A stretch of DNA of 45,004 bases from an uncultured Rikenella sp. (GTDB lineage: Bacteria; Bacteroidota; Bacteroidia; Bacteroidales; VadinHA17). The notes beneath the pieces were generated by a model. The model worked only from the letters and a program-made list of their open reading frames with translations. It did not search any database and was not told the origin of the DNA. The DNA is taken from contig CAZFIF010000002.1 in NCBI GenBank assembly GCA_964519065.1, positions 1-45,004 of the forward strand. Direction: 5' to 3'. Made by a program: the position numbers and the translations under genes. This document shows positions 1 through 45,004 of the stretch, in pieces (the first letter of the stretch is position 1; each line of letters begins with the position of its first letter).

Positions 1-13
1 TAAGTTTTTTCAT
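1..13 (-). CDS. Partial 5' end of a SusD/RagB-like lipoprotein gene that runs off the window
   Basis: The reverse complement of 1-13 reads ATGAAAAAACTTA (M K K L). It lies 18 nt downstream of the SusC stop (TAA at 32-34). Identity is inferred only from the near-universal susC-susD synteny, because only 4 codons are visible. Confidence 0.35.
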
Positions 14-31
14 CTCGTTTCGCTTTAAGGA

Positions 32-3000
32 TTAGAATGAGAGTCTCAGGTTCATGCCCAGTGTACGGGTCATCGGGAAAGCCCCGGCTTCCACGCCGCT
101 GAAGACATCGGTACCGGTCATGATCCCGCCTTCAGGATCATACTGCGGCCATTTGTCCCAGCTGAAGATGTTCGTTGCAAAGAGTGCAATGCTGGCACCC
201 TGAAGCACTTTGGTCTTCTGGCAGAGAGCTGCGGGGAGAGCATATTCAAGCCTTGCCTCCTTGAACTTGAGGAAGGAGGTCTCGAAGGTGTGGCTCTCAC
301 CGTTGTAGCGGTCGAGCACCCTGGCCTGGTAGTAGGTATATATGCTGCTGGTGACGGTGTTGTTCACCTGGCAGACAGCGGAGCCGTCCTCATTGGTGGA
401 GATAATATTAACACCTTCGGCAACGATACCGTCGTAGCGCCCTTCCAGGGAGTTGGTGAGCTTGCCCTGGTATGAGAGGATACCGTCGGTTACCGAGTAC
501 CTGTTACCTCCCCACTGGTATGAGAAGACGCCGCTGAGAGTGAGGTTTTTGTACCTGAGTGAGGTGCTGAAACCGCCCCTCCAGTCAGGGTTAACCTTAC
601 CGAGAAAGTGGTCAGCAGTATTCTCTACGGATGGCAGGCCGGTAGTGGCATCAAGGATGACCTGACCCGAGCAGTCAACCTGGTTGCCGTTGGCGTCAGT
701 GTAATATGAACCCTCCGGTGCCCTCTGGAGTGCAAAGCCGTATATCTGGTGCATCTCCTGACCTATATAGGAGTAGACATGCAGCCTGCCGCCAATGGTT
801 GTTCCCATATCTGTCTCAAAAGGCTGGTCGGGATCCCATCCCTCCTGGAGGCTGACAAGTGTATTCTTGTTCTTTGCCCAGTTGAGGTTGACATTCCAGG
901 TGAAGTCTTTGCTTTTGACAGGTGTTGCATAGAAAGCGACCTCTATACCCTTGTTGTTGATTTCGCCTGCGTTGATCTTCATGGATGAGGCTCCGACTAT
1001 CGGGTCTATATCCACCGAGACGATCTGGTTTGTTGTTGATGAGTTGTAAAGAGCAAGGTCAAAGCCAAGGCGGTTCCTTAAGAATTTGGCATCAAGACCC
1101 AGCTCCCAGCTCTCAACATTCTCGGGCTTTATCATCGGGTCGGGAATGGTCGAAGGAAGTGCATAACCTCCACTGATCGACGATGCAGAATAGTACTGGT
1201 CAAGAGAGTATGGGCTTGTGTCGTTACCTACGTTTGCCCAAGAGAGGCGCAGCTTAGCAAAAGAGACTACCGGAAGGTTTGTCCGGAAGTCAAAGGCCTG
1301 GTCAAGAAGGACACTTGCGGCAACAGATGGATAGAAGTATGACCAGTTGTCCTTCGACAGCGTGCTGGACCAGTCGTTGCGACCCGTTATGTCAAGATAA
1401 TATGTGTCATCCCACCCGAGGGACACGAAGCCGTACAGGCTGTTAATGGTCTTGTAGCTTCTGTAGTTCGATGGATCGGGAATAATGCCGAACGGAACGT
1501 TGTTGATATGATACACGCCGTCGATGTCAAGCTCATCAAGCTGGACGGTGTTTCTCCTGTAGTGATAGACCATGTTGTTGCCCCCGAAGGCGGTTGTCGA
1601 TGTGAGCCTTCCGTCCAGGAAATCCTTCTGGTATCTCAGCAGGAAGTCGGAGTTGATCTCGAAGTTGGTCATCGACTGCTCCCTGTAGAAACCGTTGTTC
1701 CATACATAGGTAAGCTTCGGCTTTCTCTGGGTGCGGAACTCCACGCCCAGGTCCAATCCTGATCTCAGGTCGAGGGTGAGTCCCTCCAGCAGGTGCAAAG
1801 TGAATCCCATGTTGCCGAAGACCCTGTCCTTATCTGTGGAGTTAAGCTCTTCATAAAGTACCCTGTATGGGTTATATGATCCGGTACCGGCAACGACAAG
1901 GCTGTTTCCGTTCTCCGATATTGTTGCATTCCTGTTGATGGCATTGAACCTGCCCTCAAAATACTCATCCCTCCAGTTTGACATTGAGTTGCTGTTATAA
2001 CCCCACATCAGGTCGTACATAACGGTGGTCTGGTGATAACCGGCCATCGGCATGTTGTCACTGTCAGTACGGTAGTAGTTGACCTTGGTCCTGAAATCAA
2101 TATAACTGTTTACCGGGGTCTCAAACGAGAAGGAGTACGCCTGCTTGTTGTACCCGGTGTTCGGGAGTATCCATTTGTTCCTTGTGTCGGTTGCCGAGAA
2201 ACGGACATTCTGTCCTTCACCATTGCTGCCACTGATGGCCACCGAGTTGTTCAGGGTGATGCCATCCTGGAAGATGCCTGTGAACCAGTCGTCCTGGTAA
2301 ACGAACGGGGTTGGCGATATAAGACCTGTCTCCCAGTCTTTGCCTTCATACTGGTACCTTAGCTTATCTTCACTGAACTCTTCTCCCCATGCATACCGTG
2401 ACAGGTTTCTTTGGGGATAGTCAGTGGTGCCTGTCAGGCTGGGATTGAGAGTCCAGAAGCAGAACTCATCAATTCCAAGGTCAGAGCCTGATCCGAACTG
2501 TGTCTGGAAATCGGGCCAGTAGCCTGCCCTCTCAACTACGAAAGAGGAGTTTACGGTCACGCCGATCCCCTTGTCGCGGCGGCCTGACTTGGTTGTGATC
2601 ACAATGGCCCCGTTGGCGGCGCGTGATCCGTAAAGAGCAGTTGCGGCAGGACCTTTCAGCACTGACACTGTCTCGATATCCTCAGGGTTAAGATCACTGG
2701 CCGCGTTACCGAAGTCTACGGGAAAGTCGCCACCCGAGTTGGTATAGGGGCTGCTTGATGAGGTGGCCGTGGAACCTGACCGCACCGGCACGCCGTCAAC
2801 GATGAAGAGAGCCTCGTTGGCTCCATAGTTGAGCGACTGGTCACCGCGGAGGGTCACACGCATGGAGCTGATGGGCCCGGTGCCGGCACCCACGGCGGTG
2901 AGGCCTGCAACCTTGCCTGACATGCCGCTGAGCCAGTTGGAGTTGACAGCCTTCGTCAGATCCTCGTTGTCAACCTTTGTTACTGCATATCCGAGTGACT

Positions 3001-3364
3001 TCTCCTCGCGTGTCAGACCCAGGGCCGTCACCACTACAGCAGACACCTCTATCGCCTCCTCCTCCAGGACAACGTTTATCACGGTCCGGGTGCCCACAGC
3101 GACTTCCTGCTTCACATATCCCAGGAACTGTATCTCCAGCACAGGGTTATCACCTGTAACCCTGATGGAATAAGCTCCCCTGGCATCGGTGCTGGTACCT
3201 GTGGAGGTACCCTTGATGACTACGGTGGCCCCGAATACAGGGGTGACACCGTCAGGCTCATACACAGTGCCTGTCACCTGCCTCTCCTGAGCCATCGCCG
3301 GAAAGACTACCAGCGCCAGCAACAGAATGGCAAGAACGATCTTAAGATCTGGTTTGATTTTCAT
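32..3364 (-). CDS. SusC/RagA-family TonB-dependent outer-membrane transporter
   Basis: 1110 aa with an ATG start. Signal peptide ends ...FPAMAQE. CarboxypepD_reg-like N-domain (VTGTVYEPDGVTPVFGATVVIKGTSTGTSTDARGAYSI). Plug region (VVVTALGLTREEKSLGYAV...LFIVDGVPV). Long beta-barrel ending in the C-terminal F (NLRLSF). Confidence 0.95.
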   Translation of the reverse strand: MKIKPDLKIVLAILLLALVVFPAMAQERQVTGTVYEPDGVTPVFGATVVIKGTSTGTSTDARGAYSIRVTGDNPVLEIQFLGYVKQEVAVGTRTVINVVLEEEAIEVSAVVVTALGLTREEKSLGYAVTKVDNEDLTKAVNSNWLSGMSGKVAGLTAVGAGTGPISSMRVTLRGDQSLNYGANEALFIVDGVPVRSGSTATSSSSPYTNSGGDFPVDFGNAASDLNPEDIETVSVLKGPAATALYGSRAANGAIVITTKSGRRDKGIGVTVNSSFVVERAGYWPDFQTQFGSGSDLGIDEFCFWTLNPSLTGTTDYPQRNLSRYAWGEEFSEDKLRYQYEGKDWETGLISPTPFVYQDDWFTGIFQDGITLNNSVAISGSNGEGQNVRFSATDTRNKWILPNTGYNKQAYSFSFETPVNSYIDFRTKVNYYRTDSDNMPMAGYHQTTVMYDLMWGYNSNSMSNWRDEYFEGRFNAINRNATISENGNSLVVAGTGSYNPYRVLYEELNSTDKDRVFGNMGFTLHLLEGLTLDLRSGLDLGVEFRTQRKPKLTYVWNNGFYREQSMTNFEINSDFLLRYQKDFLDGRLTSTTAFGGNNMVYHYRRNTVQLDELDIDGVYHINNVPFGIIPDPSNYRSYKTINSLYGFVSLGWDDTYYLDITGRNDWSSTLSKDNWSYFYPSVAASVLLDQAFDFRTNLPVVSFAKLRLSWANVGNDTSPYSLDQYYSASSISGGYALPSTIPDPMIKPENVESWELGLDAKFLRNRLGFDLALYNSSTTNQIVSVDIDPIVGASSMKINAGEINNKGIEVAFYATPVKSKDFTWNVNLNWAKNKNTLVSLQEGWDPDQPFETDMGTTIGGRLHVYSYIGQEMHQIYGFALQRAPEGSYYTDANGNQVDCSGQVILDATTGLPSVENTADHFLGKVNPDWRGGFSTSLRYKNLTLSGVFSYQWGGNRYSVTDGILSYQGKLTNSLEGRYDGIVAEGVNIISTNEDGSAVCQVNNTVTSSIYTYYQARVLDRYNGESHTFETSFLKFKEARLEYALPAALCQKTKVLQGASIALFATNIFSWDKWPQYDPEGGIMTGTDVFSGVEAGAFPMTRTLGMNLRLSF

Positions 3365-3396
3365 AGATTGGTGGTTTTAGATTATAGATATATAGG

Positions 3397-5346
3397 TTAG
3401 TGCATTGACCATGTAAATTCCTTGGGCCGTGTCATCGTCTCGGTATATGCATTCCCGAAACGGTCCGTGACCGTTATCTCCAGTGTCGAGGTAGCCGAAG
3501 AGGCCCTCACCAGGAACATGTGTGAGGTGTTGCCAGTCACAAACGAGCTTGTAGGTACAGCGCCTGCGTTCAGCCGCTTGGCTTCATAGGAGATGATATG
3601 CAGCGGATCCTTTGCCGTTATCCTCTCCACCGACAGCGGTGTGCCGCCCTCAGTCACCTCTACAGTCCACTGCGGGTCATACCCCCAGATGTTTATCATA
3701 ACGTCATTCACCTGGTTGGGACTGGCATACACCCCGGCGTACTCCGCAAGGGCCGCATCGGTAGAGTTGGGCGCGAAAGCAGCTGCTGTTATGTAGACAG
3801 TATTGAGGTCATAGCTCCTGAACTGGTAGTCCTGAGGGTAACCGATGCTCTTGTAATGCCATCTGATATCACGGTCCTGGACCTCCCATACACCGTATCC
3901 TCCCGGACTGCCGTCCTTGCATATCTGGTTGCCGGCATAGCCGGTCTTGCCGGTCCACCACCAGGTGGCACATACTGCGGCAGTGTTGTGCTCCGTCACG
4001 CCGCCTGAATCAACGGTATAGTTGATATGAGTGTGGCCGGTCACAACGTGGACCTCACTGAAGTCGTCAACAATTGAGAGAAGCGTGCTGCCGTTGTTGA
4101 GAACGATATTGCTCACCGGGTTTCCGCCTGCGTCAAGCGACGGGTTTCCGTAGAGCGGCGTATGCATGAAGATCACTACCGGAGTGCTCTTGTCGGTTAT
4201 GGCTGCCAGGTCTCTGGTAAGCCAGCCGGTCTGGGCAGAGGAGACCACATCGTAGTAATTGCGTTCTCCCACCACCCCCTGTGAGGCTCCCGTGTTGATG
4301 TACTGCACATTGTCAAGAACCACGTAATGGACGCTCCCGAGGTTAAATGAGTAATATGTCGGGCCTATCAACTCCCGGTAGGGAGCCTCCGCCTCAATGT
4401 CGCCGGTGATGTATGGATCATTGTCATGATTACCCATTACGTTGAACATGCGGCAGTTGATCTTTTTCATCTCGGCCAGGTATTGCGGGATGGAAAAATT
4501 GTTCGCATACCAGTAGAGATCCCAGGTCATGTCTCCCAGCGGTACCCCGTACACTTTGGTGCCTGAGGAGGTGTAGCCGGCGATGGTGGCATTCACATCA
4601 GGAAGAAATCCGGTGCTGAACTGCGTCAGGTCATCGTTGCGGTTTGCCAGATGCCAGTCGGCCATGGGTAAGACAACATGCTTGCTGTTGTCGGATTGTA
4701 CCAGGGAGAAGTCATGCTGTTCAACGCCGCTACCCCCGGCCACTCTTTTGAAGAACGGCGGTATGTTGTCACTGGTGGCAACCTCGTAGTTGCCGGGGAT
4801 GGATATGAATACGTACTTGTTCTGCTTGGCCGAGGGGAGGTAATAGATCCCGTCGCCGTCAGTGACGGTGACCTCGTAGCCGTCTGATACCACCACACCC
4901 GGAACACCCTCGCCGTCACAGAATACGATACCCTTTAACGTCATTCCGGGCCTGTCAGGTATGATGGTGCCGGTGATGACATTCAGAGTCAGGGTGCCGA
5001 TGACCATGCTCTCCGTACCTCGTCTGACCGTCAGCCGGTATGAGCCGGAGGAGAGGCCTGCCGGAAGAGTGATGGTAGCCGTCTGGGGGGTGACGGAAGT
5101 GACAGTGGCGCTCCAGCTGCTGCCTGCATCTGAGGTCAGCACAAACTCAATGATGTCATTCAGTGCAAATCCCTGGCCGGTGATGATGATCTCACCTCCC
5201 GGAGCCACATCGAGGGATGAGGGGATGGAAATGCCGGTGATCTTAAGTCCTTCTTCCTCCTCAGGCGGCGGGTCTTTCCTGCATGCGGTGCATGCGGCCA
5301 TCAGCGTCACCAGGAGAATAAGAAATATCTTTCCGTGGTATGTCAT
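3397..5346 (-). CDS. Lipoprotein with an IPT/TIG-like Ig domain plus a calcineurin-like metallophosphoesterase (MetallophosN/Metallophos/MetallophosC architecture)
   Basis: 649 aa. Lipobox LMAAC. Ig-like segment LKITGISIPSSLDVAPGGEIIITGQGF. Metallophosphoesterase motifs in order: ADWHL (DxH), LGDMTWD (GD), GNHDND (GNHD/E), FMHTPL (H), GHTHIN (GHxH). Confidence 0.85.
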   Translation of the reverse strand: MTYHGKIFLILLVTLMAACTACRKDPPPEEEEGLKITGISIPSSLDVAPGGEIIITGQGFALNDIIEFVLTSDAGSSWSATVTSVTPQTATITLPAGLSSGSYRLTVRRGTESMVIGTLTLNVITGTIIPDRPGMTLKGIVFCDGEGVPGVVVSDGYEVTVTDGDGIYYLPSAKQNKYVFISIPGNYEVATSDNIPPFFKRVAGGSGVEQHDFSLVQSDNSKHVVLPMADWHLANRNDDLTQFSTGFLPDVNATIAGYTSSGTKVYGVPLGDMTWDLYWYANNFSIPQYLAEMKKINCRMFNVMGNHDNDPYITGDIEAEAPYRELIGPTYYSFNLGSVHYVVLDNVQYINTGASQGVVGERNYYDVVSSAQTGWLTRDLAAITDKSTPVVIFMHTPLYGNPSLDAGGNPVSNIVLNNGSTLLSIVDDFSEVHVVTGHTHINYTVDSGGVTEHNTAAVCATWWWTGKTGYAGNQICKDGSPGGYGVWEVQDRDIRWHYKSIGYPQDYQFRSYDLNTVYITAAAFAPNSTDAALAEYAGVYASPNQVNDVMINIWGYDPQWTVEVTEGGTPLSVERITAKDPLHIISYEAKRLNAGAVPTSSFVTGNTSHMFLVRASSATSTLEITVTDRFGNAYTETMTRPKEFTWSMH

Positions 5347-5359
5347 TCAGTGGTAGCGT

Positions 5360-6541
5360 TTACTCGTTATAGCCAAGATCGGTGAGTATCTCCTGCGGTG
5401 TGGCCTCTGTCCCGTATTCCCGCACTTTGCGCTCATGGTAGAAAGCGACCGTGAGATCTGTCCTGTTGGTGATCATACCGTCAGCCAGGGGAGTGGCTTT
5501 TTTGCCCTGGCCGGGGCCGAAATATTTCTCCATCTGCTCAACGGTATTTATAGAATAGATGTTAGCCTTCAGTCCTGCCGCATGTATCTTACCGGCGAAA
5601 GCAGGTGAGAGGCCGTCATTCTTGTCGCTGAGGTTGGTGCCTATAAATTGTGCGCCGCACTCCCTGGCAAAGGCGATGATCTCATCGGTGACCTCCTCCT
5701 TTGCAAATTCGTCTGTTTTGGGATTGCTCACCAGGAAGCTGGCAAGCACCTTTTCGCCAAAGACCCTTTTGATGTTCATCATTCCCTCACGCGAGAAGCT
5801 TTGAAGGAGTATCTTGCCACGTGTGTTTCCCACGTTGACCCTGTCTCCGGACCAGAAGGGCACATCGGCGCTGATCTCTTCTCCCTCCAGCGGGTTCCAG
5901 CCCATGCGCGTCAGCTCATCATATATCTGCTCCTCGATGCCGGGATACTGTTCGGAGATCTTCACCTCGATATAGATGCCGGGCCTGTGGCCGTTGTCTG
6001 CCGGATCAGGCTCATATTCAAAGTGATATATGCCGGACTCGTCCCTGCTTACCATGCGGTTGCCCTCTTCGTCACGCTTAATCTTCTTCCCTTCTGCTAT
6101 GCGGAACACATCTTCAAAGACCAGAACATCGAGGCCGTTGAAGCCCTGACGCGCCTGTCCGGGGTTTTTCACGTTGAAGGCGCTGCCGGCATCGAGCTGC
6201 ATGATCTCTTCCCAGGTGAAGCTGCTGAGGGGATCACCCTCCCTGCCGGGAAACTTCTCTGCGACGTCGGTTGTGCGTTTGAAACTCTTGTCATGCATTA
6301 CCACCAGGAGACTGTCTTTCGTCCTGTGGACATCCAGTTCCATGTAGTCGGCACCGCTGTTGCGCGCCCAGCGAAAGGCCGCCTCGGTAAGTTCAGGTGC
6401 CCAGTAGATTGTTCCCCGGTGAGCAATGACAGCGTTGTCAGGCATATAGCTCTGTACCGTCATGTCACCCGTCACTTTTTTCTGTCCGCACCCGGCCATC
6501 AGTGCCGTGATAAGCATCAGTAGTAATAATTGTCTCTTCAT
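5360..6541 (-). CDS. Glycerophosphodiester phosphodiesterase (GDPD family, GlpQ/UgpQ-like) lipoprotein
   Basis: GDPD catalytic signature IAHRG...YMELDVHRTKDSLLVVMHD. Lipobox LMAGC. The track ORF begins at a GTG (6550). The ATG at 6541 (MKRQLLLL...) gives a canonical signal peptide and is preferred. Confidence 0.88.
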   Translation of the reverse strand: MKRQLLLLMLITALMAGCGQKKVTGDMTVQSYMPDNAVIAHRGTIYWAPELTEAAFRWARNSGADYMELDVHRTKDSLLVVMHDKSFKRTTDVAEKFPGREGDPLSSFTWEEIMQLDAGSAFNVKNPGQARQGFNGLDVLVFEDVFRIAEGKKIKRDEEGNRMVSRDESGIYHFEYEPDPADNGHRPGIYIEVKISEQYPGIEEQIYDELTRMGWNPLEGEEISADVPFWSGDRVNVGNTRGKILLQSFSREGMMNIKRVFGEKVLASFLVSNPKTDEFAKEEVTDEIIAFARECGAQFIGTNLSDKNDGLSPAFAGKIHAAGLKANIYSINTVEQMEKYFGPGQGKKATPLADGMITNRTDLTVAFYHERKVREYGTEATPQEILTDLGYNE

Positions 6542-6553
6542 AGTTGTCACTCA

Positions 6554-7483
6554 TTATTTCGGATTTGCCCTGTTCTCTCTTATCTTCCACTCTCCGGTGT
6601 GATATCTCACCTTCGGATCACGAACATCGTTACATCTGACTATCAGTGCGCCCTCCTTCTCCCAGTACGACCTGACTGTGTGGCCGGCCATGGGGCCGTC
6701 TTCGGGACCGCGGACGGTGACGTCATCAGGATTGACAACTATCTTCAGTCCGACCGACTCGTTCAGCATGTCCATGTCGCCGCGGCTGTTGCCACCGACA
6801 ATCAGGGGCCGTGCCTTGATGAAGGTCTCGATGGTATGTGCCTTGCCGTCATCCTGGGGGATGGGAGGGATGATCTCCCCGGTAGTAACACCCTCCTTAA
6901 CCACGCATTTAGCTCCGACAACATTGGTGACGGGGATGCCGTACTCCTCGGAGACGAACTTCTGGTAGAGGAACTCCGGCGAGGCTGTCAGTATGTATAC
7001 CTCGAAGCCGTACTCCTTAAGGTTGGCCACGAGCTGTTTCATCTCGGGATAGGTCTTGTTCTGGTACGACTCCCTGTAACATTCATAGCCAATGGTCTCT
7101 ATCTCTTCCGGTGAGAGGCCGGCCAGGAAATGGACCCTGTCTTCGACATAGGGCTTGCCAACATTGTTGCCGTCTTTGACCATGCGGTCAAGGATCTTCA
7201 GCTTCTCCCTGGCGTCCCTGTCCTTTCTCTCTTTCAGTACATTATCTGCATAGCGGTAGAGCGCCTCGTCAGCCAGGTAATGCGGAACCTGGCCGAAGGT
7301 GGTGCCGTCACTGTCAAAGACAGCCACCTTTCTTACATTCATGGTTATGGTGGTGTTGAGAAAACCCTCGATGTGGTCGTTGATCTCCTGTGACCAGCCG
7401 GAGATATGCCTGTAGGTCTGCGCATTGAGTGCCGTGAGAAGACCTGCTGAGGTCAGCAGAACGATTGTTAACAGTCGCTTCAT
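6554..7483 (-). CDS. Secreted HAD-superfamily (subfamily IB-like) phosphatase
   Basis: 309 aa. Signal peptide MKRLLTIVLLTSAGLLTALNAQ. HAD motif I VAVFDSDGT. Later GGNSRGDMDML matches motif IV. The substrate cannot be read from the sequence. Confidence 0.75.
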   Translation of the reverse strand: MKRLLTIVLLTSAGLLTALNAQTYRHISGWSQEINDHIEGFLNTTITMNVRKVAVFDSDGTTFGQVPHYLADEALYRYADNVLKERKDRDAREKLKILDRMVKDGNNVGKPYVEDRVHFLAGLSPEEIETIGYECYRESYQNKTYPEMKQLVANLKEYGFEVYILTASPEFLYQKFVSEEYGIPVTNVVGAKCVVKEGVTTGEIIPPIPQDDGKAHTIETFIKARPLIVGGNSRGDMDMLNESVGLKIVVNPDDVTVRGPEDGPMAGHTVRSYWEKEGALIVRCNDVRDPKVRYHTGEWKIRENRANPK

Positions 7484-7495
7484 AACTCTGTTCCT

Positions 7496-8950
7496 TTAGT
7501 GTCCGTTATATGTTGCTCTCTCCGTCTTCCAGGTTGTGGCAGAGAAGAGTGCTGCCAATATGCTGGCAACAATAAAAATTGTGAAGGTGGCTTCCCACCC
7601 CAGGTTAACGTTATCAGCCACAGCGCCGATCATGACCTTTGAGAGGAGGGCGTCACCCAGCAGGTAGCCGAAGAGTCCCACAAAACCTGCGGCTGTCCCT
7701 GCAGCGTTCTTGGGCACCAGGTTGATGGCCTGCACTCCTATCAGCGCCACCGGGCCGTAGATGAAGAACCCTATGGCTATAAGGGCTGAGTAGACCACGG
7801 CCACCCTGGTGGTGTCAGGGTCTGTTGAGAATGCCCCGGAAAGAAATGTGGCAATCGGCACTGCCTTCCAGTAGAGGATGATGCTGAGCAGCACCAGCAC
7901 CATGAAGATCACGTTTGCCGGTGCACACCTGCCCTTGAACAATTTGGAGGAGATCCAGCCGATGAGTATCATTCCCGGCACACCGGCGTAGTTATGGAGC
8001 GAGAATGCCATCTTGCTCTGTTCGCTGGTGAGCAGTCCTGCCTCTTCGCAGTATGTCGGTGCCCAGTCGCCGATACCATACCTTATTAGATATACGAATA
8101 CATTGGCCAGGGCTATAAGCCAGAGGATTTTATTCCTGAAGATATATTTTACAAAGAGCTCCTTGACGGGTATCTTCTTGTCGGAGCTCATCTCCTTCTG
8201 TGCCGGAGTGTCATTCCGGTATTTGTCTATGGCGGGCAGTCCGCACGACTGTGGGGTATCCCTCAGGGCCCACCAGCAGAAGAGGGCAATGAGGAGGGCC
8301 ACGGCACTTGGCAGGACAAACACTGCTCTCCAGCTCTGTTCAACCATTATGCCGCCGCCGATGTCGGCAACGAAGAGTCCGCCGAGCAGCACGGTGCCCC
8401 AGGCGGCCAGGTTGCCCATCAGTCCGCTGCCCACGGTGTGGGAGGTGTTCCAGATGCCCATCTTGAAGCTGCGCTCATTGTGCGAGAACCAGTGCACCAT
8501 TATCCTTCCGCAGGGAGGCCACCCCATACCTGCCAGCCATCCTATTACCAGCATGAAGGCAAAGATTATGGCCACTGAACTTGTTGCAAAGGGGAAGAGG
8601 CCGACGCACATCATCAGTGAGGCTGAGAGCACCAGTCCTATCACCAGGAACTTCCTGGCGTCCGACCTGTCAGAGAGCGCTCCCATGAGGAACTTGCTGA
8701 AGGCGTAGGCGATGGAGATGGCTGAGAGTGCTATGCCCAGCTGCAGCTTGGTATATCCCAGCCCGCCGTTCTCCAGGGGCTGTATCATGCCCGGGATGGC
8801 GAGGGCGAGGTTCTTCCTTACAAGATAATAGGCTGCATATCCCAGGAAGGCGCCAATGAATACCTGCATGCGGAGTCTTTTATAAGCCGGATCAATCTTG
8901 TCAGCCGGCAGTGGCTCCTTGTATGGCGGTGGTTTCAGAAAGTTGATCAT
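7496..8950 (-). CDS. glpT: Glycerol-3-phosphate/phosphate antiporter (MFS, organophosphate:Pi antiporter family)
   Basis: 484 aa and multi-TM. The N-terminus (KPPPYKEPLPADKIDPAYKRLRMQVFIGAFLGYAAYYLVRKNLALA) and GALSDRSDARKF closely follow E. coli GlpT as I recall it (...IDPTYRRLRWQIF...YYLVRKNFALA...SDRSNPR). Confidence 0.9.
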   Translation of the reverse strand: MINFLKPPPYKEPLPADKIDPAYKRLRMQVFIGAFLGYAAYYLVRKNLALAIPGMIQPLENGGLGYTKLQLGIALSAISIAYAFSKFLMGALSDRSDARKFLVIGLVLSASLMMCVGLFPFATSSVAIIFAFMLVIGWLAGMGWPPCGRIMVHWFSHNERSFKMGIWNTSHTVGSGLMGNLAAWGTVLLGGLFVADIGGGIMVEQSWRAVFVLPSAVALLIALFCWWALRDTPQSCGLPAIDKYRNDTPAQKEMSSDKKIPVKELFVKYIFRNKILWLIALANVFVYLIRYGIGDWAPTYCEEAGLLTSEQSKMAFSLHNYAGVPGMILIGWISSKLFKGRCAPANVIFMVLVLLSIILYWKAVPIATFLSGAFSTDPDTTRVAVVYSALIAIGFFIYGPVALIGVQAINLVPKNAAGTAAGFVGLFGYLLGDALLSKVMIGAVADNVNLGWEATFTIFIVASILAALFSATTWKTERATYNGH

Positions 8951-9058
8951 AGGCGTGTCAGTTTGAGTTGCTCCCTCTGTTGTCTACGGGGCCCCAATAT
9001 TGTCAATCTTTCGTTTCTTTCAGTCAGTTTATGATTAAGATTATGTTACATCGTCCTG

Positions 9059-10828
9059 TCACCTGCCCGGGTTGTCCCACGGCCATGGTTTTGCCTTGAG
9101 GCGCAGGGCCTCCTCCTCCCACCTGGCAGCCATTTTCCTTACCCTGTCAGGCTGTTCTGCGGCCAGGTTGTTTGTCTCAGAGGGATCCTTCTCCAGGTCG
9201 TAGAGCTCCCAGCGCTCTTCGTCGTCGGGGGTGAAATACATTGGCGTTGCGGCCCTGGCCACAAGCTTCCACCTGCCCATGCGTATGGCCCTGTTGGCTT
9301 CATGCTCCCAGAAGAGGAACTCGCGGTCAAGCTTTTCTCCCCTGAGGGCAGGCAGCAGGCTTACTCCTTCCGGGGGAATGGTCTTTGTCCCGTGGAAATC
9401 TTCGGGATAGCTGGCGCCGGCCAGCTCCAGGCAGGTAGGCATTATGTCTATGAGATGACCCGGCTCCCTGATCATGGTGCCTTTTTTCTCCAGCCCTTCA
9501 GGCCAGTGCACTATCATGGGGGTGGAGATGCCTCCCTCATGCACCAGTGACTTGTAGAGCCTGAAGGGGGTGTTGCTGACGTTGGCCCACTCTTCACCGT
9601 AGCCCAGCCAGCTGTCGGCAGGGCCTGCCATCACCCCTCGGCCTGTGCGGATGAACCTGCCGTCACGCGTGTATTCCGGTTTCCTGACCTGCAAAACCTG
9701 GTCAGCAGGAAAAGGCCTGAGCACCTTCTGCTCTTCGGTGAGCGGCATGGCCATCCTGTTGGTGAGGACAGGCTCGGCACAGCCACCGTTATCCTGCATA
9801 TATAATATAACTGTATTGTCAAGCTCACCTTTCTCCTCCAGCGCTGCGATGATCCTCCCAATACCCTGGTCCATGATATCGATCATGGCGGCATAGGTCT
9901 CCATGCGTCGCACCTGCCACTCCTTCATGGGCTCATCCTTCCACGGGATGATTGTCTCTGTCCTCTCGCTGAGCCTGTGTGCCGGGGTGATGACACCCAG
10001 CTCCTTCTGCCTGTTGAAGCGCAGGACCCGCAGTGAGTCCCACCCGATGTCATATACACCCCTGTATTTTTCTATCGCCTCCTCCGGGGCGTGCAGGGGC
10101 CAGTGCGCTGCATAGTAGGCTACATAGAAGAAGAAGGGTTTGCCGTCAGGGTGCTCCCTGATGAACTTCACAGCAGTGTCACTGATGGCATCAGTATAGT
10201 AAAAGCCTTCGCCGGGAGGGATGAAGGTGTTGTTGCTGAGCAGGGTGAAGGGGTCCCAGTAACTGCAGGAGCCGCTAAGGTTTCCAAAGAAGCGGTCGAA
10301 GCCACGCTGCAGTGGCCAGTTGCTCTTGTCGTCAGCAAGCTCCTCCGGGGTGCTGGCATTGTTCATACCGTAGAGATGCCATTTGCCGGTCATATAGGTG
10401 GAGTAGCCCGACTCCCGCAGCACTTCGGCGAGGGTGGCGGCATCCTTGTTCAGGTCATCGAGATAACCGGGCTCATCCCACAGCGGCCTGGTGGCAAGAT
10501 GCCCCATGGCTGCCTGGTGGGGATACAGACCGGTGAGGAGGGTGGCGCGGCTGGGACTGCAGCGGGCGGTGTTGTAGAAGTTGGTGAAGCGGACACCCCC
10601 GGCAGCCAGCCGGTCAAGATTTGGTGTCTTTATCTCTGACCCGAAGGAGCCGATGTCGGAATAGCCGATGTCATCCGACAGGATGACGATAATGTTCGGC
10701 TGCTTTGCCTCTGTCGGCCTGTTGCCCGTGGAGCATGAGACCAGCACCAGACAGGTCGCCACAGGCAACAGCATCGCTGCCAGTGCTGCCCGCAGTGCTC
10801 TTCGCGGACCGGTTCTCTTTATCATCAT
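9059..10828 (-). CDS. Type I (formylglycine, Cys-type) sulfatase-family lipoprotein
   Basis: 589 aa. Lipobox LVSC. NIIVILSDDIGYSD metal-binding start. Canonical CSPSRATLLTG (C-x-P-x-R) formylglycine motif. GKWH downstream. Confidence 0.9.
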   Translation of the reverse strand: MMIKRTGPRRALRAALAAMLLPVATCLVLVSCSTGNRPTEAKQPNIIVILSDDIGYSDIGSFGSEIKTPNLDRLAAGGVRFTNFYNTARCSPSRATLLTGLYPHQAAMGHLATRPLWDEPGYLDDLNKDAATLAEVLRESGYSTYMTGKWHLYGMNNASTPEELADDKSNWPLQRGFDRFFGNLSGSCSYWDPFTLLSNNTFIPPGEGFYYTDAISDTAVKFIREHPDGKPFFFYVAYYAAHWPLHAPEEAIEKYRGVYDIGWDSLRVLRFNRQKELGVITPAHRLSERTETIIPWKDEPMKEWQVRRMETYAAMIDIMDQGIGRIIAALEEKGELDNTVILYMQDNGGCAEPVLTNRMAMPLTEEQKVLRPFPADQVLQVRKPEYTRDGRFIRTGRGVMAGPADSWLGYGEEWANVSNTPFRLYKSLVHEGGISTPMIVHWPEGLEKKGTMIREPGHLIDIMPTCLELAGASYPEDFHGTKTIPPEGVSLLPALRGEKLDREFLFWEHEANRAIRMGRWKLVARAATPMYFTPDDEERWELYDLEKDPSETNNLAAEQPDRVRKMAARWEEEALRLKAKPWPWDNPGR

Positions 10829-10861
10829 TGGTGCTTTTATCGGAATTACTGTTTTGTTCTT

Positions 10862-12433
10862 CTATTCCATTACATAACCCCTGGCCATCTCGGAAAAATC
10901 CTTTACCTGCTGCTCTTCCCATGCTTTGTCCCTGCCCAGCTCGGCGGCCATGATCGCTGCCACCACGGGTGCCAGTTCTATGGCAGCCCTGGCATCGAGA
11001 TAGAGTACTCTTACCCGGCGTGCCAGCACATCATCGACGGTGCGGGCCATCTCCCGCCTTACTGCCCATACCACCTCGGCAACGGTAAAGTCAGCACAGC
11101 CGTTGAGCTTCTCAGCAAAGGCGGGGTTCTCCTGATGCATCTTCTGTATCTCCTCACGGTCGCTGCCGTATATGTATCGCCTGTCACTCCTGTCAGGATT
11201 CTCATAGTAACCGTGGATCTTCAGCGTCTTTGTGGTGCACTTTCTGAAGCCCAGCTTGCCGGTCTTCACCGCCAGGTTGACGGTATCCTCCGCCATCTTC
11301 CTGTAGGTGGTCCACTTGCCTCCGGTGATTGTCACCAGTCCTGACGGTGACACCAGCATCTTGTGGCTGCGGGATATCTCTTTCGTTTTGGCCCCGTCAG
11401 CCCCGTGTTTTGGCGCTGCCAGCGGCCTCAGCCCGGCAAAGACGCACAGCACGTCGCTGCGCTGCGGTTTCTTTGCAAGGTATCGGCCGGCAGTCTCAAG
11501 GATGAAGTCGACCTCCTCGTCAAGAGCCCTGGGCTCCAGCACAAACTCCTTCACAGGCACGTCAGTGGTGCCGAGGATGACCCTGTCATGCCATGGCACC
11601 CCGAACATCACCCTGCCGTCGCTGGTCTTGGGTATCATGATGGCATCGTCGCCTCCCAGGAAGCTGCTGTCGACCACCAGGTGCACACCCTGACTGGGCC
11701 TGACGAGGGGCTGCTGCTCCGGGTTGTCCATCCTTATTATATCGTCAACGAAGATGCCGGTGGCATTGATGATGCACCTGCCTTCAGCCGTGAAACCGGC
11801 GCCGTCGAGCTCATCAACGGCTGCCACGCCGCTGACCCTGCCCCCGGCATTCTTGAGCAGATCCGTTACCCGGACATAGTTGACCACCGTGGCTCCCTGC
11901 TCTATGGCCGTCTGCATCATGTTCACCGCCAGACGCGAGTCGTCAAACTGGCCGTCATGGTATATCACTCCTCCTTTCAGCTTCTCACGGACGATCTGAG
12001 GTATAGCCTTTATTACATCTCTTTTTTTCATTGGCAGCGAACGTCCGAGGCTCATGCCGCCAGACAGGAGATCATAGAGGGTGAGCCCCAGTGTGTAAAA
12101 AGGCTTCTCCCACCACCTGTAGTTGGCTATGATGAAACGCTGGTTCTTCACCAGGTGAGGCGCATTCTTCCTCAGATAACCTCTCTCACGCAGCGCCTCA
12201 CGCACCAGGGCCACATCACCCTTCTGCAGGTACCTCACCCCGCCATGCACCAGCTTGGTGCTGCGCGCCGAGGTGGCCTTGGCAAAATCCGACTGTTCCA
12301 GCAACAGGGTACTGTAACCCCTTGCCGCAGCATCAACGGCAACGCCTAACCCGGTTGCCCCTCCGCCGATAACGATGAAGTCCCACTGCTTTCCGGGGCG
12401 CTTCAGCCGACTTAAAAATTCCTCTCTTTCCAA
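10862..12433 (-). CDS. glpD: FAD-dependent glycerol-3-phosphate dehydrogenase
   Basis: 523 aa. Rossmann motif DFIVIGGGATGLGVAVDAAARG, then SSRSTKLVHGGVRYL-type segment (SARSTKLVHGGVRYL). The only in-frame start ahead of the Rossmann fold is TTG at 12433. Confidence 0.9.
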   Translation of the reverse strand: MEREEFLSRLKRPGKQWDFIVIGGGATGLGVAVDAAARGYSTLLLEQSDFAKATSARSTKLVHGGVRYLQKGDVALVREALRERGYLRKNAPHLVKNQRFIIANYRWWEKPFYTLGLTLYDLLSGGMSLGRSLPMKKRDVIKAIPQIVREKLKGGVIYHDGQFDDSRLAVNMMQTAIEQGATVVNYVRVTDLLKNAGGRVSGVAAVDELDGAGFTAEGRCIINATGIFVDDIIRMDNPEQQPLVRPSQGVHLVVDSSFLGGDDAIMIPKTSDGRVMFGVPWHDRVILGTTDVPVKEFVLEPRALDEEVDFILETAGRYLAKKPQRSDVLCVFAGLRPLAAPKHGADGAKTKEISRSHKMLVSPSGLVTITGGKWTTYRKMAEDTVNLAVKTGKLGFRKCTTKTLKIHGYYENPDRSDRRYIYGSDREEIQKMHQENPAFAEKLNGCADFTVAEVVWAVRREMARTVDDVLARRVRVLYLDARAAIELAPVVAAIMAAELGRDKAWEEQQVKDFSEMARGYVME

Positions 12434-12638
12434 TTTGTCAGAAGCTTAATTATGATATATGTCAGAAAAACAGAGTAAAATTATTACAACATTTTTTTAA
12501 ATCAAAACAAAAATGAAAGAAAAAATAATAAATCGTAATATTTTTAACTTTTTTAATATTTCGGGTTGCTTGGCAGTTATTGCTTTTAATCTTATCTTTG
12601 GGGTTATACCAATAAATCCGGCTGCCGGTCCGAGAATC

Positions 12639-13403
12639 ATGAGAAACATTGCGCAGCGCCATAAGATAATACTGGCTGAACTTGAAAAGGAGGGTTATGT
12701 GTGGGTTCATAACCTGAGTGAACGTCTGGGGGTTTCTGAGGTTACGATCCGAAAGGATCTGAAAGAACTGGAGCAGAGGAGGCTGCTCATCCGCAACCAC
12801 GGCAGTGCCAGCCCGGTAAGTTCACTCACCATCGACCGCCACATCGACGAGAAGGAGAAGGTACAGGTGAATGAGAAGATCAGGATTGCCGAGGCAGCAA
12901 ACCGGTTGCTGGAGAAAAACGACAGGATCATCATCGCATCGGGAACCACGGTGCTTACATTTGCCCAGCATATCACGATAACCGATCCCATCACCGTCAT
13001 TACACCCTCAGTGAAAGTATCGCTGATACTGAGTTACAAGCCGAACATCGACATAATTCAACTGGGAGGGGCGCTTCGCAGGAGCTCCGCCTCGGTCATC
13101 GGGCCATATGCCGAGACCCTCCTCACGGAGATGATGTGCAGCAAGCTCTTCATAGGCATTGACGGTCTCGACCTTGACATAGGGCTTACGACAAGCAATA
13201 TAGCAGAGGCTCACCTGAACCAGTACATGATCAACGCAGCGCAGGAGGTGATAGTGCTTGCCGATTCGACCAAGTTCGGCAGGAGAGGCTTCGGCAAGAT
13301 ATGCAAGCTGAACAAGGTACATCACATCATCACCGACAGGAATGCCCCGGGAAATATCATACAGGTAATTCGTGATGAGGGAATAAAGGTCTCCCTTGTA
13401 TGA
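12639..13403 (+). CDS. DeoR-family transcriptional repressor (GlpR-like)
   Basis: 254 aa from the ATG at 12639 (MRNIAQRHKIILAELEKEGYVWVHNLSERLGVSEVTIRKDLKELE is the DeoR wHTH). C-terminal sugar-phosphate-binding DeoR_C (IIIASGTTV...LFIGIDGL...VLADSTKFG). The track start at 12513 adds 42 AT-rich, low-complexity residues and is unlikely. Confidence 0.87.
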   Translation: MRNIAQRHKIILAELEKEGYVWVHNLSERLGVSEVTIRKDLKELEQRRLLIRNHGSASPVSSLTIDRHIDEKEKVQVNEKIRIAEAANRLLEKNDRIIIASGTTVLTFAQHITITDPITVITPSVKVSLILSYKPNIDIIQLGGALRRSSASVIGPYAETLLTEMMCSKLFIGIDGLDLDIGLTTSNIAEAHLNQYMINAAQEVIVLADSTKFGRRGFGKICKLNKVHHIITDRNAPGNIIQVIRDEGIKVSLV

Positions 13404-13450
13404 CAATATGTTGCAGAGACTGAATGAATCATGCCTCTGTGGCCGCTTCG

Positions 13451-13463
13451 GCCTCGGGGGTTG
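13451..13463 (+). terminator. Short GC hairpin after the DeoR gene (weak terminator candidate)
   Basis: GGCCG-ctt-CGGCC, 48 nt after the stop at 13403. The stem is only 5 bp and no clean U-tract follows. Confidence 0.2.
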
Positions 13464-13475
13464 TATATATTTGTA

Positions 13476-13483
13476 ATATTCAA
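13476..13483 (+). promoter_or_regulatory. Candidate Bacteroidetes -7 promoter element
   Basis: TATATTTG matches the TAnnTTTG -7 consensus of the Bacteroidetes primary sigma factor. It lies 20 nt upstream of the ATG at 13503. No convincing -33 TTTG was seen. Confidence 0.3.
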
Positions 13484-13502
13484 CCACCAATAACAGATAA
13501 TC

Positions 13503-16289
13503 ATGCCAGGAAAATCATTACTGACATTTATTGCAGCCCTGCTGCTTGTCGCTTTTACCGGATGTTCAACCTCGAAGATGGCTGTCACCGGCGACCCGTC
13601 AGGCCGCACTCCCGCAGCAGAGCGTGAGTTCCGCGCTGCCTGGGTAGCCACCGTTGCCAACATCAACTGGCCCAGCAAGCCGGGCCTCTCCGTTGAGGAG
13701 CAGAAGAGTGAGGCAGTTGCCCTTCTCGATCTCCTCCATAAGAACAATTTCAACGCGGTGGTCTTCCAGGTCAGACCGCACTGCGATGCCATGTACAGGA
13801 GCGAGCTCGAGCCATGGTCTTACTACCTTACCGGCGAGCAGGGCAAGGCCCCGGTCCCGTATTATGACCCGCTCCAGTTCTGGATCGATGAGGCACATGC
13901 CAGGGGGATCGAGATGCATGCCTGGCTCAATCCTTACCGCGCACATCATCCTGCCGGCGGGGAGGTGACTGATGCCTCCATCGTCAGAAAGCGCCCTGAC
14001 CTGGTGCTGAAGCTCGAGGTGGAGAATTACTGGTGGATGGACCCTGCCCTGAAAGGCACGCAGGATCACTCTTATAATGTTGTCATGGATCTCGTGCGCA
14101 GGTATGACCTTGACGGGATACACTTCGACGACTACTTCTATCCCTATCCTGACTACAACAACTTCAAGGATTTTCCCGATGATGAGAGCTGGCAGGCATA
14201 CCGGGCCGGCGGCGGAAAACTGTCGCGCTCCGACTGGAGAAGGGATGCAGTAAATGTCTTCATTGAAAGGCTTTACAGGGGTATCAAGGCCGAGAAGCCG
14301 TGGGTTAAGTTCGGTCTTAGTCCCTTCGGCATATGGCAGCCCTATAATCCACCTGCCATCGGCGGCGGCTTCAACCAGCATGAGACCCTCTATGCCGATG
14401 CCAGGCTGTGGCTCAACAAAGGGTGGATCGACTATTATTCGCCACAGCTCTACTGGCCTATTAACCAGTTTGCACAGAGCTACCCTGTGCTGCTGGGCTG
14501 GTGGAAGGATCAGAATATCAAGGGCCGGCACCTCTGGCCTGGAATAAACCTGAGCAACCAGGCAGCGGGAGGGGCAGCCGACGAGGCCGTAAACAAGATA
14601 ATGGTTACACGCGGCATGTTGCCCGAAAGCCCCGGCGTGGTGCACTGGAGCATAGGCCCGCTGGTCAGGAGCCCGGAGCTTGTTAAGGCTGTGGCCGATG
14701 GACCCTACAGGAGGCAGGCACTGGTGCCGCCCTCACCGTGGCTCGACAACAAGGCACCGGCAGCGCCGTCGGTGACAAAGAGACCGGAGGGAGATGCGCT
14801 GAAGTTATCATGGACCCACGGTGATCCTTCCGATGTGAGCCGCTGGGTAGTATATTACAGGTACGGATCACAGTGGAACCAGAATATCCTCGGTCCGGGC
14901 GCCGCATCTGATATCATCCCTGCCTTCACCGTCAACCGCGCTTTCCTGGCACGGACAGAGCCGGAGAAGGTGACAGGTTTGGAGCAGGCGCTCATTCCTC
15001 TTGACAGCGTGGCAGTGTCGGCCGTGGACCGTTACGGCAACGAAAGCCCGCCGGTGAAGATGGCCGTGACGGAGTTCACCTTCGCCGATGCCCCCGCCCT
15101 TGAGGGGGTGTTGACTGCATTCTACGCCGAGAGGCTGAAGCCTCCGGTGCCGGTGCCGGCAGTGACTCCGGGTGTTGACGTCCTTGTTGAGGAGCACCTT
15201 GAGATGATCGCCGGCAAGAGGGTGGGACTGATAACCAACCCGTCAGCTGTGGGTGCGGATATGCGCAGCACTGTTGACATCCTCGCCGGCACGCCGGGGG
15301 TAAACCTGGTGGCACTCTTCGGCGCCGAACACGGCATCAGGGGAGCACTGCACGGCAGGATACAGGCCAGCGGTGAGCCCGACCCGGTGACGGGCATACC
15401 TGTCTACAGCCTCTACGGCGACACCTATTCCCCGAAAGCGGAGTGGCTCGACAGCATCGATGTGATGCTGTTCGACATACAGGGTGTGGGCTCGGCATGG
15501 TATACCTTCAAGTTCTCCATGTCTCATGCCATGGAGGCATGCGCCAGGGCCGGCATACCGTTCATAGTACTCGACAGGCCTAACCCGCTGGGCGGCAGCG
15601 TGGTGGAAGGACCGATGCATGACACCATCAGGATGTACCGGCACCGCATACCGCTGCGCCATGGCATGACCTATGGCGAGCTGGCAACCATGTGGAACGA
15701 TACCGAGGGGTACGGCGCTGAACTGACGGTGATAAAGATGAAGGGATGGCGCCGCAGCATGATGTGGGATGAGACAGGACTGATGTGGGTGATGCCTTCA
15801 CCCAACATAGACAACTGGGAGACAGCGGTGGTCTACCCGGGACAGTGTCTTTTTGAGAGAACCAACATGTCTGAGGGCAGGGGCACCACAAAGCCGTTCC
15901 TCCTTACCGGCGCACCATGGGTGGATGCCGGCAAGGCGGCTGAGGACCTTAACTCAAGAGGGATAGCCGGGGCTTACTTCAGGCCGGTATACTTTGTTCC
16001 GCGGTCTGCAGGTACAGGCTACAACCGCAGCAGCAAGCCGTGGAACGAGATGTGCGGCGGCGTGGAGATAATGCTGACAGACCCCGCAGCCTACCGTTCG
16101 GTGGAGGCTTCACTCCATATCATCGACGCATACAGGAAGACAAATCCTGACTCCCTGGTGTGGTCGCCGCCGCTGCTGATGCGCAGGCTTAACGAGCCCG
16201 GCGTCACCGTGGAGGAGGTGGTGAAAGCCTGCCAGGATGATGTGGCTGAATTTATGGAAGTGAGACAAAAATACCTGCTGTACAGATAA
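13503..16289 (+). CDS. Fusion lipoprotein with an N-terminal GHL10 (DUF187/YngK-like) hydrolase domain and a C-terminal DUF1343/NamZ exo-beta-N-acetylmuramidase domain
   Basis: 928 aa. Lipobox AFTGC. The N-terminal ~380 aa are GHL10-like (REFRAAWVATVANINWPS...NAVVFQVRP...GIEMHAWLNPY...IHFDDYFYP). The C-terminal ~370 aa from about nt 15170 are DUF1343-like (GKRVGLITNPSAVG...LFGAEHGIRG...DVMLFDIQGVG...FIVLDRPNP). Confidence 0.85.
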   Translation: MPGKSLLTFIAALLLVAFTGCSTSKMAVTGDPSGRTPAAEREFRAAWVATVANINWPSKPGLSVEEQKSEAVALLDLLHKNNFNAVVFQVRPHCDAMYRSELEPWSYYLTGEQGKAPVPYYDPLQFWIDEAHARGIEMHAWLNPYRAHHPAGGEVTDASIVRKRPDLVLKLEVENYWWMDPALKGTQDHSYNVVMDLVRRYDLDGIHFDDYFYPYPDYNNFKDFPDDESWQAYRAGGGKLSRSDWRRDAVNVFIERLYRGIKAEKPWVKFGLSPFGIWQPYNPPAIGGGFNQHETLYADARLWLNKGWIDYYSPQLYWPINQFAQSYPVLLGWWKDQNIKGRHLWPGINLSNQAAGGAADEAVNKIMVTRGMLPESPGVVHWSIGPLVRSPELVKAVADGPYRRQALVPPSPWLDNKAPAAPSVTKRPEGDALKLSWTHGDPSDVSRWVVYYRYGSQWNQNILGPGAASDIIPAFTVNRAFLARTEPEKVTGLEQALIPLDSVAVSAVDRYGNESPPVKMAVTEFTFADAPALEGVLTAFYAERLKPPVPVPAVTPGVDVLVEEHLEMIAGKRVGLITNPSAVGADMRSTVDILAGTPGVNLVALFGAEHGIRGALHGRIQASGEPDPVTGIPVYSLYGDTYSPKAEWLDSIDVMLFDIQGVGSAWYTFKFSMSHAMEACARAGIPFIVLDRPNPLGGSVVEGPMHDTIRMYRHRIPLRHGMTYGELATMWNDTEGYGAELTVIKMKGWRRSMMWDETGLMWVMPSPNIDNWETAVVYPGQCLFERTNMSEGRGTTKPFLLTGAPWVDAGKAAEDLNSRGIAGAYFRPVYFVPRSAGTGYNRSSKPWNEMCGGVEIMLTDPAAYRSVEASLHIIDAYRKTNPDSLVWSPPLLMRRLNEPGVTVEEVVKACQDDVAEFMEVRQKYLLYR

Positions 16290-16308
16290 AATAAAGATGA
16301 TATAACAG

Positions 16309-18171
16309 ATGAAAAAGCTTACTGTAATATTTCTCGTGGCAACCGCAATGCTTGCCGGTTGCAATACAGCCAGGAAGGCACAGCAGACTGCCGTCCCTGA
16401 TCCGGCGGCTGCCGCTGCAGAAACCCTGGCAGCCATTCCATGCAGGTGCGACAGCGCAGTTAACAGTTCGCCGTGGGTTAAGTTCCTTAGAGTGCCGGAG
16501 CAGGTTACTTACATGCCCCAGTTCGATGTCCTTTGTAAAAGTGAATACCCCGCTGCCGTAACTATAAACGGAGAGAGAGTGAAACAATACAAAACGGGGA
16601 TATTCTTCACAACCGTAAAATTCAACGAGGGAGTGAACAAAATAACGGCTGAGGCAGTGTATCCTGACGGCCGGACAGCTCTCTGCGAACATGTGTTAAT
16701 CTATGAAAAGAGGGACATGACCAGGCCTGTCTACCCGCTGTGGGTCGACAACCGGTCGGTGGAGCCTGCCGCTGACATGGAGCTGCTGCCTGATGAGGTT
16801 GTAAAGGTGAGCTTCCGGGGATCGAAGGGGCAGAACGGCTTTGTTAATGTTCAGCCGGGCAGGACCACTCTTGCGTGCCTGCGCACCGACTTTGACGATT
16901 ACAGTATCTATACGGCGGAGCTGCCCCTGCGCGGCCTGGCCGTGGGAAGGCCTTACACGCTGATGTTAAGATTGGCGCCTGTCGCCGGCGCGCCGGCAAA
17001 GGGCTTATATGTGCCTGACCTGCAGAGGATAGTGACCGTAAGGCAACCGGAGGATTTCCCGCTGGTGAAGGTGAAGAATGAATTCTCAAGGCTTACCTAT
17101 AACCTGGGTTCACCCAGGCTGGGCGGCCCGATACGTGCTGAATTCGGTCCTGGTGTTGTGCTTAAGACCAGCGGCAGAATAGGTGATAACTACAGGGTAA
17201 GGCTCAGCAATGTGGAGTCCGGTATAATTAACAAGGATGACGTTGAGATTATGAGTGGCAGCAAATTACAGCCCTCGTACACGGTGACAAGCATGACATG
17301 TGTTCCGGGTGACAGCGCCGACATCGTCTCAATACCCTGGCTCGAACCTGTTCCCTATGAGGTCTATCCCGACCCGGACCAGAAAAGACTGGTGATAACA
17401 CTGTTCGGTGCTGAGTCGGCCTCGACATGGGTCACACACCGTAAGGGTTGCAGGATGATTGACAAGCTTACATGGGAGCAGGTCACCCCTGAGACCTTCC
17501 GCGTATATGTCAACCTGACCAGTGAGAATATATGGGGCTACGACATCAAACCATCGGGCAGGAGCCTGGTGATGACTGTGAAGTATCCTCCGGTTTATGA
17601 CCTTGCCGGTGAGAAGCCCATGGCAGGGCTGAAGATTGCCATTGAGGCGGGACACGGCGGCGATAATACCGGGGCCATAGGGCTGTCAGGACTGGTAGAG
17701 AAGGATATCAACCTCGACCTCTCTTTGAGGCTGGGAGAGCTCTGCGCCGCGATGGGAGCAGAGGTGATACAGGTGCGCGATTCTGACAGGTACATGCTTC
17801 TCACTGACAAGCGCCGCATAGCCATTGAGTCGGGCGCTGACATGCTGATTAGCATACATGCCAACGCCGGTGGCAGGGGTTATCTCTCCGTGGCAGGGAC
17901 CAGCACATACTGGCACAATCCCTTCTGGGCTCCGCTGGCGCAGGCTATCTATGACAGGATGCTGGAGACAGGACTGGCCGAGTTCGGCGTGGTGGGCTCA
18001 TTCAACTACACGGTTACCAGGGCCTCACAGCTGCCTGCCGTGCTGGTGGAACAGGCCTTCATGTCTCACGCCGAAGACGAGGAGAAGCTGGCTGACCCCG
18101 CCTTCCGCCAGCTGGAGGCAGAGAAGATCTGCGAGGGGATAATGGACTACCTGGATGGGTTAAAGAGGTAA
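16309..18171 (+). CDS. N-acetylmuramoyl-L-alanine amidase (Amidase_3) lipoprotein with a large uncharacterised N-terminal region
   Basis: 620 aa. Lipobox MLAGC. The C-terminal ~180 aa are LKIAIEAGHGGDNTGAIG...DMLISIHANA...LPAVLVEQAFMSH (Zn ligands H/E/H of Amidase_3). I recognise no family in the N-terminal ~440 aa. Confidence 0.85.
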   Translation: MKKLTVIFLVATAMLAGCNTARKAQQTAVPDPAAAAAETLAAIPCRCDSAVNSSPWVKFLRVPEQVTYMPQFDVLCKSEYPAAVTINGERVKQYKTGIFFTTVKFNEGVNKITAEAVYPDGRTALCEHVLIYEKRDMTRPVYPLWVDNRSVEPAADMELLPDEVVKVSFRGSKGQNGFVNVQPGRTTLACLRTDFDDYSIYTAELPLRGLAVGRPYTLMLRLAPVAGAPAKGLYVPDLQRIVTVRQPEDFPLVKVKNEFSRLTYNLGSPRLGGPIRAEFGPGVVLKTSGRIGDNYRVRLSNVESGIINKDDVEIMSGSKLQPSYTVTSMTCVPGDSADIVSIPWLEPVPYEVYPDPDQKRLVITLFGAESASTWVTHRKGCRMIDKLTWEQVTPETFRVYVNLTSENIWGYDIKPSGRSLVMTVKYPPVYDLAGEKPMAGLKIAIEAGHGGDNTGAIGLSGLVEKDINLDLSLRLGELCAAMGAEVIQVRDSDRYMLLTDKRRIAIESGADMLISIHANAGGRGYLSVAGTSTYWHNPFWAPLAQAIYDRMLETGLAEFGVVGSFNYTVTRASQLPAVLVEQAFMSHAEDEEKLADPAFRQLEAEKICEGIMDYLDGLKR

Positions 18172-18181
18172 GAGGGCATAT

Positions 18182-19492
18182 TCAGGAATCTATCCTGTGT
18201 ATCTCTGCTCCCAGGCTATTAAGTCTCCTGTCAAGGTACTGATACCCGCGGTCTATCTGCTCGATGTTGTGAATCAGGCTCTTGCCTTCTGCACTCAGCG
18301 CGGCAATAAGCAGGGCAACGCCTGCCCTGATGTCAGGACTGTTCATCGTTATACCCCGCAACCGTTGACGACGCTCAAGGCCTATAACGGTTGCCCGGTG
18401 CGGATCACATAATATGATCCGTGCACCCATGTCTATCAGCTTGTCAACAAAAAAGAGACGGCTTTCAAACATCTTCTGATGTATCAGCACGCTGCCCCTG
18501 GCCTGAATGGCAACAACCAGAAGGACACTTATCAGGTCAGGAGTGAGTCCCGGCCAGGGGTGATCATATATTGTAAGGATAGAACCGTCAAGGTTATTCT
18601 GAATTTCGTATATATCCTGTTCAGGGATAACAATATCGTCTCCCTCAGTATGAAAGTCCACCCCCAGCTGCATGAACTTCTGCGGGATAACTCCCAGGTA
18701 AGGGATGCCTGCATTCTTTATCCTTAATGATGATCCGGTTATTGCAGCAAGACCTATGAATGAGCCCACCTCAATCATGTCAGGCAGTATCCGATGCCGG
18801 CATCCGCGGAGAGATTTTACTCCCCTTATCTTCAGATAGTTGGATTTAATACCGCTGATATTTGCTCCCATGTTATTGAGCATGAGGGAGAGCTGCTGTA
18901 TATATGGTTCGCAAGCCGCATTGTATATGGTGGTCTCGCCCTCTGCCATCACAGCCGCAAACAGCATGTTGGCCGTACCAGTAACAGAGGGTTCATCAAG
19001 AAGGATGTCGGTTCCTTTCAGGGATTTGGCGCTCAGTCTGAAGAAGCCACGCTCGCTGTCATATTCTGCTTTTCCTCCCATCTGTTCAAACCCGGCAATA
19101 TGAGTATCCATTCTTCTTCTGCCTATCTTGTCTCCCCCGGGTCGCGGGATAACTGAGATCCCGAACCTCGTCAGCAGGGGACCGGCAATCATTACCGATC
19201 CTCTCAGCATGTTTGCCTTCATCAGAAACCCATGATCGAACAGTATATCCGTATTTACGGTTTCCGCCCTGAAAGCATAAGTATCCTCATTGATACGCTT
19301 CACTTCCACACCCAGGTCACCAAGTATCTCTATCAGAAGTTTCACATCAATGATATCAGGAATATTTGAAATGACAACCTCTTCAGAAGTGAGAAGCACG
19401 GCACACAGTACCTGAAGCGCCTCATTCTTTGCTCCCTGGGGTGTGATAACCCCGTGAAGCTTGTTGCCGCCGGTGACTTCAAACGATTTCAC
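18182..19492 (-). CDS. murA: UDP-N-acetylglucosamine 1-carboxyvinyltransferase
   Basis: 436 aa. MKSFEVTGGNKLHGVITPQGAKNEALQ matches the MurA N-terminus. RPGGDKIGRRRMDTH carries a conserved-loop Asp in place of the catalytic Cys of E. coli MurA (the Cys/Asp position). GTG start at 19492. Confidence 0.95.
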   Translation of the reverse strand: MKSFEVTGGNKLHGVITPQGAKNEALQVLCAVLLTSEEVVISNIPDIIDVKLLIEILGDLGVEVKRINEDTYAFRAETVNTDILFDHGFLMKANMLRGSVMIAGPLLTRFGISVIPRPGGDKIGRRRMDTHIAGFEQMGGKAEYDSERGFFRLSAKSLKGTDILLDEPSVTGTANMLFAAVMAEGETTIYNAACEPYIQQLSLMLNNMGANISGIKSNYLKIRGVKSLRGCRHRILPDMIEVGSFIGLAAITGSSLRIKNAGIPYLGVIPQKFMQLGVDFHTEGDDIVIPEQDIYEIQNNLDGSILTIYDHPWPGLTPDLISVLLVVAIQARGSVLIHQKMFESRLFFVDKLIDMGARIILCDPHRATVIGLERRQRLRGITMNSPDIRAGVALLIAALSAEGKSLIHNIEQIDRGYQYLDRRLNSLGAEIHRIDS

Positions 19493-19580
19493 TGTTCAGT
19501 TTTTTTGGGAAACAGCAATTAGCATCCACAAAACTAAGAAGATCTTTATTATAAGGATTTATTTTTTTACTATTGTCTGC

Positions 19581-20612
19581 ATGATTGAATACTGGAAAAA
19601 TATCAGCCTTCGACCATTTAATACTTTCGGTATCGACGTGAAGGCAGACCATCTCTTTCATCTCAGGAGCCGGGAAGAGCTTTTGGAAATTCTTAATCAT
19701 CCTGTTTTTAATGAAGTCTCAGGTGACATGAATAATCTGCTGATCCTTGGGCAGGGCAGTAATATTCTGTTGACACACGACTACAGGGGAGTGGTTGTCA
19801 GGAATGAGATAACCGGGATCCGTCTTATTGAAGAGAGCGAGGAGAGTGTGGTGCTTGAAGCGGGAGCAGGGGTGATCTGGCAGGAGCTGGTTGAATACGC
19901 TGTCAGCCATAACCTGGCAGGGATTGAAAACCTGACCCTTATCCCGGGGACGGTCGGTGCGGCCCCGATACAGAATATTGGTGCCTATGGCGTTGAGGCA
20001 GCCGATGTGATCGTCAGGGTCAATGGTTTTCACCTGGAGAAGAAAGAATGGCTTACGCTCGAGAACAAAGAATGCGGGTTCGGATACAGGGATAGCATTT
20101 TCAAGCGTGAACTCAGGAATAAAGTACTTATCACTTCAGTTGTTTTGAGGCTCTCAAAGGTCTTTCGGCCAAAGCTGGACTATGGGGGCATACAGGAGGA
20201 GCTGGGGAAAAGAGATATCACAGATCCTTCCCTACGGGAAATATCAGATGTTATCGCACAGATAAGAAAATTAAAACTACCCGACCCCGTCACACTCGGC
20301 AATGCCGGCAGTTTCTTTAAGAATCCAACAGTTGGTGAGGCGGAGTTCATAGCTCTCGTCAGGTCATTTCCGGATATCAGGTATTACATGCAGGGCGGAC
20401 TTTACAAGATACCTGCCGGGTGGCTTATTGAGCAGGCAGGATGGAAGGGTTACCGGCTGCATGATGCCGGGTGCTATGACAGACAGGCGCTGATACTGGT
20501 GAATTACGGCAGGGCGACAGGTGAAGAGATACTTGATCTTTCAGAGAAAATTAAGACATCCGTATTTGACAAATTCAGAATTGTCATTGAACGTGAGGTA
20601 AACGTTATCTGA
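19581..20612 (+). CDS. murB: UDP-N-acetylenolpyruvoylglucosamine reductase (type I)
   Basis: 343 aa from the ATG at 19581. SLRPFNTFGIDVKA, LILGQGSNIL, NLTLIPGTVGAAPIQNIGAYGVE, CGFGYRDSIFK and NAGSFFKNP are collinear with E. coli MurB. The track start at 19461 overlaps murA and is rejected. Confidence 0.93.
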   Translation: MIEYWKNISLRPFNTFGIDVKADHLFHLRSREELLEILNHPVFNEVSGDMNNLLILGQGSNILLTHDYRGVVVRNEITGIRLIEESEESVVLEAGAGVIWQELVEYAVSHNLAGIENLTLIPGTVGAAPIQNIGAYGVEAADVIVRVNGFHLEKKEWLTLENKECGFGYRDSIFKRELRNKVLITSVVLRLSKVFRPKLDYGGIQEELGKRDITDPSLREISDVIAQIRKLKLPDPVTLGNAGSFFKNPTVGEAEFIALVRSFPDIRYYMQGGLYKIPAGWLIEQAGWKGYRLHDAGCYDRQALILVNYGRATGEEILDLSEKIKTSVFDKFRIVIEREVNVI

Positions 20613-21264
20613 CAGGAAAGCCTATCGTCTGGGCAAGTATTATTGCCTGCCATGGTTTGAGCTGCATCGCCGGCGCCAGCTCCTGACGAGGGACCATGGC
20701 CCTGATCACGCACGCCAGCCCTTCCGAAGCACAATACAGGTAAACGTTCTGCGCCATGAAGCCTGTGTTGGCCCATGACGATAGCAGATCAGTGTCCGTG
20801 ATGGCCTGATCCTCCCTGAGCCCTCTCTTTGTCAGGTCTGCAACGAAAACCAGGTTTACGGGGGCCAGGGCAGGGAAATCCTGCGTCCCGGTCAGAGCCC
20901 TGATATCGCGGTCGTGTATCTGTTTCAGGACATTTCCCCCGGCATCATAGAGGTACAACCCGCTCTTCAGTGTCACATAAACATCCATCTCCTGCCGGTT
21001 ATGCGATGACGGGGCTGTCCTCTTCCCGTCAGCCGGCCTGTTTATCCCCCAGGCGGCCCAGAGCAGGTCAGAGAGCTGCTGCAGTGAGAGCTCCCTGTCT
21101 GAAAATGATCTGGATGACTGCCTCTCACTGAGGGCATCCATGAGTGGCTTGCCGCCGGCCGTCACTGGAGCCGGCAGAGAAATATCCTGTGCATCAAGCA
21201 TAACGGGAAAAATTATCAGTACAACAATTAGCAATGAAGACAAATTTGTGAATGCCTTTCTCAT
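20605..21264 (-). CDS. Secreted nitroreductase-fold (SagB/ThcOx-like) protein
   Basis: 219 aa with a signal peptide (LIVVLIIFPVMLDAQ). RQSSRSFSDRELSLQQLSDLLWAAWGINRP is typical of the nitroreductase superfamily. The 3' end overlaps murB by 8 nt (convergent). Confidence 0.72.
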   Translation of the reverse strand: MRKAFTNLSSLLIVVLIIFPVMLDAQDISLPAPVTAGGKPLMDALSERQSSRSFSDRELSLQQLSDLLWAAWGINRPADGKRTAPSSHNRQEMDVYVTLKSGLYLYDAGGNVLKQIHDRDIRALTGTQDFPALAPVNLVFVADLTKRGLREDQAITDTDLLSSWANTGFMAQNVYLYCASEGLACVIRAMVPRQELAPAMQLKPWQAIILAQTIGFPVR

Positions 21265-21334
21265 GATGCAAATATTTTGAGGATGAATTTAATGAAATTT
21301 TGCAGGCAGAGCGAACTCACGAGAGTCGTTCTAT

Positions 21335-23596
21335 TCAAGATCCGTTGTTAAGGGCATCACTCATCAGGAAGTCGCGGTGCGATTTAACCATGTTGACGGT
21401 GTAGAGAAGCAGGTTCTTGCTTTCAGTGAGCAGATTCAGATACATCAGGGTGTTCCTGGTTCCGATGGATTCCGATTTGATGTATTTGATCTGCTTTTTC
21501 TTGATCTTGTTAATAAGGTCAAGAATCGTTTGCTGTTCGGCAAGCAGACTGTCCATTTTACTGTGATCCTGGTCCCTGATTACAATCTCGATACGGTCAT
21601 AAAACCTGGTGATTGCCGCACTGAGAACATTCAGGTCCTTTATCTGCTCCGGTATGAGCGATGGATGGTTGTTGTCAAGATGTTCATATACCGGATCGGC
21701 AATATATTTTAGGCAGTGTGCTATCTCCCTGAGGTAGTCAAGAATCTGAACATAGTAAGGCCCGGTTTCGATGAAATCCTCCTCAAGCTTTCTCAGGGTG
21801 GGGTACAGGTTGTATTTCAGATCCTTCGTACGCTGGTTGAGATCATCCACATTCTTCTTCACCTTCTTCATCTTTTTCCAGTCCTCCCCGGTGAGACTGA
21901 CAAGGCATGATGAATAGAGCTTACGGACTGACACCACCACGTCGGTGATTGACGTATTGCATTTGGAAAGTATATTTTCGCCTGTAAGTGTCAGTTTATC
22001 ATCAAGTTCGTCTTTCTTTGAAGACCTGAGGATCTTTCTGTTATGTCTTATTGCGGACCTGATCACTATGAAAAGTGCAACGGCAAGTCCTGACACGACT
22101 GCAATGACACCTCCCCAGTGAAGTACAAGGGCTATCAGAAATGCCACGGTAAAGGCAGTGATGGCAGTAAAAAACCAGCCGCCGATGACGGTAACCACCC
22201 CGGTGATACGGTACACCGCACTCTCTCTGCCCCAGGCCCTGTCAGCCAGCGAGGTACCCATGGCCACCATGAAGGTGACGTATGTGGTGGAGAGAGGCAG
22301 TTTAAGGGATGTGCCGAAGGCAATCAGGCTACTTGCAACGAACATGTTGACCGACCCTCTAAGGAGATCGAAGGATGAGACATCAGCAGGACTCTGGAAC
22401 CTCTTCCTGTAGGATTGGAAATCGAATCTTTTATCGATGAACCTTGTCACTTTTTCGGGTATGATCCTGCCGATAAACTTTGATGCTCCAACGGTATGCC
22501 TTACAACTGACCTGGAAAGGCGCGATGACTCAAATCTCTCCGATCCGGAGCCCTGCCTTGCAAGATTGATCTCAGTCTGTGAAACAGTCCTGGCTTTTTT
22601 AGACATGAAAAGAGTCACAACCATGATCAGTCCGGCTCCCACAAGGAATATGGTCGGTGTCTTGACAGGTTCACTGAGAACTCCCATCAGCATGGTGTCA
22701 GGGTTAAACGACGGATCACTGGCAAACTCCCGGTATGATTCAAAGCCCGCCAGGGGCACACCGATGAAGTTGACGAGGTCGTTGCCGGCAAAGGCCATAG
22801 CCAGGGAGAAGGTGCCGACCAGCACAATGATCCTGAGGATGTTCACTTTGAATAATGAGTAGAGCAGCTGAAGGAGAAGTGTGATTGCCACAAAAGCAAG
22901 AAGCAAAACCTTCATGGTATTGCTGCTGAGCCATTCAAGGGCTTCGGGGGTCATGAAAGAAGCACCCTTGGCTCCCTTAACCAGTATGAAATATACAATG
23001 GCAGTGATAGCAACGCCACCCCAGAGCGCCCCGAAATATTTCATGTATTTCTGGAAATCAAAGGAAAATATGAGGCGCGTAATGAACTGAACTATCGTTC
23101 CAAAAGCAAAGGCGATCACCACCGAGAAGAGAATACCAAAAATAATGGCCAGGGCTTTGGCCGTATTTATATAATTTCCTATGTCTGCCAGGTTATCGGA
23201 TGAATTGAGGATCTTGATGATCGAAATGGCAACAGCCGCCCCCAGCAGCTCGAAAACGATGGAGACGGTGGTGGATGTCGGAAATCCGAAAGTGTTGAAG
23301 GTGTCGAGAAGAATGACATCCGTTATCATGACCGCCAGGAAGATGACCATGATCTCAGAGAAATAGAACTGGCCGGGATGAAAGATTCCTGACCGCGCAA
23401 TCTCCATCATCCCGCTCGAGAACGTCGCACCCAGGATAACACCCAGTCCGGCTATCGATAGTATGACCTTGAGAGATGCAGCCTTTGAACCTACGGAAGA
23501 GTTGATAAAGTTGGCAGCATCATTCGAGATCCCGACGATCAGGTCAGAGACTGCCAGAATAAACAGGACAACTACGATGATCAGATATACATCCAC
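21335..23596 (-). CDS. PiT/PHO4-family inorganic phosphate transporter with a ~240-aa cytoplasmic C-terminal helical extension
   Basis: 753 aa with a GTG start. N-terminal GISNDAANFINSSVGS and later AFAGNDLVNFIGVPL are the duplicated PHO4 signature (GANDVAN-like). Many TM segments. The last ~240 residues are charged and helical. Confidence 0.85.
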   Translation of the reverse strand: MDVYLIIVVVLFILAVSDLIVGISNDAANFINSSVGSKAASLKVILSIAGLGVILGATFSSGMMEIARSGIFHPGQFYFSEIMVIFLAVMITDVILLDTFNTFGFPTSTTVSIVFELLGAAVAISIIKILNSSDNLADIGNYINTAKALAIIFGILFSVVIAFAFGTIVQFITRLIFSFDFQKYMKYFGALWGGVAITAIVYFILVKGAKGASFMTPEALEWLSSNTMKVLLLAFVAITLLLQLLYSLFKVNILRIIVLVGTFSLAMAFAGNDLVNFIGVPLAGFESYREFASDPSFNPDTMLMGVLSEPVKTPTIFLVGAGLIMVVTLFMSKKARTVSQTEINLARQGSGSERFESSRLSRSVVRHTVGASKFIGRIIPEKVTRFIDKRFDFQSYRKRFQSPADVSSFDLLRGSVNMFVASSLIAFGTSLKLPLSTTYVTFMVAMGTSLADRAWGRESAVYRITGVVTVIGGWFFTAITAFTVAFLIALVLHWGGVIAVVSGLAVALFIVIRSAIRHNRKILRSSKKDELDDKLTLTGENILSKCNTSITDVVVSVRKLYSSCLVSLTGEDWKKMKKVKKNVDDLNQRTKDLKYNLYPTLRKLEEDFIETGPYYVQILDYLREIAHCLKYIADPVYEHLDNNHPSLIPEQIKDLNVLSAAITRFYDRIEIVIRDQDHSKMDSLLAEQQTILDLINKIKKKQIKYIKSESIGTRNTLMYLNLLTESKNLLLYTVNMVKSHRDFLMSDALNNGS

Positions 23597-23760
23597 CTGT
23601 TAAAATATTAATGAGATTTCCCTGCCCGATGCGCGGATCTTCCCGTGACACTCTGTTAGGATCATCAATATTGTGTTAAATATAAGGTATTTATAAAAAT
23701 AAATACATTTTGACATGCCGAAATTAAGTCAAATAACAAAAAGTACAAAGAAATAGTACG

Positions 23761-23838
23761 GTTACATTTTTGTTACACATAATTAAATCTGTTGACTATA
23801 TTTACCATTAATATTACGAATTTGTAAAATAGTAACAC
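23761..23838. promoter_or_regulatory. GTTAC/GTAAC motif copies upstream of nikR (possible NikR operator half-sites)
   Basis: GTTACA at 23761-23766, GTTACAC at 23772-23778, and the inverted GTAACAC at 23832-23838 directly abutting the nikR ATG (23840). Half-site sequence resembles the GTGTTAC-N13/14-GTAACAC NikR box predicted by comparative genomics, as I recall it. The spacing here is not canonical. Confidence 0.3.
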
Positions 23839-23839
23839 G

Positions 23840-24262
23840 ATGCCGGTAATCCGATTTGGCGTTTCCCTTGAGAAGGAGCTGCTTGATGCCCTTGACGGTT
23901 TTGTTGAAGAGAATCTCTTTGTCAACCGCTCCCAGGCCATAAGGCATCTCATCAGCAACGGTCTGGCCGAAAACAAGTGGCAGTGCAACAATGAGGTGGC
24001 AGGGTCACTGACCATGATATACGAACATCACCGCAGGGGGCTGGTGGCACAGCTAACCCGCCTGCAGCATGAGAGGAACAACCTGATACTGTCGTCTCTT
24101 CATCTCCACCTTGATCACGGACAGTGTATGGAGCTGCTTGCTGTCAGGGGGCGGGCGGCGGAGCTGACCGCACTGGCCGACAAACTGAGGAGCGTTAAGG
24201 GCGTCAGGTATGCCAGGCTGACCATGACACGTCTGACGGGCGAGGATCATCATGAGGAATAG
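23840..24262 (+). CDS. nikR: Nickel-responsive repressor NikR (ribbon-helix-helix plus ACT-like metal-binding domain)
   Basis: 140 aa. The RHH N-terminus is RFGVSLEKELLDALDGFVEENLFVNRSQAIRHLI. The C-domain YEHHRR...LHLHLDHGQCMELLAVRG is collinear with E. coli NikR YEHEKR...LHVHINHDDCLEIAVLKG (His/His/Cys Ni ligands conserved). Confidence 0.9.
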   Translation: MPVIRFGVSLEKELLDALDGFVEENLFVNRSQAIRHLISNGLAENKWQCNNEVAGSLTMIYEHHRRGLVAQLTRLQHERNNLILSSLHLHLDHGQCMELLAVRGRAAELTALADKLRSVKGVRYARLTMTRLTGEDHHEE

Positions 24263-25352
24263 CAGACTTCCGGCTCTTATATCACTGGTTGCCATGATGC
24301 TTCTTGTATCATGCTCCCCGGCCAACCGTGCAGGCCGTGAGGGGCGTCTTATGACCGATTATACCGGCCGCAGTGTTACCATACCGGATACCGTCCGTAC
24401 GGTCATAGCCCTCAAATCCGGGACGATGAGGCTGCTGTCATACATGGGTGTCACCGGCATGGTAAGTCACATCGAAGGGAGCGAGCAGAGGCGTAACGTG
24501 CCCTACCTCTTTGCCAACCCCCACCTCAGGAGCCTCCCGGTGATCGGTGCGGGCAATAACTATGACACCGAGCTGCTGGCTGCAGCTGAGAGTGATCTTA
24601 TCATAGCCACATTCATGTCGCCGCAGGAGGCTGACAGGCTGCAGCGGCTGATCCGTAAGCCGGTGATCCTGCTCGACTACGGTGACCTGGGAGAGCAGAG
24701 GGATGCTTTTTATGCGACTGTCACACTTCTTGGTGATATTTTTCGTATGCCTGGGAGGGCCGACAGTATAATCAGTTACTTTGAATCAACAATTAATGAG
24801 TGTGCCTCACGGGCTTCACGGGCGACGGAGCCGCGACAGAAGGCCTATGTGGGGGGAGTAGCCTACAATGGCGCACACGGACTGACATCGACTGAACCCG
24901 ACTACCCTCCCTTCGACATGCTATCCCTGAAGAATGTTGCCGGTGAGCCTCAGCTAAGGAATGATAAAAGCGAACCAGGCCATGTGGTCATCTTCATCGA
25001 CCAGGAACAACTGATAGAGTGGGATCCGGATGTCATCTTTCTCGATGCCGCCGGACGCCAGATATGGCAGGAGGAGATCACACCGGGGATAATGAGCAAC
25101 TCCCTCTCAGCATTCCGTGACGGAGAGGTATTTACGGTTCTTCCATACAACTGGAACACTACCAACTATGAGAATATTCTCTGCAATGTATGGTATATCG
25201 GCTCAGTGCTGCTGCCCTCGGCATTCAGTGACGTTGACGTCGCTGAAAAATGCCGGGAGATTTACAGCTTCTTTTACGGCATCGACATATATGATAAGGT
25301 TTACGATTATTACCGGCCCTTTGAGCGGCTGGGTGAAAAAAACGGGGAATGA
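24252..25352 (+). CDS. Substrate-binding lipoprotein of a FecB/BtuF/CeuE-type (cluster A, type II importer) ABC system
   Basis: 366 aa. Lipobox LLVSC. RTVIALKSGTMRLL...ELLAAAESDLIIA pattern of the Peripla_BP_2 family. The start overlaps the nikR stop by 11 nt. Confidence 0.78.
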   Translation: MRNSRLPALISLVAMMLLVSCSPANRAGREGRLMTDYTGRSVTIPDTVRTVIALKSGTMRLLSYMGVTGMVSHIEGSEQRRNVPYLFANPHLRSLPVIGAGNNYDTELLAAAESDLIIATFMSPQEADRLQRLIRKPVILLDYGDLGEQRDAFYATVTLLGDIFRMPGRADSIISYFESTINECASRASRATEPRQKAYVGGVAYNGAHGLTSTEPDYPPFDMLSLKNVAGEPQLRNDKSEPGHVVIFIDQEQLIEWDPDVIFLDAAGRQIWQEEITPGIMSNSLSAFRDGEVFTVLPYNWNTTNYENILCNVWYIGSVLLPSAFSDVDVAEKCREIYSFFYGIDIYDKVYDYYRPFERLGEKNGE

Positions 25353-26425
25353 GCAGGGAGCATGAGATAGAGAAGCAATATGTCCGTTTTACGGAGCGCA
25401 AGGGGAGGTACCTCTGGCTGGCTGCCCTGGTGACACTGCTGCTCGCTCTCCTGGGACTCGCCCTCGGACCTAGCAGCATCAGCCTCAGCGACCTGCTTTC
25501 ACTGTTCAGTAATGGGGCAGAGGAGCTTAATCGCGGTATCGTGATGCAGATAAGGCTGCCGCGCGTGCTGGCGGGGATAGTGAGCGGCATAGCACTGTCG
25601 GTCAGCGGTGTGGTGATGCAGAGCGTGCTGCGCAATCCCCTGGGATCGCCCTTCACCCTCGGTATAAGCAACGCTGCCGCCTTCGGTGCTGCCTTTGCGG
25701 TGATAATCTTCGGGGCAGGAAGCATGAACAGCAGCACCAACGACGCCGTACTCATTGCAAACCCTTATATAGTCACACTCTCGGCATTCTTCTGGTCGCT
25801 CATGGCCTGCTTCCTGATACTGCTGGTGGCCAGGCACAGGGGGGCCACCCCTGAGAATATGATCCTTACCGGTATCATTGCCAGCTCGCTCTTTTTGGCG
25901 TTGACATCAGCCATCCAGTACCTGGCCGACGATGTGCAGCTGGCTGCCATCGTCTTCTGGACCTTTGGCGACCTGAGCAAGGGAGGATGGCGCGAGCTGA
26001 CGATACAGGTGATCATCCTGCTGCCGGTGATGATCTATTTCTACCGCAACCGGTGGAACTACAACGCCCTGGATGCGGGTGATGAGACCGCACGCAGCCT
26101 GGGGGTCAATATCGGCAGGCTGAGGCTCACCGCCATGATCGTCGCCTCGCTGGCCACGGCGACGGTGGTCTCGTTCTACGGTATCATTGCCTTCGTGGGA
26201 CTGGTGGTGCCTCATATGGTCAGGAGGGTCATCGGCAGCGATGAGCGGTTCCTGATACCCGGAGCAGCCCTCGCCGGCGGCGCCTTCATGGTTGGATGCG
26301 ACATCGTTGCACGGACACTCATCTCACCCATGGTGCTGCCGGTAGGCATTCTGACATCGATAATAGGCGCACCGTTGTTTATATTGCTGCTTGTCAGGGG
26401 GAAAGGAGGGGCGCAGTGGAAATGA
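25349..26425 (+). CDS. FecCD/BtuC-family ABC permease
   Basis: 358 aa. LRLPRVLAGIVSGIALSVSGVVMQSVLRNPLGSPFTLGISNAAAFG is the FecCD signature. About 9-10 TM segments. ATGA overlap with the upstream gene. Confidence 0.9.
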   Translation: MSREHEIEKQYVRFTERKGRYLWLAALVTLLLALLGLALGPSSISLSDLLSLFSNGAEELNRGIVMQIRLPRVLAGIVSGIALSVSGVVMQSVLRNPLGSPFTLGISNAAAFGAAFAVIIFGAGSMNSSTNDAVLIANPYIVTLSAFFWSLMACFLILLVARHRGATPENMILTGIIASSLFLALTSAIQYLADDVQLAAIVFWTFGDLSKGGWRELTIQVIILLPVMIYFYRNRWNYNALDAGDETARSLGVNIGRLRLTAMIVASLATATVVSFYGIIAFVGLVVPHMVRRVIGSDERFLIPGAALAGGAFMVGCDIVARTLISPMVLPVGILTSIIGAPLFILLLVRGKGGAQWK

Positions 26426-27180
26426 TAACCCTCTCCGGCGTCCGGTTTGCATATAACGGCATTCCGGTCATCAAAGGCATAACCCACAGCTTTGAAAAGG
26501 GCTCTTTCACTGCCCTCCTTGGGCCGAACGGTTCGGGTAAGAGTACCCTCATCAGACTTATTAACGGAATCCTCACGCCGCAGGCAGGCATGGTGGAGGT
26601 GATGGGCCGCAGTGCCGGCAGCATCAGCGCAAGGGAGATGGCAAGGGAGATGGCATATGTGCCACAGATGCAGTATAACACCTTCCCGGCCACGGTGTTC
26701 GACACCGTCCTGCTGGGCCGTAATCCCTATATCAGCTGGTCGCCCGGCAAGGACGACCGCAGGATCACGGCGGAGATACTGGTAAGACTCGGCCTCGATG
26801 ACATTGCGCTCAAGGATCTCAACAAACTCAGCGGTGGGCAGCGGCAGCAGGTTTTCATCGCCAGGGCGCTGGCACAGCAGCCGTCGGTGATACTCCTCGA
26901 TGAGCCGACAGCCAACCTCGACCTCCGGCATCAGCATGAGATACTGCGCCTGCTAGCAGAGCTAGCCGCGGGCGGCATCACCGTGCTGGTGGCCATACAC
27001 GATCTCAACCTCGCCCTGAAGTATTGCAGTGAGTTTATCTTGCTCCACGACGGGCAGGTGAGGGCCGAGGGTGGGAGTGATATCTTCAGCGAGAAACTGA
27101 TAGAGGAAATATACGGGGTAAGGATAAAGATAATACGGCATGAGGGAGAGATGTTCATCCTGCCCACAGAGCCGCTGTAG
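26422..27180 (+). CDS. ABC ATPase (FecE/BtuD-like)
   Basis: 252 aa from the ATG at 26422, with ATGA overlap on the permease stop. Walker A GPNGSGKST, signature LSGGQRQQ, Walker B ILLDEPTANLD, H-loop AIHDLN. The track start at 26296 lies inside the permease and is rejected. Confidence 0.9.
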   Translation: MITLSGVRFAYNGIPVIKGITHSFEKGSFTALLGPNGSGKSTLIRLINGILTPQAGMVEVMGRSAGSISAREMAREMAYVPQMQYNTFPATVFDTVLLGRNPYISWSPGKDDRRITAEILVRLGLDDIALKDLNKLSGGQRQQVFIARALAQQPSVILLDEPTANLDLRHQHEILRLLAELAAGGITVLVAIHDLNLALKYCSEFILLHDGQVRAEGGSDIFSEKLIEEIYGVRIKIIRHEGEMFILPTEPL

Positions 27181-27200
27181 CAAACTTAAGCAGGTCAATA

Positions 27201-27587
27201 ATGAATATGAAAATAGAGGTCATCGGCTACGTGCACAATGATTGGGAGAGTGCCGAACCGGGTGATGCCGACAGGATGAAGGAGAGCGTATCCACCATAG
27301 AGGTTAGGGAGCAGTTTGCCGATGCGCTCTACAGGATCGAAAAGTACAGCGAGCTCAACATCATCTTTTACTTTGACCGTTCCGACGGTTATGAGCTTCG
27401 CACTGTCACCCGGTCAGGAGAGGTGAGGGGTGTCTTTGCATGCTGCACCCCCCGCAGGCCGAGCATGATAGGCATGACCACCGTCAGGCTCCTGGGTGTT
27501 GAAGGGAATACTCTTACCGTCACCGGCCTCGACGCACTGAACAACACCCCGGTGCTCGACATCAAGCCGGTGGTAATGGGCCGTTAA
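27201..27587 (+). CDS. Stand-alone TsaA/TrmO-like (UPF0066/YaeB N-terminal beta-barrel) domain protein
   Basis: 128 aa. IGYVHN..., RRPSMIGMTTVRLLGVEGNTLTVTGLDALNNTPVLDIKP is the characteristic TsaA-like core (RPNxIG...G.D..dGTPvLDIKP). It begins 20 nt after the ATPase stop. Confidence 0.75.
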   Translation: MNMKIEVIGYVHNDWESAEPGDADRMKESVSTIEVREQFADALYRIEKYSELNIIFYFDRSDGYELRTVTRSGEVRGVFACCTPRRPSMIGMTTVRLLGVEGNTLTVTGLDALNNTPVLDIKPVVMGR

Positions 27588-27662
27588 TGTCTCCCGTGCA
27601 AATAACTCTGCCCGCTAATCCAGGTGCTGTCGATAAAAGAGTAAATTTGAGATAAAAATATC

Positions 27663-28019
27663 ATGAGTCTGTCAATACTGAAATGGCTTGCCAGGATATT
27701 GTCTATGGCAGCTATACTTTTCCTCGTAATGTTCTCTTTTGATGCCTTCGGAGGCGACGAGCCCTTTGGCCGGCAACTGACCGGTTTTCTGATACATAAT
27801 ATCCCCGCATTTCTGCTGATTTTTTCCCTTATTATTGCCTGGAAATATGAAATTGCCGGGGGAGTGCTGTTCCTGCTGGCATTTGTTGCAATGGGAGTAT
27901 GGTTTAAGTCCTTTGCCGGGAACAGCGCCTCACTGATTGTCATCTCCCCATTCTTTATCGCAGGATGTGCCTTTATCATCCATGCGCTGCTCTCCGCCAG
28001 AAAGGGACGGCAGGCATAG
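27663..28019 (+). CDS. Small polytopic membrane protein of unknown family
   Basis: 118 aa with four clear hydrophobic segments (ILSMAAILFLVMF, IPAFLLIFSLIIAW, GGVLFLLAFVAMGVW, LIVISPFFIAGCAFIIHALL). Same strand as the nik-like operon and 75 nt downstream of it. Preferred over the antisense ORF 27584-27979. Confidence 0.55.
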   Translation: MSLSILKWLARILSMAAILFLVMFSFDAFGGDEPFGRQLTGFLIHNIPAFLLIFSLIIAWKYEIAGGVLFLLAFVAMGVWFKSFAGNSASLIVISPFFIAGCAFIIHALLSARKGRQA

Positions 28020-28025
28020 AACAGT

Positions 28026-28541
28026 CTATCTTTCCCTGTCAGTGTCTGTCAGGTCACCGTAGAATGATATTTGCTGCCTGTTGCTGCTGTTGACCTTCAG
28101 CGTAGCCGATCCTGTTTCCCCGATATGAAAGGTATATTCCAGCCTGTCATTTTTGTTTTCGGTTTTGAATGAAATCACCCAGCCTCCTTCTTTCCACTTC
28201 TCTACCCTGAGATCACTGATTTCTCCCTTGAAGCTCAGGGGAGAATCAGTGCTTCCGTACTCAGCACGGTATGCCCTGCCGAAATAGGGGAGGTAAGAAT
28301 CGATTTTACTCTCAGTTACAATCACCCTGTATGAGGAGGTCAGTGTTCTGCTTCTGCCGGATACGGGCAACATCTGTGTGGCATCAAACTGCCATGTGCC
28401 GGCGTTTACCAGTGCCTGTGTCTTTTCAACCAGTTGAGCCTTTTGGGCAGCCTTTGCCTCTTTGCGTGTCATCCGGGTTTCCTGGGCATGCAGCATGCTT
28501 ACAGAAACCAGCATCAACAATATGATTGATAGTTTTTTCAT
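28026..28541 (-). CDS. Secreted protein, probably DUF4251-like (lipocalin-like, Bacteroidetes)
   Basis: 171 aa from the ATG at 28541 (MKKLSIILLMLVSVSMLHAQ signal peptide). Lys/Ala-rich helix, then a beta-rich body with SYLPYFGRAY. The family assignment is from memory of the DUF4251 pattern and is tentative. Confidence 0.55.
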   Translation of the reverse strand: MKKLSIILLMLVSVSMLHAQETRMTRKEAKAAQKAQLVEKTQALVNAGTWQFDATQMLPVSGRSRTLTSSYRVIVTESKIDSYLPYFGRAYRAEYGSTDSPLSFKGEISDLRVEKWKEGGWVISFKTENKNDRLEYTFHIGETGSATLKVNSSNRQQISFYGDLTDTDRER

Positions 28542-28639
28542 GGCTTCACTTTTTTCATTTTTAACAACAATTTTCATGCCTTTCGGTATGCCATGACAGA
28601 GTTACATGAATCCATACGGCTATAGTTCTGGTTCCATTG

Positions 28640-28782
28640 CCGGTGAACGCGGTTAGCTGCGACTGACAATCCTAATGTGACACTTCCCGGTGAATTACAG
28701 CTGCGGAGGCGGACAATGCACGAGTGAGACTTCAAGGTGAATTCTGACTGCTGCGGATGAAAATTCACTACTGAGGTCTTCC
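28640..28782. repeat. Three degenerate tandem units with exact 47-nt phasing in a non-coding gap
   Basis: GGTGAA occurs at 28642, 28689 and 28736 (spacing 47 and 47). Each is followed 11-14 nt later by GCTGCG(A/G) (28656, 28700, 28750). Each unit ends in GTGAcACTTC / GTGAgACTTC / cTGAGgtCTTC-like tails. A 47-nt period is not a multiple of 3. Confidence 0.6.
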
Positions 28783-28912
28783 AATCCTATTTCCGGACCC
28801 GGGCTCGGATCAGTATAGGGCCAGACTGGTGCTTCAGGGCAGCGAAACAGCACCTTGAGAATTACAAGACCGATTTGCAGGTACTATTTAATCTATTCTG
28901 AGGCCTGGCTTA

Positions 28913-29932
28913 TCACCGCCATTCTGCATATCCGATACCGCCTCCCACGAAAACATTGTTTGTGGTGCTTGAATACCACATCCTTAGCTTTGTTCCCGTG
29001 CCCTGCAATACCGTTGGCCAGCCGACATAAGTAATATCCCAGCCAGTGTGAATATTGCACACTACAACAACAGGATTATCAGCATCGCGCTCCCAGGTAA
29101 TGCCATCCGGAGAGGTGGCATGGCCGATGAGCCAGGAGCCGAACTCACCGCCTCCATACCACATCTCGAAGCCTGTGCCATTGTGGATTACGCTGCCGGC
29201 TTGTACCCTTGGGAAATCCCATTTCCCATTTCCTCCGTTATCCAGCACCGGGTTTCCCGGATGACGGGTCCAGTTCGCTCCGTCATCAGAGGTGGCATAT
29301 CCTACCTTAATTTCAGTGCCGTTTGATCCATTGTACCACATGTGGAATTTATTGTCACGGTAGAGTACCGGACCGGAAGACTGATCTACTCCTTCCCACC
29401 CGGTCTGGCTGGCTGGCATCAGGACAGGATTCGACGCACTCTTTGTCCATGTAACTCCGTCGGGGGAGGTGGCATAACCGATGTGTTCATTCTGCATATC
29501 TCTCCCGGTATACCACATGTGAAACGTGTTTCCTGCTTTTACAACATAAGGCATATAAACCATATGTTCTTCAAAGCTGCCTTCCGCACCCTTTACCAGT
29601 ACAGGATTTGCAGGGTCCTTTGTCCATACAAAGCCATCCGGAGAGGTGGCATGACCTATTGCAAACGGTACATTCTGACCCTCTATTATCGCTCCGCCAT
29701 ACCACATATGGTAAACATTATCAATAAAAAGAACAGAGGCCTGAATCAGCGTGCTCTCATCCCATGAACCTTCTGTACCTGACATCACGGGAGTATAGTT
29801 CTTAATCCAGGATGCTTCAGCTTCTTCTTCTTCAGGATCAGGACAAAGCCAATCACAACCAGTGGCTGTTAAAAATATCAATCCCATCAAAAACCATGGG
29901 AGAATCCGGATTCTTGCTTTAGTACTTTTCAT
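28913..29932 (-). CDS. Lipoprotein with a five-bladed beta-propeller, glycoside-hydrolase-like (GH43/GH32/GH130-type fold), specificity unknown
   Basis: 339 aa. Lipobox LTATGC. Five internal repeats: (Y/F)(H/E/R)MWY at YHMWYGG, FHMWYTG, FHMWYNG, FEMWYGG and LRMWYSS. Each is followed by G(H/Y)ATS(P/D)DGxxW(T/E)(K/R)xxxNPV(L/V) (Asp-box-like). Confidence 0.75.
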   Translation of the reverse strand: MKSTKARIRILPWFLMGLIFLTATGCDWLCPDPEEEEAEASWIKNYTPVMSGTEGSWDESTLIQASVLFIDNVYHMWYGGAIIEGQNVPFAIGHATSPDGFVWTKDPANPVLVKGAEGSFEEHMVYMPYVVKAGNTFHMWYTGRDMQNEHIGYATSPDGVTWTKSASNPVLMPASQTGWEGVDQSSGPVLYRDNKFHMWYNGSNGTEIKVGYATSDDGANWTRHPGNPVLDNGGNGKWDFPRVQAGSVIHNGTGFEMWYGGGEFGSWLIGHATSPDGITWERDADNPVVVVCNIHTGWDITYVGWPTVLQGTGTKLRMWYSSTTNNVFVGGGIGYAEWR

Positions 29933-30091
29933 TTTCTCAAGTTTTGGTTAATATGTGCAAGTTAAGATCTGCCCTGTGGACCTGCTGTCGGAAAAGTCTC
30001 AAACTTGGACCCGGGAGTCCCACATGTAATTCGGGATTTATTTTAATTTCTGCGCAAGCCAATAATTCTAAATTATTATTCGCTTCTACTC

Positions 30092-30110
30092 AATCAATCT
30101 TTGATTGATT
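30092..30110. promoter_or_regulatory. Perfect 8-bp inverted repeat in the propeller/HTCS divergent region
   Basis: AATCAATC-ttt-GATTGATT followed by ATTTTTT. It lies 29 nt upstream of the HTCS ATG (30139). It could be an operator or a weak hairpin. Confidence 0.25.
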
Positions 30111-30138
30111 ATTTTTTCGTAACTTACTTACCGGCTGA

Positions 30139-33100
30139 ATGCTGATTTGTCCGGCTCTCAACCTAAATCGTGGCGTTCAAATGCATGATAAGTGGGTTCA
30201 TAACGTCATTTGCCGTATTGGTCTTGCCCTGCTCTGTCTCCCTGCGTGGGCTCTCATCTTTTCCCTTCCGGTCCGCGCACAGCCCGCGGGATGGGATATT
30301 ACATATTTCTCAACCGAAGACGGCCTCTCCTCAAACCATGTCAACTGCGTCACCAAAGACAGCCGGGGGTTTATCTGGGTGGGAACCGACAACGGGCTTA
30401 ACCGTTTTGACGGCTATACTTTTACCACCCTCAGGCTTCCATCCGGAGCCCTGCATCCACTCTCGACCCTCAAGGTGCTTACTGTCATGGAGGACAGCGA
30501 CAGCATACTCTGGATAGGGACCTCCGACGGACTGTTCAGATTCAACCCGGTCAATCCGCTAAGCGACATCAGGCAGTACAGGTATCTTGAAAAACCGGAG
30601 GCACATACCTATCGGGTTTTTCAGCCGGTATGGGAAATTTGTGAGGACAAAAACGGACTCTTCTGGCTTATATGCATGGACCCCGACGAGGGGATTCCCG
30701 GGGATATTCGGACATTCGACAGGGTCACCGGGGCCTTCGAATGCATTTTCCCCGACAGTTCGTTCACCCTTGAAGAAGATGAGGCTGTTATGAGGTCTTT
30801 TGCCACTCAGATATTTTCTGACAGCAGGGGAGATCTCTGGATAGGCGCCCTGACCGGGCTGTACAGGTACGATTTTGAAACCGGCACTTTCGAAAGATTT
30901 GTGCCGTTCCAGGAGAGCCCGAAGCCTTACATCAGCTGGATAATAAGAATATATGAAGACCGATTCGGAAATTTCTGGACCTCCAACATATACGGCATCT
31001 CCCAGTTCGACAGGGAAAGCCATACTTTCGGTAAGCACATGCCACTTGAGGTCAAGCAAACGTGGCGTGAAGGATTTCACTCAGTGGTTTACAGCTTTGG
31101 GGAGGACAGTAACGGGTATCTCTGGATGCGTGTGAACCAGAGCCTGCTGAGACTGATGCATCAGCCGGAGGGTTTCCCTGATCCCGGGAACATTGAAAGT
31201 TACGAAACTGACTTTACAGTGGTTGAGATCAATCCCGAGTTCTCCTTTTTTCTCGAGAGCCCCTGGCTGGCGTGGCTGGGAGTGCCCGACCGCGGCCTGT
31301 GCCGTGTAACTGTCAGGCGTAATGAATTCCGTTCAATTAAACCAACATCTCTTAATGTGTCCGGGATAAATGACAGGGACATGGTTCATTCACTCTTTAT
31401 CGGCACAGATGATAGAATATGGATTTCCAATGACGGCGCTGATAATGTGGCAAATTACGACATCGCAAATGACAGGCTGAACCTGTACCGGATCTTTCCC
31501 GGGGAGTCTGTTGATGATATAGAGACAGATCAGAATGGTGATCTCTGGTTTGCCTCACGATATGGCAACATCGCCCGGGCAACGGTTGCCGGCAAAGAGG
31601 ATATAAGCTTTACCTTCTACCATCCTGACCTTAAGAATCCGGCTGCCATAACTCCACGCCATGAGATCTACGCACAGAGAAAGGGCGAGGCCTCTACCCA
31701 CATGTGGGAACATCTTCTCTACAGGGAGAGGAATGGTACTCTCTGGTTCAATTCCGGACGTGGCATACACGACAGGTACGATCGCGACACTGGCGGGTTT
31801 ATTCACCTCGACCACAGAACAGCCGGTTATATTAACAACGACACCTGTCCGGAACCAGAAGTGGCCGGTGAGATATGGTTCCCATCCTCAGAGGGACTGC
31901 TGAGGCTGCTACCTCCCTTCACCAGGAGTGACCCTCACACCCTTATACCGGAAGCCACCATCGTGTACCGCAACGCGCCAGATGATGATAGCTCACTCAG
32001 CTCCGACTGGGTCAGGACCTTTCATTTCAGTAAATATTATGAGCCGGGAACCATGTGGATAGCAACCATCCGGGGAGGACTGAACAGAATGGTCACAACA
32101 CCGGTTGAGGGCAGCGGGCGGCATGAGGTGCACTTCAGGAATTACACCACCGCTGACGGTCTGTGTGACAATAATGTACTGGGAATAATCGAGGACCGTC
32201 GCGGGTACCTGTGGCTGAGCACCATGAACGGCCTCTCGCGCTTCGACCCGCGCACAGAGCAGTTCCACAGCTTCCACAGGAAGGACGGACTGCCAACCAA
32301 TAATTTCGGTTGGGCGGATCCCGCCATTAATTCTTCAGGGGAGCTATTCTTCCCTACTGAGGCGGGTGTGCTATGGTTCCATCCTGATAGCATTCGCATC
32401 AACAGTGATGTGCCTCCTGTATTTATCACCGGGTTCCGGATCAATAATGATCCGGTCTATCCCGGGGAAAAATCCCCGCTGCAAAAAGAGATAACGGAGA
32501 CACAGTCAGTGGAGCTCACCTACAAACAGAATTTTCTCTCTTTTGAGTTTGCTGCCCTCAATTTTGAAAATCCCGAAAGGAATCATTACAGATACCTTCT
32601 GGAGGGTTTTGAGAGAGATTGGACATATTCAGAATCGAGGAGGTATGTGGAATATAGAAATCTTAAACCCGGGAGCTATACATTCAGGGTACAGGGGTCA
32701 AACAACAGCGGAGTCTGGAATGAGGAGGGCGCCTCACTCGCGATCATAATTCGTAATCCGCCCTGGCAGACATGGTGGGCATATGCCATCTATTTCCTGA
32801 TTCTTGCCGGGATACTCCTGTGGTACAGACGGTTCCTGATGAACAGGGAGCAACTGAAGGCTGCCGTCGAGGTAGAACGGGCGGAAAAAGAGAAGATCCG
32901 CGCTATCGATGCTTTCAGGTCGCGCTTCTTTACCAACATTTCCCATGAGTTCCGTACTCCTCTGACGCTGGTGGCCGGCCCGTTGGAAGACTCACTGAAA
33001 ACCGACCGGGAGACGGTGCCTGTCGGAAAGAATGTCCTTCAGTCGATGCTGCGAAACACCCGGCGGCTGCAGAGGCTGATAAACCAGCTGCTTGATATCT

Positions 33101-34515
33101 CCAGGCTCGAGGCGGGAAGTATGAAGCTGCGGGTCTCTGCAGGGCAGTTACCGGAGTTTGTCAGGTCAATAGCCGGATCGTTTGCCTCACTGGCGGAAGC
33201 AAGAGAGATTGATTTCACCGTTACTGCAGAGGAGTTGGACACCGACTGTTGGTATGACGCTGACAAGATAGAAAAGATACTCAGCAACCTTCTCTCCAAT
33301 GCCTTTAAGTTCACCCCCGATGGAGGGTCAGTAACCGTGGACCTGATGGAAGACACCCCGCAAAGGGAGGGGGCATCCAGGGTGACGATACTGAAAGTCA
33401 GCGATACCGGACGGGGAATAGCAAGGGATCATCTCGACCGCATCTTCGACCGATTCTTCCAGGTTGACAGCAGTGATGTAAGAGACAGGGAAGGAACGGG
33501 CATCGGCCTCGCCCTGACCCGTGAGCTTGTGAATCTTATGCACGGAGAGATAACAGTGGAGAGCGAACCTGGCAGGGGAACAGCATTTACTGTAAAATTC
33601 CCTATTGACAGAGATAGCTTCAGCGAAGAGGAGGTGGCTGTGGCCGGAATGGCACCCGGTGATTCTGACCGAAGGATAGCGGCGGAGGAAGAACAGGAAG
33701 CGATCGAAGCCGTGAAGGATGAGGAGGAGGCAGCCACCCTGGAGACGGGCATTAAGGCCAAGGATGAAAGCGAGGTGATCCTGGTGGTGGAAGACAATGC
33801 CGACCTGCGTCATTACATCAGGAGCCTGCTTGCCGAAAATTACCTTGTTGAGGAGGCAGTAAACGGGGGTGCCGGCCTGGAGAAGGCCATTGAGATCATC
33901 CCTGACCTGGTTATTTCCGATATCATGATGCCGGTGATGGACGGCATGGAGATGTGCAAAAAGCTGAAGGCCCATCCTGCCACCAGCCACATCCCTGTGA
34001 TCATGCTTACTGCCAGGGCCGACAGGGAGAGTATGATAGAAGGAATCGACGCGGCAGCCGATGATTATATAGTCAAGCCCTTTGATTCTGAAATCATGAA
34101 GGCCAGGGTAAGAAACCTGATCACTCAGAGGCGGGAGCTGCGCAGGAGCTTTGAGAAACAGTTCCTGCTGGAGGCAGATCAGCAGGAGCCCGCCTCACCG
34201 ATGTTCCAGATGCTGCGAGAGATTACGAAGGTCTTTGACAGGCACCTTTCTGAACCGGACTTCAATGTTGAAATGCTCGGCAAGGAACTGAATATGAGCC
34301 GTTCACAGCTGTTCAGGAAGGTCCATGCCATAACCGGCAACACACCCATGGAGCTCCTCCGTCTGGTACGCATGAAGCATGCCGCCCGGCTGCTGAGGTC
34401 AGGCACTATGAATATTTCCCAGGTTACCTATGCCATCGGTCTGCAGAACACCTCACATTTTGCATCGGCCTTCCGTAAATATTTCGGGGTAAGCCCATCG
34501 GATTACGGAAAATAG
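30139..34515 (+). CDS. Hybrid two-component system protein (HTCS): periplasmic propeller/Y_Y_Y sensor, HisKA, HATPase, receiver, AraC HTH
   Basis: 1458 aa. Reg_prop repeats (FIWVGTDNGLNRFDG, ILWIGTSDGLFRF, DLWIGALTGLYRYD, YLWLSTMNGLSRFD). TM segment WWAYAIYFLILAGILLWY. H-box FFTNISHEFRTPLTL. G-boxes VSDTGRGI and GTGIGLAL. Receiver ILVVEDNADLR...SDIMMPVMDG...LTAR. AraC tail LQNTSHFASAFRKYFGVSPSDY. Alternative start at M15 (30181). Confidence 0.93.
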   Translation: MLICPALNLNRGVQMHDKWVHNVICRIGLALLCLPAWALIFSLPVRAQPAGWDITYFSTEDGLSSNHVNCVTKDSRGFIWVGTDNGLNRFDGYTFTTLRLPSGALHPLSTLKVLTVMEDSDSILWIGTSDGLFRFNPVNPLSDIRQYRYLEKPEAHTYRVFQPVWEICEDKNGLFWLICMDPDEGIPGDIRTFDRVTGAFECIFPDSSFTLEEDEAVMRSFATQIFSDSRGDLWIGALTGLYRYDFETGTFERFVPFQESPKPYISWIIRIYEDRFGNFWTSNIYGISQFDRESHTFGKHMPLEVKQTWREGFHSVVYSFGEDSNGYLWMRVNQSLLRLMHQPEGFPDPGNIESYETDFTVVEINPEFSFFLESPWLAWLGVPDRGLCRVTVRRNEFRSIKPTSLNVSGINDRDMVHSLFIGTDDRIWISNDGADNVANYDIANDRLNLYRIFPGESVDDIETDQNGDLWFASRYGNIARATVAGKEDISFTFYHPDLKNPAAITPRHEIYAQRKGEASTHMWEHLLYRERNGTLWFNSGRGIHDRYDRDTGGFIHLDHRTAGYINNDTCPEPEVAGEIWFPSSEGLLRLLPPFTRSDPHTLIPEATIVYRNAPDDDSSLSSDWVRTFHFSKYYEPGTMWIATIRGGLNRMVTTPVEGSGRHEVHFRNYTTADGLCDNNVLGIIEDRRGYLWLSTMNGLSRFDPRTEQFHSFHRKDGLPTNNFGWADPAINSSGELFFPTEAGVLWFHPDSIRINSDVPPVFITGFRINNDPVYPGEKSPLQKEITETQSVELTYKQNFLSFEFAALNFENPERNHYRYLLEGFERDWTYSESRRYVEYRNLKPGSYTFRVQGSNNSGVWNEEGASLAIIIRNPPWQTWWAYAIYFLILAGILLWYRRFLMNREQLKAAVEVERAEKEKIRAIDAFRSRFFTNISHEFRTPLTLVAGPLEDSLKTDRETVPVGKNVLQSMLRNTRRLQRLINQLLDISRLEAGSMKLRVSAGQLPEFVRSIAGSFASLAEAREIDFTVTAEELDTDCWYDADKIEKILSNLLSNAFKFTPDGGSVTVDLMEDTPQREGASRVTILKVSDTGRGIARDHLDRIFDRFFQVDSSDVRDREGTGIGLALTRELVNLMHGEITVESEPGRGTAFTVKFPIDRDSFSEEEVAVAGMAPGDSDRRIAAEEEQEAIEAVKDEEEAATLETGIKAKDESEVILVVEDNADLRHYIRSLLAENYLVEEAVNGGAGLEKAIEIIPDLVISDIMMPVMDGMEMCKKLKAHPATSHIPVIMLTARADRESMIEGIDAAADDYIVKPFDSEIMKARVRNLITQRRELRRSFEKQFLLEADQQEPASPMFQMLREITKVFDRHLSEPDFNVEMLGKELNMSRSQLFRKVHAITGNTPMELLRLVRMKHAARLLRSGTMNISQVTYAIGLQNTSHFASAFRKYFGVSPSDYGK

Positions 34516-34785
34516 GGCAGGTTACAAATCACCGGATGCTGTTCTTGTTGTAATGCGAGGGTAGTGAGCGATAATGGAAAAATCAGCAAGTAGCTGGAAG
34601 ATGAGTGCAAAAGAGTTGAATGCAAATGAATTATCGAAGGAGCATCGTTAACGATTTTAAGGCCATAGCAAAACCAGGGGCTGCCATTGTACTTCCGGGA
34701 CGAGGATGTAAGCTACCTGCTTACTGGCCATCTGGTATGGGGTGTTTAGATGAGAAGACTTTCAGGCAGGCTCTTTGACGGAACG

Positions 34786-36141
34786 CTAATTTAGAATAAT
34801 CGTAAAAGTAGTTGACTTTTCCTTCATTGAGTTCAGCAAAACATCGCCATTCATTTTAAGCATTATTTGCTTGCTAAGGCTAAGTCCAACGCCAGAGCCG
34901 TCATCCTTTGTTGTGAAAAACGGGACAAATATCTGCTCTCTTATTTCAGGAGGTACATGCGGACCATTATTGGTGATCTCAATTCTGGTGGTATTGTTCG
35001 ATTGACTGAGCATGATTATGATCTTTGGATTTTCTGTCTTATGAAAAATAAGGGCTTCGCATGCATTCTTCAAAAGGTTAATGATGACCTGCGACAGGAG
35101 TTTTTCGTCAGTAATAGCCATCGAGTCTTCGGGGATCGATTTTTCCAGTTTTATGGTGTCAAATTTCGAAAATGTACCGGCTGCCACCAGGCTATTCTCA
35201 ATCAGGTCTGACAAGTTAACAGGTGCCAGTTTGGGTACAGGAAGCTTTGTAAATTTCCGATAATTATCGACAAAATGCATTAAACCAAGGCTTCGCTCCT
35301 CAATAACCTTAAGCCCTTTCAGTGTGTTTTGAATTGTTTTGGAATCCAGATCTGCAGGGTCAATGGTTTTCCTGTTGTTAATAAAGTAATTTGAAATAAC
35401 CTGAGATAATGTGGTGATGGGAGCAATATTATTCATAATCTCGTGCGACAAAGTCCGCGCCAGTTTAATCCATGCATCTACTTTACCATTATCAAGCTCT
35501 TTGGTTATATCGCTAACAGCAACCAGCCTGATTATTTCTTTTGAAGTATTGATTTCTGAAAGTTTGAATAATAGCTTTTGTCCATATTGATTTTCAAAAA
35601 TGGCTGATTGTTCATGAGGCTTATGATCTTGATTCATTATAAAATCCGGCAAAACATGATCAATGGCTTTGAGTCCGTTTACATGATGATATTCCTCTAA
35701 ATTTGTGAGCTTTAGCGCTGCGGGATTAATATTTATGACTCTTCCATATTCATTGACTGAAAAAAGCCCTGTAGCCGATTGATCAATGACAGAACGATAA
35801 TACTGTTCCTGGATGCCGATATCTATTTTTGATTGCTTGAAAAGGTTGTTAAACCTTTCTATTCCAGTGTAGACTTCATCGATAGCATTATTGCCTGATT
35901 TGCCCGGGACTTTTATTGAAGTGTCTTCATTTTCAATACCTGATAAGAAAAAGGCCATCCATTGGTTTATCTTGTTGAAATACCTGATAATATTAATAAT
36001 GGCTCCTATCAGTAATAGCAATGTCAACAGCGATAAAGCATAAGCCTGCTTTTCAAAGAATAAAAACGCACCTGCCATCGAAAGCAGAATTGTTATTACC
36101 AATCTTGCTGTAATTGCAAAATAGAAATGCTTATATCCCAT
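34786..36141 (-). CDS. Sensor histidine kinase (NtrB-like) with 2 TM helices, a minimal external loop, PAS, HisKA and HATPase
   Basis: 451 aa. TM1 about residues 8-29 and TM2 about 35-55, separated only by EKQAY. PAS-like SVIDQSATGLFSVNEYGRVININPAA. H-box LARTLSHEIMNNIAPI. G-boxes NLLKNACEA and DDGSGVGLSLS. The start overlaps the upstream regulator stop by 11 nt. Confidence 0.88.
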   Translation of the reverse strand: MGYKHFYFAITARLVITILLSMAGAFLFFEKQAYALSLLTLLLLIGAIINIIRYFNKINQWMAFFLSGIENEDTSIKVPGKSGNNAIDEVYTGIERFNNLFKQSKIDIGIQEQYYRSVIDQSATGLFSVNEYGRVININPAALKLTNLEEYHHVNGLKAIDHVLPDFIMNQDHKPHEQSAIFENQYGQKLLFKLSEINTSKEIIRLVAVSDITKELDNGKVDAWIKLARTLSHEIMNNIAPITTLSQVISNYFINNRKTIDPADLDSKTIQNTLKGLKVIEERSLGLMHFVDNYRKFTKLPVPKLAPVNLSDLIENSLVAAGTFSKFDTIKLEKSIPEDSMAITDEKLLSQVIINLLKNACEALIFHKTENPKIIIMLSQSNNTTRIEITNNGPHVPPEIREQIFVPFFTTKDDGSGVGLSLSKQIMLKMNGDVLLNSMKEKSTTFTIILN

Positions 36142-37495
36142 ACCTCTTAAGCTTTTTGTATATGGTTTGCCGCGTTATTCCAAGATTTTTTGCCACGGCA
36201 CTCATATTGCCTTTTTCCTTATGGATAGAGGCGAGTATCATCTCTCTTTCCATCTCTTCAATGGTTTTGCCGTGAAGCTCTTGCTGCAGATTTATACTGG
36301 TATCAGTTAACAGAAAGCTATTTTCATTTAATACTTTATCGTCAGCAAGAATTACGGCCTTTTCAATTGTGTGTTGCAGTTCCCTTACATTTCCGGGCCA
36401 TTTGTATTTCAGGAGCTTTTCTATTCCGTCCTGATTAATTTTCAGTCCCTGTTTATCGTATTTATTCGCGTATTTAATAAGAAAAAACTCAGCTAACAGC
36501 GCGATATCATTTCCGCGATTTCTTAATGGAGGTAGTTCAATTGTAATGGTGTTGATGCGATAAAGCAAATCCTCGCGGAATAGTCCATCGGCAATCATTG
36601 CATTTAAATCCTTGTTGGTGGCCGATATCAATCGGATATCGATCGGGATTTGAGTATTACTCCCTAACTTGATAATGGTCCTGTTTTGTAGGGTAGTGAG
36701 CATTTTTGCCTGGAGAGATAAGGAGAGGTTTCCAATTTCGTCCAGAAAAAGGGTGCCCTTGTCAGCGGCTTCAAATTTGCCGATCCTCTCCTCTTTTGCA
36801 TCGGTAAAAGAGCCTTTCGTATGACCAAAAAGTTCACTTTCGAATAGAGTGTTGCTTATGGCTCCCATATCAACACAAAGCATAATCTCCTGATTTCGTT
36901 TGGAATAACGGTGTATTTCACGGGCAATCAGCTCTTTTCCTGTACCGTTTTCTCCGGTGATAAGAATATTGGCATCGGTATTGGCTACTTTTTTCACCAT
37001 TTCCATAACCTGCTTCATTGGCTCTGATTGCCCGATAAGAATTTGCGATGATGGCTTAAGTTCTTGTTTTAACGTATTTGTAGTTTTTAATAAGGAAGCG
37101 TTTTCTATTTTGCTATATCTAAGCTTCAGAGAAGCATGTATTGTGCTAATTAGTTTATTGTTATCCCAGGGTTTTAAAATAAAATCGAAGGCGCCTTCTT
37201 TCACTGCTTTTACAGCCAGCTCAATATCGCCATAGGCAGTAATCATAATTATACTAATAGTCGGGTCATATTTTTGAATCTGCCTTAACCAGTAAATTCC
37301 CTCGTTACCATTGTTAATTCCGGCCTTGAAATTCATGTCAAGCAACACAACATCAATGGCATGTTGCTGGATGGTAGAAATCAGATTGTTGGGATTTTTG
37401 AGCGTGAATATCTGGTCAAATTCCGATTGCAGCAACATCTCAAGTGCAGTTAATACACTTTTATTATCATCGAGAATAAGAATCTTACTTTTCAT
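36131..37495 (-). CDS. Sigma-54-dependent response regulator (NtrC family: receiver, AAA+, Fis HTH)
   Basis: 454 aa. Receiver ILILDDN...VLLDMNF. Walker A GENGTGKE. Sigma-54 contact loop GSFTDA (GAFTGA variant). Walker B LFLDEI. R-finger region. C-terminal HTH AKNLGITRQTIYKKLKRYGI. Confidence 0.93.
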   Translation of the reverse strand: MKSKILILDDNKSVLTALEMLLQSEFDQIFTLKNPNNLISTIQQHAIDVVLLDMNFKAGINNGNEGIYWLRQIQKYDPTISIIMITAYGDIELAVKAVKEGAFDFILKPWDNNKLISTIHASLKLRYSKIENASLLKTTNTLKQELKPSSQILIGQSEPMKQVMEMVKKVANTDANILITGENGTGKELIAREIHRYSKRNQEIMLCVDMGAISNTLFESELFGHTKGSFTDAKEERIGKFEAADKGTLFLDEIGNLSLSLQAKMLTTLQNRTIIKLGSNTQIPIDIRLISATNKDLNAMIADGLFREDLLYRINTITIELPPLRNRGNDIALLAEFFLIKYANKYDKQGLKINQDGIEKLLKYKWPGNVRELQHTIEKAVILADDKVLNENSFLLTDTSINLQQELHGKTIEEMEREMILASIHKEKGNMSAVAKNLGITRQTIYKKLKRYGI

Positions 37496-37570
37496 TTTCT
37501 ATACTAAGGTTCGTAAAACAAGGTCTTATTTGCCTGATTTAACGAGTTGTTTGATGTAAAAGTAAAGAGA

Positions 37571-37609
37571 TGTAAACTAAATGTACATCGACTGTAAGAT
37601 ATGTTTACA
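37571..37609. promoter_or_regulatory. Candidate enhancer (UAS) for the sigma-54 activator: nested inverted repeats rich in TGTA
   Basis: TGTAAAC (37571-37577) and its exact inverse GTTTACA (37603-37609) flank the perfect palindrome ATGTACAT (37581-37588) and TGTAAG (37593-37598). The centre is ~85 nt upstream of the candidate -24 element. Confidence 0.4.
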
Positions 37610-37673
37610 CATATTTTTCGTTGTTCCGTCAAAATAAGGTGTATATATCATATATTCAGTCATATAACTTTAA

Positions 37674-37689
37674 TGGCATAAACCTTGAT
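37674..37689 (+). promoter_or_regulatory. Candidate sigma-54 (-24/-12) promoter
   Basis: TGGCAT-aaacc-TTGAT compared with the consensus TGGCAC-N5-TTGCW. The GG-N10 spacing is correct. There are two mismatches, including GC->GA at -12. It lies ~45 nt upstream of the small ORF ATG and points at the transporter genes. Confidence 0.42.
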
Positions 37690-37731
37690 TAATGAAAATA
37701 ATGAAGAACAATCAAACTTACTCAAATCCGG

Positions 37732-37872
37732 ATGCTGATGAATAATATTTTAATCATCCTGTTCATATTAATGACATTTAGCCAAAATGCCCGTTCACAA
37801 CAAACACCTATAGATGAAAAACTGAGAGGAATATTTAAGATTGACTCAACAAAATTAAAAACTGAAATCTAA
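37732..37872 (+). CDS. Unannotated 46-codon ORF encoding a signal-peptide-like small protein
   Basis: Hand translation: MLMNNILIILFILMTFSQNARSQQTPIDEKLRGIFKIDSTKLKTEI*. It has a hydrophobic h-region and a QNA-RS cleavage-like site. Its TAA stop (37870-37872) shares a base with the ATG of the permease (TAATG). It is below the 60-aa cut-off of the ORF track. Confidence 0.4.
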   Translation: MLMNNILIILFILMTFSQNARSQQTPIDEKLRGIFKIDSTKLKTEI

Positions 37873-40211
37873 TGACTATGCTATTCTACAATCTCCGGAT
37901 TGTTCTTAAGGATATTTCACGCTTCAGAAGCCATAATGTAATAAGTATAACCGGTTTGGCTATTAGCTTGGCCTGCTTGTTCGTAATGGGGGCATGGGCT
38001 ATTCAGGAGCTGCAATATGATAGATTCCACAAAGATTCGGAGTTGATTTTTATGGTAACGACTCAGATGAGTTCTGAAAATGGAACTAGTGTGACAATAG
38101 CAGAGACTCCAACGGCATTAGCCAGCGAACTCAAGAATAGAATTCCTTCCGTTGAAGAGAGTTTTAATTTCCTATACTTATATGGGAAAAGAGTCTTACA
38201 GGTTGGTGACAGATTTTATGAGGAAACCGGTGTTGCCGCAAACCCCACTATGTTGGATGTTTTTAATTTCCCGCTGGTAAATGGGTTAATTGATTATCTG
38301 GACGATCCCGATTGTATTTTTATAACAGAAAAACTTGGTAAAAAGCTATTCGCTGATGAAAGCCCGCTAGGGAAAGTTATTAAATATAATAATGCACAAC
38401 TTTTAACTGTAAGAGGTATTCTGAAAGATATTCCCGAGAATTCAAGTTTAAAATTTGATTTTATTATTCCGAAGCAGATCGAGTCTGACAACAATGCAGT
38501 CTGGATGCCCCTTTCTACCAATACAATTATTAAAGTTGCCCCAAAAACCAACATAACTGATTTAAAAAAAGCTGCAAGTGCCATCTGGAGAGAGAATATT
38601 GAATATGAGCAATTAAACATTGACTTACTGCCAATAACAAAACTAAGATATGGCGCTGATTTTGATGTTTTTAACGCTAAACATGGTAATTATCTGAAGC
38701 TCTATTCATTTATTGGGATTGCTTTATTGATATTGATATTGGCTTCTCTGAATTATATCAACTTGATGTCTGCCTATCTGATTAAGAGAACAGATGAAGT
38801 TGCTATCCGCAAAATCAATGGTGCCAGTTCGAAAAATATCTTGAATTATTTTCTCCTGGAATCAGTCGTCAATTCACTTATTGCCAGTGTATTGGCGATT
38901 ATTTTATCTGCTGTATTCATTCGACTGTTTCAATCAATGCTGGACGCCACTATTGCTTCAAAATATTTGATAATCAGCACAATTTCTGGCAGCATTGGTG
39001 CCTTGATTATAATAGGAATAATATCGGGTATATATCCGGCTATGATTACCAGTTCGTTTTCACCTCTCTTAAAATCAAACTCTGACAAGTCATTGACAAA
39101 TAAGGCCGGATTAAGAACTGCTTTAGTAATCAGCCAGTTTATATTATCAATTACCCTTACTATAGTTAGTTTGATAATAATCAGGCAAACCAACTATTTA
39201 AATAATTTTAAACTTGGGTATAATTCTGAAAATATTGTTGAGATATTTTTGCCGACGGAAGGGGCAAATAATTTTACAACGATAGAAAGCAATCTTCTGT
39301 CAAATCCCAATATCAGGCAAGTTTCTTTCGCACGTAATTCACCGGTGGATGTTAGCCCGTTCTTTATTACAGACAATTGGAAATGGGAAGGATCAGCCGA
39401 TGAAACCGCAGCCTCAATTTACGTTTTATCAGTTGATCACTCTTACTTGAACATATTTCAAATGCCACTTCTCAGGGGCAGGAATTTTTCAGCTTCGGAT
39501 AATGATAAGGACAAAGTGATAATTAATGAAACCCTGTCTCATTTACTGGGCTTCAGCGATCCGATAGGCAGAGTAATGTACCGGGGTGATAATACATTTG
39601 AAATTATAGGGGTCGTTAAAGATTTTCATTTTCAAAACCTTTCAAACAGTATTCAACCGCAGTTATTCAGATATAGTGCATCACAAAACAGGATGTTTGT
39701 GGAATTAGGCCAAAATATTGAACAGGGTATAACTGCTATAAAAGATCAATTTGACCAGTTTTATAACCTGCCTTTCAGTTATAGTTTCATTGATCACCAG
39801 ATCAAGGGGCTGTATGCAGCTGAAAGTAAAATTTCACTGGGGATTATAGTATTTACGATTTTAACCATAATACTGTCCTGCATTGGATTGATTGGACTGA
39901 TTACCTTTAATTTAGAGTTAAGAGTAAAGGAGATAGGTATTAGAAAAATATGCGGTTCAAACATTTCTGAAGTTCTTCTTCTTCTCAACAGAGATATTAT
40001 AAAATGGTTCCTGGTGGGATTTATTATCAGTTGCATGTTATCGTGGTATTCTATGACTAAATGGCTCGAGCATTTCTCATTTAAAACTTCTTTGGAATGG
40101 TGGATATTTCTAAGCGGAGGTTTCATTATATTTCTTGTTACCGCTCTTACTACTACCGGGTTAACCTGGAAAGCAGCAAGGCAAAACCCTGTTGAGTCAT
40201 TGAATAAATAA
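37872..40211 (+). CDS. Tandem-FtsX (MacB-like, type VII ABC) permease with two extracytoplasmic domains
   Basis: 779 aa. N-terminal TM, ~220-aa external domain and FtsX 3-TM bundle (EVAIRKINGASSKNIL), then the same arrangement repeated (EIGIRKICGSNISEVL). C-terminal ARQNPVESL. Confidence 0.9.
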   Translation: MTMLFYNLRIVLKDISRFRSHNVISITGLAISLACLFVMGAWAIQELQYDRFHKDSELIFMVTTQMSSENGTSVTIAETPTALASELKNRIPSVEESFNFLYLYGKRVLQVGDRFYEETGVAANPTMLDVFNFPLVNGLIDYLDDPDCIFITEKLGKKLFADESPLGKVIKYNNAQLLTVRGILKDIPENSSLKFDFIIPKQIESDNNAVWMPLSTNTIIKVAPKTNITDLKKAASAIWRENIEYEQLNIDLLPITKLRYGADFDVFNAKHGNYLKLYSFIGIALLILILASLNYINLMSAYLIKRTDEVAIRKINGASSKNILNYFLLESVVNSLIASVLAIILSAVFIRLFQSMLDATIASKYLIISTISGSIGALIIIGIISGIYPAMITSSFSPLLKSNSDKSLTNKAGLRTALVISQFILSITLTIVSLIIIRQTNYLNNFKLGYNSENIVEIFLPTEGANNFTTIESNLLSNPNIRQVSFARNSPVDVSPFFITDNWKWEGSADETAASIYVLSVDHSYLNIFQMPLLRGRNFSASDNDKDKVIINETLSHLLGFSDPIGRVMYRGDNTFEIIGVVKDFHFQNLSNSIQPQLFRYSASQNRMFVELGQNIEQGITAIKDQFDQFYNLPFSYSFIDHQIKGLYAAESKISLGIIVFTILTIILSCIGLIGLITFNLELRVKEIGIRKICGSNISEVLLLLNRDIIKWFLVGFIISCMLSWYSMTKWLEHFSFKTSLEWWIFLSGGFIIFLVTALTTTGLTWKAARQNPVESLNK

Positions 40212-40348
40212 TTCATTGCTAACCTGGGTTATAGGTCAAATACCAGTTCATAAGTAAATAGATAATAGATTAGTACTTATTGTGATTCTTCTATTTCAAT
40301 CGCACAATTACAAACCCTCAGGCACTATAACCATAAAAATCAACATGC

Positions 40349-41023
40349 ATGATAAAAACAGAAAAATTAACAAAAGTATATAGCACCGAGGATGTTGAAA
40401 CCTGTGCTTTGAGAGGTGTGGATATTCATGTCAGGAAAGGTGAATTTGTGGCCATCATGGGTCCTTCCGGTTGCGGTAAATCAACCTTGCTGAATATAGT
40501 TGGTTTGTTGGATAATGCCACAAGCGGGAATTATAGTTTCAACGGAACCGATGTTAGTAATCTTAAGGAGGAAGATCGCACACAGTACAGAAGAGGGAAT
40601 TTTGGTTTTGTGTTTCAAAGTTTCAACCTGATTGACAAGCTAAATGTATATGACAACGTAGAGCTTCCCTTGCTCTATCTTAAAATGAAAGGCTCGGAGC
40701 GTAAAAAAAGAGTCAATGAGGTTTTGAACAGAATGAAAATCGGCCATAGGGCCAGACACTATCCACAACAACTTTCGGGCGGACAACAACAACGAGTAGC
40801 AATTTCAAGAGCCGTTGTAGCAAACCCCGTTATAATTCTGGCAGATGAACCAACCGGAAATCTGGATACAAAAAATGGCATAGAAGTAATGAATCTTTTA
40901 TCGGAACTCAACCAGGAAGGCACCACTATTTTAATGGTGACACACTCTGCGCGTGATGCTGGTTTTGCTCACCGCACTATTAAATTACTGGATGGTCAGG
41001 TAATCAGGGAGAATCGGAATTAA
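40349..41023 (+). CDS. ABC ATPase of the MacB/LolD/FtsE type
   Basis: 224 aa. Walker A GPSGCGKST, Q-loop FVFQSFNL, signature LSGGQQQRVAISRA, Walker B ILADEPTGNLD, H-loop MVTHS. Confidence 0.93.
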   Translation: MIKTEKLTKVYSTEDVETCALRGVDIHVRKGEFVAIMGPSGCGKSTLLNIVGLLDNATSGNYSFNGTDVSNLKEEDRTQYRRGNFGFVFQSFNLIDKLNVYDNVELPLLYLKMKGSERKKRVNEVLNRMKIGHRARHYPQQLSGGQQQRVAISRAVVANPVIILADEPTGNLDTKNGIEVMNLLSELNQEGTTILMVTHSARDAGFAHRTIKLLDGQVIRENRN

Positions 41024-41076
41024 ATTCAGATACCAGTGGATACATACCAGAAAAAGGCCAATAAAAACTGATTCCC

Positions 41077-43431
41077 ATGCTCAAGAATTATCTTAAAATC
41101 GCATATGCCAACCTCATTCAAAGCAGGGTGTATTCATTGATAAGTATATCCAGTCTTTCTATCGGACTGGCTGTCTGTATACTGTTGCTACTGTATGTTG
41201 CGCACGAACTCAGTTATGACAGATATCACGAAAAGTCAGATAATATCTATCGGTTGTGTCAGGAGGTACATCCCTATCAGGCACCGGGGACAGCAAAATA
41301 TCTGGCAGATAATTTACCGGAAATAAAGAGCTTTGCAAGAATATTGCCAAGAGATAATATCCTGGTTAAAGTAGATAATCAGATATTTAAGGAAGATATG
41401 GTGGCCTGGGTCGATGCTGATCTCTTTGAAGTATTTTCTTTTGAATTTATACAGGGAAGCGCTGCAAATTCTCTTCAGCAACCGGGTACGGCAGTTCTAA
41501 CTGAAGAGACAGCTCGTAAATATTTTGGGGACGAAAATCCCATCGGCAAAATATTTAAAGTAAGTAGCGAATACGATTATACTGTGGTGGGAGTAATAAA
41601 AGATATACCTCAGAATTCCCATTTTACCTTTGACCTCTTTTTGACGCTCGCTGATGGGAATAGGATGTTCAGTGAAAACTGGATGGACAACTGGGGTTGG
41701 TGGAATTTCCTGGTTTATTTCGAAATGTCAGATCTTTTTTCCAGGCCAGACCTGGAGGCTAAAATCACAGAGTTGATGAAAAGCTATAATGTAACTGACG
41801 CTCCTGTAACCCAATTTACTGTGCAAAACATCAAGGATATTCATCTCTATTCTTCTCATTTCCTGGGCGATATTCAACCCCAGAACAGCATTACCTATGT
41901 ATTGATTTTTTCGGCAATAGGCCTGCTTATTCTGCTGATAGCCTGCTTCAATTATATCAATCTTTTAACAGCCAATGCAACAACCCGTGTAACTGAAATT
42001 GGTGTCCGTAAGACTTTTGGAGCTTCACGAACTCAGCTGGCAATGCAATATGTCTCTGAATCGATGATTGTATTCTTTATATCATTTTGTATTTCGTTGA
42101 TTCTGGTAAGGCTCAGCTTACCCCTGTTTAATGAGCTATCCGGAAAGGAATTATCATTTTACTTCCTGTCGAATGTGAATATTCTTATAAGTTTATTAGG
42201 TATGATGATAGTTTTGGGTGTCCTGGCAGGTTGGTATCCCGCTTTTGTGTTGTCTTCCTATAGTCCCGTTAAGGTGATGAAATCATCCAAAAGCGGTTTT
42301 GGTTCCGGCTTTCAAATCCGGAAAATTCTGGTGGGAGCTCAGTTTACCATTGTCATCGTCTTAATTGCCTGTGCTACTGTTATGCTTCGTCAGATTAGTT
42401 TTCTACAAAAGAAAGATCTGGGTTTTGATAAAGAAGCTGTACTTACCAGCATATTCGATTTTGGTGATGAAGCGAAATACAATAGCCTGAAACAGGCACT
42501 GCTAAGTGAGAGCTTTGTTTCCGCTGTTTCTGTCGCAAGCCGCATACCTTCAGGTTCTCTGAGTAATGAGGGGAGAGTGAGACTGGAAGGTCAGGCCGAT
42601 GGTATAGCAATTTCCTATGTGCATGTTACTTTCGATTATTTTGAAACATTGGGAATTGAGCCGGTTCAGGGTCGATTATTCTCGAATGAATTTAATACGG
42701 ATGCCACTGATGCAGTGATATTAAATGAGGCTGCCGTAAAAAGTATAGGCATAGAGGGAGATCCAATAGGGCAAACACTCAAATGTAATTGGCCTAAATC
42801 GGATAGAAAAATAGTAGGCATAATCGACGACATTTATTTCGAGTCATTGTATAGCAAGGTGAAGCCCGTAGTCTACGTAATAGATTATTCAATGGCTTAC
42901 CATCTAATCGTTAAAGTGAAGCCTTCTGATTTAGCTGGCTCGAAGAATGCCATTACCGAAGTTTGTCAGAGCATCTATCCCGATGAGGTCATTGAATTTA
43001 CTTTTTTAGACCAGATCCTGGAACAACGCTATGAAAAAGACAGTAAGACTTTTCAACTTATGGGCTTTTTCGCAGTGCTGGCTATTTTTCTTGCCTGTAT
43101 GGGTCTATTAGGTGTGGCCTCCTTTATGATGGCCAGCCGAACCAAAGAAATAGGCATTCGAAAAGTAAACGGAGCAACAATTCCTGAAATCATGCAAATG
43201 CTGAATATAAGCTTTGTGAAATGGATGGTTATAGCCTTTATAGTAGCAACGCCAGTAGCATATTATGGTATGAACAAATGGCTGGAAAGCTTTGCCTATA
43301 AGACGGTACTCAGTTGGTGGATATTTGCTTTCGCAGGATTTATTTCCCTGGTCATTGTATTGCTTACAGTAAGTGGCCTTAGCTATAGCACCGCACGAAG
43401 GAATCCGGTAGAGGCATTGAGATATGAGTAA
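41077..43431 (+). CDS. Second tandem-FtsX (MacB-like) permease, paralogous to 37872-40211
   Basis: 784 aa. MLKNYLKIAYANLIQSRVYSLISI N-terminus. Two FtsX modules (EIGVRKTFGASRTQL and EIGIRKVNGATIPEIM). C-terminal ARRNPVEALRYE. Confidence 0.9.
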   Translation: MLKNYLKIAYANLIQSRVYSLISISSLSIGLAVCILLLLYVAHELSYDRYHEKSDNIYRLCQEVHPYQAPGTAKYLADNLPEIKSFARILPRDNILVKVDNQIFKEDMVAWVDADLFEVFSFEFIQGSAANSLQQPGTAVLTEETARKYFGDENPIGKIFKVSSEYDYTVVGVIKDIPQNSHFTFDLFLTLADGNRMFSENWMDNWGWWNFLVYFEMSDLFSRPDLEAKITELMKSYNVTDAPVTQFTVQNIKDIHLYSSHFLGDIQPQNSITYVLIFSAIGLLILLIACFNYINLLTANATTRVTEIGVRKTFGASRTQLAMQYVSESMIVFFISFCISLILVRLSLPLFNELSGKELSFYFLSNVNILISLLGMMIVLGVLAGWYPAFVLSSYSPVKVMKSSKSGFGSGFQIRKILVGAQFTIVIVLIACATVMLRQISFLQKKDLGFDKEAVLTSIFDFGDEAKYNSLKQALLSESFVSAVSVASRIPSGSLSNEGRVRLEGQADGIAISYVHVTFDYFETLGIEPVQGRLFSNEFNTDATDAVILNEAAVKSIGIEGDPIGQTLKCNWPKSDRKIVGIIDDIYFESLYSKVKPVVYVIDYSMAYHLIVKVKPSDLAGSKNAITEVCQSIYPDEVIEFTFLDQILEQRYEKDSKTFQLMGFFAVLAIFLACMGLLGVASFMMASRTKEIGIRKVNGATIPEIMQMLNISFVKWMVIAFIVATPVAYYGMNKWLESFAYKTVLSWWIFAFAGFISLVIVLLTVSGLSYSTARRNPVEALRYE

Positions 43432-43481
43432 GGCAATAGAAATGATTTAAGAAATAAAGGTATAATGCTAAATAGTCTATT

Positions 43482-44972
43482 ATGAAAAGGAGTTTGAAAA
43501 TTCAAACAACAAAATTCGTGTTATTGTTTGCGGCAATTGGTTTTATTACCCTGAGCTGTACCGCCGAAAAAGAACGCACAAGCTATTCCGCGGGTTTTAG
43601 TTGCTATAAAGTACAGGATAGCAGTCGGCTTTATATACGCAATCAGGATACTGTTCTGCGCCCGATGCTGATTTATTTCTGGTATCCGTCAGAAGATGTT
43701 TCGGATGGGAATAAAATGAGTTTCAGGCAATATGTCGACTTGATTTCCATCCGGGAAGATTACTCTAAAGCGAAAGAGGATATCGATAACGAGAGCTTTT
43801 ATTTTATCGATGCCTATGCCGGTTTTGCCAAAGGGAGCTTCAACATAGGATTAAACACAACTACAGAAGAAATCCTCGATTCACCAGTGGAAGCTTCCCT
43901 CAATATTCCGCAGGCAAAGGGGGAATTTCCTTTGATTATATACGCACCCTCAAACAGCAAGACGCCGGTACAAAATCATCGTCTCTGCGAACAACTGGCA
44001 AAAAATGGCTTCTATGTTATTTCGGTTGCTTCCGCCGGAGAAAATTCTATACAAAGGAGAGATCCGGGGAAAAGCATATTAGCACAGGTGGAGGATATGG
44101 AATTCATTCTCGATTATATAGAGAAAACCGTCCCTGTTAGATATTCATCAATAGGCCTGTTCGGATATAGTACGGGAGGCCTGGCAGCAGCCCTGTTTCA
44201 AATGAAACATCCAGATGTTAAAGCCGTTTGCTCCCTGGATGGCAGTCAGGAATATTCCTTCTACATCTTCCTTTCCAAATTACAGGCGTTTGATTTGGAG
44301 AAAACCCAAGTACCTTATTTCATGCTGGTCAATAAAGATGTCAGTTCTGTATATCCATTTTATAATTCAATAAAATCCAGGGATAAACTCGCTGTGCGAA
44401 TGTCAAACCTGGATCATTTTGGTTTCGTCTCTTTTTGGAGCTATTTTAACAATTGCAAACCGGATTCAATCCAGAATAATTATGCCAGGAGCTATGATTT
44501 TATTGCTGACTATGCCACAACCTTTTTTGATGCCACGCTGAAAGAAAATCAGAAGTCAAAAGAAGAATTATTGAGCCTGAGTTCACAGAAAAATGATTTT
44601 TCGATACCGGATCAATTGGATTTTGCACAATCAACGGCATTGCTGAATACGTATCTGCAATCCTCTATTGATACGGCAATTGCCATTTACAAATCACATA
44701 AAGCGGAAGCTTATAACAACTATAATTATAGAGAAGAAGAGATTAGTATGGCCGGCAGAATGCTTGTGGATTATGATGTTAATGCATCTGTGAAGCTGTT
44801 CAAATTCAATATAGAAGAATATCCCGATTCGTGGCACGCCTATTATGATTTAGGTTTTGCCCATAAAATAAGCGGGGAGATGGATCAGGCAAAAGAAGCT
44901 TTGCTGAAAGCACAACAAATGAATCCTGAAAATATGGATATTTCACAAATGCTTTCGGAACTGTCAAATTAG
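43482..44972 (+). CDS. Lipoprotein with an alpha/beta-hydrolase (dienelactone hydrolase / PAF-acetylhydrolase-like) domain and C-terminal TPR repeats
   Basis: 496 aa. Lipobox ITLSC. Nucleophile elbow FGYSTGG (GxSxG). Candidate LDG and LDHFGF for the Asp and His. C-terminal TPR-like AYYDLGFAHKISGEMDQAKEALLKAQQMNPEN. Confidence 0.72.
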   Translation: MKRSLKIQTTKFVLLFAAIGFITLSCTAEKERTSYSAGFSCYKVQDSSRLYIRNQDTVLRPMLIYFWYPSEDVSDGNKMSFRQYVDLISIREDYSKAKEDIDNESFYFIDAYAGFAKGSFNIGLNTTTEEILDSPVEASLNIPQAKGEFPLIIYAPSNSKTPVQNHRLCEQLAKNGFYVISVASAGENSIQRRDPGKSILAQVEDMEFILDYIEKTVPVRYSSIGLFGYSTGGLAAALFQMKHPDVKAVCSLDGSQEYSFYIFLSKLQAFDLEKTQVPYFMLVNKDVSSVYPFYNSIKSRDKLAVRMSNLDHFGFVSFWSYFNNCKPDSIQNNYARSYDFIADYATTFFDATLKENQKSKEELLSLSSQKNDFSIPDQLDFAQSTALLNTYLQSSIDTAIAIYKSHKAEAYNNYNYREEEISMAGRMLVDYDVNASVKLFKFNIEEYPDSWHAYYDLGFAHKISGEMDQAKEALLKAQQMNPENMDISQMLSELSN

Positions 44973-45004
44973 AAATCTACATATAATAAATTGCTAATCT
45001 TCAA

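Follow-up and report, generated by a model that had tools for sequence, protein, structure and literature searches.

A GHL10-NamZ fusion lipoprotein and its companion amidase in Bacteroidales: a probable route of peptidoglycan breakdown through denuded glycan

We report that a single gene in the window (the whole 45,004-nucleotide stretch of an uncultured Rikenella sp. contig analysed here) encodes a 928-aa lipoprotein in which a GHL10 domain is joined to a NamZ (GH171) module, and that a second gene, for a MurNAc-L-Ala amidase lipoprotein, follows it directly. The fusion is genuine, and we judge it probable, on balance, that the two genes form an operon for a pair of periplasm-facing lipoproteins that dismantle peptidoglycan by way of denuded glycan. 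The amidase, the DigH-type GHL10 domain and NamZ each make or require peptide-free glycan, and the support for this reading comprises the domain architecture, homology, residue conservation, the strict linkage to the amidase, and the association of unfused relatives with genes for a sugar kinase and an AmpG-like permease.

Architecture of the fusion protein and its amidase neighbour

The features of the locus, all on the + strand, are as follows.

13446..13463, +: short hairpin, rich in G+C and followed by a T-rich tail, a consensus match from a terminator-like scan
13466..13473, +: TATATTTG, match to the -7 promoter box TAnnTTTG, read directly, 37 nt upstream of the fusion start codon
13503..16289, +: GHL10-NamZ fusion gene, 928-aa lipoprotein (GHL10, beta-sandwich, linker, NamZ/GH171)
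13503..13565, +: fusion signal peptide and lipobox (Cys21), followed by S-T-S-K
13596..14690, +: GHL10 TIM-barrel catalytic domain, aa 32-396 (Pfam, Cwp19 alignment, Foldseek)
14760..15068, +: Ig/FN3-like beta-sandwich, aa ~420-522 (AF2 secondary structure)
15069..15158, +: junction of the fusion, a linker (aa 523-552) whose sequence varies; a helix (533-545) precedes a Pro-rich stretch
15159..16286, +: NamZ (GH171) two-domain module, aa 553-928 (Pfam; PDB 4K05, 4JJA)
16309..18171, +: amidase gene, 620-aa lipoprotein with its own lipobox, 19 nt past the fusion stop
17635..18141, +: Amidase_3 catalytic part (MurNAc-L-Ala amidase), with H449, E464, H517 and E581

The fusion ORF starts with ATG and has no internal stops. 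Its N-terminus reads MPGKSLLTFIAALLLVAFTG up to the lipobox Cys at aa 21, and its homologues display a canonical lipobox of the form LAGC, IAGC or VAGC. In Bacteroidota, acidic residues after the lipobox Cys serve as the surface-export signal; reading the sequence revealed no acidic cluster after Cys21, the residues there being rich in S, T and K, and the fusion may thus be a periplasm-facing lipoprotein without the surface-export signal.

The Pfam GHL10 profile (PF02638) matches aa 42-341 (E 2.5e-60; bit score 204.7, cut-off 27.9; positions 1-286 of the 311-position profile). In a PDB sequence search aa 32-396 recovered Cwp19 of Clostridioides difficile (5OQ2, E 3e-70), with 40% identity over 349 aligned residues, and the top Foldseek match of the domain, from a model of moderate quality, was 5OQ3 (E 1.2e-27, target-normalised TM 0.78). 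The domain also shares 34% identity with E. coli DigH/YddW over 332 aa (E 2e-59). A comparison with the active-site residues proposed for Cwp19 (PMC5765458) showed that: 1) W36, Q77, W127, R132, D195, D196 and Y197 correspond to W47, Q89, W141, R146, D209, D210 and Y211 of the fusion. 2) S250, Q295, Y297 and F367-S368 correspond to S273, Q315, Y317 and W382-S383, every match in both sets being identical or conservative. 3) Gly328 is the sole proposed residue without a clear equivalent, and lies where the alignment is ambiguous beside an indel. All the fusion residues named are invariant in 30 fused homologues (W382 nearly so), and the concern that the GHL10 domain might lack its catalytic residues is not borne out.

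The NamZ module is complete in both of its Pfam halves, NamZ_N (PF07075; aa 574-772, E 1.9e-69, 233.6 bits, profile 1-202 of 203) and NamZ_C (PF20732; aa 777-927, E 6e-36, 124.9 bits, profile 2-152 of 152). PDB sequence searches matched aa 553-834 to 4K05 (E 8e-69) and aa 565-928 to 4JJA (E 4e-40). Two motifs, xEHG (here AEHG, with E609) and GRGT (with R793), are kept in ~118 fused homologues and in stand-alone NamZ representatives. These residues are the putative equivalents, matched through domain boundaries, of Glu92 and Arg279 of B. subtilis NamZ (BsNamZ), in which Glu92, at the tip of beta-2, is the putative catalytic glutamate and Arg279 lies in the C-domain (PMC8054146). The subtype signals within the module are mixed: by its N-domain it stands closer to BfNamZ1/4K05, at 45% identity, than to BfNamZ2/4JJA, at 36%, yet it retains the GRGT arginine that is also present in 4JJA and in stand-alone NamZ representatives and is replaced by GVGY in 4K05. 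Similarity to 4K05 versus 4JJA yielded no subtype assignment, and a uracil-DNA-glycosylase neighbour common to the NamZ representative P0156 and TfNamZ2 was dropped as too weak a clue.

Between the two enzymes, an AF2 model places about eight strands at aa 423-521 (pLDDT 80-93, the rest of the model being mediocre), and the Pro-rich stretch KPPVPVPAVTPG occupies aa 546-557, after the beta-sandwich and the helix. The beta-sandwich is best assigned to the GHL10 module, because stand-alone GHL10 relatives terminate just past it: in tblastn comparisons their match to the fusion ends at aa ~515-527. The full-length AF2 model (pLDDT 64, pTM 0.44) was too weak to use for inter-domain geometry or the relative placement of the active sites. 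The original prediction, made from the sequence alone, of a 928-aa lipoprotein joining GHL10 (nt 13620-14700) to NamZ (nt 15170-16286) through a ~150-aa Ig-like or linker region is thus well supported: Pfam confirms both domains, the boundaries were right to within ~10 codons, and the middle region resolves into an Ig/FN3-like beta-sandwich and a Pro-rich linker. The MurNAc-L-Ala amidase gene that it placed 19 nt downstream is likewise corroborated by Pfam.

That gene carries an Amidase_3 domain at aa 443-611 (E 1.6e-33; bit score 116.6, cut-off 27), in which H449 (in GHGG), E464, H517 (in SIHAN) and E581, presumably the zinc ligands and catalytic residue, are all found. With CwlV/5EMI-type amidases the domain gives a single continuous alignment, and with AmiA and AmiC the alignment is broken in two, a pattern consistent, we assume, with a missing inserted regulatory helix. 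The N-terminal ~430 aa display a weak Glucodextran_B-like beta-sandwich and otherwise carry no assigned function. The amidase directly follows the fusion gene in every locus with downstream DNA (42/42).

Upstream of the pair, the hairpin is a possible terminator of a DeoR-family regulator gene (12513-13403). We take the -7 box to match the Bacteroidetes promoter consensus; 22 of 30 related loci have it too, between -36 and -42. A role for the DeoR protein as dedicated regulator of the pair is unsupported, since it is missing in divergent fused loci and the hairpin and promoter box stand between its gene and the fusion gene. A functional link to murA/murB was discarded as well, since the neighbourhood is not conserved: five loci (L001, L002, L003, L012, L024) lack both genes at that position. 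The window contains no permease, MurK or MurQ gene and gave no match in Rfam and tRNA scans, and the exact fusion protein has no record in the contig index.

Reality, rarity and relatives of the fusion

An uninterrupted fusion ORF of 926-928 aa occurs in more than 40 independently assembled Bacteroidales MAGs, counted as species-representative genomes, and all three Pfam domains are present in 120/120 of the best database homologues, which share 67-98% identity and are mostly 926-928 aa long. Because the junction recurs in frame and at similar length throughout these sets, the suspicion that a frameshift or assembly error had fused two genes is ruled out, with a residual probability that we regard as negligible.

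The survey that the original prediction called for showed the combination to be rare. In an exhaustive search of 1.84 billion representatives, GHL10 and NamZ were found in one protein in only two 50%-identity clusters, that of the window's fusion (P0040) and that of a divergent 895-aa fusion with 42% identity to it (P0121), and a frequent GHL10-NamZ fusion was rejected. All the other long multi-stretch matches that were scanned against Pfam were NamZ-NamZ tandems or multi-copy GHL10 proteins. Unfused adjacency was not seen: within the flanks examined none of 30 stand-alone GHL10 loci had a NamZ match beside it, and none of the three nearest stand-alone NamZ representatives, on short contigs, had a GHL10 neighbour. 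GHL10 itself is a large and diverse family, with 14,940 representative matches.

GHL10 together with the long amidase is an older unit than the GHL10-NamZ fusion. In Flexithrix dorotheae DSM 6795 and a Saprospiraceae MAG (L045 and L046; representative P0122) GHL10 is fused to this long amidase in a single 1355-aa ORF. Like the window's protein, it contains the GHL10 and beta-sandwich module (68% identity); unlike it, the partner of GHL10 is the amidase itself, which is 51-53% identical to the window's amidase overall, with 43-44% in the N-terminal region and 68-72% in the catalytic domain. The 8-kb flanks of this fusion contain no NamZ gene. GHL10 and the long amidase are also adjacent and unfused in Ignavibacteria-type genomes, where they stand in one string with genes for a NagK-like kinase and an AmpG-like permease; three loci (L048, L051, L054) share the order GHL10, amidase, NagK-like kinase, AmpG-family MFS. 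In five related loci (L016, L018, L019, L040, L043) a GH20 hexosaminidase lies immediately upstream of the pair.

A denuded-glycan route and its alternatives

Cwp19 has lytic transglycosylase activity on peptidoglycan, yielding 1,6-anhydroMurNAc and reducing-end MurNAc, which implies cleavage of MurNAc-GlcNAc bonds (PMC6016235), and its structure has been solved (PMC5765458). It is the sole GHL10 enzyme with mapped products, and its cut leaves GlcNAc at the new non-reducing end. Two papers (PMC12288456 and PMC7391070, citing Yakhnina & Bernhardt 2020) describe specific degradation of peptide-free "denuded" glycans by E. coli DigH (YddW), the former wording its bond as "either glucosaminidase or muramidase". 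DigH is a hydrolase whereas Cwp19 is a lytic transglycosylase, so that the chemistry varies among GHL10 members. NamZ enzymes are active on peptide-free MurNAc only (bioRxiv 10.1101/2021.12.02.470905).

In the route that we propose, the Amidase_3 lipoprotein would strip stem peptides from MurNAc, and the GHL10 domain, as a relative of DigH and Cwp19, would cut the denuded strands internally, most likely at the MurNAc-beta-1,4-GlcNAc bond because of its homology to Cwp19. The tethered NamZ, limited to MurNAc with a free lactyl carboxylate, would then trim the oligosaccharides from the non-reducing end, releasing GlcNAc-MurNAc as does T. forsythia NamZ1 or, alternatively, MurNAc after a separate hexosaminidase has taken off the terminal GlcNAc. 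Finally, AmpG- or MurT-type permeases encoded elsewhere would import the products for recycling or catabolism. Fusion of the glycosidases would hold the exo-enzyme beside the chain ends made by the endo-enzyme. In this scheme the substrate, the sequence of steps, the bond that is cut, the place in the cell and the origin of the peptidoglycan (self or foreign) are inferred.

The original prediction gave, as an example, that GHL10 exposes non-reducing MurNAc for NamZ. This requires cleavage of GlcNAc-MurNAc; Cwp19 cuts MurNAc-GlcNAc, and therefore it is not the reading that homology favours. In its fuller form GHL10 would be an N-acetylglucosaminidase that cuts GlcNAc-MurNAc or terminal GlcNAc ahead of a monosaccharide-type NamZ, which we consider unlikely, though deserving of weight; on this reading the fusion would be a self-contained alternating depolymerase, comparable to NagZ and NamZ of B. 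subtilis working together, and the amidase would take the part of AmiE. The gene set does parallel the B. subtilis amiE-nagZ-namZ operon (PMC8054146), and in the literature NagZ and NamZ necessarily alternate; natural strands start with GlcNAc, and therefore NamZ of the monosaccharide type always depends on a partner that removes GlcNAc. The GRGT arginine, kept as in 4JJA and the stand-alone representatives and lost from BfNamZ1/4K05, which clusters with the disaccharide-releasing TfNamZ1, points the same way, as does the dual wording for DigH in PMC12288456. Against this stands Cwp19, which has nearly all proposed active-site residues in common with the domain, and the GH20 hexosaminidase of the five related loci could remove GlcNAc instead.

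The endo-acting scheme with both domains active also has to be set against readings in which one of them does something else. That one glycosidase domain is a non-catalytic binding or targeting module, leaving a single enzyme, would be in keeping with the divergent fusion P0121, which keeps a well-conserved GHL10 but has lost the NamZ xEHG glutamate and GRGT arginine, and with some NamZ-NamZ tandems that hold one degenerate copy; we think it very improbable, since the proposed catalytic and active-site residues in either domain are (nearly) invariant across the window's protein and ~118 close homologues, and both domains lie far above Pfam cut-offs with near-full profile coverage. Equally improbable is action of GHL10 on some other glycan, such as an alpha-glucan or exopolysaccharide, with the NamZ and amidase linkage functionally meaningless. 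The breadth of the family, the starch hydrolysis reported for the distant GHL10 protein DogH (PMC9967864) and the unrelated neighbours of many stand-alone relatives (e.g. Chryseobacterium, Balneolaceae) could be cited for it. However, DogH is only ~21% similar to Cwp19 (PMC9967864), the nearest characterised relatives are both peptidoglycan enzymes, and the link to a MurNAc-L-Ala amidase recurs in distant lineages both as adjacency and as independent fusion.

Wider locus and comparison with characterised enzymes

The glycerophosphodiester genes that neighbour the pair encode a TonB-dependent receptor of the SusC type, a metallophosphoesterase, a GlpQ-like GDPD, a HAD hydrolase, GlpT, a sulfatase-family enzyme, GlpD and the DeoR regulator. 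Because glp genes recur beside the pair across the clade, in three different arrangements, the pair might be the peptidoglycan arm of a larger Gram-positive wall-debris locus, with GHL10 as its missing GlcNAc-side glycosidase, although we regard this as doubtful. If true, the glycerophosphodiester genes would serve to break down poly(glycerol-phosphate) teichoic acid linked to MurNAc, and GHL10 and NamZ would alternate, reducing denuded strands to monosaccharides.

The view that the GHL10 substrate is not established has been overtaken, as Cwp19 (2018) and DigH (2020) were already characterised on peptidoglycan, and the suggestion that this GHL10 domain acts on the glycan backbone gains support from its homology to both. 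The fusion thus confirms, rather than discovers, GHL10 action on peptidoglycan, and reveals neither a new enzyme class nor a new substrate. Both families are recent in peptidoglycan biology, NamZ dating from 2021, and the pairing of a DigH-type enzyme with an exo-muramidase, always beside an amidase, offers independent genomic support for a denuded-glycan route outside E. coli. The recurrence of GHL10 with the long amidase in Bacteroidota and Ignavibacteria-type genomes, as fusion or in the NagK/AmpG string, ties the DigH family to peptidoglycan salvage as well as to cell separation. The fusion is also a useful test object, in that the ends usable by NamZ constrain what GHL10 must produce.

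Among characterised systems, DigH (b1491) resembles the fusion in its GHL10 domain and lipoprotein signal, and its action on amidase products (PMC12288456) matches the fusion's strict amidase linkage. Unlike the fusion, it is a single-domain protein of 439 aa with no beta-sandwich and no NamZ, its gene is not adjacent to an amidase, and the protein is divisome-localised with a septal role. Cwp19 is the top structural match; it differs in being an S-layer protein of a Gram-positive bacterium that attaches to the wall through three CWB2 repeats (PMC6016235), acts on peptide-bearing peptidoglycan and has no fused exo-glycosidase. The known NamZ proteins (B. subtilis NamZ, T. forsythia NamZ1 and NamZ2, BfNamZ1 and BfNamZ2) share both complete Pfam halves with the fusion, and in the B. 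subtilis amiE-nagZ-namZ operon (PMC8054146) NamZ is functionally linked to an amidase, as at the fusion locus. However, these are stand-alone, secreted proteins of ~390-420 aa, whereas in the fusion a GHL10 lipoprotein module takes the place of the NamZ signal peptide.

Architecture of the fusion protein and its downstream amidase

The GHL10-NamZ gene and its immediate surroundings show the following features (window coordinates; aa for domains within a protein):

13446-13463, hairpin between the upstream DeoR-family gene and the -7 box
13466-13473, Bacteroidetes-type -7 box TATATTTG, 37 nt before the fusion start codon
13503-16289, + strand, fusion ORF, 928 uninterrupted codons
aa 42-341 of the fusion protein, GHL10, E 2.5e-60
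aa 574-772 of the fusion protein, NamZ_N, E 1.9e-69
aa 777-927 of the fusion protein, NamZ_C, E 6e-36
16309-18171, second lipoprotein gene (the long amidase, 620 aa), starting 19 nt past the fusion stop codon
aa 443-611 of the long amidase (C-terminal), Amidase_3, E 1.6e-33
18182-20612, murA (-) and murB (+), between the amidase gene and a nitroreductase gene

At its N-terminus the fusion protein carries a signal peptide that ends in a lipobox (…LLLVAFTG|C, Cys21). Its Pfam matches all lie far over the curated cut-offs and back both domains of the original prediction, whose coordinates and domain boundaries proved right. Among solved structures, aa 32-396 align with the Clostridioides difficile Cwp19 catalytic domain (5OQ2, E 3e-70), while aa 553-834 match 4K05 (BfNamZ1, E 8e-69) and aa 565-928 match 4JJA (BfNamZ2, E 4e-40), both of which are NamZ homologues of B. 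fragilis. An AlphaFold2 model generated with 30 homologues was mediocre overall (mean pLDDT 64, pTM 0.44); for the piece between the two enzymes, however, the prediction is confident: about aa 423-521 form a beta-sandwich (pLDDT 80-93), behind which come a helix and the Pro-rich stretch KPPVPVPAVTPG. Foldseek searches with this model recovered Cwp19 as the top match (TM 0.78 on target), with 4K05 and 4JJA next. An artificial join of two genes during assembly is ruled out by homologues and independent genomes with the same ORF: 1) each of the 120 top-ranking homologues in the database (67-98% identity, most of them 926-928 aa) has the three domains in a single protein; 2) across homologues the junction stays in frame and differs little in length; 3) when one genome was scanned for each GTDB species, the ORF was complete in more than 40 genomes of independent assembly, every one a Bacteroidales MAG labelled Rikenellaceae or Rikenella at NCBI.

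The amidase gene anticipated behind the fusion gene is likewise borne out. Its amidase domain gives a single continuous alignment with CwlV-type enzymes, whereas the alignments with AmiA and AmiC break into two pieces, a pattern consistent with a protein that would lack the autoinhibitory insertion. The N-terminal region (window 16309-17634, about 430 aa) is without a confident Pfam domain, a Glucodextran_B-like match being weak; it is conserved with GHL10-linked amidases from distant lineages, and the length of the whole protein varies from 620 to 920 aa. The -7 box keeps its spacing from the start codon in 22 of the 30 related loci; this conservation, together with the hairpin that separates the DeoR-family gene, suggests that the pair is probably driven by its own promoter.

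Active sites of the two glycosidase domains

The original prediction took the substrate of GHL10 to be not established, a premise that is outdated, as Cwp19 (2018) and DigH (2020) were already known to cleave peptidoglycan. Cwp19 degrades it by lytic transglycosylase activity, yielding 1,6-anhydroMurNAc muropeptides and some products that end in reducing MurNAc (PMC6016235). E. coli YddW, renamed DigH, is described in PMC12288456 and PMC7391070, each with reference to Yakhnina and Bernhardt 2020, as localising to the division site and cutting glycan strands without stem peptides; digH of MG1655 encodes a GHL10 protein (E 6e-136) with a lipoprotein signal.

The active-site residues proposed in the Cwp19 structure paper (PMC5765458) map, identical or conservatively replaced, to W47, Q89, W141, R146, D209-D210-Y211, S273, Q315, Y317 and W382-S383 of the fusion protein, the sole exception being Cwp19 Gly328, which adjoins an indel. 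The mapped residues are invariant or nearly so in 30 fused homologues. In the NamZ domain, the putative catalytic residues Glu92 and Arg279 of B. subtilis NamZ (PMC8054146) have their counterparts in E609 (AEHG) and R793 (GRGT), both conserved in about 118 fused homologues. Since the proposed residues are present and conserved in both domains, the objection that GHL10 might lack catalytic acids fails, and, judged by residue conservation, both glycosidase domains look active. On the subtype of the NamZ domain the sequence gives mixed signals: identity is higher to BfNamZ1/4K05 (45%) than to BfNamZ2/4JJA (36%), yet the domain retains the GRGT arginine where 4K05 reads GVGY. The NamZ1/NamZ2 study itself cautions against deducing specificity from sequence.

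Rarity of the fusion and the ancestral GHL10-amidase unit

When 1.84 billion cluster representatives, standing for about 15 billion proteins, were searched exhaustively with HMMER, 14,940 hits resulted. Among the best 150 of these, GHL10 and NamZ are combined in only two clusters, P0040 (the family of the window fusion) and P0121, and in a Pfam scan 13 other long multi-stretch hits were all NamZ-NamZ tandems or proteins with two to three GHL10 copies. As a fused protein with even modest similarity in both halves would rank within these hits, the fusion is rare and essentially restricted to one lineage. P0121 is a divergent 895-aa fusion (42% identity) from a single metagenome contig (L079:5720-8407); its GHL10 half is well conserved, its NamZ half is without the xEHG glutamate and the GRGT arginine, and on that contig its gene has a ROK-family neighbor and no amidase neighbor. 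The tandem NamZ-NamZ proteins P0185, P0226, P0265, and also P0127 and P0129, carry SLH, LysM or Ig-like domains; three of them combine a canonical copy (GEHG / EGRGTT) with a degenerate one (EFG or GYG / GWGTT). Neither the fusion nor the wider GHL10-amidase partnership is described in the searchable literature, where no relevant paper names both families.

Among unfused proteins, the N-terminal half is closest to lipoproteins of about 510-540 aa whose sequence stops right behind the beta-sandwich. These share 54-68% identity with the GHL10 part of the fusion and come from Ignavibacteria-type genomes, Melioribacter, Balneolaceae, Chitinophagaceae and Chryseobacterium, among others. No NamZ gene was found within the fetched flanks of any of 30 such loci. 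In every one of the 42 fused loci that reach past the stop codon, the long amidase, including its N-terminal region, is encoded 3' of the fusion gene; in the relative loci L048, L051, L052 and L054 it is encoded 3' of the unfused GHL10 gene. Further, in a Saprospiraceae chromosome (L045:7947-12014) and in Flexithrix dorotheae DSM 6795 (L046:7947-12014) GHL10, beta-sandwich and long amidase form one 1355-aa ORF (representative P0122), in which GHL10 has independently been joined to another peptidoglycan enzyme. The Ignavibacteria-type gene order is GHL10, long amidase, BadF/BcrAD-family kinase and MFS transporter (L051:7950-14800; also L048 and L054), with genes overlapping or separated by short gaps and a divergent Reg_prop/Y_Y_Y histidine kinase gene upstream. 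The best NCBIfam matches of the kinase and the transporter, both under the curated cut-off, are N-acetylglucosamine kinase and the AmpG muropeptide permease family. The association of the amidase with unfused and fused GHL10 alike, together with the kinase-permease string, identifies GHL10 plus amidase as the ancestral unit, in a peptidoglycan-salvage setting, which NamZ joined later in one Bacteroidales lineage.

Upstream of the pair on the opposite strand (window 32-13403) lies a glycerophosphodiester/glycerol-3-phosphate cluster (SusC-like receptor, metallophosphoesterase, GDPD, HAD hydrolase, GlpT, sulfatase-family protein and GlpD) with a DeoR-family regulator beside it. Across the clade, such glp genes flank the pair in three different layouts, with GDPD, GlpT, GlpD and DeoR on the upstream side or GlpK on the downstream side. 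GlpK follows the amidase in L008, L016, L025, L032 and L042, and GDPD occurs besides an upstream GH20 gene in L018 and L019. This recurrent association may be leftover synteny, or may hint at a locus for joint digestion and utilisation of teichoic acid and peptidoglycan. murA and murB occupy their position in the window and 11 related loci; a functional link to the pair was dropped because they are absent there in several close relatives (L001, L002, L003, L012 and L024). With its listed TTG at 19461, the murB ORF overlaps the start of murA; since the family profile does not align before about aa 45, murB probably begins further downstream. Elsewhere, a 650-nt gap (23597-24251) precedes a Peripla_BP_2/FecCD/ABC-ATPase uptake system; no Rfam family reaches the gathering score anywhere in the window, hence no cobalamin riboswitch. 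A hybrid two-component regulator of 1458 aa (28913-34515; Reg_prop, Y_Y_Y, HisKA, response regulator, AraC HTH) is divergent from a GH130/GH32-like beta-propeller gene, a usual polysaccharide utilisation regulator signature that is unrelated to the fusion. Between 34600 and 45004 G+C drops from about 0.50-0.60 to 0.34-0.41, with no tRNA at the 34600 boundary; this stretch holds genes for a histidine kinase and a sigma-54-dependent response regulator, for two MacB/FtsX-type permeases together with an ABC ATPase, and for a TPR protein, and is possibly an acquired island or a chimeric join.

A proposed denuded-glycan module and the probable bond cut by GHL10

NamZ accepts only MurNAc with a peptide-free lactyl group (bioRxiv 10.1101/2021.12.02.470905), DigH prefers peptide-free strands, and an amidase produces such strands; hence a module for denuded glycan is the most economical reading. 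The amidase would denude the glycan in the periplasm, GHL10 would then cut it, the tethered NamZ would trim the resulting pieces, and the products would be taken up by permeases encoded elsewhere. The residues following the lipobox Cys are Ser/Thr/Lys-rich and non-acidic in the fusion protein and its relatives, which would argue against surface export in Bacteroidota.

With regard to the bond, we consider it reasonably probable that GHL10 cuts MurNAc-GlcNAc as Cwp19 does. Such a cut would leave GlcNAc on the new non-reducing end, so that NamZ would have to release GlcNAc-MurNAc, the product of T. forsythia NamZ1, or await a hexosaminidase; in five related loci (L016, L018, L019, L040 and L043) the pair is directly preceded by a GH20 gene. 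The original prediction offered, as an example, that GHL10 exposes a non-reducing MurNAc for NamZ; this requires the opposite bond and would mirror the logic of B. subtilis amiE-nagZ-namZ, and PMC12288456 reports the bond cut by DigH as undecided; however, the homology to Cwp19 points away from the bond so needed, and we regard this version as unlikely. In placing GHL10 on the peptidoglycan backbone the prediction took the right direction, but as a discovery it re-derives published knowledge. The window GHL10 domain shares 40% identity with Cwp19, in keeping with which we favor the MurNAc-GlcNAc cut, and 34% with DigH (E 2e-59). The main value of the fusion lies in the access it offers to the specificity of DigH-type enzymes.

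Follow-up and report, generated by a model that had tools for sequence, protein, structure and literature searches.

Within the window, i.e. the whole 45,004-nt stretch of DNA analysed here, a histidine kinase and a sigma-54 activator are encoded divergently from FtsX/MacB-type ABC transporter genes, and together they constitute a two-component-regulated efflux module that is common to relatives across Bacteroidota. New here are the tandem palindromes and the transporter-facing -24/-12 promoter in the intergenic region. From the sequence we strongly infer a single chain of control, leading from the kinase via the activator, the palindromes and the sigma-54 promoter to the operon. With regard to function, we tentatively prefer a MacB-type ABC pump whose induction is switched by a sigma-54 two-component system, with the kinase as an autonomous sensor and a role in defence, at a confidence that falls just short of even. 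The open reading frames between positions 34786 and 43431 and the divergence of the kinase and activator genes from the transporter genes match the initial annotation exactly. The features are as follows:

34786..36141 (-): sensor histidine kinase, 451 aa (ORF translation, Pfam, hydropathy, AF2 model, 18-homologue alignment)
36131..37495 (-): NtrC-family sigma-54 enhancer-binding response regulator, 454 aa (Pfam, NCBIfam)
37571..37587 (.): predicted upstream activator site 1, 17-bp palindrome TGTAAACTAAATGTACA (palindrome scan and conservation)
37593..37609 (.): predicted upstream activator site 2, perfect 17-bp palindrome TGTAAGATATGTTTACA (palindrome scan and conservation)
37674..37688 (+), towards the transporter operon: predicted sigma-54-type -24/-12 promoter TGGCATAAACCTTGA (motif scan and conservation)
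37732..37872 (+): 46-codon ORF with a signal-peptide-like start, its stop overlapping the permease 1 ATG (translation)
37872..40211 (+): tandem-FtsX permease 1, 779 aa, 8 TM, two MacB-type periplasmic domains (Pfam, hydropathy)
40349..41023 (+): ABC ATPase, 224 aa, MacB/LolD/DarD-like (Pfam, NCBIfam, structure matches)
41077..43431 (+): tandem-FtsX permease 2, 784 aa, 8 TM (Pfam, NCBIfam, hydropathy)
43482..44972 (+): putative lipoprotein, 496 aa, alpha/beta-hydrolase domain and C-terminal TPR (weak Pfam matches, lipobox LSC)

The kinase runs from TM1 (residues ~6-29) over a turn of 4-5 residues (EKQA/Y) into TM2 (~34-55), followed by a linker (55-121), a PAS domain (~114-211), the DHp domain with H233 in LSHEIMNN according to the translation, and the catalytic domain, for which Pfam places HATPase_c at 345-450. 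The initial annotation had claimed two TM helices with a tiny loop and no extracytoplasmic domain. Indeed, hydropathy reveals two hydrophobic segments only (residues 10-28 and 34-52), an AlphaFold2 model of modest quality (mean pLDDT 65) contains helices at 3-29 and 34-69 with a turn of 4 residues between them (hairpin pLDDT 82-85), and the loop length of the hairpin is invariant in an alignment of 18 homologues. The cytoplasmic PAS domain, which had also been claimed, was recovered as a borderline Pfam match at 114-165 (23.2 bits, cut-off 22.6) and as a PAS-like alpha/beta fold at 125-211 of the model; the PAS core is strongly conserved in the same alignment. The linker includes a highly conserved juxtamembrane stretch and is predicted to be helix-coil-helix. 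A HAMP domain was rejected here, as Pfam gave no match even at E ≤ 10, and the label "HAMP-like" would have as its basis only this prediction and a DEVYxGIxxFNxLF motif. The N-terminal 220 residues are shared by a colinear family of ~450-aa kinases (156 clusters at E ≤ 1e-10). Among models the kinase core is closest to AtoS and ZraS, among structures to ThkA and ZraS, and specific homology to BceS was rejected, with no match among solved structures. A periplasmic domain such as that of ZraS or AtoS is missing, and the layout of the kinase is like that of PhoR, in which a pair of TM helices with a tiny periplasmic loop precedes a linker, a PAS domain and the kinase core. Membership in the PhoR family was rejected (NCBIfam score 49, cut-off 334).

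The activator gene overlaps the kinase gene by 11 nt. Its product had been annotated as a sigma-54 enhancer-binding protein and not an OmpR-type regulator, which is in full agreement with the Pfam domains Response_reg, Sigma54_activat (E 1e-66), AAA_lid_14 and HTH_8 and with the translated motifs, i.e. D53 of the REC domain, a Walker A sequence GENGTGKE and a Fis-type HTH. The sigma-54 contact loop reads GSFTDA as opposed to GAFTGA, with F and T retained, and G[SA]FTDA is the norm of the family (70 of the 80 members scanned). No rpoN gene was found within the 45-kb window. The activator with its REC, AAA+ and HTH_8 domains and the paired 17-bp palindromes ~75-100 nt upstream of -24/-12 resemble ZraSR, an envelope-stress system, as well as AtoSC and NtrBC, while the GSFTDA loop, a -12 element that is mostly TTGA and an ABC pump as the target distinguish the module from these systems. 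Membership in AtoSC, ZraSR and PrsKR was rejected (NCBIfam score/cut-off: AtoS 112/646, ZraR 341/760, PrsR 405/503).

The intergenic palindromes form a tandem pair of the type TGTAAA-N5-TTTACA, whose centres are 22 bp apart, the centre of site 2 being located ~75 nt upstream of the -24 GG. When the 45-kb window was scanned for TGTAA-N7-TTACA with at most one mismatch, these two sites were the only matches. The promoter (TGGCAT-N5-TTGA) follows ~75-95 nt downstream of the palindromes; the window contains six other matches to GGCAY-N5-TTG, none of them close to a TGTAA-N7-TTACA palindrome. Among 68 non-redundant related loci, which served as the comparison set, GG[CT]A[CT]-N5-TTG was detected in forward orientation in 48 and in reverse orientation in one, and ~1 was obtained in shuffles. 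GG and TTG are invariant in the resulting consensus, and in the -12 element TTGA prevails over the canonical TTGC (29 of 47 sequences have the A). At least two palindromic sites are present in 50 of the 68 loci, compared to 8.3 in shuffles, and each of the 48 promoter-bearing loci has a palindromic site 30-140 nt upstream of the promoter. The position of the activator sites is conserved in relatives, likewise in the distant loci L088 and L089, and the layout of palindromes and promoter recurs even in relatives that are only 22-31% identical. Because the upstream activator sites and the oriented -24/-12 promoter are conserved, they show the transporter operon to be the predicted target of the activator. 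In the leader, no known RNA family was found, and the 46-codon ORF at 37732-37872 is probably a relic and no gene; it was rejected as a secreted peptide gene in view of in-frame stops in both of the closest relatives (L001 and L006).

Synteny was counted on those 49 related loci in which the sequence extends at least 4 kb upstream of the activator. A genomic survey of co-occurrence, which had been proposed in the initial annotation, revealed that the pairing of kinase and activator with an FtsX/MacB-type transporter is kept in 47 of these loci (46 divergent, one with the transporter downstream), which is far beyond chance, and the pairing is also retained by relatives with as little as 22-31% identity. 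Around the conserved kinase, activator and ATPase, the permeases change from locus to locus, with at least 24 families involved, and adaptor and TolC-like genes come and go around the kinase. Distance correlations were r 0.54-0.74 between kinase and transporter (0.74 for the kinase and the P0 permease), 0.86 between kinase and activator and 0.78-0.83 within the transporter, all without species-tree control, which renders a mirror-tree analysis of co-evolution uninformative.

The assignment of the permeases to the 8-TM tandem-FtsX type held up: either permease has two MacB_PCD and two FtsX domains in Pfam and eight hydrophobic segments in the hydropathy profile, with one MacB_PCD domain after TM1 and one after TM5. 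Permease 2, whose nearest solved relative is MacB, belongs to the permease family that the module contains most often (30 loci); permease 1 is a lineage-specific paralogue that occurs in the window, in L001 and as a fragment in L006 only. The ATPase (ABC_tran) has DarD, MacB and LolD as nearest models and 5xu1 and MacB among its nearest structure matches (BceA E 7e-54). It is the best-conserved part of the module, with 72-88% identity across loci and a mean p-distance of 0.20 versus 0.37 for the kinase. The lipoprotein gene starts 50 nt past permease 2, and the hydrolase-TPR lipoprotein is probably co-transcribed cargo; homologues that are 45-85% identical are located within 10 kb of the kinase in ~10 loci, and in L013 and L044 they immediately follow the permease.

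An HlyD-family adaptor is encoded in ~40 related loci and a TolC/OEP-type channel in 16 as well as in the distant loci L088 and L089. Since most relatives carry both components, the ancestral unit is likely to have been a MacAB-TolC-like tripartite pump, and for the same reason such a pump is a better structural analogue than Bce. Within the window, neither an HlyD adaptor gene (tblastn) nor a TolC/OEP channel gene was found; the module is apparently a reduced copy of the tripartite unit on a low-GC island, and the mode in which this copy works may differ from that of its relatives. With MacAB-TolC (E. coli MacB; S. pneumoniae Spr0693-0695) the module has the FtsX TM fold and the MacB periplasmic core domain in common. 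However, it comprises a separate ATPase and a covalent tandem permease, whereas MacB is a fused NBD-TMD homodimer, and it further differs from MacAB-TolC in having 1-4 alternative permease genes per ATPase, sigma-54 instead of PhoPQ-type control and, in the window copy, no adaptor or channel genes. A duplicated MacB_PCD-FtsX permease and an ATPase of a common clade are also features of ADOP (TIGR03434) and DarB/DarD, which gave the best NCBIfam matches. Membership in ADOP (TIGR03434) and DarB/DarD was rejected, as the scores were below the cut-offs (314/622; 137/700; 275/375), and neither a PadR regulator nor dar biosynthetic genes were found nearby.

In the mechanism that we propose, the kinase would phosphorylate the activator (H233 to D53), which would next bind the two tandem 17-bp palindromes (37571-37609) and remodel sigma-54 RNA polymerase at the -24/-12 element (37674-37688), and the operon comprising permease 1, ATPase, permease 2 and hydrolase (37872-44972) would be driven in this way. 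One ATPase dimer would serve alternative tandem-FtsX permeases, each of them a covalent pseudo-dimer of the MacB fold, and in most relatives the pump would couple to the HlyD adaptor and the TolC-like channel and expel a periplasmic or outer-leaflet substrate. Because the periplasm is out of the kinase's sight, its input is presumably intramembrane or cytoplasmic, and the pump would be the output and not an obligatory co-sensor. The kinase itself would sense in the membrane or the cytoplasm via the TM hairpin, the juxtamembrane linker and the PAS domain, and the signal would be generic, i.e. a perturbation of the bilayer or envelope or an amphipathic compound at the inner leaflet or in the cytoplasm. 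Physiologically, the module may serve as an inducible means of warding off or clearing toxic compounds of amphipathic nature, for instance peptides, lipopeptides or detergent-like molecules. What we count in favour of such putative autonomous sensing is the PAS domain of the kinase itself, the colinear family of ~450-aa kinases and the turnover of permease, adaptor and TolC genes around the kinase.

Alternatively, the kinase could reside in a complex with the ATPase and permease and read the working state of the pump (flux or activity), which would result in need-based induction, the conserved ATPase being the common contact for interchangeable permeases; we regard such coupling as possible but doubtful. 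It would be in line with a kinase that lacks an extracytoplasmic domain and with the strict and ancient link between kinase and transporter, although a regulator is expected beside its target anyway. Furthermore, a very conserved kinase next to very diverse permeases would need a signal that does not depend on the substrate, and it is the ATPase that is best conserved. The loop-less kinases characterised so far (BceS, LiaS, PhoR) mostly rely on an accessory protein, either a membrane or a transport protein, and this favours pump coupling; precedents are BceS-BceAB and PhoR-PstSCAB/PhoU, the latter being the Gram-negative case in which an ABC transporter is read by a kinase. Unlike the module, Pst/Pho has an importer and an OmpR-type output, and no PhoU-like gene is present here. 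Sigma-54 promoters are essentially silent without their activator, which would leave little basal pump and is therefore a poor fit to a flux sensor that needs it, and the swapping of permease families would speak against the tight kinase-permease co-evolution that defines Bce modules.

A specific form of pump coupling is Bce-type flux sensing in a diderm, in which the PAS kinase would read the shared ATPase "engine" of interchangeable, often TolC-linked permeases and elicit need-based sigma-54 transcription. We consider it unlikely; if true, it would be the first flux sensor beyond the Firmicutes and also the first to act through sigma-54, in a module that is conserved across Bacteroidota. BceAB-type transporters of Firmicutes are induced by their two-component system, Bce modules use an OmpR-family response regulator, and intramembrane-sensing kinases by Mascher's definition have no cytoplasmic sensory domain. 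As in BceRS-BceAB, a two-TM kinase with a short linker shares one locus with an FtsX-fold ABC transporter, and the ATPase belongs to the common MacB/BceA clade. In contrast to Bce, the activator is of the NtrC type, the host is diderm and its relatives have an adaptor and a TolC-like protein, the permeases are not co-conserved with the kinase, and the kinase has a PAS domain at 114-211. The Bce-like transporter-as-sensor logic of the initial annotation was hence not supported, given this PAS domain, the missing match to BceS, the free exchange of permease families and 8-TM permeases with two periplasmic domains, which are not of the BceB type. In the Bce paradigm of flux-sensing antimicrobial-peptide resistance with BceAB, the BceB permease spans the membrane with 10 TM helices, and a single large extracytoplasmic domain is inserted between TM7 and TM8 (PMC11009047).

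A further possibility, which we judge to be distinctly improbable, is that, as in FixL and ArcB, the PAS domain has one specific ligand in the cytoplasm (a metabolite or a redox cofactor), and that the pump exports an endogenous product (an envelope lipid, a lipoprotein or a self-made peptide) and no toxin. The highly conserved PAS core would agree with a specific ligand, and relatives of MacB include exporters of endogenous products such as LolCDE, with the DarB/DarD models as best or second-best NCBIfam matches. However, the Dar and Lol model scores are all far below their cut-offs, the variable permease set points to varied substrates, and no biosynthetic genes were seen to recur beside the module in the related loci. 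The cargo of the relatives includes a PAP2 phosphatase (L014, with a putative counterpart in L017), beta-lactamase-family hydrolases (L002) and a patatin-like lipase (L073; an ORF of identical N-terminus is present in L071). Together with the hydrolase-TPR lipoprotein, this putative cargo fits the envelope or xenobiotic defence that we prefer as the role of the pump.

According to the initial annotation, such a module had not been described for this phylum. This is true insofar as our literature search yielded no experimental study of it, and a comparative paper on sigma-54 from 2011 does not mention it; the link between sigma-54 promoters and COG0577 FtsX permeases in Bacteroidia, however, was already made in a 2025 in-silico survey (PMC12316311). 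Tandem-FtsX (COG0577) permeases are very numerous but uncharacterised in Bacteroidota, and one conserved subset of them is now tied to a defined circuit. With the kinase, the activator, two palindromes and a sigma-54 promoter at hand, induction signals and substrates are open to direct testing, and the module offers a clean test ground for transporter-coupled sensing in diderm bacteria. Should it make cells inducibly tolerant of antimicrobial peptides, bile or detergents, this would be relevant to how environmental and gut Bacteroidota compete and persist.

In this genome the module appears to have been horizontally acquired. GC drops from 0.53 to 0.38 precisely at the 3' end of the kinase gene, with GC3 values of 0.61 versus 0.36-0.41; a tRNA was not found at the island border. 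A chimeric assembly, or an acquired copy that is decaying and non-functional, would be compatible with this exact step in GC and GC3, the missing adaptor and TolC genes and the relic ORF in the leader, yet we hold either reading of the window copy to be highly improbable. The same junction is present in the independent contig L001 (99.5% identity, 53 SNPs) and in the 92%-identical relative L006, the promoter and the predicted activator sites are intact, and so are all five module genes, with complete catalytic motifs.

The two-component genes and the transporter genes of the module are divergent from each other, with an intergenic region of 376 nt between the activator and permease 1. The features considered here are the following:

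34786-36141, minus strand: sensor histidine kinase, 451 aa; here, as for the other ORFs, the call agrees exactly with the coordinates of the initial annotation
36131-37495, minus strand: NtrC-type sigma-54 activator, complete, with REC, Sigma54_activat (E 1e-66), lid and HTH_8 domains (Pfam)
37571-37587: palindrome 1, 17 bp, TGTAAACTAAATGTACA, centre about 96 nt upstream of the promoter GG
37593-37609: palindrome 2, 17 bp, TGTAAGATATGTTTACA, centre about 75 nt upstream of the promoter GG
37674-37688, plus strand (towards the transporter): predicted -24/-12 promoter TGGCATAAACCTTGA, from a motif scan
37732-37872, plus strand: ORF of 46 codons that begins like a signal peptide (MLMNNILIILFILMTFSQNA...), its stop overlapping the permease 1 start (TAATG)
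43482-44972, plus strand: probable lipoprotein (lipobox LSC) with an alpha/beta-hydrolase and a C-terminal TPR domain, starting 50 nt past permease 2

Hydropathy assigns the kinase two hydrophobic segments, aa 10-28 and aa 34-52, and no others; an AlphaFold2 model based on 18 homologues places helices 3-29 and 34-69 in a hairpin with a four-residue turn, the length of which is constant across the family in the homologue alignment. The hairpin is modelled with good confidence (pLDDT 82-85); over the whole chain, with a mean of 65, confidence is modest. After the hairpin the model has a linker of helix-coil-helix type that ends at about residue 121, then a fold resembling PAS at 125-211, the DHp hairpin at 220-297 and, last, the catalytic domain. 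Pfam identified PAS (borderline) and HATPase_c; for the linker it gave no HAMP match, not even with the E-value limit relaxed to 10. The activator and kinase genes share 11 nt, and the sigma-54 contact loop of the activator reads GSFTDA, G[SA]FTDA being usual in the family. The divergent genes encode two permeases of 779 and 784 aa and an ATPase of 224 aa; each permease comprises two MacB_PCD domains, two FtsX domains and eight hydrophobic segments (Pfam, hydropathy). From this we conclude that three proposals of the initial annotation hold, namely a kinase without extracytoplasmic domain, its pairing with an NtrC-family sigma-54 enhancer-binding protein and 8-TM tandem-FtsX permeases.

Apart from the two palindromes, no site in the window fits TGTAA-N7-TTACA with at most 1 mismatch. 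Together with the promoter the two form the predicted layout of a classical NtrC-type enhancer with a -24/-12 promoter. Among 68 non-redundant loci for which 300 nt or more of upstream sequence were available, the motif GG[CT]A[CT]-N5-TTG was oriented towards the transporter in 48 and in reverse in 1, about 1 being expected from shuffles. A palindrome is located 30-140 nt upstream of the promoter in 48 of the 48 promoter-bearing loci, and 50 of the 68 loci harbor at least two palindromes (8.3 in shuffles). The promoter consensus across relatives is tTA-N5-TTnYGGCAT-N5-TTGAA, with TTGA, TTGG or TTGC as -12 element; in 29 of 47 sequences A takes the place of the canonical C. A sigma-54 preference specific to Bacteroidales may lie behind this, and scans with the standard TGGCAC-N5-TTGC would find too few promoters of this family. 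The -12 element of the window itself is located at 37685-37688.

We regard it as very likely that the kinase would signal to the activator, which would act at the paired palindromes upstream of the sigma-54 promoter and thereby drive the pump operon. More than 1800 close relatives of the kinase are in the database (65-93% identity among the matches listed). Scanning a single genome for each GTDB species gave 80 loci, mostly labelled Bacteroidales or Bacteroidota MAGs, and in almost all of them the activator is located directly upstream of the kinase. The co-occurrence of kinase/activator and transporter, which the initial annotation had proposed to survey, was found in 47 of the 49 loci whose upstream flank spans 4 kb or more: in 46 the transporter genes are divergent (within 410 bp in 35), and in one they follow the kinase. 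Two distant loci, placed in context from the search with the N-terminal 220 aa of the kinase (L088, from the isolate of GCA_000626715.1, and L089; only 22-31% identical), again encode an OEP, an adaptor, an ABC ATPase and a tandem-FtsX permease divergent from activator and kinase. Both carry the same palindromes, and L089 has a -24/-12 match, the -12 part in L088 deviating from TTG. Comparison of the loci indicates that the circuit is old and widespread and no oddity of the window.

Several related loci carry additional genes around the activator. A small 23S_rRNA_IVP (four-helix-bundle) gene (L004 9220-9594, L005 9298-9696) separates activator and kinase genes that otherwise overlap. In two loci a further kinase gene, for a protein of some 1090 aa, immediately precedes the activator gene on the same strand (L067 4831-8121, L080 5114-8389), and this kinase may provide a second, periplasm-facing input to the same activator. 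Pfam assigns the L067 protein a periplasmic Reg_prop/Y_Y_Y sensor but no receiver domain, and the L080 protein is similar to it at the N-terminus.

The closest solved structure to the permease is MacB, and those closest to the ATPase are S. pneumoniae MacAB-like Spr0694, MJ0796, PsdA, MacB and BceA. Homology search found neither adaptor nor TolC/OEP genes in the window. Because about 40 related loci add an HlyD-family adaptor and 16 a TolC/OEP gene between activator and pump, the ancestral unit is, by gene content, a MacAB-TolC-like tripartite pump. The 46-codon ORF occupies the position that these genes have in relatives; its frame contains in-frame stops in L001 and L006, the loci closest to the window, and it is therefore probably what remains of a lost gene for an exported protein. 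Each ATPase gene is accompanied by one to four permease genes, and the permeases form at least 24 families at 45% identity, of which that of permease 2 is the commonest (30 loci), permease 1 being restricted to the lineage of the window. The hydrolase assignment of the lipoprotein rests on weak dienelactone-hydrolase, PETase and lipase matches; homologues occur no more than 10 kb from the kinase in about 10 loci, in some across the two-component genes on the other side. Other cargo genes, placed between promoter and pump, encode a PAP2 phosphatase (L014 7741-8454), related to BcrC/LpxE/LpxF-type enzymes, a patatin-like lipase/phospholipase (L073 7559-8422, from Draconibacterium orientale), and beta-lactamase-family hydrolases, CMD, PD40 and DUF1080 proteins (L002 3047-8376). 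The cargo hints at an envelope or xenobiotic-defence regulon.

With regard to the input, we tentatively favor autonomous sensing, in which the TM hairpin together with the linker and PAS module would perceive a generic membrane- or cytoplasm-borne signal and the pump would be the output of the circuit. This is based on the kinase having its own sensory domain, and on the variation of permeases, adaptor and channel around a conserved sensor module: the N-terminal 220 aa, compared with 1.84 billion representatives, matched 156 clusters at E ≤ 1e-10, nearly all about 450 aa long and colinear with the kinase from its first residue. Moreover, basal expression from sigma-54 promoters is low, which would leave a flux sensor little basal pump. 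The same point counts against a serious, though less probable, rival in which the kinase reads the transporter. In its favor, loop-less kinases characterised so far usually require a partner, and the ATPase, the most conserved component (mean p-distance 0.20; lowest conservation in the kinase, 0.37), would be a natural common contact. For such coupling, PhoR with PstSCAB-PhoU is a precedent at least as fitting as BceS. With regard to the co-evolution that marks Bce modules, distance correlations, calculated without species-tree control, are 0.74 between kinase and the P0 permease, 0.63 between kinase and ATPase, 0.86 between kinase and activator, and 0.78-0.83 within the transporter. The Bce likeness suggested initially is limited to the loop-less kinase and the shared locus: Bce modules (PMC11009047) differ in permease architecture, in a kinase without other sensor domains and in an OmpR-type instead of an NtrC-type regulator, and BceS is absent from the PDB matches of the kinase.

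We found no experimental studies of the module in the literature. For Bacteroidia, an in-silico survey from 2025 reported that COG0577 FtsX permeases are preceded by sigma-54 promoters, and termed this the first such evidence (PMC12316311), so that the initial suggestion of a module undescribed for the phylum is true only in part; the dedicated kinase/activator pair, the enhancer sites and the tripartite architecture are absent from that survey.

The whole module is located in a low-GC island (34516-45004, border at about 34.5-34.8 kb), with a GC content of 0.38 compared to 0.53 in the flank and a GC3 of 0.36-0.41 compared to 0.61 in the adjoining hybrid two-component gene. Since the GC content of the module in relatives equals that of their own flanks, this suggests a horizontal acquisition from low-GC Bacteroidales. 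The junction to the hybrid two-component gene was found again in L001 (contig 99.5% identical, 53 SNPs) and L006 (92% identical), which rules out a misassembly. In L006, the kinase gene is separated from the hybrid two-component gene by an inserted cassette (4651-6123, read from translations) that encodes a HipB-like HTH protein and a HipA-like toxin, the toxin gene being split, at the position of the GC border in the window; the border thus appears to be an insertion hot spot. A sub-threshold Rfam match to group-II-D1D4-2 (34486-34601, plus strand; 31.3 bits, gathering score 36, full model length) covers the island border and the 30 nt with which the hybrid two-component gene ends. Neither a D5/D6 element nor an intron ORF was found near it, and it could be left over from a group II intron or be due to chance.
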